Positions 1-64,000 of a DNA stretch of 64,000 nt are shown here, piece by piece. The stretch comes from a bacterium. GTDB lineage: Bacteria > UBA9089 > JASEIO01. Each line of letters starts with the position of its first letter. Positions within the stretch are counted from its first letter, which is position 1. The stretch spans positions 13,495 through 77,494 of the forward strand of contig JASEIO010000001.1 in assembly GCA_030017475.1 (NCBI GenBank). The letters run 5' to 3'. The translations under genes and the position numbers were made by a program. Below the pieces are notes generated by a model. It worked only from the letters and a program-made list of their open reading frames with translations. It made no database searches and was not told the origin of the DNA.

Positions 1-249
1 AAATGTAGGTTTGCTAAGCCGATTGGAATTGGCGTAGATTGTCCAGCCTGTGGAGGAGAGATAATTCATAGATATGGAAAAAAAGGGAGGAGGTTTTTCG
101 GTTGTAGCAATTATCCCGAGTGTAACTTTTTGAGCTTTGATGAACCAACATACGAAACTTGTCCAGAATGTGGGAAGATGCTGGTTAGGAAAAAGGGAAG
201 AGGATACCTTGCCTGTATTGCGTGTGGATATCTTTTAAAGAGGCCTTAA
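1..249 (+). CDS. topA: DNA topoisomerase I, C-terminal zinc-ribbon fragment (5' end outside window)
   Basis: Frame-1 translation gives repeated CxxC-x16-CxxC zinc-ribbon motifs (CPACGGEIIHRYGKKGRRFFGCSNYPEC, CPECGKMLVRKKGRGYLACIACG) ending at TAA 247-249. Topo I C-terminal Zn ribbons; topA-xerC-hslVU synteny as in Bacillus. Confidence 0.7.
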   Translation, partial: KCRFAKPIGIGVDCPACGGEIIHRYGKKGRRFFGCSNYPECNFLSFDEPTYETCPECGKMLVRKKGRGYLACIACGYLLKRP

Positions 250-273
250 GGATTAGGACTTATAGCTTAACTT

Positions 274-1161
274 ATGGAGTATTTGGATGAATTTATGGCA
301 TACTTAGAAATGGAGAGAAATCTTTCTCTGAATACCTTAAGAAGTTACCGTACAGATATCTTACTTTTCCGAAAGTTTTTAGGTTTCATAAATTTTAAAG
401 GAGTTACGCATACATCCCTTAGGAGGTATCTTTCTTATTTACAGAAAGAAGGTTTTGCCAGAACGACAATTGCTCGAAAATTGGCATCCCTTCGTTCATT
501 CTTTAGATTTCTTTGTAGATGGGGTTATGTAGATTCTAATCCAGTAGAGCCCATATCAACACCAAAGTTATCTAAGAGATTACCAGCTTTTCTATATCTG
601 AAAGAGGTTGAAGAACTGATCTCTCTTCCAGATGAGAAAACGGCCTTTGGTTTAAGAGATAAAGCAATCTTAGAGGTTTTGTATTCTTCTGGCGCACGAG
701 TTGAAGAATTGGTAAACTTGAACTTAGAAGATATCGATTTTTTGGGTGGGATGGCTAAGCTCTTAAGAAAGGGTGGAAAAGAGAGAATGGTTCCAATAGG
801 TTCATACGCCCTCCAGGCTTTAGAGAGATACATAGAAAGAAGGGATGAATTCGTTAAACGCGTAAAATCGAACGATGAATCAGCATGTGCCTTGTTTTTG
901 AATAGATGGGGTAAGCGATTATCGAGTAGAGGAGTTAGGATGATAATGGATAGGTATATTAAGAGGCTTTCTTTCAAGAAGCATGTCTCTCCCCATACCT
1001 TACGTCATACATTTGCCACTCATCTTCTGGATAGAGGAGCCGATTTGCGATCAGTGCAGGAATTATTGGGGCATGTCAAATTATCAACTACCCAAATCTA
1101 TACCCATGTTACTAAAGAAGGATTAAAGGAGGTTTATGATCGTACCCATCCAAGGGCATAA
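274..1161 (+). CDS. xerC: tyrosine site-specific recombinase XerC/CodV family
   Basis: 295 aa. N-terminal SAM-like core-binding region; C-terminal catalytic motifs HTLRHTFATHLL ... LLGH ... TTQIYTHV (R-H-R-Y signature). Sits upstream of hslVU as codV does in B. subtilis. Confidence 0.85.
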   Translation: MEYLDEFMAYLEMERNLSLNTLRSYRTDILLFRKFLGFINFKGVTHTSLRRYLSYLQKEGFARTTIARKLASLRSFFRFLCRWGYVDSNPVEPISTPKLSKRLPAFLYLKEVEELISLPDEKTAFGLRDKAILEVLYSSGARVEELVNLNLEDIDFLGGMAKLLRKGGKERMVPIGSYALQALERYIERRDEFVKRVKSNDESACALFLNRWGKRLSSRGVRMIMDRYIKRLSFKKHVSPHTLRHTFATHLLDRGADLRSVQELLGHVKLSTTQIYTHVTKEGLKEVYDRTHPRA

Positions 1162-1191
1162 GGGTTGTTAGTAGACAGAAAGGAGGTATAT

Positions 1192-1785
1192 ATGTATTAT
1201 GAGATAGATAGATATCTTCCAATAGAGGTGTCTACTACTCGCTGTCCACTGTCTACTACCTTTCATGGGACGACTATAGTGGCTGTGAGACATAATGGAC
1301 GGGTGGCTATTGGTGGGGATGGACAGGTGAGTTTCGGCAATGTTGTAATGAAGCATCGGGCAAAAAAGATAAGAAGGATGTATAAAGATCAAGTCTTAGC
1401 TGGTTTTGCAGGAACTGTAGCAGACGCCTTCACCCTGTTTGAGAGGTTTGAAGGGAAGTTAGATGAATTTAAAGGCAACTTACCAAGGGCAGCAGTGGAA
1501 TTGGCTAAAGAATGGAGAACAGATAAATTTTTGAGAAGACTGGAGGCGCTTTTGGCAGTGGTAGATAAGGACCATTCCCTCGTCATTTCAGGGCAAGGAG
1601 AGGTGATTGAACCTGATGATGGAGTTATTGGTATTGGGTCTGGTGGCTCTTTCGGTTTAGCGTCAGCAAGGGCATTAATCAGACATTCAAGATTGTCTGC
1701 TGCCCAAATTGTCAAGATAGCGTTAGAGATAGCCTCTGAGATCTGTGTCTTTACTAATAAGGAAATAACAGTAGAGGAACTTTAA
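1192..1785 (+). CDS. hslV: ATP-dependent protease subunit HslV (ClpQ/CodW)
   Basis: Matches B. subtilis CodW ([44 protein letters not shown] motif). ATG 1192 follows AGGAGG 1181-1186. The catalytic TT is preceded by an unusually long pro-sequence, and the ORF could also start at TTG 1165. Confidence 0.9.
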
Positions 1786-1829
1786 ACCGTTGTTTGTCTG
1801 TTATGGATTGAGACAGGAGGACTGATAAT

Positions 1830-3158
1830 GTGGATGGTTTAACGCCTAAACAGATTGTAAAAGAACTGGATAAGTACATTATTTCGCAGGACGAGGCCAA
1901 AAGGTCAGTGGCTATTGCCTTGAGAAACAGGACCAGGAGGAAGGAATTGCCAGAAGAGTTAAGGGACGAGGTAGCTCCAAAGAATATAATTATGATTGGT
2001 CCAACAGGGGTAGGGAAGACGGAGATTGCTCGAAGATTAGCGCGTCTTGCTAACGCCCCTTTTTTGAAAGTAGAAGCTACAAAGTTTACTGAGGTTGGTT
2101 ATGTGGGACGTGATGTAGAATCAATGATTAGGGATCTGACTAATATTGCGGTAGCTATGATCAAGCAAGAAGAGATTCAAAATGTAGAAGATAAGGCAAA
2201 GGAATTGGCTGAGGAACGTATTTTGGATATATTGTTGCCCGCTCCTCCGCAGAAAGATGTGGAGGATAAAGATCGGTTTATGGCAACCCGTGATAAATTG
2301 AGAAAAAGATTGCAAGAGGGAAGTCTTGAAGATCGATTAGTGGAAATTGAGGTGAAGGAGACCTTTGTTCCAATGATAGAGATATTTTCTACATCGGGAA
2401 TAGAGGGAATGGATTTGGGGTTTTCTGATGTCTTTTCCAATCTCTTTCCACAAAAGAAAAGAAGAAGAAAGGTAAGGATAAGAGAGGCAAGAGGAATATT
2501 ACAAAATGAAGAGGCTAACAAATTGATTGATATGGAGCAAGTGACAAGAAGGGCAATTAAAAAGGTAGAGGATTCAGGGATAATTTTTTTAGATGAGATA
2601 GATAAGATTTGTGGTGGTAATTCCAGCTCTTCGCCAGATGTATCGAGGGAGGGGGTACAAAGGGATATCCTTCCAATTGTTGAAGGTTCAACAGTTAATA
2701 CAAAGTACGGACCAGTTAAAACAGATCATATCTTATTCATTGCCGCAGGAACCTTTCATTCAACTAAACCATCGGATTTGATTCCAGAGTTACAGGGAAG
2801 ATTTCCAATTAGAGTTGAATTGACATCCTTAGGTGAAGAAGAGTTTAAGCGCATTTTAACTGAGCCTCGTAATGCCTTAATTAAACAGTATATAGCTCTT
2901 ATGAAAACAGAGGATGTGGAGTTGAGGTTTGAAGAAGACGCAATTTCGGAAATTGCCTCCATTGCCTGCCAGGTAAATGAACAGACAGAGAATATTGGAG
3001 CAAGGAGATTGCACACAATCCTTGAGAAGGTATTAGAGGAGATTTCTTTTTCGGCACCCGAACTGAAAAATAAAAAAATAAATATTACGGCGGATTATGT
3101 CAAAGAAAGACTTTCAAGGATTACCAAAGATAAAGACTTAAGTAAATACATACTATAA
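1830..3158 (+). CDS. hslU: ATP-dependent protease ATPase subunit HslU (ClpY)
   Basis: 442 aa. Walker [19 protein letters not shown]-terminus [30 protein letters not shown] is typical of HslU. GTG start at 1830 after AGGAGG 1815-1820. Confidence 0.95.
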
Positions 3159-3175
3159 ATTCTATAAATTATAAT

Positions 3176-3203
3176 TTAAGATTTAAATATAAAATGTCGA
3201 TAA
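3176..3203 (+). promoter_or_regulatory. putative sigma-28 (FliA)-type promoter upstream of flgB
   Basis: TTAAGATTT (3176-3184), 11-nt spacer, GTCGATAA (3196-3203). Compare the enteric sigma-28 consensus TAAAGTTT-N11-GCCGATAA. The same architecture recurs upstream of flgD. Confidence 0.4.
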
Positions 3204-3259
3204 ATATAATAAGATAAAGAACAGAAGGAGCTGATTTCTGATTTAATGGGAGGGGGAAG

Positions 3260-3679
3260 ATGTTTAACCACACTCTTTGGGGAAAAACAATAAATATTTT
3301 AGAGAAAGGACTTGATGCTGCCACCCTACGTCATCAAGTAATAGCTGATAATATTTCGAATGTAAATACCCCTGGATTTAAAAGAAAGGGGGTCTTATTT
3401 GAGAAGGAATTAAAAGAGGCACTGACCAGGAGACATAGATTTCAAACCAAAACCACTCATCCAAAACATATAAAGTTTACAAGTAGAGACCCTCAAGATG
3501 TCTTTCCTAAAATATTCACTGAATCTCACACATTTTATAGAAATGATTTAGGTAATGTTGATATAGATATAGAGATGTCTAATTTGGCAAAGAACCAAAT
3601 CATGTACAATGCCTTTGTAGAGAGGATTTCAGGTGGATTTAGACTCTTAAGGACTGTACTTAAGGGAGGAGGGATATAA
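3260..3679 (+). CDS. flgB: flagellar basal-body rod protein FlgB
   Basis: 139 aa. N-terminal rod motif LRHQVIADNISNVNTPGFKRK. First gene of the flagellar cluster; RBS GGGAGGGGG. Confidence 0.9.
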   Translation: MFNHTLWGKTINILEKGLDAATLRHQVIADNISNVNTPGFKRKGVLFEKELKEALTRRHRFQTKTTHPKHIKFTSRDPQDVFPKIFTESHTFYRNDLGNVDIDIEMSNLAKNQIMYNAFVERISGGFRLLRTVLKGGGI

Positions 3680-4120
3680 ATGGGATTATTTGATGCTATT
3701 GATACATCGAGTTCGGGTTTAACTGCTGAGCGCTTAAGGATGGATGTAATTGCCAATAATATTGCTAATGTCAACACAACTCGTACCCCTGAAGGTGGGC
3801 CATACCGAAGACAACAGGTAATCTTTGAGCCAAGAGAATCCCCAAGATTTAGCATTCCATTTGTAGGTAGAGATAGAAAACTCGAACCAGGGAAGGGAGT
3901 TAGGGTTGTGGCTATCCAGGAGGATGAGTCTCCACCTCGATTGGAATATAGGCCAGGTCATCCTGATGCGGATGAGAATGGGTATGTTAGATTGCCAAAT
4001 GTAAATATTGTAGTAGAGATGACAGATATGATTACTGCCACTCGTGCATATGAGGCAAATGTTCAAGTAATAACTTCTGCCAAGGATATGATGATGAGGG
4101 CATTGAGAATTGGTCACTAG
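3680..4120 (+). CDS. flgC: flagellar basal-body rod protein FlgC
   Basis: 146 aa. N-terminus LRMDVIANNIANVNTTRTPEGGPYRRQ and C-terminus EMTDMITATRAYEANVQV are FlgC signatures. Translationally coupled to flgB. Confidence 0.9.
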   Translation: MGLFDAIDTSSSGLTAERLRMDVIANNIANVNTTRTPEGGPYRRQQVIFEPRESPRFSIPFVGRDRKLEPGKGVRVVAIQEDESPPRLEYRPGHPDADENGYVRLPNVNIVVEMTDMITATRAYEANVQVITSAKDMMMRALRIGH

Positions 4121-4191
4121 ATTAGTTGTCAGTTGTTTAGATACCTATGGCTTGGAAAACCGATAACTAAATAACTAAGGGACGATGCAAG

Positions 4192-4500
4192 ATGCAGGTT
4201 GATTTGAATTCATTGTTACCAAAGCCTATATCTTCTGAAGCTAAGCCGATAAAAAAAGAGAGATCAGACTCTAGCGCTTTAATTGGTACCTTTTCAGAGG
4301 TTTTAAAAGGTGCCTTGACAGATGTAAATGACTTAGCCAATGAGGCAGATCTACTTTCACAAAAATTGGTTACAGGAGAGATTGATAATATTCATGGGGT
4401 TATGATTGCTGTATCAAAGGCAGAAGTGGCATTAGATTTGACTAATCAGATTAGAAATCGAGTGATAAGGGCTTATGAAGAAATAATGCGTATGCGCTAA
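4192..4500 (+). CDS. fliE: flagellar hook-basal body complex protein FliE
   Basis: 102 aa. C-terminus NQIRNRVIRAYEEIMRMR is typical of FliE. Sits between flgC and fliF. Confidence 0.85.
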   Translation: MQVDLNSLLPKPISSEAKPIKKERSDSSALIGTFSEVLKGALTDVNDLANEADLLSQKLVTGEIDNIHGVMIAVSKAEVALDLTNQIRNRVIRAYEEIMRMR

Positions 4501-4556
4501 GGTTATTTGTCAGGTGTTAGTATCTAAATATCTAAAAACTAAAAAGGGGAGGGGAA

Positions 4557-6191
4557 ATGCCGGAGTGGCTTTCACGGTTTGCTGAACAAATAAAAGGGGT
4601 TTGGGGTGGTCTAAATAGAGCTCAGAAGGCGATTTTAATAGGGGTTACAGGGTTTGTTTTTGTAGCCTTAACTGTCCTTATATTTTATGTTTCACGTCCA
4701 GAATGGGTTATTCTATATTCTAGATTAGATCCTGCTGAGGCAGGAAGGATAACTGCAAAATTAGCTGATTGGAAGCAACCTTATAAATTGGAAGAGACAA
4801 CAATCCTTGTGCCAGTGAAAGATAAGGATAGGATTAGATTAAGACTTGCTGCTGAAGAATTGGCTCCTACAGGAGGTATTGTAACCTTTGATATCTTTGA
4901 CAAGATAAAATTAACCACTACTGATTATGAAAGACGGGTTAACTTTTTAAGGGCCTTGCAGGGAGAGTTAACCCGGACAATTGAGTCAATTGAGCCTATA
5001 GAGAGTGCGAGGGTTATGATTGTTATGCCCGAGAAAAAACTCTATTTAGAGGAGGAAGAACCGGTTACTGCCTCTATTAAGCTTAAACTGAAACCTTATG
5101 CCCAGCTTACCTCAGGACAGGTCAAAGGGATTGTTAATCTGGCTGCTTCAGCGGTTGAAGGACTTACCCCTGAGAATGTAACTGTGGTAGATAATAAAGG
5201 AAATATCCTTTCTGATTTAATTAAACAGGAAGGTGAGATGACAACCTTGACTGCTAACCAGCTTGAATTACAGAAAGGAGAGGGAAAGGTATTAGAAAGA
5301 AAGATTCGTCATACATTAGGACAGGTACTTGGCCAAGATAAGGTGGAGGCAATTGTTAAATGTGAGATGGATTTTGATCGTGTGGAATCAAGGGCAGAGA
5401 GGTATTCAATGCCTGGATTTGAACAATTAAAGGTCTCCGAGGAGAAGGTCGATGAGCATTTTGAAGGCAAAGGGGCTACCCCTGGTGGTCCACCAGGTGT
5501 TGAGGCAAATATACCTGGGTATAAGGGAGTGGAAAAGGTAGGTCCAATGCAATATGATAAGAAGGAGGAAAGAATCAATTACCTTGCCGATAAAGAGGAT
5601 ATTGTAAGGATTCGTTCTCCTTATGTCTCAAGAATATCCGTAGCAGTATTCATTGATGGGAGTTATGAAAGGGATAAGGAAGGGAAATTGAAACTGGATG
5701 AGGAAGGAAAACCTATTTATATTCCAAGGACTAAAGAGGAGATGCAAACCTTTGAAGAGTTAGTCTGGGCTGCTATTGGGTCAGAAAAAGGGAAGACGTA
5801 TAAAGATAGGGAGTATATTGTTAAGGTTAAGAATGTCCAATTTGACCGGACTGAAGAGTGGGCTCAAGAACTGGAGGAAAAAAGGATAGTTGCGCAAAGG
5901 CGAATATTAAGCTTAGCTATTATAGGGGCATTGGTCTTTTTAGTAGGTATTGTAGCTTTAGTTAGATGGCAAGCAAGGAAAAAAAGAGAGAGGCTTGAAG
6001 AGGAGGCAAGAAGGAGGGAATTAGAAAGAGAAGCAGCTCTACGTGCAGTAGAAGAGGAGGAATTGGTGAAGTTGCCACCAGAGGAAAGAGAAAGGATAGA
6101 ATTGCAGCAAAGGACTGAGAGGATAGCTAAGGAGAAGCCAGAATTAGTAGCAGATTTAGTAAGAACCTGGATGGCAGAGGTACCAGAATAG
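4557..6191 (+). CDS. fliF: flagellar MS-ring protein FliF
   Basis: 544 aa. N-terminal TM helix, periplasmic RBM domains and a second TM helix near the C-terminus (LAIIGALVFLVGIVALV); charged C-terminal tail for FliG binding. Position follows fliE. Confidence 0.9.
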   Translation: MPEWLSRFAEQIKGVWGGLNRAQKAILIGVTGFVFVALTVLIFYVSRPEWVILYSRLDPAEAGRITAKLADWKQPYKLEETTILVPVKDKDRIRLRLAAEELAPTGGIVTFDIFDKIKLTTTDYERRVNFLRALQGELTRTIESIEPIESARVMIVMPEKKLYLEEEEPVTASIKLKLKPYAQLTSGQVKGIVNLAASAVEGLTPENVTVVDNKGNILSDLIKQEGEMTTLTANQLELQKGEGKVLERKIRHTLGQVLGQDKVEAIVKCEMDFDRVESRAERYSMPGFEQLKVSEEKVDEHFEGKGATPGGPPGVEANIPGYKGVEKVGPMQYDKKEERINYLADKEDIVRIRSPYVSRISVAVFIDGSYERDKEGKLKLDEEGKPIYIPRTKEEMQTFEELVWAAIGSEKGKTYKDREYIVKVKNVQFDRTEEWAQELEEKRIVAQRRILSLAIIGALVFLVGIVALVRWQARKKRERLEEEARRRELEREAALRAVEEEELVKLPPEERERIELQQRTERIAKEKPELVADLVRTWMAEVPE

Positions 6192-6216
6192 GCTATCAGT
6201 TAACTAAAAAGGGGAG

Positions 6217-7239
6217 GTGATTATTATGGCGGCTGTTGGGGAGCTAACAGGGCCTCAAAAGGCAGCTATACTTTTGGTTTCATTGGGTGAGGATGCCTCA
6301 GCAGATGTTTTTAAACATCTGCGTGATGAAGAGATTGAACAGATAACCTTAGAGATTGCAAGATTGCCGAGGATTGACGCAGAGCAAAGACACCGTGTTA
6401 TGGTTGAGTTTCATCAGATGATTCAAGCTCAGGAGTTTATTTCTCAAGGTGGAATTGAATATGCTCGGGAGGTGTTAGAGCGGTCTTTGGGTTCAAGTAA
6501 AGCAGCAGAGATAATTAATAGATTGATTTCTTCTTTACAAGTGAAGCCATTCGATTTTATAAGGAAGGCTGAACCGAGACAACTTTTGAACTTTATTCAG
6601 AATGAACATCCGCAGACCATTGCCTTAGTTTTGTCATATCTGCCTCCTGATAAGGCTTCAGAAGTTCTATCACAACTTCCTGCTGAACTTCAAACAGATG
6701 TTACTCAGCGTATTGCCTTTATGGATAGGACCTCTCCTGAGGTTTTGAAAGATGTGGAAAGGGTATTGGAGAAGAAGCTATCCTCTTTTATCTCAGAAGA
6801 ATATACTGCTGTTGGTGGAATTCAAACTATAGTAGATATGTTGAATATGGCAGATAGAGGGACAGAGAAGACAATTTTAGAGAGTTTAGGGGAACAGAAT
6901 CCAGAACTGGTAGAAGAGATAAAAAAGAGGATGTTTGTATTTGAAGATATTGTTTTGTTGGATGATAGATCTTGTCAAAAGGTTTTGAGAGAGGTGGAGA
7001 TATCGGATTTGGCGCTTGCTTTAAAAGGAGTGGAGGAAAAGATAAAAGATAAGATATTTAATAATATGCCTAAACGTGCTGCAGCAATGCTTCGGGATGA
7101 ATTGGAGTATTTAGGTCCGGTTAGGGCGCGCGATGTAGAAGAGGCTCAGCAAAAGATAGTAAATATTATAAGACAATTAGAAGATTCTGGAGATATTATT
7201 GTTTCTCGTGGCGGGAAAGGAGAGGCTATAATTGAATAA
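6217..7239 (+). CDS. fliG: flagellar motor switch protein FliG
   Basis: 340 aa. LTGPQKAAILLVSLGED N-terminus, ARM-repeat middle domain, and C-terminal torque-helix region DRSCQKVLREV ... MPKRAAAMLRDELEYLGPVRARDVEEAQQKIVNIIRQLEDSGDI. Confidence 0.9.
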   Translation: MIIMAAVGELTGPQKAAILLVSLGEDASADVFKHLRDEEIEQITLEIARLPRIDAEQRHRVMVEFHQMIQAQEFISQGGIEYAREVLERSLGSSKAAEIINRLISSLQVKPFDFIRKAEPRQLLNFIQNEHPQTIALVLSYLPPDKASEVLSQLPAELQTDVTQRIAFMDRTSPEVLKDVERVLEKKLSSFISEEYTAVGGIQTIVDMLNMADRGTEKTILESLGEQNPELVEEIKKRMFVFEDIVLLDDRSCQKVLREVEISDLALALKGVEEKIKDKIFNNMPKRAAAMLRDELEYLGPVRARDVEEAQQKIVNIIRQLEDSGDIIVSRGGKGEAIIE

Positions 7240-8032
7240 GATTTATAAATCTTCCTACCTTCCACCAGATGGTCCAAAAGTAATAATAGATCAAGAAGCG
7301 ATTGCTTCAACTGGAGGTCATACTGTTTTAGAGACATTAGATAATCGAATAAGGCAGGCACAAAAAAGACTTCTTAAGCTTAATGCAGAGATTGAAAGAA
7401 AAAAAGAGGAGGCACAAACATTAAAAGAGACAATAGTTCAAGAGGCGAATAAAAAGGCAGAAAAAGTTTTAGAAGAGGCAAAATGGAAAGGAGAGAAGGA
7501 AATCGAGCGTATTAAAAGACAGGCAGAAGAGGAAGGTAGAAAGAAAGGAGAGGAAGAGGGTTTTAGACAAGGGAGGCAGACAGTACAGAAACTTTTAAAT
7601 AAGCTTGAGGATATAATTACAGAGGCAAAGGTAAAAAGGAATGAGATTATTCGTTCTTCAGAGGCTGATATTATGTGTTTAGCGATTCTTATAGCAGAAA
7701 AGATTATTGGGTCTGAAATCTCAACAAATAGAGAGGTTGTTTTAAATAATGTAAAAAAGGCATTGAAAAAGATAACTGGAAAGGAAGAGATTGTAATTAG
7801 AGTGAATATAGATGATTTAGAATTGGTAAAAGGGCACAAGTCGGAGTTCTTAAATCAGGTTAGGACCTTACGAAAGATAGATTTTGAAGAGGATCCATCT
7901 ATAGAACGAGGAGGATGTAGAATATTGACTGACTTTGGTTCAGTTGATGCGAGACTTTCCACTCAATTGGATGAAATAAGGAAGAGTTTACTCAATGTAG
8001 CTGAACAGGTCAAAATAGAACCAGAGATATAG
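7232..8032 (+). CDS. fliH: flagellar assembly protein FliH (FliI ATPase regulator)
   Basis: 266 aa. Overlaps the fliG stop. Charged coiled-coil N-terminal half and FliH/YscL-like C-terminus. Placed between fliG and fliI. Confidence 0.7.
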   Translation: MNKIYKSSYLPPDGPKVIIDQEAIASTGGHTVLETLDNRIRQAQKRLLKLNAEIERKKEEAQTLKETIVQEANKKAEKVLEEAKWKGEKEIERIKRQAEEEGRKKGEEEGFRQGRQTVQKLLNKLEDIITEAKVKRNEIIRSSEADIMCLAILIAEKIIGSEISTNREVVLNNVKKALKKITGKEEIVIRVNIDDLELVKGHKSEFLNQVRTLRKIDFEEDPSIERGGCRILTDFGSVDARLSTQLDEIRKSLLNVAEQVKIEPEI

Positions 8033-8071
8033 ATACGGAGACTGGTTAACATATACAAATGGAGAATAGAG

Positions 8072-9385
8072 ATGGGGGTATATGTAGAGAGGTATAAAGA
8101 GGTGATAAATGGAGTGGACCCGATTAGATTATGCGGTCGAGTGACTAAAGTTATTGGATTAGTGATTGAAGCTGCGGGTCCTTCAGCTCGAATTGGAGAG
8201 ATCTGTCTGATTAGACTACCAGATGGATCGGAGATACGGGCAGAGGTTGTGGGATTTAGAGAAAACCGTGTTTTGTTAATGCCTATTGGTGGGATGGAAG
8301 GTATTGGTCCAGGATGTGAGGTAATTGCTACTTCACGGCCTTTAACTATAAAAGTAGGAGAAGGGTTACGTGGAAGGATATTGGATGGGATTGGAAATCC
8401 TATAGATGGGAAAGGAGAGATTGAGGCAAGTACGGAGTATTCAATCATCAATTTTCCTCCAGATCCATTAACCCGTAAAAGGGTGACCGAGCCATTATCT
8501 GTAGGAATAAGGGCAATCGATTCTACCTTGACCTTTGGTAAAGGGCAAAGGATGGGAATATTTTCTGGGTCTGGGGTTGGTAAGTCAACACTAATGGGAA
8601 TGATTGCAAGATATACCTCTGCCACGATTAATGTAATTGGACTAATCGGAGAAAGGGGAAGAGAAGTAAGGGAGTTTATTGAGAGGGATTTAGGAGAAGA
8701 AGGTTTGAAAAGGTCGGTTTTGGTAGTAGCTACAAATGATAAGCCCCCTCTAATTAGGTTAAGGGGTGCCTTTGTAACTATAACTATTGCTGAATATTTT
8801 AGGGATAAAGGGTATGATGTAATGTTAATGATGGATTCAATAACACGCTTTGCAAGGGCACAAAGAGAGGTAGGGTTAGCAATTGGAGAACCACCAGCAC
8901 AACGTGGGTTCACTCCTTCGGTGTTTGAGCTTTTACCGAAATTGCTTGAAAGGTCTGGAAATTCCGATAAAGGCTCAATCACTGGTATCTATACGATCTT
9001 AGTGGATGCCGATGATATGAATGAGCCAATTGCGGATAATGTAAGGGCAATCTTAGATGGACACATTGTATTGTCTCGGAATTTGGCATCTCGGAATCAT
9101 TATCCAGCTATTGATGTATTAGAGAGTGTATCTCGTTGTATGATCGATATTGTTTCTGAGCAACATGAAAAGTCCTCTCGGAGGTTAAGAGAGGTATTGG
9201 CAGTAATCCGCGATGCACAAGATCTAATTGATATTGGAGCTTATGTAAAGGGATCAAATCCTAAGATTGATTATGCTATTACCATGATTTCAAAGGTAAA
9301 TGAGTTTTTACGTCAAGGGATTCAAGAGAGATGTGATTATGAATCCACTATAAGTAGATTGTTAGAGATGTTCCCAGAGCAGTAA
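8072..9385 (+). CDS. fliI: flagellum-specific ATP synthase FliI
   Basis: 437 aa. Walker A GSGVGKST, Walker B MLMMDSITRFARAQRE; overall T3SS-ATPase/F1-beta-like architecture. Confidence 0.95.
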   Translation: MGVYVERYKEVINGVDPIRLCGRVTKVIGLVIEAAGPSARIGEICLIRLPDGSEIRAEVVGFRENRVLLMPIGGMEGIGPGCEVIATSRPLTIKVGEGLRGRILDGIGNPIDGKGEIEASTEYSIINFPPDPLTRKRVTEPLSVGIRAIDSTLTFGKGQRMGIFSGSGVGKSTLMGMIARYTSATINVIGLIGERGREVREFIERDLGEEGLKRSVLVVATNDKPPLIRLRGAFVTITIAEYFRDKGYDVMLMMDSITRFARAQREVGLAIGEPPAQRGFTPSVFELLPKLLERSGNSDKGSITGIYTILVDADDMNEPIADNVRAILDGHIVLSRNLASRNHYPAIDVLESVSRCMIDIVSEQHEKSSRRLREVLAVIRDAQDLIDIGAYVKGSNPKIDYAITMISKVNEFLRQGIQERCDYESTISRLLEMFPEQ

Positions 9386-9432
9386 TATTATTACAATGGA
9401 TTATATGGACTGCTGGGCGAAGCGAGGTTGAT

Positions 9433-18065: not shown

Positions 18066-18818
18066 ATGCCAAGGGATAAGAAGAAAAGGGAGGAGTGTAG
18101 AGGAGCTCCTGAATATATGCTGACCTATGGGGACATGGTGACCTTATTGTTATGTTTCTTTGTTCTTCTCCTTACTATGTCTACCATCCATGCAGAGAAG
18201 GTGAGAATGACCCTCTCTGCATTTCGTGGAGCTATTGGGGTAATGGAAAAGGGACCATCGGTTACTAAAGAAGATCTTATGACTATGGGGATGGATGTTG
18301 GCGGAATGATAAAAGGGATACCTACAATTATGACTGGGAAAGAGCATGAATTGGGAAGAAGAGAAAGGGAAGATATTTCGGATAAGATTCAAGCTGTTTT
18401 AAAGGAGGATGTGCGAAAAGGGGCGATTAAGATTCGGCATGAAGAAAGAGGTATAGTTATTCAGCTGACAGACAAGGTATTGTTTGATGAAGGTAGTGCA
18501 GAGATTCGAGAGGAGGCAAAGCCAGTATTGGATAAGGTAATCGAGTTACTTGAGCGTAGAACTAACAGAATCCAAATTGAAGGGCATACGGATTCGACAC
18601 CAATCAAAACCAATCGATTTCTATCAAATTGGGAATTGTCTACTGCCAGAGCAACCCAGGTTTTACGGTATTTTGAGGATTCGCACCGTATTAAATCCCA
18701 GAGGTTAAGTGCCTCGGGATATGGGGAATATAGACCTCTATTACCAAATACTACAGCCAAAAATAGGGCCCTAAATAGAAGGGTAGACATTGTGATATTG
18801 AGAGAAGAGATAAAATAA
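18066..18818 (+). CDS. motB: flagellar stator protein MotB (OmpA-like PG-binding)
   Basis: 250 aa. N-terminal TM helix with conserved Asp (YGDMVTLLLCFFVLL). C-terminal OmpA-like domain (IEGHTDSTP ... NRRVDIVIL). Confidence 0.85.
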   Translation: MPRDKKKREECRGAPEYMLTYGDMVTLLLCFFVLLLTMSTIHAEKVRMTLSAFRGAIGVMEKGPSVTKEDLMTMGMDVGGMIKGIPTIMTGKEHELGRREREDISDKIQAVLKEDVRKGAIKIRHEERGIVIQLTDKVLFDEGSAEIREEAKPVLDKVIELLERRTNRIQIEGHTDSTPIKTNRFLSNWELSTARATQVLRYFEDSHRIKSQRLSASGYGEYRPLLPNTTAKNRALNRRVDIVILREEIK

Positions 18819-18848
18819 GATATCCTATATTATACCAGGGGCTAGGAA

Positions 18849-19388
18849 ATGCCAAATGGGGAAGAGAAGGAGGAAAAGGAAAAGAAGCCACTTTTAAGAT
18901 TACCTATAATAAGGATCTTACTCGGGGTTATTGGCCTAATTATATTAGTATTTATTATGATTTTTATAGCAAGAATGGTTGGAAAAGCTGGACCTAAACC
19001 AATAGAAGTAGGGCGACCATGGGAAGAATTAGAAGAAAAGAAGGTACCTCCTCCGAAGGCTCTGAAGATTTGGGCATTAACTTCTGGAGAGGAGGCAATT
19101 ATAGCAAACTTAGGAGGGGATGTGGTTGAGACCCATTTAGTAAGGGTCACTCAAATAAATCTTGCTTACGAAGAAAAATATAAGGCTTTGGCTACAGAAC
19201 TTGCTACACCAGGAAGGACTGCTCAAATAAAGGATCTCTTTAATACAGTCCTAAGTACCAAAGCATCTGAGGATTTTATTACAGAAGAGGGGAATCGAGC
19301 AGTTAAGGATGAATTGATAGAAAGGATAAATGCAATATTGTGTGAAGGACAGATTAAAGATATCTATTGGCAACTGGTTGTCCAATAA
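18849..19388 (+). CDS. fliL: flagellar basal body-associated protein FliL
   Basis: 179 aa. Single N-terminal TM helix. FliL-like periplasmic domain (IANLGGD ... FITEEGNRAVKDELIERIN). Upstream of fliM. Confidence 0.7.
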   Translation: MPNGEEKEEKEKKPLLRLPIIRILLGVIGLIILVFIMIFIARMVGKAGPKPIEVGRPWEELEEKKVPPPKALKIWALTSGEEAIIANLGGDVVETHLVRVTQINLAYEEKYKALATELATPGRTAQIKDLFNTVLSTKASEDFITEEGNRAVKDELIERINAILCEGQIKDIYWQLVVQ

Positions 19389-19428
19389 ACCTTTTCTTTT
19401 TTGAAGGAAAAAGGACAGAGGGTAAAAA

Positions 19429-20331
19429 ATGGGAGGGAGTAATATAAAAGAGTATGATTTTACCCGTCCTGATAAACTCTCCAAAGAGCAGATAAGATCC
19501 CTTCAATTGATTTATGAGGGTTTTTCAAGATCCGTTTCAGCCTTTCTTTCCACTCAACTTCGAGGTATAGTGGAAGTCCATGTGATTTCTATTTCTCAAT
19601 CTACTTACGAAGAGTTTACTAATTCGTGCGCCAATCCTACTACCTTAGTGTTGATTGATATGACTCCCCTAAAAGGGGAGGCAGCAATGGAAATCCAACC
19701 ATCCATTGTTTTCACAATCGTTGATAGGTTACTTGGTGGAAAAGGGGAGGCAACCGATTTAAATAGGGAGTTAACTGATATAGAATTGAGTATGATAAAA
19801 TGGGTGGTGAATCATATCCTGGATTCACTAAAGGTGTCCTGGGAAGGGACAGTAGAATTAAAACCACGCTTGATAAGTATTGAATCTAATCCTCAGTTTA
19901 CTCAACTTGTTCCTTTAAACGATATCGTGATATTGATTATATTAGAGATCAAGATTGGAGAGATAGAAGGGAAATTGAGTTTTTGCTTACCATTTGTAAT
20001 TATAGAACCGCTCTCTTTGAAGTTATCTGGAGAAAAACGAGCAAGGAGTGAAAAAGAGGTTTTAGATGGCCCTTCTTCTTTAAAGATTAAACAAAGTTTG
20101 AATACTGTAAAGGTACCTATCATTGCAGAACTTGGTAGAGCAGATGTGGTTTTTTCTGATCTTCTTAATATGCAGGTAGGAGATGTAATAAAGCTTAAAA
20201 GAAAGGTCTCAGATGATTTAATATTAAAAGTAGGGAGAATACCAAAATTCAAATGTCGACCAGGGATTATGGGAACAAATATTGCTGTTCAAATTAATAA
20301 AGTAATAGAAGAGGAAGGAGGTGAGGTTTAG
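19429..20331 (+). CDS. fliM: flagellar motor switch protein FliM
   Basis: 300 aa. N-terminal CheY-P binding region. FliM middle domain and C-terminal FliN-like SpoA domain (LNMQVGDVIKLKRKVSDDLILKVGRIPKF). Confidence 0.9.
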   Translation: MGGSNIKEYDFTRPDKLSKEQIRSLQLIYEGFSRSVSAFLSTQLRGIVEVHVISISQSTYEEFTNSCANPTTLVLIDMTPLKGEAAMEIQPSIVFTIVDRLLGGKGEATDLNRELTDIELSMIKWVVNHILDSLKVSWEGTVELKPRLISIESNPQFTQLVPLNDIVILIILEIKIGEIEGKLSFCLPFVIIEPLSLKLSGEKRARSEKEVLDGPSSLKIKQSLNTVKVPIIAELGRADVVFSDLLNMQVGDVIKLKRKVSDDLILKVGRIPKFKCRPGIMGTNIAVQINKVIEEEGGEV

Positions 20332-21351
20332 ATGGAAGAGGATACCACCCTTTCTCAAGAAGAGATTGATGCATTATTAGTAGAAGGAGGAGAGGTTGAA
20401 AAGGGAGAGCTTCCGATGACAGATATGGAAATTCAATCCCTAACTTCTTTCCTTTCAAAAGTCAGATCTAAGATAGCTTCGTCCATCACTTCTCTTTTAA
20501 AGAGGAGATTTGATATATCCAATCTTACAATCTCCTGCATCTCAACCGGAGAGTTGAAAGAGAGATTAGAGGGTGAATTTGTAGTTGCCAAAATCGAGTA
20601 TACTAAAGGTTTAATCGGAGAGGGTATACTAATCATTTCTAAGGATAATGGGGCTATTATATCTGATATAGTAATGGGTGATGATGGGACTTCTCCTCCT
20701 GAGGAGTTAGATGACTTATACCTTAATGCCTTAGGAGAGGTGATTACTCAAATGGTAAATCAAATGAACATGGCCCTTGACAAAAAGATAGAAGCCCTTT
20801 CACCAGAAGTAAGTATAATAGATTTTACCTCTCCGGATATTGACCTATCTATTTTAAAAGAACCAAATATCTTGTTTTGTACTTATGATCTATCGGTAGA
20901 AGGTTTGATTGAAGATAAACTGTTTCAGTTGTTTCCAGTAGACCTTGCCAAACAGGTATTAGTCTTGCGAAAGGATAAGGCCGCAGCACCACCACATGCC
21001 AAAAGGGTACCAATGCAGGAGGCAGTTTCTGTTCACCCTGTTCAATTCGGTACCTTAAAACCCAGTGAAAAGACTTCACCACCTTCAAATATCGACTTAC
21101 TTATGGATGTACCTATGCAGGTTACAATAGAACTTGGTAGGACTGAGATGTTGATAAAAGATATACTGAAACTTGGAGAAGGTTCAGTTGTTAAACTGGA
21201 TAAGGCAGCAGGTGAGCCAGTTGATTTGTTGGTTAATGGTAAATTGGTGGCTAAAGGTGGAGTGGTAGTAGTTGATGAGAACTTTGGAGTTAGAATTACA
21301 GATATAATCTCTCCAGTTGAGAGACTTGGTTGTGTTAAAAGTAACGAGTAG
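20332..21351 (+). CDS. fliY: flagellar motor switch protein FliY (CheC-like domain fused to FliN domain)
   Basis: 339 aa. N-terminus TLSQEEIDALL aligns with B. subtilis FliY. C-terminal SpoA/FliN domain PMQVTIELGRTEMLIKDILKLGEGSVVKLDKAAGEPVDLLVNGKLVAKGGVVVVDENFGVRITDII. Confidence 0.85.
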   Translation: MEEDTTLSQEEIDALLVEGGEVEKGELPMTDMEIQSLTSFLSKVRSKIASSITSLLKRRFDISNLTISCISTGELKERLEGEFVVAKIEYTKGLIGEGILIISKDNGAIISDIVMGDDGTSPPEELDDLYLNALGEVITQMVNQMNMALDKKIEALSPEVSIIDFTSPDIDLSILKEPNILFCTYDLSVEGLIEDKLFQLFPVDLAKQVLVLRKDKAAAPPHAKRVPMQEAVSVHPVQFGTLKPSEKTSPPSNIDLLMDVPMQVTIELGRTEMLIKDILKLGEGSVVKLDKAAGEPVDLLVNGKLVAKGGVVVVDENFGVRITDIISPVERLGCVKSNE

Positions 21352-21409
21352 ATTGGTTGTCAGTTTTTAGTTTCTTATCTAATAACTGATAACTAAGAGG
21401 GGGTAATTA

Positions 21410-22009
21410 ATGAAGATTTTAGCTTCTATTGTTCTTATTTTCATAGGTAGTTTCGCATTATTGACCTTTTCTGTGTATGGAGAAGAGGTTTTGGTCCAAG
21501 AAGCAGACAGCGCGGATCGAGCACTAAATAACGATCTGATATCAATTGATAATAAGACACCCACCCTTCGTACTAATTATGAGTTTAATTCCATTTCCCT
21601 TATATTCAAAACCATATTTGCTTTAGGGTTAATCACTTCGGTAATCTACCTTATTTTTCGTTTCTTTATGAAAGGACGGGCTTTTTTCCCTTTTACTTCA
21701 TCTTCCTTTATTCAGGTTATGGGTGTAGCTCCATTAGCTCCTAATAAATATATTCAGTTAGTGGAGGTAGCTAATAAGATTTTGATTTTAGGAATAAGCG
21801 GAGAAAATATTAATCTGTTATCCGAGATCAAGGAGAAGGAAGTGATAGATTTGATTAAAACTCATGGATCACGTGAATTAGGGAAAGAAAAGACCTCCTT
21901 TACGCACCATTTGAAGACCTTTTTTAAAGGATTTTCTGGTACAGAAGATTATAATAAAAAGATAGATTTTCTAAAAAAACAGCAGCAGAGATTGAAGGAT
22001 TTAGAATAG
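21410..22009 (+). CDS. fliO: flagellar biosynthesis protein FliO (FliZ of Bacillus nomenclature)
   Basis: 199 aa. Signal/TM segment, second TM helix, and FliO-like region YIQLVEVANKILILGISGENINLLSEIKEKE. Position upstream of the fliP/Q/R region. Confidence 0.6.
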   Translation: MKILASIVLIFIGSFALLTFSVYGEEVLVQEADSADRALNNDLISIDNKTPTLRTNYEFNSISLIFKTIFALGLITSVIYLIFRFFMKGRAFFPFTSSSFIQVMGVAPLAPNKYIQLVEVANKILILGISGENINLLSEIKEKEVIDLIKTHGSRELGKEKTSFTHHLKTFFKGFSGTEDYNKKIDFLKKQQQRLKDLE

Positions 22010-22046
22010 AAATAATCTTTTGGGATCTTTTCTTGGGAAGTGATTA

Positions 22047-23879
22047 GTGGACTTATATAATTCCAATTTGGCCTTATTAAGAAAGGTAGAACCAGGTTTG
22101 TTCTATCGCCTACTTCGGGTTTCGAGGAATACCAGCTCGCATTTAAAACAAAAATTATCTCTTCCTCTACTCCTTAATTTTGATTTGCGGAATGCAGATG
22201 TGGTTGTAGTATTAGGATTTGGAATGGGAAGGCATATCCCTCAGATTGTAGAAAGGATTTCCAGGAGTTGTTTTCTTTTGATAATTGAGAGCGATTTAGG
22301 GATTTTTAAAGAGGCTTTACACCACATAAATCTCATTCCTTTATTTTCAAATTGCCGTGTTTCTCTATCCGTTGGAGAAGATCCCTTCAATGCCACCCGG
22401 GTTAGATTGGATAATTATTATGGAGTGCTGACTATAGCTAAAATAAAGGTTATTGAGTATTCGCCATCTATAGAGGTTTCACCTACCTATTATCAAAAGG
22501 TAAGGGATAATCTAAAGGATGCAGCAGAGATGGCAGTTAGAAATATCGCCACTATGAGTAAATTTTCATCCATTTGGAGAGGGCATGTTTTAAAGAATAT
22601 TACAGCCATTATCAAAAATCCAGGAGCGAATACATTGTGGGGTAAGTTTAAAGATATACCTTCGATTATTGTAGCAGCGGGTCCCTCCTTGGACAAAAAT
22701 GTGCTTGAGTTAAAAAAGGCAAAAAACCGTGCCTTGATAGTTTGCGTGGATACAGCCTTACGTACCCTTTATAATAATGGAATCCGACCAGATTTAGTGG
22801 TGTCCATTGATGCCCAAGATTTTAATCTAAAGGATTTTGAAGGGGTAGAGTTAACCGAGGAGGTGCTTTTGGCGGTTCCAGTGGTTTATCCGCCAATTAT
22901 TGAACGCTTTAATAATAGAGTATTTATAACCAGTTATGGACATCCATTAGTGGATTGGTTAGAGAGATCTATTGGAAAGAAGGGATATACAAAGGTTGGT
23001 GGTAGTGTAGCTACAACCTGTTTTGATTTCTTAATAAGGGCAGGTGCTAACCCCATTATTTTTGTGGGACAAGATTTGGCTTTCACTGAAGGGAAGACCC
23101 ATACTGGGTGCTCATTTGAGGTAGAAGATATCTTCTTAAATTCAATCGATAAATTCTGCACCTTAGAGATGATGTATAGAGAAATGATAAAGGAGAGACA
23201 AGACCTAATCGAAGTTGAGGATATCTATGGTGGAAAGGTAGAGACCTCAAAGCAAATGCTTGGTTGGTTAAAATGGTTGGAATCTCAAGTAAAAGAATCA
23301 GGAAGAGTTTGTATTGATGCTACTGAAGGAGGAGCAAGAATAAAAGGGACCCGCGTCATGAGATTGAAGGATGCTATTAAATACTACTGCAAAAAAGAGG
23401 TTAACATAAAGGGGATTTTATATAATGCCATAGATCTTTATCGGCAACCCAGAACAGAGGCATTAGTGGAGGAAATGAAAAGGTTAATTCAGGAATGTTA
23501 CTCTTTAGAAGAGATTGGGAAGAAAGGCAAAGAGACAGCAAGTAAGTTGATAGATATCCTATTTAGTGAAAAAAGGACAACGGATGTAACCAGTCAGTTA
23601 TTCTCTCAAATGGGTTCTTTTTATCAACAGATTTTTGGAAACCACTATCTTATGGAACTTTTTAGATGGTCGATTGAACCTTTAATTGCTGAGGTAGATA
23701 GGTTAAAGCAGGGTAAATCTCCTATGGTAGTGGCTAAGAGATGTGAGCACTTTTTCCAGGAGATTATGAAAATTATCCGAGAGATAATTTTACAGTTAGA
23801 AGAGGCAAAGGTTCAATTGGAAGATTTGGAATTACAAAAAGGCATGAGAAAACTTCATACATTTTGGCTGGAAGCCTGA
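22047..23879 (+). CDS. motility accessory factor (Maf) family protein, DUF115/MptE-like putative glycosyltransferase
   Basis: 610 aa. N-terminus MDLYNSNLALLRKVEPGLFYRL resembles Campylobacter Maf N-termini. DUF115 core VVVLGFGMGRHIPQIVE and IIVAAGPSLDKNVLELKKAKNRALIVCVDTALRTLYNNGIRPDLVVSIDAQ. Alpha-helical C-terminal half. Confidence 0.7.
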   Translation: MDLYNSNLALLRKVEPGLFYRLLRVSRNTSSHLKQKLSLPLLLNFDLRNADVVVVLGFGMGRHIPQIVERISRSCFLLIIESDLGIFKEALHHINLIPLFSNCRVSLSVGEDPFNATRVRLDNYYGVLTIAKIKVIEYSPSIEVSPTYYQKVRDNLKDAAEMAVRNIATMSKFSSIWRGHVLKNITAIIKNPGANTLWGKFKDIPSIIVAAGPSLDKNVLELKKAKNRALIVCVDTALRTLYNNGIRPDLVVSIDAQDFNLKDFEGVELTEEVLLAVPVVYPPIIERFNNRVFITSYGHPLVDWLERSIGKKGYTKVGGSVATTCFDFLIRAGANPIIFVGQDLAFTEGKTHTGCSFEVEDIFLNSIDKFCTLEMMYREMIKERQDLIEVEDIYGGKVETSKQMLGWLKWLESQVKESGRVCIDATEGGARIKGTRVMRLKDAIKYYCKKEVNIKGILYNAIDLYRQPRTEALVEEMKRLIQECYSLEEIGKKGKETASKLIDILFSEKRTTDVTSQLFSQMGSFYQQIFGNHYLMELFRWSIEPLIAEVDRLKQGKSPMVVAKRCEHFFQEIMKIIREIILQLEEAKVQLEDLELQKGMRKLHTFWLEA

Positions 23880-24673
23880 TTATAGTTACAACAACTAATA
23901 GAGACTGGGAGAGGAGATTGAAGAGATATATTATTATATTTGTACTTATAGCCTCTTTTCTTGTTTTTTCCTTTAAACCCGCCTTTTCACAACACATACC
24001 TATTCCCAAAATAGATATTGGAATTACAGAAGCAAAGGGTCCACGAGAGGTTACCTTAGCATTACAGATCTTATTCTTACTTACCATCTTGACATTAGCC
24101 CCCTCGATTGTTATTATGCTTACATCCTTTATAAGGATTATGGTAGTACTTTCCTTTGTCAGACGTGCCTTAGCTACTCAAGAGATGCCACCTCAGCAGG
24201 TTATAGTGGCCTTGGCCTTATTTCTCACCTTCTTTATTATGGCTCCAACAATCAGCAAAATAAATAAGGAGGCTGTACAGCCTTATTTGCAAGGGAAGTT
24301 TACTCTTGAACAGGCTCTTTCCAAAGCCATTGAACCCATTCGAGAATTTATGTTTCGCTATACAAGGGAGAAGGATATTGCATTATTTATGAAAATGGGT
24401 GATTTGGGAAGACCTGCAAATAGAGAAGATGTCCCTACTTATACCTTGATTCCTGCCTTTATGATCTCTGAACTATCTACTGGATTTCGTATGGGGATTT
24501 TATTGTTTATTCCATTTCTGGTTTTAGATATGGTGGTAGCATCAACCTTAATGTCTATGGGAATGATAATGCTTCCACCAGTTATGGTTTCTTTGCCCTT
24601 CAAGATATTATTATTTGTTTTAGTAGATGGCTGGCATTTAATTACACGTTCATTGGTCTTATCTTATCATTGA
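23864..24673 (+). CDS. fliP: flagellar biosynthetic protein FliP
   Basis: 269 aa. Signal-like N-terminus. Conserved FliP TM core LALQILFLLTILTLAPSIVIMLTSFIRIMVVLSFVRRALATQEMPPQQVIVALALFLTFFIMAP. The ORF overlaps the maf 3' end by 16 nt. Confidence 0.9.
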   Translation: MAGSLIIVTTTNRDWERRLKRYIIIFVLIASFLVFSFKPAFSQHIPIPKIDIGITEAKGPREVTLALQILFLLTILTLAPSIVIMLTSFIRIMVVLSFVRRALATQEMPPQQVIVALALFLTFFIMAPTISKINKEAVQPYLQGKFTLEQALSKAIEPIREFMFRYTREKDIALFMKMGDLGRPANREDVPTYTLIPAFMISELSTGFRMGILLFIPFLVLDMVVASTLMSMGMIMLPPVMVSLPFKILLFVLVDGWHLITRSLVLSYH

Positions 24674-24716
24674 TGATGCAGAATGCGAAAATAAGAGGGG
24701 TGAAATAAAGGAAGGG

Positions 24717-24983
24717 ATGATTACCCAAGGATTTATAATTGCTTTAGCCAGAGAAACCTTGTTAACTGTAATTATGGTATCTGCTCCAATGCTTGGTTTT
24801 GGATTAGTGGTTGGTTTGGCTGTATCGATTTTTCAAACTGTCACCTCTATCCAGGACCAAACCTTAAGCTTTGTACCAAAAATCTTAGCTGTTCTTCTGT
24901 CTATGATTCTTTTTGGCGGATGGATGATTAGAACGCTTATGGATTTTTTTATCAGGCTGTCTAATCTCCTACCCACAATATAA
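24717..24983 (+). CDS. fliQ: flagellar biosynthetic protein FliQ
   Basis: 88 aa, two TM helices. FliQ family; adjacent to fliP and fliR. Confidence 0.9.
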   Translation: MITQGFIIALARETLLTVIMVSAPMLGFGLVVGLAVSIFQTVTSIQDQTLSFVPKILAVLLSMILFGGWMIRTLMDFFIRLSNLLPTI

Positions 24984-25058
24984 TTATAAGCTATAAGCTG
25001 TAAGGATTAAGCAGTAAGCTTTTCCTTATTTTAGTCCTAATCCTTTTTTGATTCAGTT

Positions 25059-25847
25059 ATGGATTATGAGTTATTGATCAATCAATTTCAGTTGTTTTTT
25101 CTTATATTTTCGCGCATTGCAGGGATGTTTGCTTTTGCACCATTTTTTGAAAGTCCCACAATTCCAATGATGGCTAAGGCAGGGTTATCTCTTTTTGTAA
25201 CTGTAGTGTTATTTCCTATGGCAAGTAGCCATTTTGAGATTAGCATACCTCATCAATTTTTCCCATACAGCTTGTTAGTTATCCAGGAAGTAATTATTGG
25301 TCTTATTATCGGGGTTTTATGCACCATTATGTTAACTGCATTTTCATTATCAGGGGAGCTTTACTCATTTCAAATGGGATTGGGAATCATAAATGTGTTT
25401 GATCCATTGTCCGAAAGAGAGGTGCCAATAATTGGTCAATTTGTGGGTCTCATAGCCCTTCTAATATTCATAACCTGGGGTGGACATCATATGTTATTAG
25501 AGGCAATCTACAAAAGTTTTAAGGTCCTACCCATTCTTCCATTAAAGGCTGTAAATTCCTTAGCCTCTTCAGTTGTAGATATATTTTCCAAGATGTTTCT
25601 TGTTGCCTTTATGATTGGCTCACCTATTATTGGGGTTCTATTTATAATTACTATGGTTATGGGTATATTAGCAAAAGCAACACCACAGATGAATGTGATG
25701 ATGGTCGGTTGGCCAATACAGATAGTAGTGGGGATAATTACCTTGATTCTCCTTTTACCTTTATTATACGATGCTACGATTTCGATCTTTAACTCCCTTT
25801 TTAACAATATAGACACAATCATACGGAATATAGGAGGCATTAAATAA
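25059..25847 (+). CDS. fliR: flagellar biosynthetic protein FliR
   Basis: 262 aa polytopic membrane protein with FliR family architecture, downstream of fliQ. Confidence 0.85.
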   Translation: MDYELLINQFQLFFLIFSRIAGMFAFAPFFESPTIPMMAKAGLSLFVTVVLFPMASSHFEISIPHQFFPYSLLVIQEVIIGLIIGVLCTIMLTAFSLSGELYSFQMGLGIINVFDPLSEREVPIIGQFVGLIALLIFITWGGHHMLLEAIYKSFKVLPILPLKAVNSLASSVVDIFSKMFLVAFMIGSPIIGVLFIITMVMGILAKATPQMNVMMVGWPIQIVVGIITLILLLPLLYDATISIFNSLFNNIDTIIRNIGGIK

Positions 25848-25971
25848 ACGTCTACATCCTGGAAATTCTACAACTTATATAATGGATAGAACGCTAGCAG
25901 AAACCTAAAATATTCCAGGATTCCACCATTCCAATTGTTGGTGGAGCGAACTAGGTTCGATAGGTGTAAGA

Positions 25972-27111
25972 ATGGAGGAGGTTTTTAACTCTCAACTGTC
26001 AACTGTGGACTGTGAATTAAAGATAGACCTACAGCTTTTTGCTGCTGAGGATGAGGGTAGAACAGAGGATCCGACTAGTAGAAAGATTTCGAAGGCAAGG
26101 CAAAAGGGTCAGGTAGCAAAATCAGCTGAAATTTCACAAATCTCAACGACCCTTGTCTGCCTTTTCCTTCTTTCCTTACTTGGCTCTTATTATCTCACTG
26201 AATTATATAGATTTATTTATACTACCATATCAAATATCCATGCCATAGATTTCACACCTGGGAATATCTCGATGATTATGGTAAATACAATCCTACTTTT
26301 TCTGAAGATAACCTTGCCAATAATGGTGACTGCGGTGGTTGTAGCTATAGTCACCAATATGATTCAGGTAGGGTTTATGTTTACCATGGAGCCACTAAAA
26401 CCTGATCTTTCAAAGCTTAAGCCAAGTATGTCAAAGATTTTCAATAGATTATTGATATCCAAAAAGACCCTATTTGAGTTTGCCAAATCTATTGCCAAAC
26501 TTGCAATTATTGTCTATATTGCCTACAGATTTATTAAGGCAAGATACTTGGATCTACTTTTATTGATAGAGATGCATCCGTTATCTTCTTTCTTCCTTGT
26601 AGCAAAGATTGCCTATCAATTAGCTATGGTCATCCTTCTTCTTTTAATCATTATAGCAATTTGTGATTATTTTTATCAAAAACGTGAATGGAAAGAAAGT
26701 TTAAAGATGACCAAACAAGAGGTAAAAGACGAATATAAGATGTTGGAAGGGGATCCATTGATTAAGAGTAGGATAAGAGAAAGACAAAGGGAGGCAGCAA
26801 GGCGTCGGATGATGCAGGAGATTCCAAAGGCAGATGTAGTGATTACCAATCCTACTCATATTGCTGTAGCCATTAGATACGTAGCTGAATATATGGCTGC
26901 ACCAGTTGTAGTAGCAAAAGGAGAGGGTTTTGTAGCTCGGAGGATTGTGGAGATTGCAGAAAAGGCAGGTATACCAGTTGTGGAAAATAAACCTTTGGCT
27001 GAGGCACTCTATCGCTCTACAGAGGTGGGAGAAGAGATTCCTGAAGAGCTTTATCGGGCTGTGGCTGAGGTACTATCGTATGTTTACAGAATGAGAGAAA
27101 GAGCCGTGTAA
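25972..27111 (+). CDS. flhB: flagellar biosynthetic protein FlhB
   Basis: 379 aa. LQLFAAEDEGRTEDPTSRKISKARQKGQVAKS N-terminus. Four TM helices. Conserved autocleavage region NPTHIA (NPTH motif). Confidence 0.9.
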   Translation: MEEVFNSQLSTVDCELKIDLQLFAAEDEGRTEDPTSRKISKARQKGQVAKSAEISQISTTLVCLFLLSLLGSYYLTELYRFIYTTISNIHAIDFTPGNISMIMVNTILLFLKITLPIMVTAVVVAIVTNMIQVGFMFTMEPLKPDLSKLKPSMSKIFNRLLISKKTLFEFAKSIAKLAIIVYIAYRFIKARYLDLLLLIEMHPLSSFFLVAKIAYQLAMVILLLLIIIAICDYFYQKREWKESLKMTKQEVKDEYKMLEGDPLIKSRIRERQREAARRRMMQEIPKADVVITNPTHIAVAIRYVAEYMAAPVVVAKGEGFVARRIVEIAEKAGIPVVENKPLAEALYRSTEVGEEIPEELYRAVAEVLSYVYRMRERAV

Positions 27112-27171
27112 AAGATGTTCAAGGAACAAGGATCGAGGTTTTTTGCCTTGCTCCTTTAGTTTAAGGTGGAT

Positions 27172-29232
27172 ATGGCTGTTGGGGCAGATGTATTAGGTAG
27201 ACCGCATTGGATGCAGAAGACTGATGTTTTGGTATCAATTGGTGTATTGTGTATAGTGATAATGATGGTCATACCCCTTCCTCCGTTTATTCTTGATCTT
27301 TTTATTGCTGCAAATTTGACTATAGGTATTGCTGTCATTTTGACCACTATGTATATACTGAAGGCAGTTGAGTTTACTGTTTATCCAAGCCTTTTGTTAA
27401 TAGTTACAGTGTATAGATTGGCCTTAAATGTCTCTTCAACCAGGATGATATTGCTCGGTAGGGGGGAGGAGATTGGTATAATTAAGGCATTTGGTACATT
27501 TGTTATTGGAGGAAATTATGTAGTAGGGATTATCATATTTTTGATCCTTGTGATGATACAATTTATGGTAGTTGTAAGGGGAACAACCCGTGTTTCTGAA
27601 GTGGCTGCAAGATTCACTTTGGATGCCATGCCTGGGAAACAGATGGCGATTGATGCCGATTTAAATGCTGGTTTAATCACTGAACAGGAGGCAATTGAAA
27701 GAAGAATGGAGATAAGAAAGGAGGCAGATTTTTATGGGGCTATGGATGGTGCATGTAAGTTTGTGCAGGGAGATGTTATGGCAGGACTTGTGATCACGAT
27801 AATAAATATTATTGGTGGATTAATAATTGCTATCTGGATTCTAAAATTAGAACCAATGGCCGCGGTTAAGAAATATACTATCTTAACTGTAGGGGATGGA
27901 TTGGTGGCCCAAATTCCATCATTACTTATCTCAGTAGCTACAGGATTACTCGTAACAAGGGCTGCTTCAGAAGCTAATTTAGGGACAGACTTAACCACTC
28001 AATTAACTGCTAAACCAAAGGTTCTATGGATTGTATCAGGTGCCTTGGCATTCTTGGCGATTACACCTTTACCTACTTTACCATTATTGACCTTATCAGG
28101 GGGAAGTGGATTTCTGGCCTATGTGCTGTCAAAGAGTCAGAAACAGATGGAGGTAGAGAAGGTAGAGGCAAAAAAAAGGGAAGAAGTGGAACGGGCAAAA
28201 AGGCCAGAGTCGGTTATGTCCCTTCTGCAGGTTGATCCAATGGAGTTGGAGATTGGATATTCCCTTATTCCCTTAGTTGATCCTGAACAGGGTGGAGATT
28301 TATTGGATAGGGTAACAATGATCCGGCGCCAAATGGCTATGGATTTAGGATTGGTTGTACCACCAATAAGGATAAGGGATAACATGCAGCTTCGGCCAGA
28401 TACCTATGTGATTAAGATAAAAGGGGTGGAGGTGGCCAAAGGGGGGATAAAGGTAGATCATTATTTAGCTATGAATCCAGGTACAGCCACAGAAGAGATA
28501 GAAGGAGAGAAAACTATTGAGCCTGCTTTCAAACTTCCAGCAATCTGGATTACTGAAGCGGAGCGTGAAAGGGCTGAGATGGCAGGTTACACTGTGGTTG
28601 ATGCACCATCAATTGTAGCCACTCATTTGACTGAGGTTATAAGGAGAGATGCCCCAGAGTTACTTGGACGTCAAGAGGTACAAACATTGCTTGACAATGT
28701 AAAACAGAAATATCCCACCTTGGTTGATGAGTTAGTTCCAAATGTCTTAACTGTAGGAGAAGTCCAAAAGGTTTTACATAGTTTACTAAAGGAAGGGGTT
28801 TCTATTAGAAATTTAGTTACAATCTTGGAGGTTTTAGCAGATTTTGCCCCAAAGACAAAGGAGATACCTATATTAACTGAGCAGGTAAGGATTGCATTAG
28901 CCAGGCAGATTTGTAATCAATACAAGACAGAAGAAGGGATCTTACCAGTTATTACCTTAGATCCCACTTTAGAAGAGACAATCACAAAATCGATAAAAGA
29001 GAATAGGATTGTTCTTGAGCCCGCTACATTGCAGAAGATCTTATCTAATCTATCCGGAGAGATGAATAAGGCAGCTTTGCAAGGGTATCAGGCCTTGGTT
29101 TTATGTTCATCTAAAATAAGAAGGTATCTAAAGGATTTAACCATTCGCAATCTTCCTACCTTGGCAGTTCTTTCCTATGATGAGATTATACCTGATATAG
29201 AGGTAAGATCTGTAGGGATGGTGAGGATATAA
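27172..29232 (+). CDS. flhA: flagellar biosynthesis protein FlhA
   Basis: About 686 aa. Eight-TM N-terminal domain with FHIPEX-like motifs and a large cytoplasmic C-terminal domain. ATG 27172 follows AAGGTGG. Confidence 0.95.
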   Translation: MAVGADVLGRPHWMQKTDVLVSIGVLCIVIMMVIPLPPFILDLFIAANLTIGIAVILTTMYILKAVEFTVYPSLLLIVTVYRLALNVSSTRMILLGRGEEIGIIKAFGTFVIGGNYVVGIIIFLILVMIQFMVVVRGTTRVSEVAARFTLDAMPGKQMAIDADLNAGLITEQEAIERRMEIRKEADFYGAMDGACKFVQGDVMAGLVITIINIIGGLIIAIWILKLEPMAAVKKYTILTVGDGLVAQIPSLLISVATGLLVTRAASEANLGTDLTTQLTAKPKVLWIVSGALAFLAITPLPTLPLLTLSGGSGFLAYVLSKSQKQMEVEKVEAKKREEVERAKRPESVMSLLQVDPMELEIGYSLIPLVDPEQGGDLLDRVTMIRRQMAMDLGLVVPPIRIRDNMQLRPDTYVIKIKGVEVAKGGIKVDHYLAMNPGTATEEIEGEKTIEPAFKLPAIWITEAERERAEMAGYTVVDAPSIVATHLTEVIRRDAPELLGRQEVQTLLDNVKQKYPTLVDELVPNVLTVGEVQKVLHSLLKEGVSIRNLVTILEVLADFAPKTKEIPILTEQVRIALARQICNQYKTEEGILPVITLDPTLEETITKSIKENRIVLEPATLQKILSNLSGEMNKAALQGYQALVLCSSKIRRYLKDLTIRNLPTLAVLSYDEIIPDIEVRSVGMVRI

Positions 29233-29233
29233 A

Positions 29234-30376
29234 ATGATGAAATATAAGAGATATGAAGCTCCAACATTACAACAGGCAATCTTAAAAATGACAATTGATT
29301 TGGGGAAGGATGCGATTTTGGTTAGCCATAGAACTACAAGAAAAGGAGGACTTTTTGGATTATTTGGAAAGAAGGTAGTGGAGGTAACAGGGGCTCTGCC
29401 TTCTCGGATTAAGAATCCTTCCACCTCTTCCCCTGAGGTTAAACCTTCCATTACTTCTCCTTCTAAGGTTAAAGGCAATAATCCCCAAGGTGATGAGATA
29501 AATGAGATTCAAAGGGAACTTCAAGAGATAAAGCAGAGGATGGAAATAATGTTTGAGGAGATGAAAGTAGGGGTTTCTTCCAAATATCCTGGGAAGTCCG
29601 GAGAGCTGTATATGCGGTTGATCCAGTCAGAGGTGGAGGAGGGGTTAGCAGAAGATTTGATAAAAAAGATAATAGCGGAGTCGTCTTCGAAGGAGCTTGA
29701 AGACAAAAGTTTGTTGCAGCACAACTTAGAGAGATGCATTATGGATTTGATTGAGGTCTCTGGTCCAATAAAACTTGACTCCCACCCAAAGGTAGTTATT
29801 TTGGTTGGACCAACAGGTGTGGGAAAGACTACCACCTTGGCTAAATTAGCAGCAGACTTCGCTTTTGAGAAGGATTGTAAGGTAGCTTTAATTACTATAG
29901 ATACCTATAGGATCGCTGCAGTAGAACAATTAAAAACTTATGCTGAGATTTTAGGTGTTCCTTTGCATATTGTATTTTCTCCTCAAGAATTTGGGGAGGC
30001 CATCCGACAATTGGAAAATTTTGATTTAATTTTGGTAGATACTGCTGGTAGAAGCCAAAGAAATCACCAGCAGATGCAAGAATTGAAAATATTTATTGAG
30101 AATTGCGGGTTTGAGCTTGAGAGTATTTTATTATTAAGTGCTACTACCAAATATAAAGAGATGCTTGATATTACGGAGAGCTTTAAAAAGGTATCCTTTA
30201 ATAAAATCCTCTTTACCAAGCTTGATGAAACAGTTACCTTTGGTCCTATCTTGAATATTTTGACTAAGGTTCCCAAGCCCTTGTGTTACGTAACCTTAGG
30301 GCAAAATGTTCCTGAAGATATAGAGGTTGCTGATCCGAAAAAGATTGCAAGATTAATCCTTGAGGAACAAAAATAA
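29234..30376 (+). CDS. flhF: flagellar biosynthesis SRP-type GTPase FlhF
   Basis: 380 aa. SRP-GTPase motifs G1 [28 protein letters not shown]. Located just downstream of flhA. Confidence 0.85.
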   Translation: MMKYKRYEAPTLQQAILKMTIDLGKDAILVSHRTTRKGGLFGLFGKKVVEVTGALPSRIKNPSTSSPEVKPSITSPSKVKGNNPQGDEINEIQRELQEIKQRMEIMFEEMKVGVSSKYPGKSGELYMRLIQSEVEEGLAEDLIKKIIAESSSKELEDKSLLQHNLERCIMDLIEVSGPIKLDSHPKVVILVGPTGVGKTTTLAKLAADFAFEKDCKVALITIDTYRIAAVEQLKTYAEILGVPLHIVFSPQEFGEAIRQLENFDLILVDTAGRSQRNHQQMQELKIFIENCGFELESILLLSATTKYKEMLDITESFKKVSFNKILFTKLDETVTFGPILNILTKVPKPLCYVTLGQNVPEDIEVADPKKIARLILEEQK

Positions 30377-30451
30377 AGATCTTAACTGTAAGGATTAAGC
30401 TTAAAGGAAACTTAATTTTTTAATCTTATAGATTAGTAAATGGGAGGGAAA

Positions 30452-31318
30452 ATGAGTGATCAAGCGGAAAGGCTAAGGGAATTGGCAGAAAAGAATAATT
30501 CGAATTCACCTTGTAAGGTTATCGCTATAACTTCGGGTAAAGGTGGTGTTGGAAAGACGAATTTAGCTGCGAACCTGGCCATATCGTTTTCTAAGATACG
30601 GAAAAAGGTTTTAGTTATGGATGCCGATTTGGGCCTGGCTAATGTGAATGTTATTCTTGGACTTATCCCCCCTCCACGGTATAATCTTTATCATGTAATC
30701 ACAGGGCAGAAAACGCTTTCTGAAATAGTTTCGGAAGGACCAGGAGAAATTAAACTGGTTGCTGGGGCATCTGGTGTACGTGAGGTGGCAAATCTGTCTG
30801 AAGATACGAGAAAGGAGTTCATTTCTCATTTAAATGATCTGCAGGATTCAAATGACCTTATTCTGATTGATACAGGAGCAGGTTTATCTCAAAATGTCCT
30901 ATCCTTTGTTTTGGCTTCGGATCAGGTGATTTTGATCACTACTCCTGAACCAACCTCGATTGCCAATGCTTACGGGGTTATTAAAGTAATTTCGCAAGAA
31001 GATCAAGATACAAATATTAAATTGATTGTTAATCGAGTGAAAAACATCTTAGAGGGAAAGCGAGTAGCTGATAGAATAATAAATATAGCTGCCCAATTCC
31101 TTAATATGAGAGTGGAAACCCTTGGATATATCTTAGAAGATCCATTAGTTGGTAAGGCAGTAAGGATGCAGAAGCCATTTATATTGAATTTCCCAAATTC
31201 AAAGGCAACTTTATGTATAAATCATATAAGAGATAGATTGATAAATATTAATGCGGAGCCCCAGAAAGAAAAAAGGTTCAGCCTATTTTTTGAGAATCTT
31301 TTTAGGAGAAGATTATAG
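30452..31318 (+). CDS. flhG: MinD/ParA-type ATPase FlhG (YlxH/FleN)
   Basis: Deviant Walker A ITSGKGGVGKTNLAANLA. MinD-like fold. ATG 30452 follows GGGAGGG; the ORF track's 30440 start overlaps that RBS. Confidence 0.85.
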   Translation: MSDQAERLRELAEKNNSNSPCKVIAITSGKGGVGKTNLAANLAISFSKIRKKVLVMDADLGLANVNVILGLIPPPRYNLYHVITGQKTLSEIVSEGPGEIKLVAGASGVREVANLSEDTRKEFISHLNDLQDSNDLILIDTGAGLSQNVLSFVLASDQVILITTPEPTSIANAYGVIKVISQEDQDTNIKLIVNRVKNILEGKRVADRIINIAAQFLNMRVETLGYILEDPLVGKAVRMQKPFILNFPNSKATLCINHIRDRLININAEPQKEKRFSLFFENLFRRRL

Positions 31319-31413
31319 ATTATGAAGAGAGCAGTAATTCTACTTTTAGGTATTTGAGAAGCTTTTAACATTTTTTTCTTGCGTTATGATGGAAGGGATG
31401 GTATAATAGAAAG

Positions 31414-31719
31414 ATGATTAGTAGATTCATGCATTGGGTCGCTATCTTTGCCTCTTTATTAAATGGAGTAACTACCTTTCTTAAATTTTTTGGTGCCATA
31501 AGTGGGTCAAATCTATTTGTAATTGTTGTTACTCGTATGATGGTTACATTTATAATCTTTTGTGGCATTGGCTTTATAATTAAACGAATAGTTTCTTACA
31601 AGATTCCTCAGTTATTGGAAACTGGTGGAGGGCTTGGAGGGCATGTTGATTATTCATTGCCAGCTACTTCACCTGTTACAGAAGGTAAAAAAAAGGAACA
31701 GGCTGAGGAAGAAAAGTAA
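31414..31719 (+). CDS. small hypothetical membrane protein
   Basis: 101 aa. Two predicted TM helices, then a Gly-rich and Lys/Glu-rich tail. No recognisable family. Occupies the slot where che genes sit in the Bacillus fla/che operon. Confidence 0.3.
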   Translation: MISRFMHWVAIFASLLNGVTTFLKFFGAISGSNLFVIVVTRMMVTFIIFCGIGFIIKRIVSYKIPQLLETGGGLGGHVDYSLPATSPVTEGKKKEQAEEEK

Positions 31720-31794
31720 ATAATTTTTCTTTTTTCCATGTTTTCCCGTTTTCCATACTTACACAGATTCAGAGAGCTGATTTGAAGGTGAGTG

Positions 31795-32574
31795 ATGGCG
31801 AAGTCAGAAGAGGAAATTTGGAAGCAGTATAAAAAGACAGGGGATCCAAAATTAAGAGAAGAGTTAATCATAAGATATGCCCCCATGGTTAAATACATTG
31901 CTGGAAGAATTGCAGTTTCTACTCCTCCATCAATTGAATATGATGATTTAGTAAGTTATGGCGTCTTAGGGTTGATTGATGCTATTGAAAGGTATGATCC
32001 TAAACATGGATCAAAGTTTAAGACTTATGCTACGAGTAGGATTAAAGGATCAATCTTTGATGAATTAAGGTTACTTGATTGGGTACCAAGACAGATTAGA
32101 AGAAGGTCAAAGCAGCTTGAAGGTGTATATGCAGAGTTAGAGAGTAAATACGGAAGGGCAGTTAGAGATGAGGAAGTAGCTGAGGAGTTGGGGATAGGTG
32201 TGGAGGAGTTGCAAAATCTTATCACGAGCGTAAGTGGCACATCTCTTATTTCTTTAGAAGATATGAAACATTTAGGTGATGATGATGAAGTGGCTATGTT
32301 TTCCACAATTGAAAACCCTGAGACTCAAAATCCAGAGGCAATTTTAGAAAAGGAAGAGGTGAAGAATCTTCTTGTTGAGGCAATCAATAGACTTCCACAA
32401 AAGGAACGTGAAGTTATTACTCTTTACTATTATGAGGAATTGACTCTAAAGGAGATTGGTGAAGTTCTTGGTGTTACTGAGTCAAGGATTTCTCAACTTC
32501 ATACTAAGGCAATTTTAAGACTTCGTGGATTTCTTTCTAAGATGAGAAGAGTATCCAAAGGTTCAGTTGCCTAA
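31795..32574 (+). CDS. fliA: flagellar sigma factor sigma-28 (FliA/SigD)
   Basis: About 259 aa. Region 2 (YDDLVSYGVLGLIDAIERYDPKHGSKFKTYATSRIKGSIFDELR) and region 4 HTH (LTLKEIGEVLGVTESRISQLHTKAILRLR). Confidence 0.9.
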   Translation: MAKSEEEIWKQYKKTGDPKLREELIIRYAPMVKYIAGRIAVSTPPSIEYDDLVSYGVLGLIDAIERYDPKHGSKFKTYATSRIKGSIFDELRLLDWVPRQIRRRSKQLEGVYAELESKYGRAVRDEEVAEELGIGVEELQNLITSVSGTSLISLEDMKHLGDDDEVAMFSTIENPETQNPEAILEKEEVKNLLVEAINRLPQKEREVITLYYYEELTLKEIGEVLGVTESRISQLHTKAILRLRGFLSKMRRVSKGSVA

Positions 32575-32649
32575 GGGGAAATGAGAGGAAAAGGTGTAAC
32601 AAAGGAAAAAGAGGGAAAATAGAGATTAGTTACAATAGATGGAGAGAAG

Positions 32650-34293
32650 ATGAAGAAGGCATGGGATTTGGACGGCCATTATAGAATTACGATTCGTCCT
32701 CAAGGGGTTTTTCTAACTGTTTATCCACCAGTTGGGGAAGGGGAAAAGGTAAATGTAGAGGATGTTATTAGGGAGATTGAAGAGAAAGGGCTAACTTCAA
32801 TCGATTTTGATTTAATAAACTTAGCTACGGAAGAGGCATCTAGTGTTCCAGTTAAGATTGGAGAGGGGCAAGCTGTAGAACTTAAAGAGGGGAAGTTGAT
32901 TGTAGAAATCTCAGAGGACAAGATGAGTGCCTATTTAACGATTGTACCCCCTCAAGGTATAAGAGGTTTTATAACCTTAAGTGATGTTAAGGAAGAATTG
33001 AAGAAAAAGGGAGTAGTTTTTGGGGTAGACGAGCAATCTATTACCGAAATGCTGGAAAATGAAGATTATAATAGACCAATATTAGTAGCCCAAGGAAAAC
33101 CACCTGTTTCTGGGTCTGATGCAGTTATAAATTATAGGTTTAAGCGCGAAAGGGTGTTTAGACCTAAGGAGTTAAAAGATGGAAGGGTTGATTTCCGCGA
33201 ACTTGGTTTTATCCAGAATGTTAAAGAGGGGGAGGTTTTAGCTACAAAGATTCCACCTACTAAATGTACTCCTGGTATGACTGTTACTGGACAGGAGATT
33301 CTTGGGAAAGACGGAGAGGATTTTTCTATTCCAGCTGGGAAAAATACAGAGATTTCTGAAGATGGATTGGAATTACGTGCTACTGTATCTGGACAAGTAA
33401 TCTGGTCCGCTGGAAAGGTTAATGTAGAGTCTGTTTGTGAGATTAAAGGAGATGTTGGGGTACAGACTGGAAATATAGAATTTATAGGGAATATAGTTAT
33501 TGGTGGTAATATCAGGGATGGATATTCAGTCAAGGCTACAGGAGATATTGAGGTCAAAGGATCTATAGAAAAGGCTATGGTAGAGGCAGGAGGAGATATT
33601 ATAGTTCAAAATGGAATTTTAGGCAGGGGAGGAGGGAAGGTTACTGCAGGTGCAGACATAATCGCTAAGTTTATAGAAAATGGAAACGTAGAAGCAAAGG
33701 GGGACATCTTTATTACAGAGGCAATTATGCATTCTCAAGTCGATGCAGGAGGTAGGGTAGTTGTCTATGGAGGAAAGAGAGGAGTAATTTTAGGTGGAAG
33801 GATTAGGGCAAAAGAGGGGGTGAATGCTCGGACCATTGGTTCCTGGACAGAAACAGAGACTGAGATTGAGGTAGGGGTTTCACCAGCTTCGAGAGAAGAG
33901 ATTAGGGTTTTGGAAAAGGAGATAGAAAATGATAAAAAGAATTTTAGGGAGTTGAAGTTAGGGATTAAAACCTTACTTGATATGAAAGAAAGTCATGGTG
34001 GTAATTTGCCACGTGACAAAGAAGAACTCTTGTCGCAACATTTAAGGGCCCAAAAGTTGTTAATGGTCCGACTTAGGGATGCTACTGAGAAGATAACCGC
34101 TCTACAAAAAGAACTATCTCATGAGAGTGGTGGTAAGATTTCGGTTTTTAATGTGATATACCCAGGGGTAAAGATATGTATTCATACTACCACCTTATAT
34201 CTAAAAAGGGAATATAAGTATGTAACCTTTAGTGTCTGTGCTGGTAAGATATCAGTTGATTCATATGAAGAGCCAAAATTGAAGAGAAAGTAG
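32650..34293 (+). CDS. FapA-like (DUF342) flagellar assembly protein with beta-helical repeats
   Basis: 547 aa. N-terminal domain, then a degenerate beta-solenoid repeat block (GNIEFIGNIVIGGNIRDGYSVKATGDIEVKGSIEKAMVEAGGDIIVQNG ...), then a C-terminal coiled coil. DUF342/FapA proteins commonly follow fliA in Firmicutes-type loci. Confidence 0.7.
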   Translation: MKKAWDLDGHYRITIRPQGVFLTVYPPVGEGEKVNVEDVIREIEEKGLTSIDFDLINLATEEASSVPVKIGEGQAVELKEGKLIVEISEDKMSAYLTIVPPQGIRGFITLSDVKEELKKKGVVFGVDEQSITEMLENEDYNRPILVAQGKPPVSGSDAVINYRFKRERVFRPKELKDGRVDFRELGFIQNVKEGEVLATKIPPTKCTPGMTVTGQEILGKDGEDFSIPAGKNTEISEDGLELRATVSGQVIWSAGKVNVESVCEIKGDVGVQTGNIEFIGNIVIGGNIRDGYSVKATGDIEVKGSIEKAMVEAGGDIIVQNGILGRGGGKVTAGADIIAKFIENGNVEAKGDIFITEAIMHSQVDAGGRVVVYGGKRGVILGGRIRAKEGVNARTIGSWTETETEIEVGVSPASREEIRVLEKEIENDKKNFRELKLGIKTLLDMKESHGGNLPRDKEELLSQHLRAQKLLMVRLRDATEKITALQKELSHESGGKISVFNVIYPGVKICIHTTTLYLKREYKYVTFSVCAGKISVDSYEEPKLKRK

Positions 34294-34339
34294 CTATAAA
34301 AATAAAGCCATAAGATTAAAAAAACAAGGAGAGGACAAA

Positions 34340-34654
34340 ATGCCTGTTAATCCCATTGATTTACAAGTTAATCTCTTACAGCAAACCCGTGTGGCTCAAG
34401 ATCAACAGGTTCAACAAGAACAGCCAGTTGTGCAACAAAGTGAGTTGGCTTATGAGTCCGAAGAACAATCAAGGGTTTATCAAACTCAAGTTCACACTAC
34501 GGAAAGAAGCGAGGGGAAAAAGGTTGAAGAAAGAGGAACAGGGGGGAGAGGCGAAGGAAGGCAAAGGAGGGAACGAAAGAGAAGAGAAAGGGGAGAGGAG
34601 CGTATAGTAGCAAAAGATCCTGATAGGGGCAGAATTATTGATGTAGTCAGATAA
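34340..34654 (+). CDS. small hypothetical protein, Gln-rich N-terminus and Arg/Glu/Gly-rich C-terminus
   Basis: 104 aa with RBS AAGGAGAGG. Unknown family; low-complexity C-terminal half encoded by a purine-rich tract. Confidence 0.35.
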   Translation: MPVNPIDLQVNLLQQTRVAQDQQVQQEQPVVQQSELAYESEEQSRVYQTQVHTTERSEGKKVEERGTGGRGEGRQRRERKRRERGEERIVAKDPDRGRIIDVVR

Positions 34655-34679
34655 GGAAAAAGGGAGGAAAGGTGATGCG

Positions 34680-35168
34680 ATGGTATATCTTGTCGTAGGT
34701 GTTATAGTTTCGGGGTTTTTATATCATATCTTCATGAGATTGTGCAGGATTCGTATAAACCGTAGTGACGAGAAGGTTAAAATAGAATTTCGTGATAATG
34801 TGACTAAGTTGATTACAGATTTTAATCGTGTATCCAATACCAACATCAACATACTTGAAGATAAGATAGAGGATTTGAACCGGACGATTGAATTAGCTGA
34901 TCAGAGGATTATTAAATTGAATCTACTAATAAATGATCTTCAAATAATGGCCAATAAGTGTGAGAGGGTTTTGGGTAATAAAGGTCTATCTCCCCATACT
35001 GATGCCTCTTTGGAACCCATCTCCCAGGATCAAGGAGGTAGTTCAAAGTACAATAAGATATATGAACTTGCATCAGGTGGAAGTAGTATTGAGGACATTG
35101 CAAAGAGTGTAGATATGAGTAAGGGTGAAGTAAAGTTAGTTTTGGGATTGAAAGGAAGGGGTAGATGA
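34680..35168 (+). CDS. hypothetical membrane-anchored coiled-coil protein with C-terminal HTH-like segment
   Basis: 162 aa. N-terminal TM helix (LVVGVIVSGFLYHIF), central coiled coil, C-terminus YNKIYELASGGSSIEDIAKSVDMSKGEVKLVLGL resembling an HTH. Last gene of the flagellar block; translationally coupled to coaD. Confidence 0.4.
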   Translation: MVYLVVGVIVSGFLYHIFMRLCRIRINRSDEKVKIEFRDNVTKLITDFNRVSNTNINILEDKIEDLNRTIELADQRIIKLNLLINDLQIMANKCERVLGNKGLSPHTDASLEPISQDQGGSSKYNKIYELASGGSSIEDIAKSVDMSKGEVKLVLGLKGRGR

Positions 35169-35647
35169 ATAAGATTGCAATTTATCCAGGGTCGTTTGAT
35201 CCTGTAACTTATGGACATTTAGACATAATCCAAAGAGCTGTTTCTCTTTTTGACTATTTGTTAGTGGCCGTTGTGGAAAATCCTACAAAAAAGCCACTTT
35301 TTTGTGCAAAAGAACGAGTGGAGATGTTACGGGATGTAACTTCGGATTTAAAAGGAGTGGAAATTTCTTGTTTCAATGGATTGTTGGTGGATTATGCAAA
35401 AGAAAGAGGTGTATCGGTAATTATAAGAGGATTACGTGCTGTTTCTGATTTTGAACACGAGTTTCAAATGGCTTTGATGAATAAGAGACTATATCCCGAA
35501 ATTGATACCATTTTCATGATGGCGAGGGAGACACATCTTTATTTAAGTTCTAGCATTGTGAAAGAAATAGCCAGTTTAAGCGGGAGAGTGGAAGATTTAG
35601 TCCCTGAAGTAGTTGCGAAGAGACTATACCAAAGATTCAATCGGTGA
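35165..35647 (+). CDS. coaD: phosphopantetheine adenylyltransferase
   Basis: 160 aa. IAIYPGSFDPVTYGHLDII nucleotidyltransferase motif (HxGH). Confidence 0.9.
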   Translation: MNKIAIYPGSFDPVTYGHLDIIQRAVSLFDYLLVAVVENPTKKPLFCAKERVEMLRDVTSDLKGVEISCFNGLLVDYAKERGVSVIIRGLRAVSDFEHEFQMALMNKRLYPEIDTIFMMARETHLYLSSSIVKEIASLSGRVEDLVPEVVAKRLYQRFNR

Positions 35648-35713
35648 TTCGCAAATAATTTTAATCTGTGCAATCTGTGGATATAATTTTCAATAAATAA
35701 GGGGGTTGTGTTT

Positions 35714-36988
35714 ATGAAGGCTACGGTAGAGAAGAAAGAAGGTTGTGTTGTAGATTTGCATATCCACTTGACCCGAGAAGAGGTAAATGAAGAATATGAA
35801 TTGGTTTATAAAAAATTAAATAGGACAGTTAAGGTCCCTGGGTTCAGAATAGGACATGTTCCAAGGTCAATTTTGGATACACGTTTCCGAGAAAGGATAG
35901 AAAAAGAACTCATTGAGTCTATTGCCCCTAAATATTATAAAAAGGCAATAAAGGAGGTAGATATTGTTCCTTTAACACCTCCAAAGATAAGTGCCTTCAA
36001 ATGCAGGAAAGATGAACCTCTAAATTTTTCGGCCACAATTGAGGTAAAACCAGATATTGAATTAGGTAAGTATAAGGGAATTGAGGTGGAAAAGAAGGTT
36101 TATAAGGTTACAGAGCGCGACGTGGAAAAAAGACTGAAAAGTTTGCAACTACAGTATGCAGAATTAGTGGATGTAGAAGGAAGAGGTGTGCAGAAAGGAG
36201 ATACTATTACTATCAATTTCAATTCGTTTGTGGATGGGAAGCCAATTCCTGGACTTAAGGGCGAGAATTTTTCACTGGATGTAGGTGGAGATGTCTTACT
36301 CCCTGAGGCAGAAGAAAAGATAATTGGGGCACAAGTAGGGGAAGAAAGGGAGATAAAGATTCGTTTACCAGAAAATTTTAAACCAATTGAGTTTGCTGGG
36401 AAAGAGGCAACCTTTTTTGTAAATGTACTTTCTATTAAAGAAAAAAGATTGCCTGTATTAGATGATGAGTTTGCCAGGGATGTGGGTAAGTTTTCCTGTC
36501 TTTCGGATTTGAAGGAAAATTTAAGGGAAGAGTTGGAGCGCGCTTTTGAAATGAGAACAAATCAGGAATTGAGAAATGAATTGTTAGATATTATAATCTC
36601 TAATTCACGCTTTGAAGTACCCCGAGTAATGTTGGAAGGGGAAATAGATCTTATGATACGTGATTTTTCAAACGATATCAAGCCTCAAACCCTGTCTCAG
36701 TATTTAAAAGAGGTGAACATGAGTTTAGAGGAATTGAGAGAGGATTTCCGTCCTTATGGGGAAAAGAGGTTAAAAAGGGGGTTAATTTTAGACTCCATTG
36801 CTACGAAAGAAGGGATTGAGGTAACGGATGAGGAATTAGAGGAGCGTATAAAGGCCTTAGGTCTGGAGAATGTAGATAAAGCTAAAAGAGAGGACTTGCT
36901 TGAAGAAATAAGGGCGGAGAAAACATTACGTTTTTTATTAGAGGTTTCCAATATAAAAGAGGTAGAAGGTAAAAGAGAGGAGGAGTAA
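35714..36988 (+). CDS. tig: trigger factor (ribosome-associated chaperone/PPIase)
   Basis: 424 aa. [11 protein letters not shown]-terminus, FKBP-like middle domain. tig-clpP-clpX synteny. ATG 35714 follows a GGGGG RBS. Confidence 0.9.
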
Positions 36989-36998
36989 AGGAGGTAAA

Positions 36999-37583
36999 AT
37001 GACTTTAATTCCTATGGTTGTTGAACAAACAGGAAGAGGAGAGAGGGGATATGATATCTTTTCGCGACTCCTGAAGGATAGAATAGTATTTATTGGATCT
37101 GTTATTGATGATGATACTGCAAATCTTATTATAGCTCAGATGTTATTTTTGGAAGCAGATGATCCAGAAAAGGATATAGATCTATATATCAACAATCCAG
37201 GTGGATTGGTTACTGCAGGATTGGCTATATATGATACAATTCAATATATCAAATCAGATGTTTCCACAATCTGTGTGGGTCAGGCAGCATCTATGAGTGC
37301 TTTGCTTCTAGCTGCTGGAACAAAAGGCAAGAGGTTTGCCTTGCCTCATGCCAGAATTATGATTCATCAACCCTTAGGTGGTGTCCAGGGACAGGCAACA
37401 GATATAGATATTCAAGCAAGAGAGATAATTCGAATGCGAGATGAATTGAACAAGATATTGGTTAAGCATACTGGGCAACCACTGGAAAAGATTCAAAAGG
37501 ATACAGATCGGGATTTTTATATGACTGCAGAACAGGCAAAGGAATATGGAATTATTGATGAAGTTCTGGTAGAGAGGAAATAA
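36999..37583 (+). CDS. clpP: ATP-dependent Clp protease proteolytic subunit ClpP
   Basis: 194 aa. Catalytic Ser context [14 protein letters not shown]; His in MIHQP. Confidence 0.95.
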
Positions 37584-37594
37584 AAGGGGAGGTT

Positions 37595-38833
37595 ATGGTT
37601 AGATTTGAAGAAAAGGGTGAGTTTCTGAATTGTTCCTTTTGCGGTAAAGGACAAGGGGAAGTAAAAAGATTGATAGCTGGACCAGATGTGTATATTTGTG
37701 ATGAGTGTGTGGGTCTTTGCAATGAAATAATAGCTGAAGAAGGGGAGAAGATAAATGAAGAAGTCCAGGCACTTCCAAGACCTAAAGAGATAAAGCTTTT
37801 TTTAGATGAATATGTTATTGGACAGGAGAAGGCAAAGAAAATCCTATCTGTAGCTGTTTATAATCATTATAAGAGGATAATGATAAATAAAGAGGATGAC
37901 GATGTGGAGTTGGAAAAGTCAAACATCTTACTTATTGGTCCAACTGGTTGTGGAAAAACCCTTCTTGCTCAAACATTGTCCCGTATTTTGGATGTTCCTT
38001 TTGCCATTGCAGATGCTACAGCTTTAACTGAGGCAGGTTATGTTGGAGAGGATGTGGAGAATATTCTACTTAGGCTAATTCAAAATGCCGATTTTGATAT
38101 CAAAAAGGCTGAAAAGGGGATTATTTATATTGATGAGATTGATAAGATTGCCAGAAAAGGAGATAATCCGAGTATAACTAGAGATGTATCAGGGGAAGGG
38201 GTACAGCAGGCACTTCTAAAGATTTTAGAAGGCACAGTGGCTAATGTTCCCCCTCAAGGAGGTCGTAAACATCCACACCAGGACTTTATCCAGATTGATA
38301 CTACCAATATACTGTTTATTTGTGGAGGAACATTTAATGGGCTGGATAAACTTGTAGAATCGAGAATAGGTAAGAAAAACCTTGGTTTTGGCGGAGAGAT
38401 TAAAACGAAGAAAGAAAAAGGGATAGGGAATATATTGAATCAAACCACCTCAGATGACCTTTTAAAATATGGTTTAATACCTGAATTTGTAGGGAGGATT
38501 CCAGTAGTTGTTGCTTTAGATAAACTAAATAAGGATGATTTGATAAAGGTTTTAACTACACCAAAGAATGCCTTGGTAAAACAATATAAGAAATTTTTTA
38601 AATTGGAAAACGTAAAATTACACTTTACAGATAGTGCATTACAAAAGATTGCCGATGATGCTATAGCTCGTGAGACAGGTGCTAGAGGACTTCGTTCAAT
38701 CATTGAGGATATTATGTTAGATATTATGTATGAGTTGCCATCTCGTACAAATGTAGAAGAGTGTGTAATTACAGAAGAGGTAGTTACTAAAAAAGCCAGG
38801 CCCAAGATTATATATAAGAAAGAAACTGCATAG
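37595..38833 (+). CDS. clpX: ATP-dependent Clp protease ATP-binding subunit ClpX
   Basis: 412 aa. N-terminal C4 zinc finger CSFCGK ... CDEC. Walker A GPTGCGKT; sensor/arginine finger regions. Confidence 0.95.
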
Positions 38834-39035
38834 AGTCAGAAGCAGATGGCAGATTTAAAAGATTCTGACTTCTGAACTTGTCTATAATCTCCTAACCCCT
38901 TCTACAGGAACGAGTCTGACAATTAACGAGTCCATCTTTGTCTCATCCTTTTTCGATTAAATAGTCGTTGATCTTTGGTAGTTTTTTGCTATAAAATAGT
39001 AGAAGCGAAGTCTTTAAAATTACTTTATCTAGAAG

Positions 39036-39332
39036 ATGATTAAATATAAAAAGATTATTGTCTTTAGTCTATTATGTGTATGCGTCTTTTTTCTAATAGA
39101 TGTATATGCGAAAGAAGTTCCATTTACTCTTGAGGATAGGGATAGGCTAATCAGGCTTGAAGTTAAACTTGAAGAGATAGATAAGAGATTTGAGCAGATA
39201 ATGAGTTTTATGTGGATTTTAGCCGTAGTATTTGGTGGGATTACAGTATCTACAATTGGTTTTGCAATTTGGGATAGAAGAACTATGATAAGGCCATTTG
39301 AGACAAAGGTTAAAGGAATAGAAATTGGGTGA
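39036..39332 (+). CDS. small hypothetical membrane protein
   Basis: 98 aa. N-terminal signal/TM helix, coiled-coil segment, second TM helix. No family recognised. Isolated in a 0.9-kb gene-poor region. Confidence 0.3.
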   Translation: MIKYKKIIVFSLLCVCVFFLIDVYAKEVPFTLEDRDRLIRLEVKLEEIDKRFEQIMSFMWILAVVFGGITVSTIGFAIWDRRTMIRPFETKVKGIEIG

Positions 39333-39695
39333 GGTTGACGAGCGAGTTGCTCAGACCTTAAAGAGGTTTAATTTATTGTAGGAATTTTCTAAAATAAAAA
39401 TGAGCAAGATGTCTTTAAATATTGCTGAAGAAGAGGTTTCTTGAGGAATTTGTAAGCTATTTGATGTTGAAAGTGAAGTTGCTTTATAATTTTATGAAGA
39501 CGTGACCCTTTTTAAGTCCCGAGATACGCTTTCAATATTATCCATTATCTTCTTTCCCTTAGCCATCAATTTAGGTAGATCCTGGGCGCCCCTTTAACAT
39601 TTTTCGTGGTTTCCAGTAAGTTAACTATAACCTTTTTCCCTGACGTAACTAAGTCTTCTATAACTGTGATCAATTTAAAAATCAAGAAGTTTTTC

Positions 39696-39725
39696 TTGAC
39701 ATTAGGAAGGTTATTTTATTATATT
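39696..39725 (+). promoter_or_regulatory. putative sigma-70 promoter of serA
   Basis: TTGACA (39696-39701), 18-nt spacer, TATATT (39720-39725). 35 nt upstream of the serA start; T-rich upstream context TTTTCTTGACA. Confidence 0.4.
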
Positions 39726-39759
39726 AGCTTGGATAGGTAGATTAAAAAGGAGGTAGAAA

Positions 39760-41331
39760 ATGAAGGTTTTGGTAAGTGATCCATTATCAAAAGAAGGCTT
39801 AGACATTTTGGATAAGGCTCAGATACCGTATGAGGTGAAGACAGGGCTTCGAGAAGAGGAATTGGTTTCCTGCATCTCTCGCTATAATGCACTGATTGTA
39901 AGATCAGAAACAAAGGTTACGAAAAACATAATAGGTGCTGCACAAAATTTAAAGGTTATTGGTAGAGCAGGGGTAGGAGTAGATAATATAGATGTTATGG
40001 AAGCCACAAAACGGGGAATAGTAGTTATGAATGTTCCAGGTGGAAATACGATCTCAGCTGCAGAACACACTATGGCTCTGTTATTATCTTTATCTAGAAA
40101 TATTCCTCAAGCCAACAAGTCGTTAAAGGAAAAGGAATGGAATAGGAAACGATTTAGGGGGGTGGAGTTGAATGGAAAGACCTTAGGGATAATTGGATTA
40201 GGGAGGATTGGTCGGGAAGTAGCTAAAAGGGCAAAGTCCTTTGTTATGAAAGTCATTGCCTTCGATCCATATGTTTCAGAAGATCAGGCAAAGGTAATTG
40301 GGGTTGAGTTAGTAGAATTGGAAGATATATATAAAGAGTCAGATTATATTACCCTTCATATCCCATCATCTGACAAGACAAGGCATTTAATATCAAGGGA
40401 TGAATTTTCCAAGATGAAGCCAGGGGTAAGGATAATAAATTGTGCTCGGGGTGGAATAATTGATGAGGAGGCGTTATACGAGGCAATGAAAGAAGGTAAG
40501 GTAGCTGGTTGTGCCTTGGATGTCTATGAAAAGGAACCCCCGTTTGATTCTCCTCTATTGGAATTAGAGAATTGTATAACTGTACCACATTTAGGGGCCT
40601 CTACAAAAGAGGCACAGGTGAATGTGGCTGTGGAGATAGCACGGCAGGTAGTTGATGCCCTAAAAAACGATGAAATTCGGAATGCGGTTAATATACCTCA
40701 GATAGAGGATATTGAGATAAAGCCGTATCTTTTTCTATGTGAAAAGATAGGCTATTTGCATGCCCAATTGCTAAGTGGTCACATAGAGGGAATTGATGTG
40801 GAATATACTGGAGAGATAGCCAATTATAAAGTGGCACCATTGACAGTTGCTATTCTTAAAGGAATACTCTCAGGGATATTAACCGAAACCTTAGTAAATT
40901 ATGTTAATGCTCCCTTGATTGCTAAAGAAAGAGGAATAAGGGTTGTGGAGTCAAAGAGTATAAAGGAAAAGGACTTTACCAATCTGATTTCTGTTCGGCT
41001 TTCTACTGATAAAGAAAAGAGGGTGATTGAAGGAAGCATCTTTCAAAAGGACGATGAGCGAATTGTATCGATTGATGGGTTCCGTGTTGATGCCATACCA
41101 AGCGGGTATATGTTAGTGATATCAAATATAGATAAGCCTGGGGTTATTGGTAAGATTGGCACAATCTTAGGTCAAAACAATATAAATATTGCTGGACTTC
41201 AAATGGGGAGAAAGGCAATCGGGGGTCGGCAACTAATGGTTTTAAATGTTGATCATGTAGTAGAACAGGAGGTGTTAAAGCAAATAGAGGGAGTAGATGA
41301 GGTTTCATCTGTGAGAATGGTAAAGTTATAA
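39760..41331 (+). CDS. serA: D-3-phosphoglycerate dehydrogenase (with C-terminal ACT domain)
   Basis: 523 aa. NAD-binding GLGRIGREVA. D-isomer 2-hydroxyacid dehydrogenase catalytic residues. C-terminal ASB/ACT domains. Confidence 0.9.
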   Translation: MKVLVSDPLSKEGLDILDKAQIPYEVKTGLREEELVSCISRYNALIVRSETKVTKNIIGAAQNLKVIGRAGVGVDNIDVMEATKRGIVVMNVPGGNTISAAEHTMALLLSLSRNIPQANKSLKEKEWNRKRFRGVELNGKTLGIIGLGRIGREVAKRAKSFVMKVIAFDPYVSEDQAKVIGVELVELEDIYKESDYITLHIPSSDKTRHLISRDEFSKMKPGVRIINCARGGIIDEEALYEAMKEGKVAGCALDVYEKEPPFDSPLLELENCITVPHLGASTKEAQVNVAVEIARQVVDALKNDEIRNAVNIPQIEDIEIKPYLFLCEKIGYLHAQLLSGHIEGIDVEYTGEIANYKVAPLTVAILKGILSGILTETLVNYVNAPLIAKERGIRVVESKSIKEKDFTNLISVRLSTDKEKRVIEGSIFQKDDERIVSIDGFRVDAIPSGYMLVISNIDKPGVIGKIGTILGQNNINIAGLQMGRKAIGGRQLMVLNVDHVVEQEVLKQIEGVDEVSSVRMVKL

Positions 41332-41342
41332 CCATATCGAAA

Positions 41343-41398
41343 AGCCACGGAAACCTTCATTCATCTGACTTCTGTAAATAATCCGTGGCTAAAATTTT
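41343..41398 (+). terminator. terminator-like hairpin downstream of serA
   Basis: 9-bp GC-rich inverted repeat AGCCACGGA (41343-41351) and TCCGTGGCT (41382-41390), followed by AAAATTTTCTT. The 30-nt loop is unusually large, so the call is tentative. Confidence 0.3.
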
Positions 41399-41399
41399 C

Positions 41400-41428
41400 T
41401 TGACATTCGAGACCTTATAATATATTAT
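41400..41428 (+). promoter_or_regulatory. putative sigma-70 promoter of leuCD
   Basis: TTGACA (41400-41405), 17-nt spacer, TATTAT (41423-41428). leuC ATG at 41440 has no SD, suggesting a very short or leaderless transcript. Confidence 0.4.
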
Positions 41429-41439
41429 TTTTAGTTGAA

Positions 41440-42689
41440 ATGCCAAAGACTATTTCTGAGAAGATCTTAAGTAATCATTGCAGTAAATCGGTCTATGCAG
41501 GAGATATCGCTATATGTAATATAGATTTTGCCTTTGCCCAGGATGGCACTTCTCCTTTAGCCATCCGAGCCTTTAAGAAGATGGGAGGGAAGAGTGTATT
41601 CGATAGAGAAAAGGTTGCCTTTGTTATTGATCATTCTTCTCCTTCACCCAATGAGGCAATTTCTGCCTTACATAGGTTGATGCGAAAATTTGCTGACTTG
41701 CATGAGATAAAGGTTTATGATATTGGAAGCGGTGTATGTCATCAAGTAATTCCTGAGGGAGGACATGTATTTCCAGGTAGTTTAGTAATAGGGGCTGATT
41801 CTCATACCTGTACGTACGGGGCGATAAATGCATTTTCCACTGGTGTTGGTTCAACAGATCTGGCCGCAGCCTTTGTCTCAGGGAAACTTTGGTTTAAGGT
41901 ACCAGAGACAATAAAGATTGAAATAGTGGGTAGATTACCTTATGGGGTATATGCTAAGGATTTAATTTTACATATAATAGGTGACTTAGGAGCAAATGGT
42001 GCCAATTATAAAGCGGTGGAGTTTACAGGTTCTGTAGTAGAGGATTTGAGCGTTGATGCCAGATTCACAATCGCCAATATGGTTACGGAGGCTGGAGCAA
42101 AGGTAGGGATCTTTACGGTTGATGATAAAACGAGGGAATGGCTTCGGAAATATTACAGGAAACCAATTAATCCTGTTTTACCTGATCCGGATGCAAATTA
42201 TGTGGATATAAAAAGGTATGATGTTTCATCCCTCCAACCACAGATAGCCTCTCCCCATGCAGTAGATAATGTATGTAGGGTTTCTGATCTCTCTTCAGTT
42301 AAGATCAATCAGGCGTTTTTAGGAACATGTACAAATGGAAGATTGGAAGATTTACGGATAGGGGCTTCTATACTTAAAGGAAGACGCGTCCATCCACAAG
42401 TTAGATTAATCATTGCTCCTGCTTCTCGCCTGATTTATCTCGAAGCAATAAAGGAGGGAATATTACAGGTATTAGTTGAAGCTGGGGGAGTTGTGGTTAC
42501 TCCTGGATGTGGGTGTTGTGTTGGTACCCATAATGGAATACCATCTGATTTTGAGCGAGTAATATCAACATCTAATCGCAATTTTCAAGGCAGGATGGGA
42601 AATAGGCGAGCCTTTATTTACTTAGCCAGTCCAGCAACAGTCGCCGCTTCGAGTATAACTGGAAAGATAACTGATCCACGAGAATTTCT

Positions 42690-42693
<4 letters not shown>
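41440..42693 (+). CDS. leuC: 3-isopropylmalate/(homo)aconitate dehydratase large subunit (archaeal-type LeuC/HacA)
   Basis: 417 aa aconitase-family protein with Fe-S ligand cysteines (GTCTNGR, CGCCVG). Followed by the small subunit. Confidence 0.85.
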
Positions 42694-44474
<1,781 letters not shown>

Positions 44475-44476
<2 letters not shown>

Positions 44477-44547
44477 GCCGTTAGCTCAGTTGGTAGAGCA
44501 CCGGCCTTTTAAGCCGGGTGTCGCTGGTTCGATTCCAGCACGGCTCA
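44475..44547 (+). tRNA. tRNA-Lys (anticodon TTT)
   Basis: Cloverleaf: acceptor GAGCCGT/ACGGCTC, D arm GCTC-AGTTGGTA-GAGC, anticodon arm CCGGC-CTTTTAA-GCCGG, T arm GCTGG-TTCGATT-CCAGC. Overlaps the purA stop. CCA not encoded. Confidence 0.85.
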
Positions 44548-44609
44548 TAACCCTTTATGGCTAGAAACCTCCATTGAAATCTTCCTGTTTCCAACAAAGA
44601 AAGAGGACA

Positions 44610-44684
44610 GCCCACATAGCTCAGAAGGTCAGAGTGCATCCTTGGTAAGGATGAGGTCACCGGTTCGATTCCGGTTGTGGGCTT
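44610..44684 (+). tRNA. tRNA-Thr (anticodon GGT)
   Basis: Acceptor GCCCACA/TGTGGGC plus discriminator T, anticodon arm CATCC-TTGGTAA-GGATG, T arm ACCGG-TTCGATT-CCGGT. Confidence 0.8.
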
Positions 44685-44691
44685 TAAAGAT

Positions 44692-45444
44692 ATGGAAAAA
44701 ATAAAGAAGGTTTTTTCTATAATAAAGGTGGTGAGTTTATTAGGATTCTTTATTGCTATTGGTGCCATAACTTCGGTTTTTACTATTATCTTTTTTGCCC
44801 CTTCCCGGCAGGAGGTGATTGTGCCAAATGTAATAGGGAAGGATTTTGCTTCGGCCTTTGAGATCTTATCCACCAATAAGCTGGATATTAAAAAGGTTTC
44901 AGAATATCATGACACCATTCCCAAAGATTTTGTTATTTCGCAAACTCCATCCCCTGGGAAAAAGATTAAAGAAGGAAGAAGGATATGGCTTGTGGTAAGT
45001 TCTGGGAGGGAGGTTTTTGAAATGCCTGACTTACGAAATTGCACTGTTCGTGAGGCACAAGAAAGGCTTTATAGAATTTCTAAAGGTTTAAGGATTGTGA
45101 CCACTTCTTTTGTTCATACAAACTTTCCAAAGGGCTGTATTATTGCTCAGGCCCCTTTGCCTTTCTCAAAGATAGAAAAAGGAGATGTGATTTCTGTTCT
45201 TGTAAGTCATGGCCCTCATCCCAAATCCTTTCTTATGCCAGAATTTATTGGGATGAACTGGCAATATGTAAATAGGGAAATCGAGAGATTAGGATTGATT
45301 ATAGAGGATGTGGTAGAGAAGGTAGATTATAATGTAGAAGAAGGGATAGTCTTAGAACAAAATCCACCTTTCGGGTTTAAGGTGAGGAAAGGGGATTATG
45401 TTAATTTGGTTATTAGTAAACATGAAGAGAAATTAGATGATTAA
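44692..45444 (+). CDS. membrane-anchored PASTA-domain protein (three PASTA repeats, no kinase domain)
   Basis: About 250 aa. N-terminal TM helix, then three roughly 65-aa repeats, each with a V(P)NVIG/MPDL...A...L motif typical of PASTA domains. The ORF track's 44677 start overlaps the tRNA; ATG 44692 used. Confidence 0.7.
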   Translation: MEKIKKVFSIIKVVSLLGFFIAIGAITSVFTIIFFAPSRQEVIVPNVIGKDFASAFEILSTNKLDIKKVSEYHDTIPKDFVISQTPSPGKKIKEGRRIWLVVSSGREVFEMPDLRNCTVREAQERLYRISKGLRIVTTSFVHTNFPKGCIIAQAPLPFSKIEKGDVISVLVSHGPHPKSFLMPEFIGMNWQYVNREIERLGLIIEDVVEKVDYNVEEGIVLEQNPPFGFKVRKGDYVNLVISKHEEKLDD

Positions 45445-46078
45445 GATTTCGCCATCGATTCTTTCAGGGGATCTTAGTGATTTATCACGAGAAATAAAAA
45501 GGATTGAGCATGCAGATGTAGATCTTGTCCATCTTGATATTATGGATGGTCATTTTGTGCCTAATTTTACCTTTGGCCCAATGGTTGTAAAGACACTAAG
45601 AGATAAAACAGATTTAGTCTTCGATGTACATCTTATGATTGAAAAACCAGAGAGGTTTATTACACAGTTTATTAAAGCAGGGGCAGATATCTTGACATTT
45701 CATGTAGAGGCAGTTTCGGAGTTAAAGCCCGCCATCTTCCTTATCAAGGATCAAGGAAAGAAGGCAGGAGTGGCATTACGTCCAGCAACCCCTCTTCAGA
45801 GCATAGAGTCTATCTTGGGATGGGTCGATTTAGTTTTGATAATGTCTGTCAATCCTGGAATAGGTGGACAGAGGTTTATGGAAGATGTTATCCCCAAAAT
45901 TAAGGAGTTAAGAAGTCGTTTTTCTTTGGATATCGAAGTTGATGGAGGGGTAAAACCAGATAATATAAGAGAGGTTGTCCGGGCTGGAGCAAATATTCTT
46001 GTAGCAGGTTCATTTGTATTTGAATATAAAGACCTATCCATACCTATTAAGATACTTAGGGAGAAGGCTGAGGGATAG
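45437..46078 (+). CDS. rpe: ribulose-phosphate 3-epimerase
   Basis: 213 aa. ISPSILSGD ... HLDIMDGHFVPN ... VDGG motifs. Confidence 0.9.
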   Translation: MIKISPSILSGDLSDLSREIKRIEHADVDLVHLDIMDGHFVPNFTFGPMVVKTLRDKTDLVFDVHLMIEKPERFITQFIKAGADILTFHVEAVSELKPAIFLIKDQGKKAGVALRPATPLQSIESILGWVDLVLIMSVNPGIGGQRFMEDVIPKIKELRSRFSLDIEVDGGVKPDNIREVVRAGANILVAGSFVFEYKDLSIPIKILREKAEG

Positions 46079-46080
46079 AG

Positions 46081-47094
46081 ATGATTAAAGTGGCTATAGT
46101 TGGTGCTACTGGATATTCAGGGAGAGAGTTGATAAAGATACTTATAAGACATCCTGAGGTGGAAATAGTTTGGTTATCTGGAAAGGTAGAAAAGGTAACA
46201 CCCATATCAACTATCTTCCCAGAATTAAAGGGAAGGATTGAATTAGATTGTTACGATTTTGTCTTTGATAATAAAACCGCTGGATCAGCTGATTTGATAT
46301 TTTTAGCTGTTCCCCATAGGGTTTCTATGGATATTGCACCGAGGTTCCTCTCCTTGGGAAAGAAGATTATTGATTTATCCGCTGATTTTAGACTAAATGA
46401 CCCACTCTTGTATAAAAAGTGGTATGGGGTGGAGCATAAGAGCGCAAGGTTACTCTCGGAGGCTGTTTATGGACTGCCTGAGATCTATCGTTCTCAAATC
46501 CGAGGTGCTTCATTAATTGCAAATCCAGGGTGCTATCCAACGTCTGTTATCTTAGGGTTAGCACCTTTATTGAACCCCGGATTTGTGGAGTTAAACAGTA
46601 TCATTGTAGATGCAAAGACTGGAATTTCTGGAGCAGGAAGGGTTCCGCAGATTTTCACCCATTATTCTGAAAGGAATGAAAGTATTAAGGGCTACAAGAT
46701 ACTTTCTCATCAACATACCCCAGAGATTGAGCAGGAGCTTACAAAACTTGCTAAAAGAAGGGTAAGCATTACCTTTGTTCCTCATCTTGTACCTATGGAT
46801 AGAGGGATTTTATCTACTATCTATCTAACTTTAAAAAGATGTACTCGAGAGAAGGATATCTTAGAGATGTATAAAGATTTTTATGATAAAGAACCATTTA
46901 TTCGCATTCAAGATCAGGCGCCAGACACAAAGGATGTTTTAAATACAAATTTCTGTGATATATTTTTAATTGCAAAAAAGAGGCAGATAGTGATATTTTC
47001 TGTGATTGATAATCTATGGAAGGGGGCATCTTCCCAAGCTATACAAAATATGAACATAATGTTTGGCTTTGAAGAAGGGACGGGATTGAGATGA
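46081..47094 (+). CDS. argC: N-acetyl-gamma-glutamyl-phosphate reductase
   Basis: 337 aa. VAIVGATGYSGRELIKIL NAD(P)-binding. Catalytic Cys in NPGCYPT. Confidence 0.9.
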   Translation: MIKVAIVGATGYSGRELIKILIRHPEVEIVWLSGKVEKVTPISTIFPELKGRIELDCYDFVFDNKTAGSADLIFLAVPHRVSMDIAPRFLSLGKKIIDLSADFRLNDPLLYKKWYGVEHKSARLLSEAVYGLPEIYRSQIRGASLIANPGCYPTSVILGLAPLLNPGFVELNSIIVDAKTGISGAGRVPQIFTHYSERNESIKGYKILSHQHTPEIEQELTKLAKRRVSITFVPHLVPMDRGILSTIYLTLKRCTREKDILEMYKDFYDKEPFIRIQDQAPDTKDVLNTNFCDIFLIAKKRQIVIFSVIDNLWKGASSQAIQNMNIMFGFEEGTGLR

Positions 47095-48272
47095 TTGAAG
47101 AGATCCAAGGGGGAGGAATAACCTCTGTTCCTGGAATTAAGGCGAGTGGTGTTCATTGTGGAATAAAGAAGGAGGGATTAGATTTGGCACTTATTTATTC
47201 ATCAACACCTTCTCATTTTGCCTGTATGTATACTACAAATAGAATAAAGGGTGCTCACATTTTGGTAAATAAAAGAAGAAAGGGGAAGATTCAAGCTGTG
47301 GTTATAAATTCAGGAAATGCTAATTGTTGTACAGGTAGAAGAGGAATCGATGATGCAGAGAGAATGGCTGTCCTTACTGCTGAAAGATTAAATATTTCCC
47401 CATCCGCAGTTTTAGTTGCTTCAACTGGTATAATTGGTGTTCCTTTGCCAATGGATAAGATCGAGCGAGGGATAGATGAGGCTGTGAAGAAACTAAGTGA
47501 AGAAGGTGGTATAAGAGCCTCCCAAGCTATCTTGACTACTGACACAAGACCTAAGCAATTTGCTATAAGGTATAGCATGAATGGAGAGAGATTGGTGATA
47601 GGTGGGATAGCTAAAGGTGCAGGTATGATTCATCCACGACTTGGTACTATGTTAGCCTTTATAGCTACTAATGCTGCAATTAGCTCACAGTCCTTAAGAA
47701 TTTACTTGAAAAAATCAGTGGATAATTCTTTTAATCTAATTACTGTGGATGGGGATACTAGTCCTAATGACCTTGTAGTTTTATTAGCTAATGGGAATCT
47801 AAAGATGGGGCAAGATATACCCTATCATAAAAAATTTCAAGAGGCCTTAGACTACGTAACCCATCACTTAGCTAAAATGATCGTTGAAGATGGAGAAGGT
47901 GCAACTAAGCTAATAGTTATTCATGTAAAAGGAGCAAGAAGTATGTCGGATGCGAAAAGGGTTGCCTTTTCCATTGGGAAATCAAATCTGGTTAAGAGTG
48001 CCATTTATGGATGCAGTCCTAATTGGGGGAGGATTATTACTGCTTCGGGCGGAGCAGGGGTAAATATTAAGCAAGATAAGATAGATATATACCTTGGTGG
48101 GGAAATGGTTTGTAAAGACGGTTGCATGGTAAATTTCGACTTGGTAAAGGTAAGGGAGATTCTACAGAAAAAAGAGGTTTTATTAACTGTTGATTTAAAA
48201 TTGGGTAGTTCAGAGGCTCGGGTTTTAACCCCTGATCTTTCCCCTGAGTATGTGAAGATTAATGCCCCATAA
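47091..48272 (+). CDS. argJ: bifunctional ornithine acetyltransferase / N-acetylglutamate synthase ArgJ
   Basis: 393 aa. Autoproteolytic site in GTMLAFIATNA (ATML motif). Confidence 0.9.
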   Translation: MIEEIQGGGITSVPGIKASGVHCGIKKEGLDLALIYSSTPSHFACMYTTNRIKGAHILVNKRRKGKIQAVVINSGNANCCTGRRGIDDAERMAVLTAERLNISPSAVLVASTGIIGVPLPMDKIERGIDEAVKKLSEEGGIRASQAILTTDTRPKQFAIRYSMNGERLVIGGIAKGAGMIHPRLGTMLAFIATNAAISSQSLRIYLKKSVDNSFNLITVDGDTSPNDLVVLLANGNLKMGQDIPYHKKFQEALDYVTHHLAKMIVEDGEGATKLIVIHVKGARSMSDAKRVAFSIGKSNLVKSAIYGCSPNWGRIITASGGAGVNIKQDKIDIYLGGEMVCKDGCMVNFDLVKVREILQKKEVLLTVDLKLGSSEARVLTPDLSPEYVKINAP

Positions 48273-48295
48273 GTAGTTATAGATGAAGAGATGTT

Positions 48296-49411
48296 TTGAT
48301 GTCAGGTGGAGGATTGACAAGTAAAAAGGAAATGGGATCGGTTATCGAGGCTATTAAATGGGTTAATGGAAGGTTAGAAATTTTGGATCAGACAAGATTG
48401 CCTTTTCAATTTACTAATTTAGTCTGTCAGACTCCAGAGGAGGTTAGAGAGGCAATCAGAAAGCTTCGGGTAAGGGGGGCACCTTTAATAGGAATTGTTG
48501 GAGCATATGGGGTGGTTTTAGGGATTCAAAATTCTGAAAGCTCTAATTATATAGAGTTTAAAAATGAGCTTGATACTGTGATTAATCTATTAAAAGACTC
48601 TCGTCCTACAGCTCAAAATCTTTTCTGGGCTCTAAATAGGATGCAGAGGTGTTGTGAAAGAAATAGGAATAAGGAGATTTCTGTTTTGAAGGAATTGCTA
48701 AAAAAGGAGGCAGTGAAGATTCATCAAGATGATAAAAAAAGGTGTTTAAGGATAGGTGAGAATGGCGCCCAATTAATTCGAGAAGGAGATACAATTCTTA
48801 CCCATTGTAATGCTGGGGCTTTGGCTACTGGCGGTATCGGGACAGCTTTAGGTGTTATTTATACTGCAAATAGAGAAGGAAAGGGAATAAAGGTTTTTGT
48901 AGACGAAACCCGTCCCTTATTACAAGGAGCTCGATTAACTGCCTGGGAACTTAAGCATGCAGGTATTCCAGTTACATTGATTTGTGACAATATGGTAGGA
49001 TGGGTTATGAAAAAGGGTTTAATAGATTGTTGTATTGTAGGAGCCGATAGGATTGCGTCAAATGGCGATACAGCTAATAAAATTGGCACTTATAATATTT
49101 CAGTATTGGCTTGCCATCACAAGATTCCATTTTATATAGCAGCTCCAATATCAACCTTTGACTTAAATCTAAAAGATGGATCGGAAATTCCTATTGAAGA
49201 GAGAGGGGAGGAAGAGGTAATCAATTGGCATGGAAAGAGGATTGCTCCAAAAGATATAGATGTGTATACACCTGCATTTGACGTAACCCCAGGAGAATAT
49301 ATAACAGCAATAATTACTGAACATGGCATTATTTATCCACCTTATAAAGAAAACCTTAAAGTAATTGCTAATAAAATTGGTGAGAATTCACAGATAAACA
49401 TAGATAAATGA
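48296..49411 (+). CDS. mtnA: methylthioribose-1-phosphate isomerase (eIF-2B alpha/beta/delta family)
   Basis: 371 aa e2B2/MtnA-type fold (TRPTAQNL ... CNAGALAT ... VGADRIASNGDTANKIGT). Confidence 0.8.
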   Translation: MMSGGGLTSKKEMGSVIEAIKWVNGRLEILDQTRLPFQFTNLVCQTPEEVREAIRKLRVRGAPLIGIVGAYGVVLGIQNSESSNYIEFKNELDTVINLLKDSRPTAQNLFWALNRMQRCCERNRNKEISVLKELLKKEAVKIHQDDKKRCLRIGENGAQLIREGDTILTHCNAGALATGGIGTALGVIYTANREGKGIKVFVDETRPLLQGARLTAWELKHAGIPVTLICDNMVGWVMKKGLIDCCIVGADRIASNGDTANKIGTYNISVLACHHKIPFYIAAPISTFDLNLKDGSEIPIEERGEEEVINWHGKRIAPKDIDVYTPAFDVTPGEYITAIITEHGIIYPPYKENLKVIANKIGENSQINIDK

Positions 49412-49475
49412 AAAAGAGATACCAATGAGATTTTGCCTTAAAGATCTTATTTATGGTAGTGGAGGTTAGAAATCC

Positions 49476-50342
49476 ATGGATGAGGTAAAGATAGGGATTA
49501 TCGGTGGGAGTGGATTATATAAAATGGAAGGTTTGAAGGAGATTAAGCTACTCAAAGTATCTACACCTTTTGGTTCGCCTTCGGATGAGATAGTTATTGG
49601 AGAGATAGAAGGAGAAAGGATTGCTTTTTTACCAAGACATGGAAGAGGTCATCGGGTGCTCCCAGGAGAAGTAAACTCCCTTGCTAATATATATGCCTTA
49701 AAAAGTTTAGGTGTTGAAAGAATAATTGGAGTATCAGCTGTTGGGAGTTTAAAAGGGGAATTACGGCCTTTAGATATAGTTATTCCTGATCAACTGTTTG
49801 ATCATACAAAAGGCAGACCTCATACCTTTTTTGGGAATGGAATAGTTGTCCATATTGAATTTGCTGATCCTTACTGCCCTGATTTAAATAAATTTTTGAT
49901 AGAAATATGTATAACTTTAGGTTATAGAGTACATTCTAAAGGGGTATATGTTTGCATTGAAGGTCCACAGTTCTCTACCCGCGCAGAATCGCAAGTATTT
50001 AGAAGACTTGGAATGGATATAATTGGGATGACTAACATGCCAGAGGCAAAGCTTGCTCGAGAGGCAGAAATTTGTTATTCCACAATCGCTATAGTTACAG
50101 ACTATGACGTTTGGCATGCTAAATCAAGTGATGTAACAGTAGATTTGGTAATTAAAAATTTATTGGAGGGTGTTAAAAAGGCGAAAGAGATAATAAAGAT
50201 GCTTGTTCCACTTGTTCGAAATAAAAAAAGGGAGTGTAAATGTGCTACCGCTTTGAAAGATGCTATAATTACGAATCCTAAACTAATTTCTGAGGAGAGA
50301 AAGAGGCAACTTAATTTGATAATTGGAAGATACATTAAATAA
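49476..50342 (+). CDS. mtnP: S-methyl-5'-thioadenosine phosphorylase
   Basis: 288 aa PNP/MTAP family (IGIIGGSGLY, GMTNMPEAKLAREAEICYSTIA). Confidence 0.85.
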   Translation: MDEVKIGIIGGSGLYKMEGLKEIKLLKVSTPFGSPSDEIVIGEIEGERIAFLPRHGRGHRVLPGEVNSLANIYALKSLGVERIIGVSAVGSLKGELRPLDIVIPDQLFDHTKGRPHTFFGNGIVVHIEFADPYCPDLNKFLIEICITLGYRVHSKGVYVCIEGPQFSTRAESQVFRRLGMDIIGMTNMPEAKLAREAEICYSTIAIVTDYDVWHAKSSDVTVDLVIKNLLEGVKKAKEIIKMLVPLVRNKKRECKCATALKDAIITNPKLISEERKRQLNLIIGRYIK

Positions 50343-50394
50343 TCCTTTTCTTTTAAAAAAGAAAAAGCGACACAAAAAGAACACTGGCCAGAAG

Positions 50395-51420
50395 ATGTTG
50401 ATTCGAGAAAGGTTTGAGCAATTTGAGAAAGAGACCTTGTCTCCCTTTGCCACTTTATCCTCTCGCTCGAAAGGAAGAAGATACGAGGAGGAAGAGTGTA
50501 TTATTAGAACCTGTTTTCAGAGAGATAGAGATAGGATTGTTCATTCTAAATCCTTCCGTCAATTAAAACACAAAACCCAGGTCTTTTTGATTCCAATAAA
50601 AGAGTCTATTCGTACCCGTCTTACACACACCATTGAAGTTTCCCAGATTGCTAGGACAATTGCCAAGGCATTACTGCTAAATGAAGATTTAACAGAGGCT
50701 ATCTCTTTAGGCCATGATTTAGGACATCCTCCATTTGGACATATAGGAGAAGTTGCCTTGAATGGAATATATAAGAATGGCTTTAAGCATTCAGAACAAT
50801 CGCTACGTATTGTGGAAATTTTGGAAAAGGAAGGACAGGGTTTAAACTTGACCTATGAGGTAAAGGATGGGATTTTAAAGCACTCTCGTGGATCCCAAAG
50901 TCTATTTATTGATGAAGGAAGATCTATGACCTTAGAAGGTGATATAGTTAGATTAGCAGATTCAATTGCCTATATAAATCATGATATTGAAGATGCGATA
51001 AATGCTGGAATTATTGAAATGAAGGATCTCCCAAGGGAAGCAATCCGAGTCTTGGGAGAGAGATCATCCGAGCGTATTGATCGAATGGTTAAAGATGTAA
51101 TTGAAACAAGCTATGGGAAAGATGTAATATCAATGAGTAGAGAAATCATGGATTTTACAGATGAATTGAGGAATTATCTTTATAGCTGCGTTTATACAAG
51201 AAATGAAATTCAAAAAGAGGCCCAGAAAGCAAGAAGGGTTTTAGAGGAGCTATTCAACTATTTTTGCAAAAATCCCGAAGAGGTTTTGGAGAGTTTACCT
51301 TTTCTTTCGCCTGAAGAGGGAATAGATCGAATAATCTGTGACTACTTGGCAGGGATGAGTGATCAGGAGGCATTGTTGAGGTATGAGGAGATATTTTTGC
51401 CAAGGCCAGGGGTATTTTAA
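50395..51420 (+). CDS. HD-domain dGTP triphosphohydrolase-like protein
   Basis: About 341 aa. HD motifs RLTHTIEVSQIAR and HDLGHPPFGH (dGTPase-like family). ATG 50395 chosen; the ORF track's upstream extension overlaps mtnP. Confidence 0.8.
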   Translation: MLIRERFEQFEKETLSPFATLSSRSKGRRYEEEECIIRTCFQRDRDRIVHSKSFRQLKHKTQVFLIPIKESIRTRLTHTIEVSQIARTIAKALLLNEDLTEAISLGHDLGHPPFGHIGEVALNGIYKNGFKHSEQSLRIVEILEKEGQGLNLTYEVKDGILKHSRGSQSLFIDEGRSMTLEGDIVRLADSIAYINHDIEDAINAGIIEMKDLPREAIRVLGERSSERIDRMVKDVIETSYGKDVISMSREIMDFTDELRNYLYSCVYTRNEIQKEAQKARRVLEELFNYFCKNPEEVLESLPFLSPEEGIDRIICDYLAGMSDQEALLRYEEIFLPRPGVF

Positions 51421-51430
51421 AGTAATAATT

Positions 51431-51535
51431 ACAAAAATTGTTACAAGAATTATTGGATGACAAATTTTGTAATTGCGATTGACAATTATTGTCAAACCAG
51501 GACAAGAGAGGTTTGGTAGTGAGTACAAGATTTGT
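51431..51535 (+). promoter_or_regulatory. array of four ACAA-N3-TTGT inverted-repeat operator-like sites upstream of the STAND-TPR gene
   Basis: ACAAaaaTTGT (51431-41), ACAAattTTGT (51460-70), TTGACAATtATTGTCAA (51479-95, perfect 8-bp arms) and ACAAgatTTGT (51525-35, overlapping the gene start). Confidence 0.4.
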
Positions 51536-51546
51536 TAGGTTTTATA

Positions 51547-53733
51547 ATGATAGGGATTTTTCTCGTTATCGTAGTAATTGCACCTATCCTTTACTTTATC
51601 TTTAGCTATAGAAAGAAGGATGAAAGAGGGAAGGTTTCTACGGATTTACCACTTCCATTTAGAATCTCATCCCTTGGTTCTGAGCCTATTTTGGATCCGC
51701 CCAATTTTATAGGAAGGGAGGATGAGCTTTTTAAATTAAAAGAAAACCTTAGGTACAAAAGTGTAATAATCATTAAGGGTAAAGAAGGGGTTGGAAAGAC
51801 AAGTTTAGGCGCAAAATTTTGCAAGGAGCTCTCTTCAGATTATTCGACCTTTTGGTATACAGCCTGTGAAGATACAGATATTGAAGGTATATTTCTAAAA
51901 CTTAATCAATTTCTTGAGCAAAAAGGGGATAGATTTTTTTCCCAAATCTTTATTCTCCCCGAAATAGAAATAAAGGGTAAAATTGATTTGTTAATAAAGA
52001 GGTTAGAAAAGAAAAGATATATTTTATTTATTGATAATTACCATTTGATAATGGATAATAGGGTATTTCATATGATAGATCGTTTTTCTAAGGAACTAAA
52101 TGTTTCCAAGGTAGTTATAATTACTTCAGAAAAGCTTACCTTAGCCCAGGACAAAATTTTTGAGTTGGAACTTCAGGGGTTTAATCTGAATGATTCAATC
52201 CTATTTTTAAAAACTTGCGGGTTAGAAAAAGGCGATTTAGAAAAGATATCTAACAAGTTTCAAGGTAATCCTTTAGCCTTAAAGTTAATAGCCTCGGAAA
52301 AAGACGCAAGGTCAGTTTTTGATGAGGTAAGCGGAAGAAATATTAGAGATATAATAGATATAAGATATAATAGGTTAAATGAAGACGAGAGGAATTTAAT
52401 CTCAAGGTTATCTGTATTTAATGAAGAGGTGCCATTTGAGGCTTGCAAATATCTGTATAAAAGGACAAATTTGCTTAAGATTATAAAAGATCTGGAATCT
52501 TTGGCTTTAATCACTGAACATAATGGAAATTATTCATTACATTCAGAAATAAGAGACCTTTGTTATGAGAAACTTTTTCAAAAAGAAAGATATCATAAAG
52601 CAGCAGCGAAATATTACGGAGATGCGAATGCGGCTTTAAAGGAAAAAAGAATGGAGGCAGTTCTTGAAGAATCTCACCATTATTTTAAAGCAGAGGATTA
52701 TTCTTCTTCATTAGATCTTTTAATCTCTAATTTAAACCAAATGGTTTTAGGTGGGTATTCGTCTCTTCTTTATGCCCGGTTACTAAAATTTAAGAGGAGT
52801 AACCTTACAGACAAAGAGTGGTTAAAAGTTTCTCAAGCCAAAGGCGAGATTAATAATTTCCGGGGGTTTTTTGATGAGGCTATTTCAAATTTTACTGAGA
52901 TGTTACGGATAGCAGAAAATGGTAAATCAAGAAACGACCTTTCTCTTTCATATCATGGGCTGGGAAGTGCTTACCGTTTAAAGGGCGATTTGAATCAAGC
53001 CATTTCTTATTATGAAAGGAGTCTGCGTGTTTTTGAAGAAGAGGAGCCTATTAAACGAGAAAGTCCTGTCTATAGACAGAGTTTTGGTTCAGTTTATAAA
53101 GGTAGAGGAAGATGGGATGAGGGAATAAGGTACTACATTGGTTATCGTAAACGCGATTTTGATCTGCACGAGGAAAGTAATATAATTGCTATAATTTATG
53201 CAGACTTGGGGCTGATTTATCTTAAAAAGGGAGAGTTTGAGCAGGCGATTTCATGTTTTGAGAAAGGATTGGATTTTTCTTTAAAAGAGGAGGATTTAAT
53301 AGGTAAGGTAATAAGTATTACAGATTTAGGTGTTGCCTATCATCTAATGGAGGAATATGATAGGGCTATATCTTATTATGAGGAGAGTTTATCTTTATGG
53401 AAAGAAATAGGGAATGTAAATAGAACTGGCTCTATTTATAATAACCTGGGAACTATTTATCAGAATAAAAGAGAGATGGAGCAGGCAATCAAAAATTTTG
53501 AAAATAGTTTGGAGATATGGAGAAGAATTGGAAATTTATTCGAAGAAGCAGAAGTTTTAAGATCCCTTGGCGCAATTTACGAAAAGATAGGGGATTATCT
53601 CAAGGCAATCGATTATTACAAGAAAAGTATTGAGATATTTGAAAATATTGGAAGAGAAGATGAACTTCCATCTCTTTATGAAAAGATAAATATAGCCACT
53701 GAGATATTGGAGAAGGAAAGGAAGAAGGGATAA
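51547..53733 (+). CDS. membrane-anchored STAND/NB-ARC-type NTPase with C-terminal TPR repeats
   Basis: N-terminal TM helix IGIFLVIVVIAPILYFIF. P-loop GKEGVGKTSL with hhhhD Walker B ILFIDNYH. At least five TPR units (LGSAYRLKGDLNQAISYYERSL, LGLIYLKKGEFEQAISCFEKGL, LGVAYHLMEEYDRAISYYEESL, LGTIYQNKREMEQAIKNFENSL, LGAIYEKIGDYLKAIDYYKKSI). The ORF track starts at TTG 51532. Confidence 0.7.
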   Translation: MIGIFLVIVVIAPILYFIFSYRKKDERGKVSTDLPLPFRISSLGSEPILDPPNFIGREDELFKLKENLRYKSVIIIKGKEGVGKTSLGAKFCKELSSDYSTFWYTACEDTDIEGIFLKLNQFLEQKGDRFFSQIFILPEIEIKGKIDLLIKRLEKKRYILFIDNYHLIMDNRVFHMIDRFSKELNVSKVVIITSEKLTLAQDKIFELELQGFNLNDSILFLKTCGLEKGDLEKISNKFQGNPLALKLIASEKDARSVFDEVSGRNIRDIIDIRYNRLNEDERNLISRLSVFNEEVPFEACKYLYKRTNLLKIIKDLESLALITEHNGNYSLHSEIRDLCYEKLFQKERYHKAAAKYYGDANAALKEKRMEAVLEESHHYFKAEDYSSSLDLLISNLNQMVLGGYSSLLYARLLKFKRSNLTDKEWLKVSQAKGEINNFRGFFDEAISNFTEMLRIAENGKSRNDLSLSYHGLGSAYRLKGDLNQAISYYERSLRVFEEEEPIKRESPVYRQSFGSVYKGRGRWDEGIRYYIGYRKRDFDLHEESNIIAIIYADLGLIYLKKGEFEQAISCFEKGLDFSLKEEDLIGKVISITDLGVAYHLMEEYDRAISYYEESLSLWKEIGNVNRTGSIYNNLGTIYQNKREMEQAIKNFENSLEIWRRIGNLFEEAEVLRSLGAIYEKIGDYLKAIDYYKKSIEIFENIGREDELPSLYEKINIATEILEKERKKG

Positions 53734-53775
53734 TTTTTCTTGACGCAATCTGTTTATAAAAGGAGGCTAAGAAAG

Positions 53776-55536
53776 ATGGTTTATGATCCAACGAAACTCA
53801 AGGATTGGCAGATTGCTGAAGAGGCAGAAAAGAATATGCCAACACCTTCGGAGTGGAGAGAAAGGTTAGGACTTGAAAGGGATGAAATCATTCCTTATGG
53901 AAGGATATGCAAGCTCGATTTTCTAAAGATTATTGAGCGGTTAAAAGACCGGCCCGACGGCAAATATATAGATGTTACTGCTATTACCCCAACCCCTTTT
54001 GGTGAGGGAAAGACTACAACTACTATTGGCTTGATAGAAGGCTTAGGTAAAAGGGGTAAGAATGTAGGTGGCTGCATACGCCAACCCTCTGGTGGTCCTA
54101 CTATGAATATCAAGGGTACAGCTGCAGGCGGTGGTAATGCCCTGCTCATTCCAATGACTGAGTTTTCTTTAGGATTAACCGGTGATATTGATGCCATTAC
54201 CAATGCGCACAATTTGGCTATGGTAGCTTTGACCGCAAGACTTCAGCATGAGGCAAACTATTCAGATGAAGAACTTGCAAAACGTAACCTGAAACGACTA
54301 AACATTGATCCAAGAAGGGTAGAGATGGGTTGGGTACTTGACCTCTGTGCCCAAGCCTTACGCAACATCATTATCGGTATTGGTGGTAAGATGGATGGTT
54401 TCATGATGGAGTCAAGTTTTGGTATTACAGTCAGTTCTGAGCTTATGGCCATTCTTTCTATTGTTCGAGATTTAAAGGATTTGCGGGAGCGTTTGGGTAA
54501 GATCATAGTAGCTTATGACAAGAAGGGGAAGCCCATAACTACTTCTGATTTAGAAGTCGCTGGTGCTATGTGTGCCTGGATGAGAAATACAATCAATCCC
54601 ACATTGATATCGACAGTGGAGTATCAACCATGTATGGTCCATGCAGGTCCATTTGCAAATATTGCCGTTGGTCAGTCATCCATCATAGGGGATCGCATTG
54701 GTTTGAAGATATTCGACTACCACGTAACAGAGAGTGGATTCGGCGCAGATATAGGTTTTGAGAAATTCTGGAATGTGAAATGTCGCTTTAGTGGACTCGT
54801 TCCCAATGCTGTTGTAATCGTTGCTACAATAAGGGCATTGAAGATGCACGGCGGAGGACCCGAGGTAGTGCCTGGCAGACCTCTTCCGCAGGAATACCAG
54901 GAAAAGAATTTGGGGTTGATTGATAAAGGGGTTTTGAATCTCCTGCATCACATAAATAATGTGAAGAAATCAGGGGCTAAACCTGTTGTTTGTATCAATT
55001 GTTTCCCTACGGATACCGACGAAGAGATTGCTTTGGTTTGTAAGTATGTTGAGGAGACAGGAACTCGATGTGTACTCTCCAAGCACTGGCTTGAAGGTGG
55101 AGAGGGTGCCCTTGAACTGGCAGATGCAGTCATTGATGCATGTAACGAAGAGGTTGATTTTAAATACCTCTATCCATTGGAGATGCCGCTTCGGGAGAGA
55201 GTCGATCTGATTGCAAAAGAGATATATGGTGCAGATGGAGTCTCTTGGACACCTGAGGCAGAGGCAAAGGCCAAGGAGTTAGAGAGAAATCCTACGATGC
55301 AGGACTTCTCTACAATGATGGTCAAGACTCACTTAAGCCTTACCCATGACCCGACAATAAAAGGAACACCCAAGGGCTGGATTCTGCCAATACGTGATGT
55401 CTTAGTATTTGCAGGTGCAAAGTTCCTCTGCCCTTGTGCAGGTACTATCAAACTGATGCCAGGAACGGGTTCTGACCCAGCATTCAGAAGGGTGGATGTG
55501 GATGTGGATACAGGGAAGGTTACAGGTCTTTTCTGA
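53776..55536 (+). CDS. fhs: formate--tetrahydrofolate ligase
   Basis: About 586 aa. FTHFS motifs [15 protein letters not shown] and [16 protein letters not shown] 53776 follows AGGAGG. Confidence 0.9.
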
Positions 55537-55550
55537 GAAAGCTCTGGGCA

Positions 55551-57398
55551 ATGGATTCCAAAATTTGTCAAGAGATGAGGTATACTGTTCATTTTTATCC
55601 TGATGATGTGAAGGTAGTTGTCTATGCGGGAACTACTGTACTTCAAGCAGCAATTGATGCATCAATTTATATCCCCTCTTCCTGTGGTGGAGAAGGTCTC
55701 TGTGGAAGATGTAAAATAATTATTGATAAACAAGAGGTTTTAGCCTGCAGGACTCAGGTAGATACCGATTTAGAAGTAAGAATCCCTCCCGTTTTAGATA
55801 GAAAGAGATTGGCTAAAAAAAGGGTTGTCTTACCTATAAAAAAACAAGGGCTAAATCCCATTACCAAGAAATTATACCTCGAGCTTCCTTTCCCAAAACC
55901 TGGGGATAATATAGATGACCTTTATAGGTTAATCCAGGGGATTAAAAAAGAATGCGGTATTTCCCCCTCTATTGAATTTCCAATAATTCAAAAACTTTCC
56001 AAAACCCTTAGAGAGGAAAGGTTTAAGGTTACTGTTAGTTTGCTTGATGTAAATGAGAAGCCTACTATTGTAAATGTAGAACCAGGAGATACAAGATCTA
56101 ATCACTATTCAATAGCCTTAGATATTGGTACTACTTCCATCTATGCTCAATTGTTAGATTTAGAGGAAGGTAAGGTGTTGGCTGAAACCTCCTGTTTTAA
56201 TCCTCAAATCGTTTGTGGAGAAGATATTATTTCAAGGATTGTGTATTCTTTAAAACCAGGGAATTTAAAGAGGTTACAAGAGTTAGTGGTAAAAGCCATA
56301 AATGAAATAGTGGAGGATTTAACTCATGTTGCCAAAATTGAGAAGTCAGATATTAATCAAATAGTAGTAGCTGGAAATACCACTATGATTCATCTATTAT
56401 TGGGGATAGATCCAAGGTATATTAGAGAATCCCCTTATACCCCAACCTGTAATTTTATTCCTCCTGTCAGGGCGAAGGAGATAGGGATAGATCTTCCTCC
56501 TTATGCCTATATCTACATCATACCTTCAATAGCGAGTTTCATAGGAGGGGATATCACCTCAGGGATTTTAGCCTCAAAGTTATACGAAACGCAAGAACTT
56601 TCCCTTTATATCGATATTGGAACAAATGGAGAGATAGTTTTGGGGAATAGAGAGATGCTCGTAGCATGTTCTTGTTCTGCTGGTCCTGCCTTTGAAGGTG
56701 GAGGAGTAAGTTGCGGTACATTTGCTACCTTTGGAGCAATTGAGAGGGTAAGAATTGATAGGGATTATGAGCCAGAGATAGAGACTATTGGAGGAGTAAA
56801 ACCAAAAGGCATCTGTGGATCTGGATTGATTGATACCTTGGCAGAACTTTTAATGAATAAAATCATTTCTCAAAATGGTAAGTTTAATGAGGATCTGAAA
56901 ACAAAAAGGGTGAGGAAAAAGGAAGGTGGTTTTGAATACGTAATCTGTTGGAAGGATGAAAATGACTTAGACCATGATATTGTTTTGACTGAAGTAGATA
57001 TTGATAATTTGATGAGAGCAAAGGCAGCAATTTATGCTGGGATCTCTTTATTGCTTGAAAAGCTTGAATTAACCCTTTCGGATATTTCAAAGATTATAAT
57101 TTCAGGAAATTTTGGACAATATATTGATCTAAGAAATGCCCATATAATTGGGTTATTTCCAGAGGTATCCCTTGATAGATTTGAATATATTGGAAATGGC
57201 TCACTTTTAGGGGCAAGATTATGCTCCTTTTCTAAAGATATGCTGAATCAGACAAGGGAGATAGCGAATTCTGTTACCAATATAGAGCTGTCGGATAATC
57301 CACGGTTTTATGACGAGTATCTACAGGCATTATTTTTACCACATACCAATATGGAGGAATTTCCAGGAGTCAGCGAAAAACTAAAAAAGAGGGCATAA
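55551..57398 (+). CDS. reductive activator of corrinoid Fe-S protein (RACo-like: 2Fe-2S ferredoxin domain plus ASKHA ATPase domain)
   Basis: 615 aa. N-terminal plant-type ferredoxin fold with CGGEGLCGRCK ... C. C-terminal actin-like ATPase (DIGTTS, DIGTNGE, GSGL). Sits within the fhs/folD/acsC/acsE cluster. Confidence 0.7.
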   Translation: MDSKICQEMRYTVHFYPDDVKVVVYAGTTVLQAAIDASIYIPSSCGGEGLCGRCKIIIDKQEVLACRTQVDTDLEVRIPPVLDRKRLAKKRVVLPIKKQGLNPITKKLYLELPFPKPGDNIDDLYRLIQGIKKECGISPSIEFPIIQKLSKTLREERFKVTVSLLDVNEKPTIVNVEPGDTRSNHYSIALDIGTTSIYAQLLDLEEGKVLAETSCFNPQIVCGEDIISRIVYSLKPGNLKRLQELVVKAINEIVEDLTHVAKIEKSDINQIVVAGNTTMIHLLLGIDPRYIRESPYTPTCNFIPPVRAKEIGIDLPPYAYIYIIPSIASFIGGDITSGILASKLYETQELSLYIDIGTNGEIVLGNREMLVACSCSAGPAFEGGGVSCGTFATFGAIERVRIDRDYEPEIETIGGVKPKGICGSGLIDTLAELLMNKIISQNGKFNEDLKTKRVRKKEGGFEYVICWKDENDLDHDIVLTEVDIDNLMRAKAAIYAGISLLLEKLELTLSDISKIIISGNFGQYIDLRNAHIIGLFPEVSLDRFEYIGNGSLLGARLCSFSKDMLNQTREIANSVTNIELSDNPRFYDEYLQALFLPHTNMEEFPGVSEKLKKRA

Positions 57399-58276
57399 TG
57401 GGTGCAAAAATTATAAGTGGCGAGGAAATCTCTGAGGAGATTAGGAAAGGGTTGCGAGAGGAGATTAACAGGCTAAAAGAAAGAGGAGTGGTTCCAGGAC
57501 TTGCCACTCTCCTTGTTGGGGAAGATCCAGCTTCCCAGGTTTATGTTAGATCGAAAAGACGAGCTTGTGAGAAAGTTGGTATTCATACAGAACAGTATAC
57601 CTTTCCTGCTACGATTAAAGAAAAAGAGTTGTTAGGTAAGATTTCAGAACTTAACGAGAGGCATGACATAAATGGAATCTTGGTTCAACTTCCACTGCCT
57701 CCACAAATTGATTCTAATAGGGTCCTACTGTCTATTTCACCTGATAAGGATGTGGATGGATTTCATCCTATAAATGTAGGGAGGTATATGAGTATGAAAT
57801 ATTTCGATCAAATGATTGAGGAGGAATTATTCCTTCCATGTACTCCTCATGGGATTATTGAGATATTGAAAAGGACAGGTGTAGAATTAAAAGGGGCGGA
57901 GGCTGTAGTTGTAGGTCGGTCAAATATTGTAGGAAAACCAGTAGCATTGTTATTACTTGCCAATAATGCCACAGTAACTGTTTGCCATACTGGTACTAAA
58001 GATCTCGGAGAGGTCTGTAGAAGAGCTGATGTATTAATTGCTGCTATTGGCAGACCAAAGTTTATTCGAGGGGAGATGGTAAAGCAGGGTGCTGTGGTTA
58101 TTGATGTAGGAGTGAATAGAACCGAAGAAGGTTTGGTTGGTGATGTTTCGTTCCTGGAAGTTAAGGAAAAGGCATCCGCTATTACACCAGTTCCAGGTGG
58201 AGTGGGTCCAATGACTGTTACAATGCTTTTGGTAAATACAGTAAAGGCAGCTAAAAGACAGGAGAGTGGTGGGTAA
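57398..58276 (+). CDS. folD: bifunctional methylene-THF dehydrogenase / methenyl-THF cyclohydrolase
   Basis: 292 aa. GKPVALLL NAD(P)-binding motif; PVPGGVGPMT cyclohydrolase motif. Confidence 0.9.
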   Translation: MGAKIISGEEISEEIRKGLREEINRLKERGVVPGLATLLVGEDPASQVYVRSKRRACEKVGIHTEQYTFPATIKEKELLGKISELNERHDINGILVQLPLPPQIDSNRVLLSISPDKDVDGFHPINVGRYMSMKYFDQMIEEELFLPCTPHGIIEILKRTGVELKGAEAVVVGRSNIVGKPVALLLLANNATVTVCHTGTKDLGEVCRRADVLIAAIGRPKFIRGEMVKQGAVVIDVGVNRTEEGLVGDVSFLEVKEKASAITPVPGGVGPMTVTMLLVNTVKAAKRQESGG

Positions 58277-59454
58277 TGGAAGAGATTATGAGGGAAGAAG
58301 AGTTTTATAAAGATGCAGTTAAACCTATTAGAGAAGGAGAGATAATCGAGGGTGTAGTGGTCAAGATAGATCCAGAATGTATATTTGTTGATATTGGGTG
58401 TAAATCTGAAGGGATTGTACCTTTAAATGAATCAGGTGGAAAAAGAAAAGATATAAAGGTGGGAGATAGGATTTCGGTGTTTGTATTAAAGACAGAAGAT
58501 AGGGTAGTCCTTTCTAAAAAAAGGGCAGATTTAGAAAAAAGCTGGAGTATGGTAGAGCGTGCTTTTGAAACAGGTGAGATAATTGAGGCACGTGTTTTAA
58601 AGGTAGTAAAAGGTGGTTTATTAATTTCGCTTGGTTCTATCTTCGGTTTTTTACCTGCAGCACATTTGGAAAAGGGATTTGTCAAGGATCTTAAAAGGTA
58701 TGTAAATAAGTTATTAAGATTAAAGGTCTTGGAAGTAAACCGAAGACAGAATAGGGTTATTCTTTCACAAAAGGTAGTTTTGGAAGAGGAAGATAGGAAA
58801 AGAAAGGAGGCTTTATTAGATAGCTTAAGCGAGGGAGAGATTCGAAAAGGTAGTGTTTCAGGTATTACCTCTTTTGGTGTTTTTGTTGATTTAGGTGGGA
58901 TTGATGGCTTGGTTAGGAAGACGGAGTTATCATATAATAAGGTAAATCATCCAAAGGAGGTTATATCCAAAGGAGCGGAGGTGGATGTAAAGGTATTAAA
59001 ATTTAATCGTAAAGAAGGGAAGATATCTTTATCTATAAAACAAGCCTTGCCTGACCCTTGGGATTCAGTGGATAAGAAGTTTTCATTAGGGCAGATAGTT
59101 AAAGGAAAAGTGGTCAATATGACTAAAGCATGTGTATTTGTGGAACTTGAACCTGGAATCGATGGCTTGATCCCTTTGCGTGAGTTAGGGAAAAAAGGCA
59201 TAGGTTCCCCCCGTGATGTAGTAAAGATTGGGGATGAGGTAAGTGCTAAAATTTTAGAGATAGTTAAAGAGTCAAAAAGGATCATTTTAAGTATTCGTAG
59301 AATCTTTGATGATGAGGAAAGAAATGATATTAGTCGCTACCTTAATGCCCAAAAGAGGGAAAGACTTACATTGGGTGAAATAATTAAAGAGAAATTGGAG
59401 AATAGTGGGAAGAAGATAATACAGGAGGCGGTTAATGGGGTTAACCGGGATTGA
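58276..59454 (+). CDS. S1 RNA-binding domain protein (short four-S1-repeat ribosomal protein S1 homologue)
   Basis: 392 aa with four tandem S1 domains (G.VV.I....F.D.G..EG..P...). Size and layout resemble the roughly 380-aa S1 homologue of Firmicutes. Confidence 0.75.
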   Translation: MEEIMREEEFYKDAVKPIREGEIIEGVVVKIDPECIFVDIGCKSEGIVPLNESGGKRKDIKVGDRISVFVLKTEDRVVLSKKRADLEKSWSMVERAFETGEIIEARVLKVVKGGLLISLGSIFGFLPAAHLEKGFVKDLKRYVNKLLRLKVLEVNRRQNRVILSQKVVLEEEDRKRKEALLDSLSEGEIRKGSVSGITSFGVFVDLGGIDGLVRKTELSYNKVNHPKEVISKGAEVDVKVLKFNRKEGKISLSIKQALPDPWDSVDKKFSLGQIVKGKVVNMTKACVFVELEPGIDGLIPLRELGKKGIGSPRDVVKIGDEVSAKILEIVKESKRIILSIRRIFDDEERNDISRYLNAQKRERLTLGEIIKEKLENSGKKIIQEAVNGVNRD

Positions 59455-60787
59455 AATCTTTAAGAAGTTACCCAAAACAAATTGTGGTGAATGTGGGGTT
59501 CCTACCTGTCTTGCCTTTGCCATGAAACTTTCGCAAGGGAAGGCAGATTTAGAGGCTTGTCCCCATGTTTCAGCCAGTGTTAAAATGGAGCTTTCTGAGG
59601 CATCTCTACCTCCAATTCGTGGAGTTAGAATCGGTATTGAAGAATCTGCTTTAAAGATTGGAGAGGAAACTGTTCTTTTCCGTCATGACAAACGTTTTGA
59701 AAATCCCCCTGGTTTTGCTATATTAATTAGCGATTCAATGAAGAGGGAAGAGATTGAGGATAAGGTAAGTCAATTGAATACAGTGAAATTTGAAAGGGTT
59801 GGCTTAGAATTAAAACCAGAATTGGTGGCCATTAAGTGTGGATCAAAGGATAAAACCCAGTTTTCTTCTGTGGTAAAAACCATAATAGATAGAACAAAGA
59901 AGGGGATTATTTTAATTGAAGAGGATGTTGATATCTTGCAAGAGGCAGTGAAAATATGTAAAGAGAGAAGGCCCCTTTTATATGCTGCAACTGCGGCTAA
60001 TTATGAAACTATGGGGCGATTAGCCAAATCCAATAATTTGCCATTGTCGGTAAAAGGGCGTGATTTAGAGGAATTGGCTGAAATTACAAAGAGGCTTATG
60101 GATATGGGTATCCTGGATATGGTGATTGATCCGGGTTCAAATAATATAAAGCGTGCAGTGGAAGATCAAACCTTTATTAGACGTTTAGCATTGGAAAAAA
60201 CCTATAGACCCCTTGGTTTTCCAACAATTACCTTTCCTTGTGAGATGACAGATAATCCTATGAAAGAGATGCTTTACGCCTCAATCTTAGTTTCAAAATA
60301 CGCTGGGATTATTGTCTTATCTGACCTAAGTTCTCATTATATGTTTCCACTTCTTGTTTATAGAATGAATATTTATACGGATCCACAGCGTCCAATGACT
60401 ATGGAACAAGGTATTTATGAGATAAATGGTTCCCGAGAAGATTCACCAGTGATTATAACCACAAATTTCTCTTTGACCTATTTTATTGTGTCATCAGAAG
60501 TTGAGTCAAGTAAAGTTCCAACATGGCTTTTGGTTATGGACACAGAAGGTTTGTCTGTATTAACAAGTTGGGCAGCAGGTAAATTCGTTCCTGAGCTAAT
60601 TGCATCTTTTGTGAAAAAGGTAGGTATAGGAAATAGGGTGAGCCACCGGAAGCTTATTATCCCAGGATATGTAGCACAAATTAAAGGGGAATTGGAAGAG
60701 GAATTGGGGGGTGAATGGGAGGTCGTGGTCGGTTGTAGGGAGGCAGGAGATATCCCCGCCTTCCTTCAAAGATACGCCACAGCTTAA
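59435..60787 (+). CDS. acsC: corrinoid iron-sulfur protein large subunit (AcsC/CdhE-like)
   Basis: 450 aa. N-terminal 4Fe-4S motif CGECGVPTCLAFAMKLSQGKADLEACP. TIM-barrel and corrinoid-binding C-terminal parts consistent with CFeSP gamma subunit. Confidence 0.8.
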   Translation: MGLTGIEIFKKLPKTNCGECGVPTCLAFAMKLSQGKADLEACPHVSASVKMELSEASLPPIRGVRIGIEESALKIGEETVLFRHDKRFENPPGFAILISDSMKREEIEDKVSQLNTVKFERVGLELKPELVAIKCGSKDKTQFSSVVKTIIDRTKKGIILIEEDVDILQEAVKICKERRPLLYAATAANYETMGRLAKSNNLPLSVKGRDLEELAEITKRLMDMGILDMVIDPGSNNIKRAVEDQTFIRRLALEKTYRPLGFPTITFPCEMTDNPMKEMLYASILVSKYAGIIVLSDLSSHYMFPLLVYRMNIYTDPQRPMTMEQGIYEINGSREDSPVIITTNFSLTYFIVSSEVESSKVPTWLLVMDTEGLSVLTSWAAGKFVPELIASFVKKVGIGNRVSHRKLIIPGYVAQIKGELEEELGGEWEVVVGCREAGDIPAFLQRYATA

Positions 60788-60857
60788 TTTTCTGAGGAAA
60801 AAAGATTTTCTGATAAAGGTCTATGATTAGAAAACCGGTATGGAAGGTAGGGAGAAG

Positions 60858-61682
60858 ATGATTTTAATTGGAGAATCAATTAATGTGATGAGGAAAGATA
60901 TTTCGCAGGCGATAAAAGAGAGGGATAAGAAACCAATTCAAGATCTGGCATTACACCAGGTTGAAGCCGGAGCAGATTACCTTGACTTAAATATTGGTCC
61001 GTCGAGGAAAGAGGGTCCGGAAATAATGGAATGGATGGTTAATATTGTTCAGGATGTAGTAGATGTACCTTTATCTCTTGATACTACTAATTATTTAGCA
61101 ATTGAAGCGGGATTAAAGGTGGTTAAGAAAAGACCTATTATCAATTCCGTGTCTTCGCAAAAGGAAAGGTTGAAAAACACCCTTCCTTTAGCCAAGAAAT
61201 ATAACGTTCCATTTGTGGCTCTTTTATTGTCAGATGAAGGGATTCCGAGAGATGTCTCGGAGCGGGCAAATGTCTTATTTGAAATCCTATCCAGTTCTCA
61301 AGCTTTAGGAATTCCGAACGAGGACGTTTGGGTTGATCCTATTGTGCTTCCAGTATCAGCAGATCAAAAACAAATGGTTGAATTTGTGGAATTTTTAAAA
61401 GTCATTCCTGATTTAGTGGGAGAAGAATTAAAGACAATCTGTGGTCTTTCAAATGTTTCCAATGGTTCTCCAAAAGAATTGCGTAGTATCTTAAATTGTA
61501 CTTATCTCACAATGTTGCAGGAAGCCGGTTTATATTCAGCTATTGTGGATGTTTTAGATGAAAACATACTTAACACTGCCAAAGGGAAAATCTTAGATTC
61601 CTTTTCTTCACTCGATGTAGAGAAAACGAGATCGGTTTTAAAAAATGAGGTATTATATTGCCATTCCTGGCTTGAACTGTAG
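60858..61682 (+). CDS. acsE: methyltetrahydrofolate:corrinoid/iron-sulfur protein methyltransferase (MeTr, pterin-binding)
   Basis: About 274 aa. MILIGESINVMRKDISQAIKERDKKP ... LDLNIGP matches the MeTr/pterin-binding family. ATG 60858 follows GGGAG. Confidence 0.8.
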   Translation: MILIGESINVMRKDISQAIKERDKKPIQDLALHQVEAGADYLDLNIGPSRKEGPEIMEWMVNIVQDVVDVPLSLDTTNYLAIEAGLKVVKKRPIINSVSSQKERLKNTLPLAKKYNVPFVALLLSDEGIPRDVSERANVLFEILSSSQALGIPNEDVWVDPIVLPVSADQKQMVEFVEFLKVIPDLVGEELKTICGLSNVSNGSPKELRSILNCTYLTMLQEAGLYSAIVDVLDENILNTAKGKILDSFSSLDVEKTRSVLKNEVLYCHSWLEL

Positions 61683-61699
61683 TTAGGATGTGCATAGAA

Positions 61700-61858
61700 A
61701 TGGGTTTTTTGGCTAATATTTGGTCAAGATTGAAGAATATCTTTTCTGCTTCTCCATCTGGTTTTTTATGTGATTCATGCAGGTATGACTATAGAACTGC
61801 CTGTACAAATCCACATAGACCAAATGTTAAGAACTGTTCAAATTACAAAAAGAGATAA
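61700..61858 (+). CDS. small Cys-rich peptide (52 aa, C-x2-C-x8-C-x9-C), putative zinc ribbon
   Basis: Translation MGFLANIWSRLKNIFSASPSGFLCDSCRYDYRTACTNPHRPNVKNCSNYKKR. Not in the ORF track because it is under 60 aa. No RBS seen. Confidence 0.3.
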   Translation: MGFLANIWSRLKNIFSASPSGFLCDSCRYDYRTACTNPHRPNVKNCSNYKKR

Positions 61859-61878
61859 TCTTTGTGGGGTAAAATCGT

Positions 61879-62166
61879 ATGGAGATACATGATGTAGTAG
61901 TTGAGGTTAAGGAATTAAGAAAAAGGTGTCCAGTTTATAAGATTGGAGATAGGATATATTTTAGGAAGGGTTTGGAAGGAAGTTGGGTAATGGATATCGA
62001 GAAAACCAAGATTAAAGAGATATGTGTTTCAGCATTTCCAGCATTAGTTGGAGAGATAGTTAAAGTTCGGCACGCAATTCAAGATATTATTCATGTCCAA
62101 TGTCTTGATCCAGGTCCACCATACACTGAAAATTCAGTAGTCTTTGAGATTAAAAAGGTGGAATAG
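61879..62166 (+). CDS. small Cys-containing protein; from memory resembles the TIGR04076 family (function unknown)
   Basis: 95 aa with CPVYKIGDRIYF ... CVSAFPAL ... VQCLDPGPPYTENSVVFEI motifs. Confidence 0.4.
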   Translation: MEIHDVVVEVKELRKRCPVYKIGDRIYFRKGLEGSWVMDIEKTKIKEICVSAFPALVGEIVKVRHAIQDIIHVQCLDPGPPYTENSVVFEIKKVE

Positions 62167-62572
62167 TAAATGCCCAATTGGCTATTTTCACCATTAATAA
62201 TATCAATATGATGAGCATAACCCCTTTTTTTACTAAGCCACGTAAGTTTCTCTTTTCTTTTGTTTTTCTGTACCATTGAAGGATTATACACCATTCGTAT
62301 ACTGTAAATATAGTAATAAGTACTATTACCAATAGATACACCCACCTCATGAATTCTTCAATCTCCCGGATTGATGTTAAGGTCTCTTTTACTGTCCATG
62401 TAGTTATTCCTGATAGTAGTATTAACATCAAGGCAAAAATGATACCTTTCTCAATAAGTCCCCTTATGTTTCTTCTTTCACCAGTTTTTTCCCACCATCT
62501 GTAAATAACTATCCACTCATAGATGGTAAAAATTATGATAGACATAACCAATACTAAATATAACCACTCCAT
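62150..62572 (-). CDS. hypothetical 4-TM membrane protein built from two tandem ~55-aa repeats
   Basis: 140 aa. Halves IFTIYEWIVIYRWWEKTGERRNIRGLIEKGIIFALMLILL and IFTVYEWCIILQWYRKTKEKRNLRGLVKKGVMLIILILL are clearly homologous. Convergent to upstream genes. Confidence 0.5.
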   Translation of the reverse strand: MEWLYLVLVMSIIIFTIYEWIVIYRWWEKTGERRNIRGLIEKGIIFALMLILLSGITTWTVKETLTSIREIEEFMRWVYLLVIVLITIFTVYEWCIILQWYRKTKEKRNLRGLVKKGVMLIILILLMVKIANWAFTIPPF

Positions 62573-62865
62573 AGCATACCCTCTTTCCGTTGATTACTTA
62601 AGCGAGATTTGAGAGTATATATAATATAATATATTCCTTATAGGATTGTCAATTAAAAAAGAAAAAGTCCTAAAGTTTTTGTAAGAATTACCCGATATAT
62701 ATAGTGAATGGAAACAATAAGTTAAAAAGGACAGCGTCCCTCCCTGTTGCTCTGTTTATAACATAAAGTATTTCATGTTGGCTAAGTAAATATTAGTTTA
62801 CTTAGCCTTTTTTATTAGTGATTCAATTTAGCCATTTAGATTTTTATTAGGATTTTAGATTTTTG

Positions 62866-62894
62866 TTGACAAGGAAGTATATTTGTGGTATAAT
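62866..62894 (+). promoter_or_regulatory. canonical sigma-70 promoter of pilM
   Basis: TTGACA (62866-62871), 17-nt spacer, TATAAT (62889-62894). 29 nt upstream of the pilM ATG in an AT-rich 350-bp intergenic region. Confidence 0.55.
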
Positions 62895-62922
62895 TAAAAA
62901 CGATTAGAGTGTAGGTGTTAAA

Positions 62923-63990
62923 ATGTTTGGTAGAAAAACATGTGTTGGTTTAGATATCTCGCAATACTGTGTAAAGATGGTAGAATTAAAAAAGGCTCGA
63001 GGAAAAATCTCGTTGAATAAGTTAGGAATGGCCAAGATTCCAAAGGGAAGTGAGGAAGAGCAGCCAGAATTGACGGTAAAGACAATAAGACAGGTATTAC
63101 ATGCCAGTAAGGTGAAAGCAAAAGAGGTTTCTGTTGCAGTTTCTGGAACCTCAGTTGTAGTGAGATATATTAGACTGCCTTATGTAAGTGAACAGGAGTT
63201 AAGAGGGGTTATTAAATATGAGGCAGAAGAATATATCCCTTTTGGAACAGAAGATGTGATTATGGACTTTCAGATTTTAGGAGATCTTGTAGATAGCAGG
63301 GGGGATAGAAAGATAGATGTGTTGCTTGTAGCTGCAAAAAAAGGTTTTGTTGATCAAAGACTAAGTATTATAAAAAAGGCAGGATTAAAACCATTATTTC
63401 TAAATGTGGATACCTTTTGTAATGAGGAGGTATGGGATTATAATTATGAGCAGAAGGAAGATGTAGTAGCATTAGTGGATATTGGCGAAAGATTTACTAA
63501 TGTCAATGTTGTAGAAGGAGGAATTTCTCGTTTCAATCGAGATTTACTAGTTGGAGGGAGTGGGTTTACCCAAAGCATACAGAAAGAGTTTAACATAAGC
63601 CCTGAAGAGGCAGAGGCAATGAAAGAGGAAAAAGGGGCTATTCTGTCAGAGGAAGAATTGATGAGGGCTGATCAGACTCTGTCCCGTATCTCAGATGCAA
63701 TTGAAATTGTTGCCTCAAAGTTAACAAGAGAATTGGAGCGTTCTTTTGCCTATTATTATACTCAGGCTTCTCGAAAAAGGATTGATAAAGTAGCTTTATG
63801 TGGGGGCTCAGCAAAATTAAGGAACTTAGATAAATTTTTAGGGGCAGGTTTAGGTATTCCAGTTATAGTTACTAATCCCTTTGATAGAATTGAGATAAAT
63901 GAATCGGTTTTTGATAAAGGATTTATAGATAAGATTTCTCCATTATTTACGGTTGCTGTTGGCTTGTCATTAAGAGGCTTACTTGCTTAG
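62923..63990 (+). CDS. pilM: type IV pilus assembly protein PilM (actin-like ATPase)
   Basis: 355 aa. N-terminus VGLDISQYCVKMVEL. Actin/FtsA-like fold (DIGERFTNVNVVEGG ... LCGGSAKL). Preceded by a canonical promoter. Confidence 0.85.
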   Translation: MFGRKTCVGLDISQYCVKMVELKKARGKISLNKLGMAKIPKGSEEEQPELTVKTIRQVLHASKVKAKEVSVAVSGTSVVVRYIRLPYVSEQELRGVIKYEAEEYIPFGTEDVIMDFQILGDLVDSRGDRKIDVLLVAAKKGFVDQRLSIIKKAGLKPLFLNVDTFCNEEVWDYNYEQKEDVVALVDIGERFTNVNVVEGGISRFNRDLLVGGSGFTQSIQKEFNISPEEAEAMKEEKGAILSEEELMRADQTLSRISDAIEIVASKLTRELERSFAYYYTQASRKRIDKVALCGGSAKLRNLDKFLGAGLGIPVIVTNPFDRIEINESVFDKGFIDKISPLFTVAVGLSLRGLLA

Positions 63991-64000
63991 TCCTTTTAAA

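Follow-up and report, generated by a model that had tools for sequence, protein, structure and literature searches.

A co-directional flagellar gene cluster of about 29 kb carries two closely similar sigma-28-type promoter motifs on its coding strand, one before its first gene, flgB, and the other before the hook-cap gene flgD, and it extends to a gene for a sigma-28 factor of the FliA/WhiG family. On the strength of the motifs, their placement and their recurrence in related loci, we consider it likely that both sites are functional sigma-28 (FliA) promoters. All positions refer to the window, by which we mean the whole 64-kb stretch of DNA analysed here.

Sequence and placement of the two sites

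Family-profile gene calls place xerC (274-1161), hslV and hslU (1830-3158) at the upstream end of the window, followed directly by the flagellar genes in the order flgB, flgC, fliE, fliF, fliG, fliH, fliI and fliJ; then an SLT lytic transglycosylase gene, a gene for a ylxF-like MgtE_N protein and fliK (11052-11753); flgD, a giant flgE, flbD, motA, motB, fliL, fliM and fliY/N; and finally fliO, a Maf-like glycosyltransferase gene, fliPQR, flhB, flhA, flhF, flhG, an ORF of 101 amino acids, fliA and fapA. The preliminary description had named flgB and flgD as the genes downstream of the two sites, and both calls held: flgB (3260-3679, +) scores 110 bits for TIGR01396 against a cut-off of 59, and flgD (11831-12262, +), the first gene 3' of the second site, matches PF03963 and is identical to NCBI MDI6703079.1. 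The giant hook-protein gene flgE (12594-17060, +) encodes about 1488 amino acids from an ATG at 12594 with the RBS GAGGGAGG, a start that we prefer to the TTG at 12576 listed among the ORFs. No flagellin, flgM, flgK/L, che or codY gene was found in the 64-kb window; hslU is followed directly by flgB, and only the 101-aa ORF, which has no family matches, separates flhG from fliA.

The preliminary description had placed the cognate sigma factor gene at 31795, and family profiles bear this out, in the same co-directional cluster, with the start set at 31792 (fliA, 31792-32574, +; 277.8 bits against the cut-off of 189.6 for TIGR02479, and 374.2 against 343 for NF004935). The encoded protein matches solved sigma-28/WhiG structures (PDB 6PFV, 3e-79; E. 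coli FliA 6PMI, 1.4e-52; Aquifex sigma-28 1RP3, 3.6e-43) and is the presumed reader of both sites.

Site 1, the putative sigma-28 promoter of flgB (3176-3203, +), consists of the -35 element TTAAGATTT (3176-3184), an 11-nt spacer and the -10 element GTCGATAA (3196-3203), and lies in the 101-nt gap between hslU and flgB with its -10 element ending 56 nt 5' of the flgB ATG. Site 2, the putative internal sigma-28 promoter of flgD-flgE and the genes downstream (11774-11801, +), has the same -35 element TTAAGATTT (11774-11782) and an 11-nt spacer before the -10 element GCCGATAA (11794-11801); it occupies the 77-nt fliK-flgD gap upstream of the flgD RBS AGGAGG, and its -10 element ends 29 nt 5' of the flgD ATG. 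These strings and coordinates proved exact as first described, and both sites are on the coding strand. The asserted fit to the FliA consensus held as well: the -10 elements match GCCGATAA at 7 of 8 positions (site 1) and 8 of 8 (site 2), and the -35 elements fit at 6 of 8. The CGA core is intact in both, and site 1 has a T where the conserved C is expected. FliA-containing polymerase would be predicted to start at about 3210-3212 from site 1, which would leave about 50 nt of 5' UTR, and at about 11808-11810 from site 2. Identity between the sites is confined to 11 nt (TTAAGATTTAA) and G[T/C]CGATAA; since their spacers and flanks are unlike, they do not represent a duplicated segment. Neither belongs to the 20 largest of at least 60 repeat families, and the bipartite motif alone is common to both.

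The pattern used in the preliminary description had been derived from the two sites themselves, and with that origin it found 2 matches in the window and 0 in 100 shuffles. As an independent test, we searched both strands of the 64 kb for the textbook consensus TAAAGTTT-N11-GCCGATAA with up to three mismatches, which returned exactly sites 1 and 2 against 0.82 matches expected; 20% of shuffles reach at least two, and the whole-window count of consensus-like matches is by itself not significant. When only the cluster's 21 intergenic gaps (1560 nt) were shuffled, with their AT-rich composition kept, and only the coding strand was searched, 2 matches were found against 0.013 expected (P(>=2) = 1.5e-4). 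The significance of the pair thus rests on placement and strand, not on count.

The -35 element of both sites can be read in two registers, as TAAGATTT with a spacer of N11 or as TTAAGATT with N12, each matching 6 of 8 positions with the same two deviations from TAAAGTTT, and both spacers lie within the sigma-28 range of 11-12 nt (TAAA-N15/16-GCCGATA). N12 is the best register for a third site in the window, described below, and for most of the related sites, those of L002, L003, L037, L049, L129, L162, L166 and L167. The two sites had been credited with the same idiosyncratic -35 variant; that the variant is shared stands, but it is less peculiar than this suggests. TAAG or TTAAG variants of the -35 element occur in other lineages (L049 and L166), and the RACE-mapped T. 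denticola promoter PflaB2 has a -35 element TTAA and a -10 element CCGATAA (PMC9481697), the former resembling the N12 reading TTAAGATT of sites 1 and 2. Taken with that reading, PflaB2 places the shared variant within the known range. The third site, in turn, has the canonical TAAAGTTT, and the shared variant is therefore not general to the -35 elements of this organism.

Related loci and alternative readings

Few relatives of the lineage have been sampled: FliI-anchored scans of genome and metagenome contigs gave a best identity of 72%, and for FlgD the highest identity, the organism's own record aside, is 50%. Two relatives with 69% FliI identity carry TTAAACTTT-N12-GCCGATAA ahead of the flgB ATG, at a distance of 63 nt in L002 and 20 nt in L003, and in L003 the gap before flgB measures 88 nt, with no room for another promoter. 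The arrangement CTAAAGTTT...GCCGATA precedes flgB in L037 and L049 (labelled Armatimonadales or Capsulimonadaceae) and in L129, an unlabelled metagenome contig. Of 91 loci, 11 have a sigma-28-type motif with up to one mismatch in the 300 nt before flgB, where about 3% would be expected to; Clostridia-like loci with the order hslU-(codY)-flgB mostly have no site before flgB.

At the hook module, the nearest FlgD relative (L081, 50% identity) has the SLT-MgtE_N-flgD-flgE context of the window and a perfect TAAAGTTT-N13-GCCGATAA 45 nt before the flgD ATG. Perfect sites also stand 16 nt before the SLT gene in L162/L163 and before fliK in L167, and CTAAGG...GCCGATAAG precedes flbD-motA in L166. Six Ignavibacteria-like loci (L019, L032, L038, L101, L108 and L120) contain a perfect sigma-28 motif (for example at 12247-12273 of L032); it reads CTAAAAT[AT]ATT[CA]...CCGATAATG, is nearly identical in all six and lies about 100-105 nt before an ORF of 800-1000 amino acids that precedes flgD, making it a candidate for a conserved internal promoter in another phylum. 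In 69 loci the stretch from fliI to flgD (223 kb in all) holds 10 perfect matches to the minimal consensus on the coding strand versus 0 on the other, and 41 versus 10 when up to one mismatch is allowed, an asymmetry to be read with several loci being related and to which A-rich coding strands may contribute. As a positive control, the textbook late-operon site TAAAGTTT-N11-GTCGATAT was found before flgN-flgK in L164/L165, and the GTCGATA variant of site 1 thus occurs elsewhere. The separate flgD-giant flgE unit of L004 (67% FliI identity) has no convincing site, only GCCGATAG 540 nt upstream without a convincing -35 element; in many loci flgD is packed against fliK with zero gap, and in L001 and L083 the gene order after fliI differs. 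Given the Clostridia-like and L004 negatives, conservation is patchy.

That the sites are instead housekeeping promoters of the sigma-A (sigma-70) type, or AT-rich intergenic look-alikes of the sigma-28 consensus, strikes us as unlikely. A sigma-70-like match, TTTAAA-N17-TATAAT (3182-3210, +; 10/12), is a possible housekeeping promoter of flgB and overlaps site 1, site 2 also reads TTAAGA-17-GATAAT at 11774-11802 (9/12), and the mapped flgB promoter of C. difficile is of the SigA type (PMC3865298); a sigma-28-independent promoter would in any case be needed to begin fliA expression. However, sigma-70-like matches of this quality number 65 against 52.5 +/- 8.4 in shuffles and are hence uninformative, whereas the sigma-28 -10 element of site 2 matches at 8/8. 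Read in the sigma-70 register of site 2, site 1 has the -10 element GATAAA, without the invariant final T, and the relatives keep GCCGATAA, not a TATAAT box, at these positions.

A further possibility, which we regard as improbable, is that TTAAGATTTAA, the 11-mer common to both sites, serves as an operator for a dimeric DNA-binding regulator that coordinates the two units, and overlaps or replaces the -35 element. It forms a quasi-palindrome (at site 1 ATTTAA-GAT-TTAAAT, at site 2 CTTAA-GAT-TTAAG) whose inverted-repeat arms continue outside the common core in bases that differ between sites 1 and 2, and because the third sigma-28-like site has a canonical -35 element, only the two flagellar sites have the shared variant. 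Yet palindromy is already a property of the sigma-28 -35 consensus (AAAnTTT), and AT-rich spacers often contain short A/T palindromes; moreover, the 11-mer is not enriched (6 matches with up to one mismatch versus 6.7 expected, the other four outside promoter gaps), and no candidate regulator was identified. Pure coincidence between two non-functional look-alikes is very improbable: although whole-window shuffles yield at least two consensus-like matches in 20% of cases, both sites are intergenic, on the coding strand and directly before flagellar genes, with the gap-restricted probability given above, and they share an identical 11-mer and have the motif at the same positions in relatives.

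Predicted transcription and other elements of the window

If both sites are sigma-28 promoters, as we prefer, transcripts from site 1 would extend across the entire cluster as far as fliA, 28.5 kb downstream, and would close a positive feedback loop. From inside the cluster, site 2 would supply extra transcripts of the hook module, from flgD and the giant flgE through flbD and motAB onward, and so raise its transcript dose; transcripts from this internal promoter would also reach fliA, 20 kb downstream. No terminator-like hairpin was predicted on the coding strand of the hslU-flgB or fliK-flgD gap, and the few hairpins predicted inside the cluster all lie within coding sequence and are not commoner than in shuffles; with no convincing coding-strand terminator, both promoters would be expected to read through to fliA and thus to sustain the feedback. 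Initial, FliA-independent expression would have to come from another source, for which the window offers three options: read-through from xerC-hslVU, the sigma-70-like TTTAAA-N17-TATAAT that overlaps site 1 and is not enriched over shuffles, or an extended -10-like element before orf101-fliA. This last element (31379-31407) reads TTGCGT-N17-TGgTATAAT and ends 6 nt before the ATG of the 101-aa ORF, which lies immediately upstream of fliA, and it might provide fliA expression with a separate, perhaps leaderless, start.

A different hierarchy, one we find doubtful, would have the early flagellar genes driven chiefly by sigma-28 in an autocatalytic, one-tier 'sigma-28-first' scheme, with the flgB operon and the hook module both starting at sigma-28 promoters and fliA primed from 31379-31407. 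It is suggested by L003, where the site stands 20 nt from the flgB ATG in a gap without room for a second promoter; if true, sigma-28 would not be a factor for the late genes that is added to a sigma-A operon.

A single perfect sigma-28 consensus occurs in the window. It lies outside the flagellar cluster, at 62671-62698 (+), and is the third sigma-28-like site, a canonical TAAAGTTT-N12-CCCGATAT (searched with the full -35 octamer, one match in the window and 0 in 100 shuffles). About 80 nt 3' of it is an intrinsic-terminator-like hairpin (62780-62815, +) with a 12-bp stem (62780-62807) and a T-run, and from site to terminator an RNA of about 110 nt, containing no ORF, would be delimited. The unit sits between a divergent membrane-protein gene and the perfect sigma-70 promoter (62866-62894) of pilM, and is a candidate for a small RNA under sigma-28 control beside type IV pilus genes. 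An Rfam search of the whole window returned two tRNAs only, with no match in the 62.7-kb region or at the flgD-flgE spacer.

That spacer (12263-12593) is 331 nt long, ORF-free and AT-rich. Its blocks AAAAAGGGTTAGT, CGGCACT and GTTACCCTATTTTTGTG are kept in L081 (1503-2049), the sole close relative, whose proteins are 46-50% identical; its AGGGT and ACCCT can pair, and a 17-mer from it is absent from all other loci compared. For the giant flgE, the spacer may act as a leader or as a regulatory element. The FlgE protein itself is about three times the usual length, with nucleotide repeats inside its gene at 14100-15500 and Pfam matches to the terminal rod/hook domains only; L004 has a FlgE of 1501 amino acids (7103-11608, -).

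Several shorter elements recur between genes of the cluster. The motif TAGATTRGTTGTCAGTTNTT begins at the stop codons of flgC, fliE and fliY (4118-4175, 4499-4518 and 21349-21400), and downstream of flgC and fliY it pairs with AAC[C/T]GATAAC into a hairpin immediately ahead of the following RBS (z = -1.8 and -5.8); such intercistronic stem-loops possibly act in mRNA processing, stability or translational coupling. The string ACCGATAA at 4159-4166, before fliE, was considered as a third promoter of the cluster and rejected, being the 3' arm of an intercistronic hairpin and having no -35 element. An identical 15-mer, CTGTAAGGATTAAGC, is present in the fliQ-fliR gap (24998-25012) and the flhF-flhG gap (30386-30400).

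Between fliO and fliP, amid genes of the export apparatus, 22047-23879 encodes a Maf/MptE-like putative flagellin glycosyltransferase (PF01973, PF20157). Farther downstream, 53740-61682 holds Wood-Ljungdahl genes for formate-THF ligase, RACo, a CdhD/AcsD-type corrinoid protein and a pterin-binding methyltransferase. Wood-Ljungdahl, flagellar and type IV pilus genes thus share one contig, and the source organism is, judging by these genes, probably a motile acetogen or acetate oxidiser.

Comparison with known flagellar systems

The B. subtilis fla/che operon, as described in PMC3865298, has the promoters PA (SigA) and PD-3 (SigD) before flgB and the SigD-dependent promoters PylxF3 and PsigD inside the operon. 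The analogy with PD-3 drawn in the preliminary description is correct, and for the putative flgD promoter PylxF3 is, by analogy, the closer B. subtilis counterpart. Both clusters are long and co-directional, run from flgB to the sigD/fliA gene, adjoin hslVU (clpQY) and have the sigma gene last; both also have a sigma-28-type promoter, putative in the window, before flgB and an internal one at the ylxF-fliK-flgD-flgE hook module, and in B. subtilis each feeds back on the sigma gene, as the two sites of the window would. They differ in that the internal site stands directly before flgD here and before ylxF in B. subtilis, and in that the window has neither codY between hslU and flgB nor che genes (cheB/A/W/C/D) before fliA. 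Nor is a separate counterpart of the strong SigA promoter Pfla/che of B. subtilis evident here; there is only the overlapping 10/12 match, which is at shuffle level.

Enterobacteria have class 2/3 hybrid operons (fliAZ, flgMN and flgKL) with the consensus TAAAGTTT-N11-GCCGATAA, and their fliA is autoregulated by a sigma-28 promoter; their hook-basal-body operons belong to class 2, depend on FlhDC and lack sigma-28 promoters, and their fliA is not placed at the end of a flgB operon. The bipartite motif at sites 1 and 2 is the same as theirs, but putative sigma-28 promoters here precede flgB and flgD, whereas enterobacterial hook-basal-body operons have none.

In Treponema, the gene order according to Limberger et al. 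is reportedly tap1(fliK)-flgD-flgE-flbD-motA-motB-fliL-fliM, and we take tap1 to be the fliK homologue preceding flgD-flgE. The T. denticola promoter P-tap1, which heads the flagellar operon named after tap1, is described as sigma-28-like (PMC12878829). As with P-tap1 of T. denticola, T. phagedenis and T. pallidum, a sigma-28-like site in the window heads a hook/motor module, and the order after site 2 is the same; in contrast, the treponemal promoter precedes tap1/fliK and heads a separate operon, whereas site 2 lies between fliK and flgD in a continuous cluster.

For C. difficile, internal SigD sites have been predicted before motA and fliQ, RACE-mapped SigD sites precede flgM, fliC and the lytic transglycosylase gene CD0226, and the SigD consensus is given as TAAA-N15-18-CG (PMC3865298). 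The window resembles this system in having several SigD-type sites inside an early flagellar operon, and the perfect site before the SLT gene of L162/L163 recalls the one at CD0226. Unlike the window, C. difficile has a SigA promoter and no SigD site at flgB, and its internal sites lie at other gene boundaries.

If the preferred reading is correct, it shows how the flagellar genes of an uncultured bacterium with Wood-Ljungdahl genes would be regulated, by an autoregulatory sigma-28 loop combined with a hook-module booster. It would also extend a pattern that we see in several phyla, where the hook module (SLT/ylxF/fliK/flgD/flgE) tends to carry a sigma-28-type promoter of its own within the long early operon. 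The finding is solid but ordinary, the layout being already known from Bacillus subtilis and spirochaetes, and the view of flagellar regulation is unchanged, the same logic having been documented in B. subtilis and Treponema.

Follow-up and report, generated by a model that had tools for sequence, protein, structure and literature searches.

Heptamer-built imperfect palindromes between stop codons and ribosome-binding sites in a Bacillota-type flagellar operon

The closest described relatives of the element reported here are the TAACTGA heptamers of the 'Maribeggiatoa' genome, where 169 direct-repeat sets were found, most of which point at a start codon and end just before it (about 1 nt) (MacGregor 2015, Front Microbiol 6:1397, PMC4679880). 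Cyanobacteria, some Bacteroidetes and Thiocystis carry the same repeats; these form direct arrays of 2-6 copies (up to 43), mostly without an SD, with one inverted set in 170 (PMC4679880). Their function is not established, and ribosomal protein S1 as well as Csp or CsrA-like proteins were proposed as readers (PMC4679880), while a Nostoc preprint on different heptamers close to start codons is no less speculative about function. REP and REPIN sequences, in turn, are short imperfect extragenic palindromes that lie in operons and at the 3′ ends of genes, with arms more conserved than their loops (Bertels and Rainey 2011, PMC3116915). REP hairpins stabilise RNA 3′ ends, transcription not being terminated (as stated in PMC12642595).

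We analysed a 64,000-nt stretch of DNA (the window) with a GC content of 38%, whose + strand holds a Bacillota-type fla/che operon with Wood-Ljungdahl genes further downstream (Table 1). The nearest relative of its FlgD among 5.8 billion protein clusters shared 50% identity, with none above, and the closest match of its FlgC in metagenome contigs shared 64%. Two genes of the operon were conspicuous by themselves. The FlgE-like hook protein (12576-17060, with a 313-nt spacer upstream) is a giant of 1494 aa, in which the D1, D2 and C-terminal domains lie at the ends and an insert of about 1000 aa lies between, as compared to 412-592 aa for the hook proteins of relatives. Furthermore, a Maf/MptE-like gene (610 aa, 22047-23879) of a putative flagellin glycosylation family is located between fliO and fliP, a position at which it was not found in any of the three relatives examined (L181, L183, L184).

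Table 1 Features of the analysed window, with positions counted from its first nucleotide
Feature	Coordinates	Strand	Description
fliE-upstream hairpin	4122-4170	+	left arm 4122-4134 TTAGTTGTCAGTT, loop 4135-4157, right arm 4158-4170 AACCGATAACTAA
Second tandem copy of ATAACTAA	4171-4178	+	8-nt duplication of 4163-4170; TRF period 8, 2 copies, 100% match
Degenerate third copy, fliE-fliF spacer	4503-4542	+	left arm TTATTTGTCAGGT with 2 mismatches, right arm ATCTAAAAACTAA with 3 mismatches
AACTAAAAAGGGGAGG before fliF	4537-4552	+	a single AACTAAA unit running into a strong SD
fliG-upstream TCAGTTAACTAAAAAGGGGAGG	6196-6217	+	left-type TCAGTT abutting right-type AACTAA, then SD
fliO-upstream hairpin	21353-21396	+	left arm 21353-21365 TTGGTTGTCAGTT, right arm 21384-21396 AACTGATAACTAA
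Operon, 5′ part		+	xerC, hslV, hslU, flgB (3260), flgC (3680), fliE (4192), fliF (4557), fliG (6217)
Operon after fliG		+	fliH, fliI, fliJ, SLT-domain gene, fliK, flgD (11831), 1494-aa FlgE
Operon after FlgE		+	flbD, motA, motB, fliL, fliM (19429), fliY (20332), fliO (21410)
Operon after fliO		+	Maf/MptE-like gene, fliP, fliQ, fliR, flhB, flhA, flhF, MinD/ParA-like gene
Sigma-28-family sigma factor gene	31792-32574		downstream of MinD/ParA-like gene

A preliminary description of this locus had reported a motif common to the spacers before fliE, fliF and fliO, and inspection of the sequence indeed located the motif sequences in all three. A search with the 3′ box (AACyGATAACTAA) also matched the 5′ box (TTrGTTGTCAGTT) on the minus strand; the two boxes are reverse complements and therefore represent the two arms of one hairpin. 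The motifs upstream of fliE and fliO are two copies of an imperfect palindrome of 45-50 nt. Each element spans the interval from the upstream TAG plus 1 nt to the SD of the next gene, which itself remains outside the stem and unpaired. The fliE hairpin begins 1 nt past the flgC stop codon (TAG, 4118-4120), and its stem comprises 13 bp including one G.U pair and one A.C mismatch. The second copy of ATAACTAA provides an alternative, shifted right arm and adjoins the fliE SD (AAGGGA, 4177-4182), followed by the start codon (ATG, 4192); an ATG at 4185, previously taken for the start of fliE, opens an out-of-frame ORF of five codons. The fliO hairpin begins 1 nt past the fliY stop codon (TAG, 21349-21351) and combines an outer stem of 13 bp with an inner 4-bp stem (21367-21370 with 21379-21382). 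Directly 3′ of the fliO stem lies the SD (GAGGGGG, 21397-21403), and the start codon follows at 21410 (ATG). Between the two copies, the arms are conserved at 24 of 26 positions, while the loops are unalignable. Two details of the original reading needed amendment: GTTGTCAG in the fliO copy is followed by five T, not six, and the C(C/T)GATAACTAA box, said to lie 15 nt after TTTAG in both copies, does so at fliO but is separated by 19 nt at fliE. The complementarity of the boxes, their 7-nt build and the fact that the unit is known and widespread had all been missed.

RNA structure prediction, which the preliminary description had recommended, bore out a hairpin clearly for one of the three spacers. 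The fliO region folded with -18.4 kcal/mol (z -4.5), a stability equalled by 0 of 200 shuffles, and was the only statistically exceptional fold among the three copies. Its minus strand, in which C.A mismatches replace two G.U pairs, reached only -9.9 kcal/mol, so that the sense strand was more stable by 8.5 kcal/mol. The fliE copy adopted two nearly isoenergetic folds, one in the register homologous to fliO (-11.5 kcal/mol) and one in the shifted register (-11.8 kcal/mol), and across both registers about 95% of the ensemble has its left arm paired; at z = -1.0 this fold is not exceptional by itself. No fold was obtained for the fliF copy (z +0.9).

The similarity of the fliE and fliO copies was assessed by an all-against-all comparison of 36 spacers (3.9 kb). 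Positions 4118-4137 at fliE matched 21349-21368 at fliO over 20 nt with two mismatches (TAGATT[A/G]GTTGTCAGTT), and positions 4158-4170 matched 21384-21396 over 13 nt with one mismatch (AAC[C/T]GATAACTAA). No other pair of these spacers contained two such blocks, and chance similarity of the two copies was rejected on the basis of this comparison. Taken singly, the short words show no enrichment in the window (GTTGTCAG, two observed versus 0.9 expected; TAACTRA, 27 versus 25); the significance arises from both arms combined and from their position. A generic repeat finder applied to the whole window was dominated by purine-rich coding matches and hence uninformative. At up to 3 mismatches per 13-nt arm, the copy in the fliE-fliF spacer was the sole further two-arm match in the entire window. 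As shuffled spacer sequence yielded an equally good match in 3.2% of trials, its membership, judged from sequence similarity, is suggestive only; it is a decayed relic and also holds an 8-nt duplication (TATCTAAA twice, 4521-4536, TRF). The motif assigned to three spacers thus stands far above background for fliE and fliO but is weak for fliF.

The SD context reported to be common to fliF and fliG proved to be an exact 16-mer, with 4537-4552 identical to 6202-6217 (AACTAAAAAGGGGAGG). The fliG site is unable to form an RNA hairpin, because its units abut without a loop. It nevertheless constitutes a loop-less palindrome, AGTTAACT, and the four half-sites of the fliE and fliO copies share the consensus TTAGTTRTCAGTT at 11-12 of 13 positions, as would be expected if TTAGTTrTCAGTT-N18-23-AACyGAyAACTAA were a DNA operator for a dimeric protein, be it a flagellar regulator or one of the nucleoid proteins. 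We consider such an operator very improbable. The spacing of the half-sites is unequal (23 versus 18 nt), and the sites lie between genes within the operon instead of at promoters. In both copies, moreover, the same position is G in the left arm and T in the right arm (G.U in RNA), an asymmetry that fits whole-unit copying or RNA pairing better than symmetric DNA half-sites. The class matches listed in the genome scan described below also avoid divergent, promoter-side spacers.

The C(C/T)GATAA box had further been likened to the -10 element of sigma-28 (FliA/SigD) promoters, and internal promoters had been proposed on these grounds. CCGATAA is similar to such an element, the operon encodes a sigma factor of the sigma-28 family, and an internal promoter of this type does exist in the operon. 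When the whole window was searched with the pattern TAAG-N15-GCCGATAA allowing up to 2 mismatches, the only meaningful matches were located at 3177-3203 before flgB and at 11775-11801 before flgD (internal to the operon), whereas neither the fliE nor the fliO hairpin matched at canonical spacing. Compared to the consensus TAAA-N15-GCCGATAA, the likeness consists in C(C/T)GATAA inside the right arm of the hairpin, while the -35 element, the spacing and, for fliO, the CGA core differ. Read as a promoter, the fliE copy would be TTAG-N18-ACCGATAA, in which both the 18-nt spacer and the -35 element are wrong, and the fliO copy has TGA instead of the CGA core. The box is wholly explained as the complement of the hairpin 5′ arm. 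With the two matching promoters as in-window positive controls, its reading as a -10 element was rejected, and internal sigma-28 promoters at these sites are hardly credible. A false lead is thereby removed. Both genuine matches share the extended form TTAAGATTTAA-N-G(T/C)CGATAA, and the one before flgB (3177-3203) overlaps a sigma-70-like TTTAAA-17-TATAAT.

Scanning of positions 3000-6400 revealed neither a sigma-70 promoter nor an intrinsic terminator at the fliE, fliF and fliG elements. No U tract follows the stem at the fliE or fliO hairpin, and direct reading of the sequence confirmed that the fliO stem runs into GAGGGGG. At gathering threshold, Rfam returned two tRNAs only for the window and no family at the elements, and E-value scans of both spacers yielded noise only (E > 1). 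The fliO copy is a stable sense-strand hairpin between stop codon and SD that, by its sequence and the sigma-28 search, shows no terminator or promoter features. Among the roles originally offered (internal promoter, processing or stability element, or binding site for a post-transcriptional regulator), the first has fallen away, and a processing or stability element fits the anatomy of a hairpin after the stop codon with a free SD and no U tract.

For comparison with related flagellar operons, we collected 80 FlgC-related loci (at most 64% identity), 26 of which were evaluable for the flgC-fliE spacer. This spacer usually measured 0-40 nt and contained merely an SD and no hairpin; longer spacers were present in 5 of the 26 loci, with unrelated sequences. 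The fliY/N-fliO junction was tight in two of the three relatives fetched (L183, L184). In 514 kb of related flagellar loci, AGTT/AACT heptamer hairpins and 3-unit AACT arrays were found zero times, as opposed to two hairpins and one array in the 64-kb window. A conserved flagellar regulatory hairpin was rejected on account of these short spacers and the lack of heptamer hairpins. Since related flagellar operons are without the element, those of the window represent lineage-specific insertions. We conclude that the motif is real and non-random, and that it is neither a flagellar promoter nor a conserved regulatory site.

The third relative fetched (L181, ENA ERZ27247128 k141_1816806; identical FlgD in NCBI GCA_018818825.1) is, among the relatives found on long contigs, the closest by FlgD, and it shares the gene order of the window with different insertions. 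Its fliL-fliM spacer carries a direct heptamer array (GCTGACA CCTGATA GCTGAAA GCTGATA CCTGAAC), its fliY-fliO junction a sequence-unrelated hairpin (-15.3 kcal/mol, z -2.5), and an element of about 130 nt occurs twice, in the fliM-fliY spacer (270 nt) and upstream of fliG. Judging from these sequences, intercistronic spacers of the flagellar operon in the clade of the window seem permissive for such insertions. On the same contig, the region at about 10032-14151 has very long, repeat-laden spacers, among them a motA-motB spacer of 303 nt with an internal duplication of about 150 nt, and a sigma-28-like TAAA-N16-GCCGATAA lies ahead of the SLT gene. In another relative (L108, FlgC 61% identity), a 61-nt spacer after flgC (about 4224-4290) contains the heptamers GAATTAG GAATGAG GAATGAC and a 10-bp hairpin (AATTAGGAAT/ATTCCTAATT), another sequence-unrelated insertion at the flgC 3′ junction.

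The elements might accordingly be neutral repeat debris, that is, products of heptamer slippage or dispersal that persist in permissive spacers without a measurable effect on expression. Relatives lack the element, the spacers of L181 are full of unrelated repeats, and for the TAACTGA repeats no function has been shown (PMC4679880). The graded series of an intact fliO copy (z -4.5), a weakened fliE copy (-1.0) and a decayed fliF copy (+0.9) speaks against a maintained function; it looks more like neutral decay. On the other hand, the arms are far better conserved than the loops, both good copies occupy the identical register from TAG plus 1 nt to the SD, and an mRNA hairpin of -18 kcal/mol, directly flanked by a stop codon and an SD, would hardly be without any effect. 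We therefore regard neutral debris as possible, though on the unlikely side.

Closer inspection showed both arms to be built of 7-nt units in phase, AGTTnnn in the left arm and its complement, nnAACTn, in the right arm, which are heptamers of the TAACTGA/TAACTAA type. In the fliO copy, three left and two right units share a single 7-nt phase (GTTGTCA GTTTTTA GTTTCTT / ATCTAAT / AACTGAT AACTAAG), and the right arm corresponds to TAACTGA + TAACTAA, i.e. one canonical unit and one single-base variant at period 7. The fliE copy has two units on the left and 2-3 on the right, one step being 8 nt long (TAGTTGT CAGTTGT ... CGATAACT AAATAACT); its tandem is TAACTAA twice at period 8, and no site in the window has two canonical TAACTGA units. 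Both copies thus have at least 2 in-phase complementary units per arm, as inverted AGTT/AACT heptamer arrays, and both are intergenic with the stem just 3′ of a stop codon. Short duplications of period 7 or 8 were also detected by TRF in other spacers of the operon.

The window shares the 7-nt unit with the published repeats, and TAACTGA, CAACTGA and AAACTGA recur in the listed matches of the genome scan. As in the published cases, some of which have an SD 2-25 nt downstream (PMC4679880), the units are intergenic and point forward to a nearby start, at 15-27 nt for the flagellar sites. They differ in that only 2-3 units are present per arm, in inverted arrangement, ahead of strong SDs and in a Bacillota-type MAG. 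The kind of repeat is therefore already known; its inverted hairpin arrangement and its wide distribution go beyond the 2015 description.

A post-transcriptional regulator that reads the heptamers, as hypothesised by MacGregor (ribosomal protein S1, a Csp-like or a CsrA-like protein), would account for the placement of the intergenic AACTRA copies, of which the window has seven, six of them 15-27 nt ahead of the start codons of fliE, fliF, fliG and fliO, for the exact 16-mer common to fliF and fliG, and for the way in which the Beggiatoaceae repeats point towards start codons (PMC4679880). Such a reader would nevertheless encounter base-paired units in the fliE and fliO stems and only 1-3 units per site, next to strong SDs, which most of the Beggiatoaceae cases lack. 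The window shows no enrichment of TAACTRA (27 versus 25), its intergenic excess being due in part to the stop codons inside the unit. A heptamer reader of this hypothetical kind appears distinctly unlikely.

To trace the palindrome beyond the window, the two-arm pattern GTTGTCAGT-N12-34-ACYGATAACTAA was derived from the window, whose own copies have only 2-3 units per arm, and run against about 185,000 species genomes. The scan matched at least 100 loci, versus about 12 chance matches by our estimate for uniform base composition. Most of the matches listed (the first 100 of at least 100) are long hairpins formed by inverted heptamer arrays, with tandem AGTTGTC/AGTTATC/AGTTGTT units in the left arms and tandem CAACTGA/AAACTGA/TAACTGA/TAACTAA units in the right arms. 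At least three in-phase cores in one arm and at least two in the other were counted in 56 of these 100 (units NAACTGA / AGTTGTC); several others use AGTC/GACT variants, and a handful resemble chance or coding matches. According to crude ORF calls, 95 of the 100 listed matches are intergenic, with 50 between co-directional, 18 between convergent and 5 between divergent genes, and the difference between convergent and divergent spacers was significant (p = 0.011). Many of the matches listed begin within tens of nucleotides of an upstream stop codon, and some directly precede an SD and start codon, as in the window. Inverted arrays among the matches listed thus prefer gene 3′ ends and short intercistronic spacers.

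Taxonomically, the matches listed cover Cyanobacteria, Hymenobacter and other Bacteroidota, Chloroflexota, Acidobacteriota, Planctomycetota, Nitrospirota, Poribacteria, Chromatium okenii (Chromatiaceae) and others; no Bacillota occur among these first 100 of at least 100, and the source genome itself is not in the list. The listed inverted arrays of the AGTTGTC/GACAACT type come from at least 12 phyla and fold into hairpins with -30 to -88 kcal/mol; one genome often has several of them, as in Hymenobacter antarcticus, Chromatium okenii and MAGs of Pyrinomonadaceae and Poribacteria. The cyanobacterial genera most prominent among the listed matches are also rich in STRR repeats, which Mazel et al. 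are reported to have described in 1990 as 7-nt tandem intergenic repeats with the units CCCCAGT, TTGGTCA and CAACAGT. Those units differ from the AACTGA unit, and the comparison serves as a lead only. In 2015, TAACTGA heptamers were known as direct repeats from few lineages, and here they appear as inverted hairpin arrays in many phyla. This cross-phylum hairpin form of the repeat is more intriguing than the window elements themselves, which are of modest interest.

For the matches listed, and after correction for the bias of the pattern, no significant sense-strand preference in folding energy was detected at the level of the class (0.5 kcal/mol, p = 0.39), and the orientation bias was weak (32 versus 18, p = 0.065). 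Selection at the RNA level is thus not demonstrated for the class, and the missing strand preference is a further point in favour of neutral debris. It is conceivable that AGTTnnn/nnAACTn palindromes constitute one functionally unified cross-phylum class that is read by a conserved cellular factor (ribosome-, RNase- or polymerase-associated) and sets expression boundaries after flgC and fliY, although we hold this to be highly unlikely. If it were true, these boundaries would help to fix subunit stoichiometry, and the window would add a Bacillota-type anaerobe to the phyla that carry heptamer palindromes.

We assign a probability of roughly one half to the reading that the heptamer palindrome acts, if at all, as a REP-like intercistronic RNA hairpin with at most a modest effect. 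By this account, lineage-specific heptamer palindromes would have been inserted into intercistronic spacers of the Bacillota-type fla/che operon, having arisen by slippage or dispersal of heptamer repeats and not by descent from a conserved flagellar regulatory site. Within the polycistronic transcript, a hairpin would form at the fliO copy and, less firmly, at the fliE copy, without causing termination or sequestering the SD. The hairpins would then slow the degradation of the upstream segment by 3′->5′ exonucleases (flgB-flgC for the fliE copy, ...fliM-fliY for the fliO copy), an effect on RNA that we infer. A slight influence on termination and re-initiation at the junction would be a further consequence, because the 5′ arm of a stem that starts 1 nt after the stop codon lies in the footprint of the terminating ribosome, which must melt it. 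Our reading does not draw on a 2015 study in which Liang, Rudd and Deutscher reportedly observed that REP elements within 15 nt of stop codons reduce upstream translation.

The likeness to REP and REPIN sequences (PMC3116915) comprises short imperfect extragenic palindromes in operons and at gene 3′ ends, arms that are more conserved than loops, and a stable hairpin, which is strong for fliO and weaker for fliE. REP hairpins stabilise upstream mRNA without terminating transcription (PMC12642595), and the window hairpins may be likened to them by analogy. A similar bias in placement is shown by the listed heptamer-class matches, for which convergent pairs are far commoner than divergent ones. 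REPs differ in being GC-rich, without tandem heptamers, present in hundreds of copies and RAYT-linked, whereas the window contains 2-3 copies in 64 kb within one operon, with AU-rich stems that are shorter than those of typical REPs. Among about 40 of the roughly 63 window ORFs, which were screened against Pfam, no RAYT gene was seen, and the sole recombinase was an XerC-type integrase (274-1161) in the conserved xerC-hslVU position. In place of the sigma-28 promoters, the stable hairpin that fills precisely the space from the stop codon of fliY to the ribosome-binding site of fliO now provides a testable lead, and a short, simple example beside well-understood genes could serve as an experimental handle on the repeat.

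Other heptamer traces were noticed elsewhere in the window. The fliQ-fliR spacer (24984-25058) carries a period-7 array directly after the TAA stop codon (TATAAGC TATAAGC TGTAAGG ATTAAGC AGTAAGC), from which CTGTAAGGATTAAGC recurs exactly after flhF (30386-30400, in the spacer 30377-30439). This is the second motif to recur among the spacers, and its heptamer unit is another one. Three in-phase AACT heptamers (AACTCTC AACTGTC AACTGTG, 25987-26006) are situated inside the annotated 5′ end of flhB, whose ORF starts at 25972 and whose Pfam match begins at residue 29; the array may be either coding or part of a 5′ leader, in the latter case with a GTG at about 26005 as the true start. Repeats of period 7 were also present in coding sequence, namely in the SLT-domain gene (10040-10092, ACCCAAC in 5.7 copies) and in fliK (11322-11388, CCATCAC/ACCCAAT/CATCCAG), which suggests a general tendency to heptamer slippage in the source genome.

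Follow-up and report, generated by a model that had tools for sequence, protein, structure and literature searches.

A divergent Maf-family putative flagellin glycosyltransferase encoded between fliO and fliP in a flagellar export operon

Flagellin glycosylation by proteins of the motility-associated factor (Maf) family has been studied almost exclusively in Proteobacteria, Campylobacterota and a few Firmicutes, where the maf genes reside in variable islands and adjoin flagellin genes. They are commonly mobile parts of these glycosylation islands, and Campylobacter carries multiple Maf paralogues in a hypervariable glycosylation locus. CbMaf from Clostridium botulinum and GkMaf from Geobacillus kaustophilus have been shown biochemically to be O-transferases for Neu5Ac, Kdo and Leg acting on Ser/Thr of flagellin. 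Their genes are located in flagellin glycosylation islands, where genes for flagellin and for sugar synthesis accompany them. The sole solved Maf structure is that of the Magnetospirillum magneticum AMB-1 enzyme (MmMaf, PDB-entry 5MU5), the gene of which presumably sits in a flagellin locus. In Shewanella oneidensis, Maf-1 belongs to a bipartite system and carries a C-terminal TPR, whereas Maf-2 belongs to a tripartite system and adjoins glfM, which encodes a four-helix bundle of ~90 residues.

We analyzed a 64 kb stretch of bacterial DNA (referred to as the window) that contains a gene of this enzyme family in the core export operon and not in an island. The flagellar operon is Firmicute-style, as for CbMaf and GkMaf, and holds a single maf copy; neither a flagellin gene nor sugar-synthesis genes accompany it in the 64 kb. 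In sum, the locus represents an undescribed but conserved gene placement, within candidate phyla, of a known enzyme family, which is mechanistically ordinary and does not amount to a new mechanism. For the coordinates of the features see Table 1.

Table 1. Features of the maf region, with positions in the window.
Feature	Position	Strand	Size	Assignment and remarks
fliY/fliN	20332..21351	+	339 aa	PF01052; NCBIfam FliY NF005995 243 bits (cutoff 218); directly upstream of fliO
fliO	21410..22009	+	199 aa	PF04347 6.3e-13; conserved upstream partner of maf
maf	22047..23879	+	610 aa	GTG start; Maf-family (motility-associated factor) putative flagellin glycosyltransferase
Maf N-terminal domain	22188..22466	+	~aa 48–140	Degenerate Rossmann-like; PF20157; strands and helices alternate at aa 52–137 in the model
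Maf central domain	22584..23090	+	aa 180–348	MptE-like/Maf_flag10 catalytic domain; invariant D255, S320, D343
Maf C-terminal domain	23457..23873	+	aa 471–609	Helical bundle; presumed acceptor-binding domain
fliP	23918..24673	+		PF00813 3.1e-80; likely start TTG 23918, longest ORF from 23864
fliQ, fliR, flhB, flhA	24717..29232	+		PF01313, PF01311, PF01312, PF00771; export-gate genes downstream of maf
FliA/SigD-type sigma factor	31792..32574	+		Sigma70 r2/r3/r4; distal end of the same gene string

The maf gene and its product

The open reading frame is present with the position and length that an earlier reading of the DNA (referred to as the sequence-only reading) had given. Its GTG start was judged sound, because the N-terminus (V/MDLYNSNLALL) lines up with those of 15 homologues, which begin with MDYY or MDYF. 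The same reading had assigned the product to the Maf/DUF115 family, and a Pfam search bore this out: PF01973 (MptE-like/DUF115/Maf_flag10), a domain shared with CbMaf and GkMaf, matched residues 180–348 with an E-value of 6.1e-43 and 147 bits (cutoff 34.6), spanning positions 2–170 of the 171 in the profile. PF20157 (Maf_flag10_N) matched residues 48–118 (E = 1.3e-5, 25.2 bits, cutoff 23.5) with the profile partly covered, and was recorded in many homologues of the same clade as well. Judged by its sequence, the 610-residue protein is a genuine member of the Maf family, and a new, divergent one. The model of Campylobacter jejuni PseD (NCBIfam NF050051) covers residues 141–599 (E = 2.9e-28), yet its score of 98.9 bits is far below the cutoff of 670 and the protein is not a PseD equivalog.

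A structural model of Maf was calculated with AlphaFold2 from 16 sequences of the clade and was confident (pLDDT 84, pTM 0.79). The protein is predicted to be soluble and cytoplasmic, with no membrane segment, and to consist of a degenerate Rossmann domain, an MptE-like/sialyltransferase-like catalytic domain and a C-terminal helical bundle. This is the three-domain architecture of MmMaf (N-terminal Rossmann-like, central GT-A-like, C-terminal helical bundle). A comparison of the model with solved structures gave the pattern known from the Maf literature. The MmMaf structure was the best structural match, with ~390–700 aligned positions, and the two proteins are of similar length (632 resolved residues in 5MU5 vs 610). 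Their sequence identity is only 13–15%, and a HMMER alignment between them comprised only the nucleotide-binding stretch of ~90 residues.

Residues known to be essential in characterized Mafs are E324 and D415 in MmMaf and D272, S334 and D357 in CbMaf. In the profile alignment, E324 of MmMaf falls on D255 of the window Maf. The aligned acidic residue is an aspartate here and a glutamate in MmMaf, and the CGTA motif of MmMaf corresponds to VDTA in the window clade. D255, S320 (in a GGS motif) and D343 (in a GQD motif) are invariant among clade members 38–47% identical to the window protein. Their spacing (+65 and +88 from D255) matches that of the essential residues of CbMaf (+62 and +85). From the invariance and the spacing we infer that S320 and D343 are the counterparts of the CbMaf residues, D255 alone being placed by alignment.

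The PF01973 domain is also found in archaeal MptE, a 6-hydroxymethylpterin diphosphokinase (PDB-entry 8SD5). Maf might thus not be an active glycosyltransferase: it could be a pyrophosphokinase like MptE, or it could have kept the Maf fold but lost catalysis and serve as a scaffold or chaperone. The low PseD score and the fact that no donor-sugar pathway is visible in the window would fit such an explanation, but we regard a loss or change of function of this kind as highly unlikely. MptE is a single-domain protein of ~220–240 residues in a pterin biosynthesis context, unlike the window Maf with its extra N- and C-terminal domains and its flagellar operon setting.

With the Shewanella enzymes the window Maf shares the presumed need for an acceptor-recognition element, but it has neither of the two elements found there. 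Pfam detected no TPR domain in the protein. No glfM-like small ORF lies beside the gene, the downstream gene being fliP, and a 117-residue ORF in the GlfM position of a Thermotalea locus (L042) has no homologue in the window. In fliO-linked loci the downstream neighbor of maf is fliP or a methyltransferase gene and not glfM. Acceptor recognition would have to use the intrinsic helical C-terminal domain or an unlinked factor. Since GlfM is poorly conserved, a distant or unlinked copy may exist. A single-copy Maf outside an island and devoid of both TPR and glfM should be useful for the study of acceptor recognition.

Setting in the flagellar operon

Upstream of fliO the operon region contains xerC, hslVU, flgB, flgC, fliE, fliF, fliG, fliH, fliI, fliJ and an SLT transglycosylase gene, together with an MgtE_N-like gene, fliK, flgD, flgE, flbD, motAB, fliL, fliM and fliY. 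The flgE gene, located 5 kb upstream of maf, codes for a giant hook protein of 1,494 residues. Downstream of flhA follow flhF, flhG, an ORF of 101 codons, the gene of the FliA/SigD-type sigma factor and fapA. The other 30 kb of the window hold housekeeping genes and a Wood-Ljungdahl cluster.

The position of maf between fliO and fliP was confirmed by profile matches to both neighbors (PF04347 upstream, PF00813 downstream; Table 1). In addition, the FliO model TIGR03500 matched with an E-value of 2e-14 and 53.4 bits, slightly under its cutoff of 55.25 bits. The sequence-only reading was also right in that cheY is absent: there is no room for it between the genes of FliY/FliN and FliO, and the operon contains no che gene at all.

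The overlap of 16 nt between maf and fliP, which the same reading had described, holds only for the longest open reading frame of fliP, which starts with a TTG codon at 23864. An N-terminal alignment revealed that FliP orthologues have shorter N-termini than this version. The in-frame TTG codon at 23918 is preceded by a Shine-Dalgarno sequence (GGGAGAGGAG) and followed by a typical FliP signal peptide (MKRYIIIFVLIASF...), so that a gap of 38 nt is likely instead. The gaps on the two sides of maf then measure 37 and 38 nt. No terminator-like site was found on the forward strand between fliO and fliP, and the search for an independent maf promoter gave only weak consensus matches, one of them overlapping the start codon. 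Co-transcription of fliO, maf and fliP is the simplest reading of the short gaps and the lack of a terminator-like site, and we consider it plausible. The earlier claim that maf is transcribed together with the export gate thus remains plausible in view of the gaps, while the overlap on which it had been based is probably absent.

Conservation of the fliO-maf pair

Homologues of the window Maf with 34–50% identity came from uncultured bacteria only. We found fliO directly before maf in loci L001, L002, L005, L006, L010, L011, L014, L017, L018, L019, L090, L093 and L169; together with the window, the adjacency occurs in at least 14 loci and in three operon layouts. The first, fliY-fliO-maf-fliPQR-flhBA, is that of the window. 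In the second, a unit begins with fliO (fliO-maf-fliPQR-flhBA), and what precedes it is either unrelated genes or DNA without coding sequence (L002, L169). The third has the order fliN-fliO-maf-(methyltransferase)-plsY-gpsA, with fliPQR located elsewhere (L001, L005, L006, L010, L011). A further locus, L025 from MAG UBA9089, shows maf-fliPQR-flhBA with the upstream end cut off. A literature search yielded no published description of a maf gene flanked by fliO and fliP; the conserved adjacency is a new result and the arrangement was previously undescribed.

The closest relative on a long contig, L169, was picked by its FlhA (71% identity) without regard to Maf. Its gene order is that of the window, fliO-maf-fliPQR-flhBA-flhF-flhG-orf-sigma-fapA-...-coaD, with the sigma-factor position likewise occupied, and the Maf proteins of the two loci share 43% identity.

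Since maf genes are so often mobile, as in the Thermotalea island L042, the gene could in principle be a recent horizontal insertion from a glycosylation island without lasting significance. Several observations speak against this. The GC content of maf is like that of its neighbors, and relatives with no more than 60–71% identity in FlhA carry maf at the same place. Maf and the flagellar proteins encoded beside it have also diverged to a similar extent: in the same loci the identity to the window is 34–48% for Maf, 39–45% for FliN, 40–47% for FliO and 47–49% for FliR, and the divergence tracks that of FliM as well. A neighbor-joining tree built from 91 Mafs places those linked to fliO in one clade. 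A recent insertion is extremely unlikely on these grounds, being contradicted by composition, co-divergence and synteny. On the sequence evidence, maf has been inherited vertically and has resided in the operon for a long time, because it co-diverges with its flagellar neighbors, is unremarkable in GC content, keeps its synteny and falls into a single clade of the tree.

The linkage is not universal. Unlinked members in or beside the fliO-linked clade are those of Desantisbacteria (L007, L012, L013), the loci L022 and L023, and L089 (47% identity); another unlinked group has tandem maf genes adjoining fliS (L003, L015, L024). The genome of L023 (MAG Yes70-25) contains fliN-fliO followed by yajC (L087), a layout that recurs in L088 from another MAG. 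At a score of at least 330 bits, 13 loci, the window among them, are fliO-linked and L025 comes in addition, as opposed to ~18 unlinked ones. Of the more than 100 loci of more distant Mafs that were examined, none had fliO, fliN or fliP nearby.

The persistence of the pair may be taken to indicate that FliO recruits Maf to the membrane or the nascent gate, so that glycosylation would be spatially coupled to secretion, a coupling that the sequence-only reading had also suggested. The pair survives operon breaks upstream of fliO (L002, L169) as well as downstream of maf (L001, L005, L006, L010, L011), and in the third layout FliO is still encoded beside Maf but apart from its known client FliP. 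None of the six FliO homologues retrieved is fused to Maf, however, and no membrane segment is predicted for Maf. FliO proteins from genomes in which maf has moved elsewhere (L087, L088) show the same degree of conservation in their cytoplasmic domain and tail, and what makes FliO longer in maf-linked lineages is a signal/periplasmic segment at the N-terminus. A docking site for Maf on FliO is unsupported, because the cytoplasmic domain and tail show no maf-linked feature. In addition, nested subclades (Desantisbacteria, L022/L023 and L089) are unlinked, and with few independent rearrangements one surviving junction makes for weak statistics. We therefore consider recruitment through FliO very unlikely. 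The proposed coupling to secretion found no backing in fusions or in a distinctive cytoplasmic feature of FliO, and some members of the clade have lost the linkage, which happened repeatedly.

Genomic context and proposed function

In order to place the fliO-linked genes among other maf loci, we scanned the flanks of 84 other Maf loci, each with at least 9 kb of sequence. A flagellin gene was present in the flanks of 37 of these 84 and a gene for NeuB or a CMP-sugar synthetase in 26, whereas none of the 13 fliO-linked loci had either. Among the unlinked members of the same clade, one of 20 has flagellin nearby. A canonical island is that of Thermotalea (L042), with the order flgK...fliW-flagellin-maf-orf-maf-maf-pseB-...-pseC-CMP-synthetase-neuB-pseG. 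The fliO-linked Maf subfamily is characteristically detached from such islands, and the view that the placement is unusual for the family agrees with these counts. A homology screen of the whole 64 kb with a canonical glycosylation island as query returned no homologue of NeuB, CMP-sugar synthetase, PseB, PseC, PseG or flagellin, as the sequence-only reading had stated for the sugar-biosynthesis genes. No flagellin, fliS or sugar-pathway gene occurs in the 64 kb or in any fliO-linked locus, and for this reason neither the acceptor nor the donor can be named from context.

Based on the family assignment, the predicted fold, the conserved putative catalytic aspartate and the synteny we propose that Maf is probably an enzyme of the cytoplasm that O-glycosylates flagellin with a CMP-ulosonic acid as donor and is produced early, alongside the export gate. 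The maf gene would be transcribed early along with the export-gate genes. In Bacillus-type operons the flagellin gene is driven by a sigma factor whose own gene lies distally in the operon, and by analogy with this fla/che paradigm the FliA/SigD-type factor of the window is presumed to drive the late (flagellin) genes. It would then switch on flagellin synthesis at a time when the transferase is already in place. By homology, the sugar that Maf transfers to Ser/Thr of flagellin would be an ulosonic acid activated with CMP, namely pseudaminic, legionaminic or sialic acid or Kdo, and the transfer would take place in the cytoplasm, prior to FliS binding and export. [quoted passage not shown]

The sequence-only reading had held that a genome without any nonulosonic-acid or other flagellin-glycan pathway, combined with unmodified flagellin, would refute the assignment. 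This is too strong in the case of pseudaminic and legionaminic acid: characterized Mafs accept CMP-Kdo and CMP-Neu5Ac (bioRxiv 10.1101/2020.06.03.131540), and missing Pse/Leg genes alone would therefore not refute the activity.

A different acceptor was also considered, namely an early export substrate such as the giant hook protein FlgE in place of flagellin. This would explain why maf lies among early genes and apart from flagellin. A giant FlgE (1,494–1,518 residues) accompanies the fliO-linked maf in the window and in L005 and L006, and the latter two loci contain a GT9-like gene and two paralogous SAM methyltransferase genes within the core operon. The early expression of a flagellin-modifying enzyme also suffices to explain the placement, however, and the co-occurrence with giant FlgE comes from three genomes that are related and do not count as independent cases. 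Moreover, all characterized Mafs act on flagellin, and the C-terminal domain of the window Maf resembles that of 5MU5. Modification of the hook, to which the sequence-only reading had pointed and for which no supporting evidence was found, is in our view decidedly unlikely. That fliO-maf is a selected module in a group of candidate phyla, with Maf acting at the assembling gate or brought to it via FliO and/or modifying early axial substrates such as the ~1,500-residue giant hook, is unlikely as well; the chance that one or other of these readings is correct is small. If so, glycosylation would be built into flagellar type III assembly from an early stage and would no longer be just a late decoration confined to flagellin.

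The GT9-like and methyltransferase genes of L005 and L006 have homologues that recur beside Mafs in distant loci. This recurrence supports a role in flagellar glycosylation for the whole set of GT9, methyltransferase and maf genes.

The window Maf belongs to a deep-branching subfamily from uncultured lineages that has long been fixed in the core export operon, detached from sugar-pathway and flagellin genes. It offers a weak lead to the question whether glycosylation depends on its timing or location with respect to the export gate. In the annotation of candidate-phylum genomes, a DUF115 gene is to be expected between fliO and fliP. As judged by FlhA, the nearest relatives of the window are bacterial MAGs (60–71% identity), followed by Hydrogenedentota, Limnochordia and Negativicutes (56–59%).

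FliO and the start of fliP

In lineages in which fliO directly precedes maf, the gene for the putative flagellin glycosyltransferase, FliO has 199–227 residues and comprises an N-terminal signal/transmembrane segment together with a periplasmic stretch (positions 21410–21700 in the window). The FliO proteins of two related genomes (L087, 3326–3778, and L088, 6881–7324) consist of 147–150 residues and do not contain this N-terminal signal/transmembrane and periplasmic part. In both, fliO is directly followed by yajC, and in the genome of L087 maf is located on a separate contig from fliO. For fliP of the window, TTG 23918 is probably the start, rather than TTG 23864, where the longest open reading frame starts (region 23864–23920). 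TTG 23918 is equipped with the Shine-Dalgarno sequence GGGAGAGGAG and opens a signal peptide, MKRYIIIF...

Genes accompanying maf and the hook protein

Two relatives with adjacent fliO and maf (L005 and L006) carry glycosyltransferase and methyltransferase genes that the window lacks (see the table). Homologues of these GT9-like and methyltransferase genes are recurrent neighbors of Mafs at numerous distant loci.

The giant hook protein FlgE of the window contains a long central region with a high content of Gly, Val and Ile and with short repeats such as GKIxGxV. A bump in GC content and GC skew at 14–16 kb coincides with this region. FlgE comprises 1,518 residues in L005 and 1,509 in L006. 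A close relative with an unlinked maf (L089), whose Maf is 47% identical to that of the window, encodes, right after maf and in the opposite orientation, a 102-residue fragment resembling the C-terminus of FlgE or a rod protein (2435–2743, minus strand).

Features of the window and of related loci
Feature	Locus	Position	Strand	Remarks
GT9-like glycosyltransferase and SAM methyltransferase	L005	3606-5865		inserted between fliM and fliN
	L006	4039-6212		as in L005
Paralogous methyltransferase	L005	10014-10877		directly after maf
	L006	9786-10649		as in L005
SLT lytic transglycosylase	window	9903-10484	+	flagellar operon, between fliJ and MgtE_N-like gene
flgE, giant hook protein	window	12576-17060	+	1,494 aa; likely start ATG 12594
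ORF	window	31414-31719	+	101 aa; between flhG and FliA/SigD-type sigma factor gene
STAND/NB-ARC NTPase	window	51532-53733	+	733 aa; C-terminal TPR repeats; flanked by housekeeping genes
Wood-Ljungdahl-type cluster	window	53740-61682	+	

Operon order and other genes of the window

The fla operon (17000–32600) follows a Bacillus-like gene order and contains no chemotaxis genes: cheY is absent between fliY and fliO, and the interval from flhG to the sigma factor gene lacks cheA/W/B/C/D. The ORF in the latter interval gave no match in Pfam or NCBIfam; a 96-residue ORF occupies the equivalent position (9827–10117) in L169, a relative's locus of the same gene order chosen by its FlhA (71% identity). 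The SLT lytic transglycosylase might remodel peptidoglycan in the manner of FlgJ. The Wood-Ljungdahl-type cluster encodes formate-THF ligase, the RACo corrinoid activase, FolD, an S1-domain protein, CdhD and a pterin-binding (AcsE-like) protein. Its gene content suggests that the metabolism is anaerobic and resembles that of acetogens.

Follow-up and report, generated by a model that had tools for sequence, protein, structure and literature searches.

What does a cluster of near-identical dyads do in front of the gene for a membrane-anchored STAND-TPR NTPase? The window (the whole stretch of bacterial DNA analyzed here, 64,000 nt) contains an intergenic gap of 126 nt, between the end of a dGTP triphosphohydrolase (dGTPase) gene at 51420 and the STAND gene, and this gap holds four exact ACAA-N3-TTGT dyads. 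A preliminary description of the locus took them for an array of operator sites, bound cooperatively by a repressor whose gene is not adjacent. The reading favored here stays close to that one: the dyads probably, though we would not put it more strongly, are the operators of a dimeric regulator that is encoded outside the window and represses the STAND gene. Such an array is an ordinary, conventional object, since clustered dyad operators count among the most familiar elements of promoters in bacteria. The coordinates of the sites and of the genes beside them are collected in Table 1.

TABLE 1 Genes, sites, and spacers of the array region and their counterparts in the orthologous locus L001
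Feature	Position	Strand	Remarks
dGTP triphosphohydrolase gene	50323-51420	+	Annotated product of 341 aa, which puts the real start near 50395
48-nt block with sites 1, 1b, and 2	51427-51474		47/48 identical to L001 123-170
Site 1, ACAAAAATTGT (extended, TTACAAAAATTGTTA)	51431-51441		Exact dyad; L001 127-137, identical
Site 1b, ACAAGAATTAT	51443-51453		Degenerate, 1 mismatch, a single base after site 1; L001 139-149, identical
Site 2, ACAAATTTTGT (extended, TGACAAATTTTGTAA)	51460-51470		Exact dyad; L001 156-166, identical
Site 3, TTGACAATTATTGTCAA	51479-51495		Perfect 17-bp palindrome, core at 51482-92; L001 182-198, 17/17 identical
Site 4, ACAAGATTTGT	51525-51535		11 nt 5' of the ATG at 51547; L001 216-226, 10/11 identical
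Spacer, site 2 to site 3	Window versus L001		17% identity; 7 nt longer in L001
Spacer, site 3 to site 4	Window versus L001		34% identity; 12 nt shorter in L001
Site 4 to ATG	Window versus L001		27% identity
STAND (NB-ARC/ATPase_2) + TPR gene	51547-53733	+	728 aa, one N-terminal hydrophobic helix (domains from Pfam)
fhs (formate-THF ligase), first Wood-Ljungdahl gene	53776-55536	+	Strong ribosome-binding site, AAGGAGG

The STAND gene and its neighbors

The STAND gene is the presumed target of the array. Pfam recognizes NB-ARC, ATPase_2, and TPR domains in its product, and with the N-terminal hydrophobic helix these bear out the earlier picture of a membrane-anchored STAND-TPR NTPase; the closest solved relative is the TPR sensor PH0952 (PDB 6mfv). 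The accompanying suggestion that a partner of the STAND protein may lie elsewhere found nothing in its support. When the STAND and dGTPase proteins were searched against anti-phage systems, only a generic TPR match was returned. The gene has a GC content of 0.34, compared to 0.37 to 0.40 for its neighbors, and occupies a slot of variable content that is bounded by argJ and fhs. A distant homologue, P0011 (L360 730-3432), aligns at 22% identity over 94% coverage. At the N terminus, the position of the membrane helix of the window protein is taken in P0011 by an HTH_VMAP-M9 domain, an exchange that looks like an effector-domain swap within the STAND-TPR family, and there are no dyads upstream of the P0011 gene.

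Where does the STAND gene begin? Site 4 had been described as overlapping the first codons, a view that rested on a TTG start. The orthologue excludes this start: in L001 an in-frame TAA lies three codons upstream of the ATG, so that no earlier start is possible there, and both the NCBI product (P0001, 728 aa, from a metagenome-assembled genome and identical to the window protein) and the orthologue P0002 begin at the ATG equivalent to 51547. Site 4 thus lies upstream of the gene, where it covers the position at which a ribosome-binding site would be expected. The Shine-Dalgarno sequence of the gene is weak or absent, with a four-base match at best, and a survey of the window found one in 42 of 57 genes.

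The genes upstream are argC, argJ, an MtnA-like isomerase gene, a nucleoside phosphorylase gene, and the dGTPase gene. The dGTPase passes the cutoff of the housekeeping model (494 versus 393 bits), and its relatives (62 to 67% identity) have other neighbors and no dyads. Downstream, 42 nt beyond the STAND stop codon, begins a Wood-Ljungdahl cluster made up of fhs, RACo, folD, a gene for an S1-domain protein, acsD/cdhD, and a gene for a pterin-binding protein. The S1-domain gene (58276-59454), between folD and acsD/cdhD, encodes a 392-aa protein with four S1 RNA-binding domains that resembles ribosomal protein S1, and it is missing from the equivalent position in the related loci L247 and L248.

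Elsewhere the window carries xerC, hslVU, a flagellar cluster, tig, clpPX, serA, leuCD, purA, and pilM (62923), with nearly all genes on one strand and a GC skew that is strongly positive throughout. Several details of this wider region may be recorded here. The order xerC-hslV-hslU-flgB-flgC (274-4120) matches the Bacillus order codV-clpQ-clpY...fla/che, with no codY in between. The FlgE open reading frame (ORF) at 12576-17060 is unusually long (1,494 aa), and the D1, D2, and C-terminal rod domains are found only at its ends, which implies a very large insertion. Genes for tRNA-Lys(TTT) and tRNA-Thr(GGT) occupy 44474-44684, just 5' of a PASTA-domain gene; the mechanically called start of that gene, at 44677, overlaps the tRNA, and its real start must therefore be later.

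Five sites of one geometry

An exact scan of the window placed the four dyads and the perfect palindrome at the positions given in the preliminary description. All sites, the degenerate site 1b included, are self-palindromic and share one 4+3+4 geometry, as a dimer bound to DNA would lead one to expect. Taking the window and L001 together, the half-site consensus is T-[G/T/A]-ACAA-[A/T] (T-D-ACAA-W), with ACAA in 16 of 16 half-sites and the T at -2 in 15 of 16; the full site of 15 bp reads T-D-ACAA-N3-TTGT-H-A. Site 2, taken with its AATT flank, also makes an inverted repeat with site 1 (I11, 51427-41 and 51460-74, 93% complementary).

Could such a cluster arise by chance in AT-rich DNA? The exact dyad ACAANNNTTGT occurs five times in the 64-kb window, four times within the 105 bp of the array and once in a gene at 4800, while dinucleotide-preserving shuffles of the window predict 1.07 dyads and never hold more than 3. 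At the local scale, 20,000 dinucleotide-preserving shuffles of a 120-nt region, which retain its 30% GC, its ACAA/TTGT content, and its dinucleotides, gave two dyads or fewer each and never four. About 70 kb of DNA from related genomes contains a single distinct dyad, present in two near-identical loci. With so few dyads in the shuffles and in the DNA of relatives, the cluster is not an artifact of AT richness. The array exceeds the expectation from composition, as the preliminary description had proposed to check, and it is genuine and nonrandom. Dyads with one mismatch number 55 in the window, compared to 34 expected. Outside the array, the sequence of the window that fits the site model best is GATTCCAAAATTTGTCAAG, with one core mismatch, at 55558-55568; it falls in codons 3 to 6 of RACo, directly after fhs, and may be there by chance.

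One part of the earlier picture has to be given up. The sites had been called regularly spaced, but their centers are 12, 17, 22, and 43 nt apart in the window and 12, 17, 29, and 31 nt apart in L001, so that the spacing is neither regular nor conserved. Most of the distances between sites deviate from an integral number of helical turns by no more than about a quarter turn.

Conservation in the orthologous locus

A search of 5.8 billion proteins for close homologues of the STAND protein returned two matches, the identical P0001 and P0002, which is 79% identical. P0002 is encoded at the only orthologous locus, L001, a contig of 2.5 kb that carries the same dGTPase 3' end upstream of its array. 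Between the dGTPase stop codon and the array, L001 has an extra stretch of about 85 nt (40-122) that the window does not have; it is built of direct repeats (aaagtaatacattaa twice and atagtata twice).

Whether the dyads would be kept in orthologous promoters had been posed as a check at the outset, and all of them are kept in L001, at 91 to 100% identity. The spacers between dyads are only 17 to 34% identical and have changed in length, and those on both sides of site 3 differ in sequence as well as length. By comparison, the STAND coding sequences of the two loci are 84% identical, so the 48-nt block (47/48) is more conserved than the coding sequence. Conserved dyads set among drifting spacers are a clear phylogenetic footprint, though one with n = 2 loci, as L001 is the sole orthologue. 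In the 48-nt block conservation runs throughout, and that of the dyads there is inseparable from that of the block as a whole. The shifts in spacing (from 22 nt in the window to 29 nt in L001, and from 43 nt to 31 nt) argue against a rigid cooperative assembly.

A possible promoter

Site 3 contains a TTGACA -35-like hexamer on both strands, and it had been proposed to supply the -35 element of the STAND promoter. In L001 the hexamer is followed by a matching -10, TTGACA-16-AATTAT (10/12 match, with the -10 hexamer at 204-209). Assuming the usual gap of about 7 nt, this -10 would put the transcription start of L001 at about site 4. In the window, nothing at 16 to 18 nt from the TTGACA of site 3 would pass as a -10. 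The sole match of a promoter scan there is ATGACA-18-GACAAT (9/12), which is broken in L001 by a 7-nt insertion. The proposal therefore holds for the hexamer and for its -10 in L001 but finds no good -10 in the window, and site 3 may plausibly, though not securely, be taken for a -35 element. Because the window has no acceptable -10 and the promoter itself is uncertain, it is also uncertain that the array represses rather than activates. The organism does use canonical sigma-70 promoters, for example, TTGACA-17-TATAAT with an extended -10 at pilM.

A scan for terminator-like sites detected none after the dGTPase gene, so read-through from that gene into the array region is possible.

The search for a regulator

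That no regulator gene is adjacent to the array, as the preliminary description stated, agrees with what was found: the only transcription factor among the scanned ORFs of the window is FliA (sigma-28). Pfam was run on most ORFs, a few flagellar ORFs at 21.4 to 27.1 kb excepted, and the small ORFs in gaps, read by eye, include no obvious DNA-binding protein. Candidates for a hidden regulator were discarded. A 28-codon GTG ORF at 51519 is not conserved or has a junk-like composition, and the two antisense ORFs over the array (51254-51528) look noncoding by the same signs.

A regulon was sought as well. In a scan of 185,579 genomes for three dyads, the matches listed were for the most part repeats, either CRISPR-like or dispersed (Bacteroidales, Parabeggiatoa); none of the listed matches formed a regulon. 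With no regulator found, the binding of a protein to these sites is something we infer entirely from the DNA, as are repression and the location of the promoter.

The array and the Wood-Ljungdahl operon

With a Wood-Ljungdahl cluster just beyond the STAND gene, might the array be the promoter of that operon? This candidate was rejected. Four fhs loci, at 86 to 88% identity, have plain sigma-70 promoters and zero dyads; the fhs promoter of L246, for instance, is TTGACA-17-TATAAT. Since it is absent upstream of the relatives' fhs, the array by this comparison belongs to the STAND gene and not to the Wood-Ljungdahl operon. In L247 the gene order is argC-argJ-[variable]-fhs-folD-cdhD.

What has become of the fhs promoter in the window? 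At 53734-53775, fhs keeps a TTGACG where the relatives have their promoter (L247 4770-4860, L248 90-185), and the -10 at the proper spacing is gone (TTGACG-9 nt-TATAAA). Neither a terminator nor a complete promoter lies between the STAND gene and fhs. The fhs gene may consequently depend on read-through from the STAND gene, and occupancy of the array may also modulate Wood-Ljungdahl read-through.

The same dyad in other genomes

A metagenome scan for one core dyad within 5 to 35 nt of TTGACAA-N3-TTGTCAA returned 115 loci, many of them on GC-rich contigs, with start-to-start spacings that peak at 20 to 21 and 40 to 41 nt. Fifteen are type IV pilin loci with TGACAA-N3-TTGTCA dyads (L140, L141/L213, L154/L220/L234, L172, L187, L196, L206, L218, L219, and L236 among them, on contigs of 41 to 67% GC). 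At 13 of the 15, the proximal dyad lies 95 to 121 nt upstream of a canonical sigma-54 promoter, TGGCA[CT]-N5-[TC]TGC. The dyad pairs at pilin loci, (T)TGACAA-N3-TTGTCA(A), are about 2, 3, or 4 helical turns apart (20 to 23, 33 to 34, and 43 nt), and in four representative sequences they are adjoined by NtrC-type response regulators (receiver plus sigma-54 activation plus HTH_8 domains). This pair looks like a widespread PilR-type enhancer motif. The hallmark of Pseudomonas aeruginosa PilR, TGT-N11-AGA plus GTCT (quoted in PMC6058289), is a different motif. Papers on PilR give no consensus that matches the dyad, and the searched literature contains no description of the array dyad or of the pilin-enhancer dyad.

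Other loci bring other proteins. At seven (L129, L145, L157, L164, L202, L227, and L232), a TetR-family gene of 192 aa stands immediately downstream of two TTGACAA-N3-TTGTCAA palindromes 36 nt apart, a pair that is probably an autoregulated operator. A further six loci have a Rep-like winged-helix gene. On viral contigs, three-dyad arrays with a period of 21 to 22 nt are found at various places, some of them ahead of genes for the small subunit of terminase. Examples are L290, L318, L324, L343, and L354, together with a gut-phage group (L251, L254, L256, L268, L273, and others), in which gtgACAAaaaTTGTcaac or gtACAA-N3-TTGTac arrays (exact period of 22 nt) adjoin genes for the terminase small or large subunit or other head proteins; these arrays may be packaging (pac) or late-operon control sites. 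The neighbors of the low-GC metagenomic loci with multiple dyads included no informative families. In public data, then, the same dyad is found with at least three to four unrelated classes of DNA-binding protein, and because unrelated proteins share it, the motif cannot assign the regulator to a family; the earlier suggestion of an XRE-, GntR-, or TetR-type dimer accordingly stays a guess.

Comparison with known systems

The operators OR1 to OR3 of phage 434 are 14-bp sites of the form ACAA-N6-TTGT. The array is like them in having several short dyads with ACAA/TTGT arms and variable centers, clustered over a promoter region and varying in their match to the consensus, with one perfect. It differs in that the arms are 3 nt apart in all five sites, not 6, and the geometry of a bound dimer must for that reason differ as well. 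Unlike phage 434, the locus has no adjoining repressor gene and no divergent promoter, and its context is chromosomal and metabolic rather than a prophage.

The upstream sites of PilR/NtrC-controlled, sigma-54-dependent pilin genes have the same extended dyad, and the 22- and 43-nt spacings of the window fit their pattern. However, the window has no sigma-54 promoter, pilin gene, or enhancer-binding-protein gene beside these sites, and its five sites reach toward the start codon. A sigma-54 enhancer at the STAND locus was rejected for lack of a -24/-12 element. No GG-N10-GC occurs from the array down to the ATG, in the 130 nt with which the gene begins, or in L001, and 51493-51546 has no GC dinucleotide at all. 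Proteins with Sigma54_activat or HTH_8 domains are absent from the scanned ORFs of the window, and the GFTLIE pilin motif is absent from the window as a whole.

At the TetR loci (L145, L157, L202, L227, and others), as at the STAND locus, dyads overlap TTGACA directly upstream of the presumed target gene. Those loci, however, have two sites and an adjacent gene that itself encodes a TetR-family regulator, whereas the window has five sites and a downstream gene that does not encode a regulator. What about Fur? The Fur-family 7-1-7 box is TGATAAT-N-ATTATCA, and overlapping arrays of Fur boxes occur. Site 3, TGACAAT-T-ATTGTCA, shares the 7-1-7 layout with one difference per half-site, but that difference is a T-to-C change in the conserved TAAT core, and sites 1, 2, and 4 fit poorly. 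No fur-family gene is present in the window or among the most frequent neighbor families of the related dyad pairs.

How might the array act?

In the operator reading that we favor, one dimeric, sequence-specific DNA-binding protein would occupy all five sites. At site 3 it would sit over the TTGACA -35-like hexamer; at site 4 it would cover the translation-initiation region, at the transcription start or immediately past it. The upstream sites 1, 1b, and 2 would help by adding cooperative binding or looping, and the net effect would be repression of the STAND-TPR gene.

The main rival places the function in RNA. The intergenic region would be transcribed, either from a promoter farther upstream or by polymerases that read through from the dGTPase gene, and the dyads in the transcript might fold so as to hide the weak ribosome-binding region and the AUG of the STAND gene, or might serve in processing or stability. 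We regard this as unlikely but worth weighing. The predicted fold is far more stable than that of shuffles (window, -31.8 kcal/mol with z = -4.7; L001, -30.2 kcal/mol with z = -4.1), yet palindromes with identical arms are always mutually complementary, which makes a low energy automatic. In the window the fold pairs site 2 with site 4 and 51449-55 with 51545-51, the AUG included, but in L001 the best fold pairs site 1 with site 2. The predicted pairs survive the two substitutions within sites, T to C after site 1 and G to A in site 4; across the two sequences, however, the changes in the dyads are one-sided, with no two-sided compensatory change. The little or no Shine-Dalgarno sequence of the STAND gene, set against 42 of 57 genes that have one, and the lack of a terminator after the dGTPase gene both suit an RNA element. 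On the other hand, helices have no need of self-palindromic arms with a constant 4+3+4 geometry, Rfam 15 has no match at an E value of ≤1 over 51200-51800, and elsewhere the same dyad lies in enhancer DNA that is clearly untranscribed. A second departure from the favored reading keeps the DNA sites but reverses their sign: a trans-encoded activator, possibly an enhancer-binding protein of the PilR/NtrC type, would recruit RNA polymerase to a weak promoter. This, too, we hold to be unlikely. Promoters that depend on an activator often have no good -10, as in the window; the TTGACAA-N3-TTGTCAA-type pairs ahead of sigma-54 promoters at 13 of 15 pilin loci, the NtrC-type regulators next to four representatives, and the type IV pilus genes of the organism itself (pilM) point the same way. 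Against an activator, no -24/-12 element occurs in the window, in L001, or 95 to 121 nt downstream inside the gene, the window has no gene for an activator or enhancer-binding protein, and a site on the -35 hexamer with another in the start region is an arrangement typical of repression.

In one further reading the dyads have no part in transcription: a protein of replication, packaging, partition, or recombination would bind them, or they would be left over from the mobile DNA on which the STAND gene arrived. This we judge improbable. Arrays of the same core dyad adjoin Rep-like winged-helix genes and precede phage terminase small-subunit genes, and the STAND gene is rare, slightly low in GC, and located in the variable argJ-fhs slot; still, no integrase, transposase, Rep, or terminase gene is nearby, the 3' gene boundary has no matching repeat, and the intergenic DNA gave chance-level matches only against phage and plasmid records. 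The array also lies exactly between one stop codon and the next start codon and is intact across the level of divergence seen in the gene (84% nucleotide identity). Least probable of all, and by our estimate barely credible, is autoregulation, in which the STAND protein would be a transcription factor tethered to the membrane and would contact the dyads with the winged-helix portion of the nucleotide-binding module. The STAND proteins MalT and AfsR are transcription factors, no other regulator is found near the array, array and gene occur together in both genomes, and the distant homologue P0011 has the N-terminal HTH_VMAP-M9 domain. But no DNA-binding domain was detected in the STAND protein, its membrane helix stands where P0011 has the HTH, and P0011, as mentioned, has no dyads upstream; moreover, STAND modules are not known to read DNA with their winged helix.

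What the array may mean for the organism

How far could control by the array extend? In the most far-reaching form, a trans-acting, signal-responsive regulator, perhaps a PilR-like protein of the kind that would read this dyad at pilin enhancers, would use the array to turn a membrane-anchored STAND-TPR sensor on or off, with read-through that reaches the whole Wood-Ljungdahl operon. The loss of a promoter of its own by fhs is the reason that such a switch would also act on that operon. We think it quite improbable that all of this holds together. Were it true, carbon fixation would be tied to a surface or envelope signal in an uncultured lineage.

The operator reading promises less and is the more conventional. 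With a motif common to several unrelated DNA-binding families, no new mechanism is revealed by sequence alone. If the reading is right, the locus offers an experimentally usable cis-element with five sites, one of them a perfect 17-bp palindrome, and the value of the array is then as bait: a scan with the consensus or a pull-down should identify the regulator together with its regulon. The element would govern an orphan STAND ATPase that is anchored in the membrane of an unclassified and uncultured bacterium, and perhaps also the genes of the acetyl-CoA pathway that lie behind it.

Follow-up and report, generated by a model that had tools for sequence, protein, structure and literature searches.

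STAND NTPases in described systems

The closest described counterpart of the gene reported here is PH0952 from Pyrococcus horikoshii. Its structure (6MFV) represents the ADP-bound resting form, and it belongs to the TPR-sensor STAND clade, which falls between those of Apaf-1 and MalT (Lisa et al. 2019, PMC6468293). In this protein, the residue H382 of the winged-helix domain (WHD) sits in the ADP site (Lisa et al. 2019, PMC6468293). An ArsR-type wHTH at the N-terminal end is regarded as a feature of the PH0952-like clade, whereas the MalT/LAL regulators have a LuxR-type HTH at the C-terminal end. MalT of Escherichia coli is soluble, and MalK keeps it at the membrane only transiently.

The Avs/AVAST and NLR-like defence proteins are tripartite, their STAND NTPase being preceded by an N-terminal module and followed by a sensor made of repeats, and the protein described here has the same layout. 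In the literature, TM modules are named among the N-terminal modules of the Avs7-type (Avs7-sensor) proteins, and bacterial STAND effectors are described as being "in some cases ... pore-forming membrane proteins". In the AP-ATPase/NB-ARC proteins (Apaf-1, CED-4 and plant NLRs such as NRC2 and ZAR1), the sensors are of the WD40 or LRR type. Sensing and output are also combined in one polypeptide in the Tmn/YobI and KAP NTPases (e.g. PifA), which are membrane-positioned P-loop defence NTPases of families unrelated to STAND; in YobI the TM helices are inserted inside the P-loop domain, whereas the four TM helices of KAP proteins lie outside it. To our knowledge, nearly all of the STAND proteins that have been studied possess an enzymatic or DNA-binding output domain.

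Domain architecture of a TPR-STAND protein with a predicted membrane anchor

The gene considered here is located in a 64-kb stretch of bacterial DNA, which is referred to below as the window. The gene and the parts of its product are as follows.

51547-53733, + strand: complete coding sequence of the predicted membrane-anchored TPR-STAND protein (728 aa, TAA stop at 53731-53733; from the ORF list)
51547-51609, + strand: predicted N-terminal TM helix, aa 1-21 (MIGIFLVIVVIAPILYFIFSY), uniformly hydrophobic and anchor-like (KD, Eisenberg, AF2)
51610-51711, + strand: basic and then Pro/Ser-rich flexible linker, aa 22-55 (RKKDERGKVSTDLPLPFRISSLGSEPILDPPNFIG; AF2 pLDDT, charge count)
51712-52182, + strand: nucleotide-binding domain (NBD), about aa 56-212, with the sensor-I position, the Walker A and Walker B motifs and the conserved GR-x-x-E (R57, E60) (Pfam, AF2, alignment to PH0952)
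51778-51801, + strand: Walker A (P-loop) GKEGVGKT, aa 78-85 (family alignment)
52021-52038, + strand: Walker B ILFID-N, aa 159-164 (family alignment)
52111-52134, + strand: sensor-I strand VVIITSEK, aa 189-196 (alignments to the family and PH0952)
52183-52332, + strand: helical domain (HD), about aa 213-262, with the GxP motif QGNPLAL at aa 239-245 (alignment; helices at 214-260 in the model)
52333-52581, + strand: WHD, about aa 263-345, with H332 in the "MHD"-like YSLHSEIRD (alignment)
52582-52806, + strand: helical arm, about aa 346-420
52807-53730, + strand: TPR sensor, aa 421-728, with seven helix pairs (422-700) and a capping helix (704-727) in the AF2 model

The ORF occupies exactly the position given for it in the preliminary description of this DNA; it starts with an ATG at 51547 (an alternative in-frame TTG is present at 51532) and its product is identical to the NCBI entry MDI6703117.1, "MAG: tetratricopeptide repeat protein [bacterium]". 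In a comparison with its 79%-identical relative on the contig L001, which is a single pair, the dN/dS of the gene is 0.21 overall and 0.17-0.24 outside the TM helix, and this pattern of substitutions indicates that the gene is functional and under purifying selection. The AF2 model of the protein has a mean pLDDT of 88.3 and a pTM of 0.83. Due to the strong E-values of the domains, the confidence of this model and the dN/dS of the gene, the architecture is far beyond what can be expected by chance. The preliminary description had proposed the order of TM anchor, NB-ARC-like STAND NTPase, helical linker (here the arm) and TPR array, and all testable parts of it are borne out by Pfam and the AF2 model.

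Over aa 54-261, two Pfam models exceed their cut-offs: ATPase_2 scores 34.0 bits, where 33.2 are required, and NB-ARC scores 32.5 bits, where 23.5 are required. The NBD is modelled by AF2 as five beta-strands alternating with helices, and the model superimposes on the NODs of MalT, PH0952 and Apaf-1. The Walker A and Walker B motifs are present as quoted in that description. In an alignment of 55 family members, every sequence has the Walker A residues G81, G83 and K84, 51 sequences have T85, and 54 have the Walker B residue D163. At the next position (164), 35 of the sequences have Asp and 14 have Asn, as does the protein studied here. The arginine of the sensor-I "TTR/SR" motif, which is present in 42 of the 55 relatives and in PH0952 (ITTR), is replaced by Ser194, and the relatives P0002 and P0085 likewise have Gln and Ser, respectively. 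Due to the replacement of this arginine and the Asn as the second Walker B residue, the nucleotide cycle of the protein may be atypical. The GxP motif, which is the counterpart of the "GLPL" motif of NB-ARC proteins, is well conserved (G240 in 51/55, P242 in 53/55), as is H332 of the WHD, which is found in 48 of the 55 relatives and aligns with the histidine in the sequence YFVH of PH0952. The latter histidine is probably H382, and a contact of H332 with ADP is putative. Based on the alignments and the model, in which the NBD, the HD and the STAND-specific WHD are all present, the protein is a member of the STAND NTPase superfamily.

The TPR sensor is matched by the Pfam model TPR_12 (E 4e-52) in five stretches, which together with the seven helix pairs of the model agrees with the "five or more" units counted earlier, and the match to TPR_MalT falls just under its threshold (44.8 vs 45). 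This sensor is the most conserved region of the protein, with 83% identity and a dN/dS of 0.165 relative to the protein on L001. No HTH domain was detected by Pfam at E<=1, there was no LuxR/GerE match, and the chain ends with the cap at aa 727. The Pfam scan revealed no enzymatic domain either, and the statement in the preliminary description that a recognisable effector or DNA-binding domain is lacking thus holds.

PH0952 is the top Foldseek match of the model (6MFV; E 2e-20, TM 0.67/0.75 over 686 columns) and also its best match by sequence in the PDB, with an E-value of 5e-24 for the full length and of 4e-19 for aa 1-420, where it is the sole PDB match. The two proteins share the order of NBD, HD, WHD, arm, TPR array and cap, as well as the GR-x-x-E, Walker A, Walker B and GxP motifs and the WHD histidine, and by its predicted fold and best match our protein would fit within the PH0952-like TPR-STAND clade. 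However, their identity is only about 20%, PH0952 has six TPRs and a cap where seven and a cap are modelled here, its sensor-I sequence ITTR corresponds to ITSE, and a predicted TM helix and linker take the place of the N-terminal wHTH. The protein differs from MalT in being TM-anchored, as predicted, and in lacking an HTH. Unlike the AP-ATPase/NB-ARC proteins, it has a TPR sensor, lacks the sensor-I Arg and any CARD, CC or TIR domain, and its N-terminal helix would be a constitutive TM segment, whereas in those proteins the comparison is with an amphipathic helix that is released. In contrast to YobI and KAP, it has just one TM helix, predicted N-terminal to a canonical STAND NOD.

The N-terminal helix and the linker

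The segment comprising aa 1-21 has a mean Kyte-Doolittle value of 2.95 (19-mer) and is the sole segment of this kind in the protein. Its Eisenberg values are <H> 0.92 and muH 0.13 (ranges 0.64-0.92 and 0.06-0.22, respectively), and no polar face was found on it by hydrophobic-moment analysis. Residues 2-20 are modelled by AF2 as a helix, whereas residues 21-45 of the helix end and linker have pLDDT values below 50. The sequence RKKDERGK directly follows the helix, and five K/R residues are found within the 15 aa after it and none before it. Based on this cluster and the positive-inside rule, the N-terminus should lie outside and the remainder of the protein in the cytoplasm, and from its hydrophobicity and charge the protein is predicted to be a single-pass membrane protein of N-out/C-in topology. 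In the comparison with the L001 relative, the linker is 71% identical, while the helix is 48% identical with a dN/dS of about 1 (21 codons, one pair), its hydrophobicity being kept. Due to its low muH, its loosely constrained sequence and the trailing K/R residues, the helix looks like a plain anchor rather than a pore.

Bacterial amyloid-signalling motifs occur in some of the NB-ARC/TPR NLR-like proteins, and such a motif was also considered for the N-terminal segment. It was rejected, as the segment is a uniformly hydrophobic helix of the TM type and there is no adjacent partner that could bear the matching motif.

Relatives and distribution of the family

Word-indexed searches of about 5.8 billion proteins, for which the complete sequence and aa 1-420 served as queries, gave a single close relative, viz. 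the protein on L001 (79% identity). The full-length homology search was otherwise dominated by matches driven by the TPRs, and due to this it says little on orthology. No close relatives are present among the GTDB species representatives. Scans for the locus, based on an alignment of P0001, P0002 and P0085, gave partial relatives alone (26-41% identity), viz. on a Nostoc contig and in a Cloacimonadota MAG from the GTDB set and on one JGI contig from the metagenomes, and a search with an alignment of 10 TM-type sequences added one further TM-type protein. Searches of phage and viral contigs gave no relatives, and in the plasmid search just distant NB-ARC proteins of cyanobacterial megaplasmids were found. 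The preliminary description had pointed to a MalT-like regulator with an undetected HTH, conserved in syntenic position across the lineage, as the finding that would speak against its reading; what was found instead is a protein with no HTH and one close relative, which shares the dGTPase neighbour.

The NOD family is large, with about 1,900 representatives, and its N-terminal slot is occupied by TIR, CHAT, wHTH, protease or nuclease domains; the Pfam domains found there in relatives include DUF4062, Lon_C, HD-CE, Trypsin_2 and Schlafen AlbA_2. Among the 150 closest relatives, about 10 (roughly 7%) carry solely a TM helix and a linker in this slot, and up to 17 have no N-terminal extension. 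NODs that are 62-67% identical to those of TM-type members bear DUF4365 or a wHTH instead, and the nearest non-TM neighbour of the NOD, P0110, has a wHTH of the ArsR type. TM helices were acquired in the N-terminal slot more than once. Across nine TM-type loci (in the set L001, L005-L013), neither a conserved partner gene nor a defence island was found. The "GT4-conflict" Pfam labels in the glycosyltransferases at L006 and L007 overlap generic GT4 matches and were discounted.

Effector-less relatives are thus common and, with no conserved partner at the TM-type loci, the gene appears to stand alone; both of these observations were counted for the reading as a switch without an effector of its own.

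Upstream palindromes and neighbouring genes

The region upstream of the gene and the genes that flank it contain the following features.

50395-51420 (within the ORF 50323-51420), + strand: dGTP triphosphohydrolase of the housekeeping type, upstream neighbour (NCBIfam)
51427-51535, no strand assigned: operator-like array of four ACAA-N3-TTGT palindromes (51431-51441, 51460-51470, 51482-51492 and 51525-51535)
53776-55536, + strand: formate-tetrahydrofolate ligase (fhs), downstream neighbour (Pfam FTHFS, E 4.5e-219)

The spacer between the dGTPase gene and the STAND gene is 126 nt long. The third palindrome of the array is nested in the perfect palindrome TTGACAAT-T-ATTGTCAA (51479-51495), and the last one stops 11 nt 5' of the ATG. 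Four of the five matches to ACAA-N3-TTGT in the window are located in the array, against 1.07 expected. The L001 relative keeps all four palindromes upstream of its gene, and the palindrome block is identical between the two at 66 of 67 positions, at a pS of 0.37 (P about 1e-12). By this comparison, the array is conserved far past the neutral expectation. A known riboswitch or leader is unsupported, as an Rfam scan of the intergenic region gave no family match; the signals in sigma-70 and terminator scans lay within the shuffled background. No regulator of the Fur family and no other small regulator that could bind the palindromes was found in the window, in which ORFs with a length of 150 aa or more were covered.

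Housekeeping genes flank the STAND gene on both sides, as was claimed previously. The HD dGTPase-like gene noted upstream is indeed a dGTPase and, in keeping with the earlier impression, of the housekeeping type: it scores 494 bits with the NCBIfam housekeeping equivalog NF002327 (cut-off 393), but only 204 bits with the antiphage_dGTPase model NF041026 (cut-off 400). Its adjacency to the STAND gene is also found at L001. On the other side, 42 nt with an AAGGAGG RBS and no predicted terminator separate the STAND gene from fhs, and the downstream genes fhs-RACo-folD are Wood-Ljungdahl genes. No defence or mobile genes were found in the window.

The GC content of the STAND gene (0.333) is the lowest among the 51 ORFs of the window (mean 0.383, sd 0.022), whereas its codon usage is typical (KL 0.11, mid-range in the window). 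There is in these values no more than a hint of horizontal acquisition. As for an insertion scar, the flanking direct repeats are just short, imperfect and at the chance level.

Proposed mode of action and alternative interpretations

The interpretation that we favour, tentatively and at somewhat below an even chance, is that of a membrane-tethered, ligand-gated oligomerising switch which has no effector of its own and works through partners in trans. The protein would be a single-pass protein of the inner membrane, the bulk of which, lying in the cytoplasm, forms a complete STAND switch of the PH0952/MalT/Apaf-1 type. At rest, the NOD would be closed round ADP, with H332 touching the nucleotide and with the arm and the TPRs clamping the NBD. 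A ligand, which due to the canonical TPR_12 repeats is probably a protein or peptide, would bind to the TPRs and/or arm, and the release of the clamp would permit the exchange of ADP for ATP and the assembly of a head-to-tail oligomer on the inner face of the membrane, held by flexible tethers of about 35 residues. As the TM helix is anchor-like and the protein has neither an enzymatic nor a DNA-binding domain, the output would most likely be induced proximity, i.e. the recruitment or sequestration of proteins encoded elsewhere and not an activity of the polypeptide itself, although the argument for action through such proteins is one from absence. A repressor that binds to the palindromes probably keeps expression low by way of the four conserved operators, one of which lies beside the start codon.

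If the TM helix is instead itself the effector, then the protein could be an Avs-like abortive-infection sensor, in which the binding of a protein from a phage (or another invader) to the TPRs leads to oligomerisation and the bundled TM helices perturb or permeabilise the membrane, resulting in dormancy or death. Analogues for such an output are the funnel formed by the N-terminal helices of the plant ZAR1 resistosome and the single-TM holins. The helix occupies the family's swappable N-terminal effector slot, and this interpretation is favoured by the fact that most of the relatives with identifiable N-terminal domains carry effectors of the conflict type there (viz. TIR, DUF4062, CHAT, Lon_C, HD-CE, Trypsin_2 and Schlafen AlbA_2), the slot being, in that paradigm, the output module. 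The TM modules of Avs7-sensor proteins and the pore-forming STAND effectors of the literature, the patchy and rare distribution of the protein, the low GC content of its gene and the proposed tight repression by four operators, which would suit a toxic gene, are also in accordance with it. However, a search of PADLOC-DB v2 with the STAND protein gave only generic TPR models and a weak match to mad8 (E 4e-5), with no Avs or other defence-NTPase model; there are no defence, phage or mobile genes in the 64 kb and none are evident near the TM-type relatives, and relatives on phage and viral contigs are lacking. Further, the uniform hydrophobicity, low moment and near-unconstrained sequence of the helix, which has no evident pore-lining face, are hard to square with a specific pore, the structural match to Avs3 is weak (TMq 0.24 in Foldseek), and the sensor of about 300 aa is smaller than the defence-associated sensors of at least 400 aa that were clustered in the 2026 survey. 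Sensing of this kind is considered possible but unlikely. A broader proposal, in which the TM-anchored NOD-TPR proteins are a distinct and recurrent class of prokaryotic immune or cell-death receptors that act by ligand-induced bundling of TM helices under a STAND ring, with a dedicated four-operator repressor in this lineage, appears doubtful; such receptors would correspond in bacteria to the resistosome funnel of plants and would require no enzymatic effector.

If the protein is a regulator without a role in immunity, then its ligand would be a metabolite or protein linked to dNTP or one-carbon metabolism, and it would control its neighbours from the membrane, e.g. by sequestering a regulator, much as MalK keeps MalT there. 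Of the proteins with a solved structure, PH0952 and MalT are the closest, and both of these regulate transcription; the nearest non-TM NOD (P0110) has a wHTH, and the TPR sensor is strongly conserved. The proximity to fhs, without a terminator, the adjacency to the dGTPase gene that is kept in the 79% relative, and the location of P0085 directly 5' of gap-pgk on the same strand are likewise as expected for a regulator of metabolic neighbours. However, the protein has no DNA-binding domain, and with a dS of about 0.5 the two loci would be expected to keep their synteny at dgt in any case, and its retention carries little weight. In addition, no fhs start is found in the 97 nt 3' of the relative's gene, the other TM-type relatives share no neighbour, and, with the palindromes clustered at this one place, no shared regulon is visible. 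On balance, a regulatory role of this kind is improbable.

A two-gene system for nucleotide depletion, in which the STAND protein senses infection and activates the adjacent dGTPase, is very improbable. The two genes adjoin in both of the known genomes, a PADLOC dGTPase model matches the neighbour (E 2.5e-77), and NCBIfam recognizes a category of anti-phage dGTPases; but the PADLOC match is as expected from general homology, the neighbour belongs by its scores to the housekeeping and not to the anti-phage category, a regulated spacer parts the two genes, and no dGTPase adjoins the STAND gene in the other TM-type relatives.

The loss of the sensor-I Arg, the Asn in Walker B and the missing effector domain could also be taken as signs of a decaying remnant, or of an exported TPR protein with an N-terminal signal peptide, but this is hardly credible in view of the intact ORF of 728 codons with a dN/dS of 0.21, the confidently predicted fold, a hydrophobic stretch that begins at residue 2, lacks a basic n-region and has its K/R residues after and not before it, and the consideration that a NOD which depends on ATP would be of no use outside the cytoplasm.

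Significance

By its sequence and modelled fold, the gene encodes a molecular switch of the superfamily that includes Apaf-1, the plant NLRs and the bacterial MalT, with a predicted one-helix membrane tether. Within a large and known family it represents a rare variant, from a poorly sampled lineage, and as such it is worth noting but not a surprise. In all domains of life, switches of the STAND/NLR type have a central part in immunity and cell death, and those of bacteria are under rapid characterisation. A STAND protein with only an anchor poses the question of how an oligomerising STAND protein signals without an effector. If the bundle of helices is the output, then the protein would amount to a "resistosome" in minimal form that acts on the membrane. 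If partners are recruited instead, then it would represent a membrane-localised hub, of a kind undescribed so far for this clade.

Predicted architecture and selection

The STAND gene is a single long + strand ORF in the ORF list of the window (51532/51547-53733), and translation from the ATG at 51547 gives a protein of 728 aa, which is a 100% match to MDI6703117.1 of NCBI (tetratricopeptide repeat protein, 101-kb contig). The preliminary description had read this protein as a membrane-tethered STAND NTPase with TPRs; this reading is real and correct based on domain profiles, predicted structure and motifs, and its gene coordinates and quoted motifs are exact when compared with the ORF list and the protein sequence. 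Pfam matches were found to ATPase_2 (aa 54-242; 34.0 bits, cut-off 33.2), NB-ARC (aa 64-261; 32.5 bits, cut-off 23.5) and TPR_12 (E 4e-52, five stretches). The sole strongly hydrophobic segment comprises residues 1-21 (KD 19-mer mean 2.95; Eisenberg <H> 0.92, muH 0.13), and it is charge-free before the segment and directly followed by a basic cluster (RKKDERGK). By the positive-inside rule the basic flank of a TM helix stays cytoplasmic, and on this basis a single-pass, N-out/C-in protein is predicted, with the NTPase and the TPRs in the cytoplasm.

The structure was predicted with AlphaFold2 from a 55-sequence family alignment (mean pLDDT 88.3, pTM 0.83). The only close relative that word-indexed searches identified is P0002, a protein with 79% identity encoded on a 2.5-kb Logan contig (L001), and the two genes were compared codon by codon.

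Regions of the STAND protein in the AlphaFold2 model, with dN/dS against the L001 gene
Residues 2-20: N-terminal (TM) helix; dN/dS about 1, 48% identity, 21 codons
Residues 21-55: disordered linker; dN/dS 0.41
Residues 58-about 210: alpha/beta nucleotide-binding domain (NBD); dN/dS 0.20 (NBD-HD)
Residues 214-260: helical domain (HD); dN/dS 0.20 (NBD-HD)
Residues 266-341: winged-helix domain (WHD); dN/dS 0.20
Residues 346-413: helical arm; dN/dS 0.24
Residues 422-700: seven TPR helix pairs; dN/dS 0.165, 83% identity, the best-conserved region
Residues 704-727: capping helix

For this one sequence pair the overall dN/dS is 0.21 (dS 0.52), and the gene is clearly functional. In the TM helix it is apparently the hydrophobicity that is constrained and not the sequence, as judged from one pair and few codons. 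Because the sequence of the helix is free but hydrophobic, and its hydrophobic moment is low, the comparison (again one pair, few codons) speaks in favour of a simple anchor and against a specific pore-lining role.

Relationship to characterised STAND proteins

When the model was compared with the PDB by Foldseek, the first match was PH0952 (6MFV; E 2e-20, 686 aligned columns, TM 0.67/0.75) and the second MalT, whereas Avs3 and CED-4 reached just TMq 0.24; PH0952 was also the sole PDB sequence match to aa 1-420 (E 4e-19). The protein is a member of the STAND superfamily with greatest likeness to the PH0952-like TPR-STAND group. PH0952 is a TPR-sensor STAND whose clade is placed between the Apaf-1 and MalT clades, and it was crystallised at rest, bound to ADP, with arm and sensor clamping the NBD (Lisa et al., PMC6468293). 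The PH0952-like group carries a wHTH at the N-terminus and MalT a LuxR HTH, both of which are lacking in the window protein. TM modules in STANDs are already catalogued in the literature; in the literature searched full-text, no characterised single-TM NOD-TPR protein (NOD, viz. NBD, HD and WHD) of this clade was found.

The motifs conserved across the family alignment are GR-x-x-E, Walker A (GKEGVGKT), the Walker B Asp (Asp163), GxP (QGNPLAL) and the WHD histidine (His332). At the second Walker B position the protein has Asn, a common variant (14/55 relatives). Most relatives (42/55) and PH0952 (ITTR) keep the sensor-I arginine, but it is Ser in the window protein (aa 189-196, window 52111-52134); P0002 has Gln at this position, and P0085, a 32%-identical relative, has Ser. 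With this Arg replaced and the Walker B Asn present, the nucleotide cycle may be atypical in the small clade to which the window protein belongs, and ATP may be bound but poorly hydrolysed or sensed. Lys196 sits near the sensor-I Ser and is a candidate for a compensatory role.

A swappable N-terminal slot

An exhaustive phmmer search with aa 1-420 against 1.84 billion representatives yielded 1,895 proteins at E<=1e-3, with 501 remaining at E<=1e-10; only P0085 (32% identity) among them aligned from the N-terminus with the TM helix in common. Among the 150 best representatives, about 120 possess a domain of 45-400 aa before the NOD, about 10 have one or two TM helices and a linker alone (TM-type), and up to 17, some possibly truncated ORFs, lack an N-terminal extension. 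The sampled domains include TIR, DUF4062, CHAT, Lon_C, HD-CE, Trypsin_2, Schlafen AlbA_2, DUF4365 and ArsR/MarR-type wHTH. The TM-type members are spread across the NOD family rather than grouped: the NOD of TM-type P0149 is 67% identical to that of P0216, with DUF4365 at its N-terminus, and the NOD of TM-type P0184 is 62% identical to that of P0114, with a wHTH. Based on this scatter and these swaps, the TM helix is an occupant of the swappable N-terminal slot and was gained repeatedly. The NOD family is mixed, with regulator-like (e.g. PH0952) as well as conflict-type members, which fits a 2026 survey where STAND clades of defence and non-defence kind are interspersed (PMC13581612).

Gene neighbourhood

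The 51 + strand ORFs of at least 150 aa in the window form an unbroken co-directional housekeeping stretch by Pfam annotation.

Genes in window order
+ strand: xerC-hslVU, first in the window
+ strand: Bacillus-like fla/che operon, ending in flhF, flhG and sigD
Next: tig-clpP-clpX, serA, leuCD, purA and two tRNAs
+ strand: PASTA protein, rpe, argC, argJ, mtnA, MTAP and dGTPase, just before the STAND gene
51547-53733, + strand: STAND gene
+ strand: fhs, RACo, folD, S1 protein, CdhD, pterin-binding protein and PilM

As all 51 ORFs taken as genes are on the + strand and every 2-kb bin shows a positive GC skew (0.04-0.42), the window is leading-strand and co-directional throughout. Its gene order, with xerC-hslV-hslU before a fla/che operon that closes with sigD, parallels the codV-clpQ-clpY-fla/che layout of Bacillus, which hints at a Firmicutes-like lineage. 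The segment 12576-17060 encodes a giant hook-like protein of 1,494 aa, with FlgE-type D1, D2 and C-terminal rod domains near its ends (aa 102-163, 1220-1373, 1448-1492) and no Pfam match in the middle about 1,000 residues, and 22047-23879 encodes a 610-aa MptE-like (PF01973) protein between fliO and fliP of the export operon, an unusual occupant whose gene runs at its 3' end 16 nt into the start of the fliP ORF. A Wood-Ljungdahl methyl-branch and corrinoid cluster (53776-61682; fhs, RACo corrinoid activator, folD, CdhD-like and pterin-binding proteins) embeds a four-S1-domain protein (58276-59454).

No defence or mobile genes were found among the 51 ORFs of the 64-kb window, no direct repeats flank the STAND gene, and no relatives were found on phages or viral contigs. 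The GC content of the gene (0.333) is the lowest of the 51 ORFs (mean 0.383, sd 0.022; about 2.3 sd below), a weak hint of either foreign origin or a biased amino-acid make-up (many L, E, I and K); its codon usage shows ordinary divergence. Outside the lineage the closest TM-type relative is P0085, likewise a single accessory-looking gene wedged in a housekeeping stretch (locus L006, 7408-12277 with gap and pgk): CutA1, RseC and a divergent tRNA-Arg(TCT) gene (7062-7136, about 270 nt away) lie on one side, and gap-pgk directly downstream on the same strand. Seven further TM-type loci had no common neighbour or defence island.

Upstream palindrome array

The 126-nt spacer before the STAND gene contains four ACAA-N3-TTGT palindromes (51427-51535), one of them nested in a larger perfect palindrome (TTGACAAT-T-ATTGTCAA) and the final one ending 11 nt before the ATG. 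These are 4 of the 5 copies in the window, where 1.07 are expected in 64 kb and 0/100 shuffles reach five. All four (4/4) are kept upstream of the L001 gene despite indels between them, and identity over the core block is 66/67, as against synonymous sites differing by 37% (P about 1e-12). The array is a putative multi-site repressor operator; the spacer matched no Rfam family, and no regulator for the palindromes was found in the window. Its 7-1-7 form, T[GT]ACAAW-N-WTTGT[ACT]A, resembles Fur-family boxes, a lead only.

Proposed function

The protein combines a bitopic-type N-terminus with a complete NOD-arm-TPR module of the PH0952/MalT/Apaf-1 type, and its stand-alone gene shows conserved nucleotide-binding motifs, purifying selection and a conserved putative operator array. 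Following the STAND paradigm, the resting NOD would be closed and ADP-bound, a ligand would dock on the TPR/arm, and ADP would be swapped for ATP; a head-to-tail oligomer would then be confined to the inner membrane face by the about 35-residue tethers.

The main rival is that bundling of the TM helices is itself the output, leading to Avs-like abortive infection. The helix occupies the effector slot of a family with conflict-type relatives, and some bacterial STANDs in the literature have membrane or pore-forming effectors; however, no curated Avs model (PADLOC) gave a match, defence context is lacking and the helix is featureless, and we consider this output possible but unlikely. A minimal membrane-acting bacterial 'resistosome' is a more doubtful proposition. 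Similarly doubtful is a regulator tied to the adjoining dgt or one-carbon genes. On L001 the dGTPase is again upstream (C-terminus AKYEEIFLPRP), and no fhs start was found in the 97 nt downstream. A dGTPase-STAND defence pair is very improbable; the dGTPase, earlier described as housekeeping-looking, indeed scores above the cut-off of the housekeeping equivalog and below that of the anti-phage model. That the protein is decaying or exported is scarcely credible.

Because the helix is anchor-like and many relatives lack an N-terminal domain, the reading favoured here, albeit tentatively, is that the STAND protein may serve as an effector-less membrane-tethered hub, which would recruit or sequester proteins encoded elsewhere.
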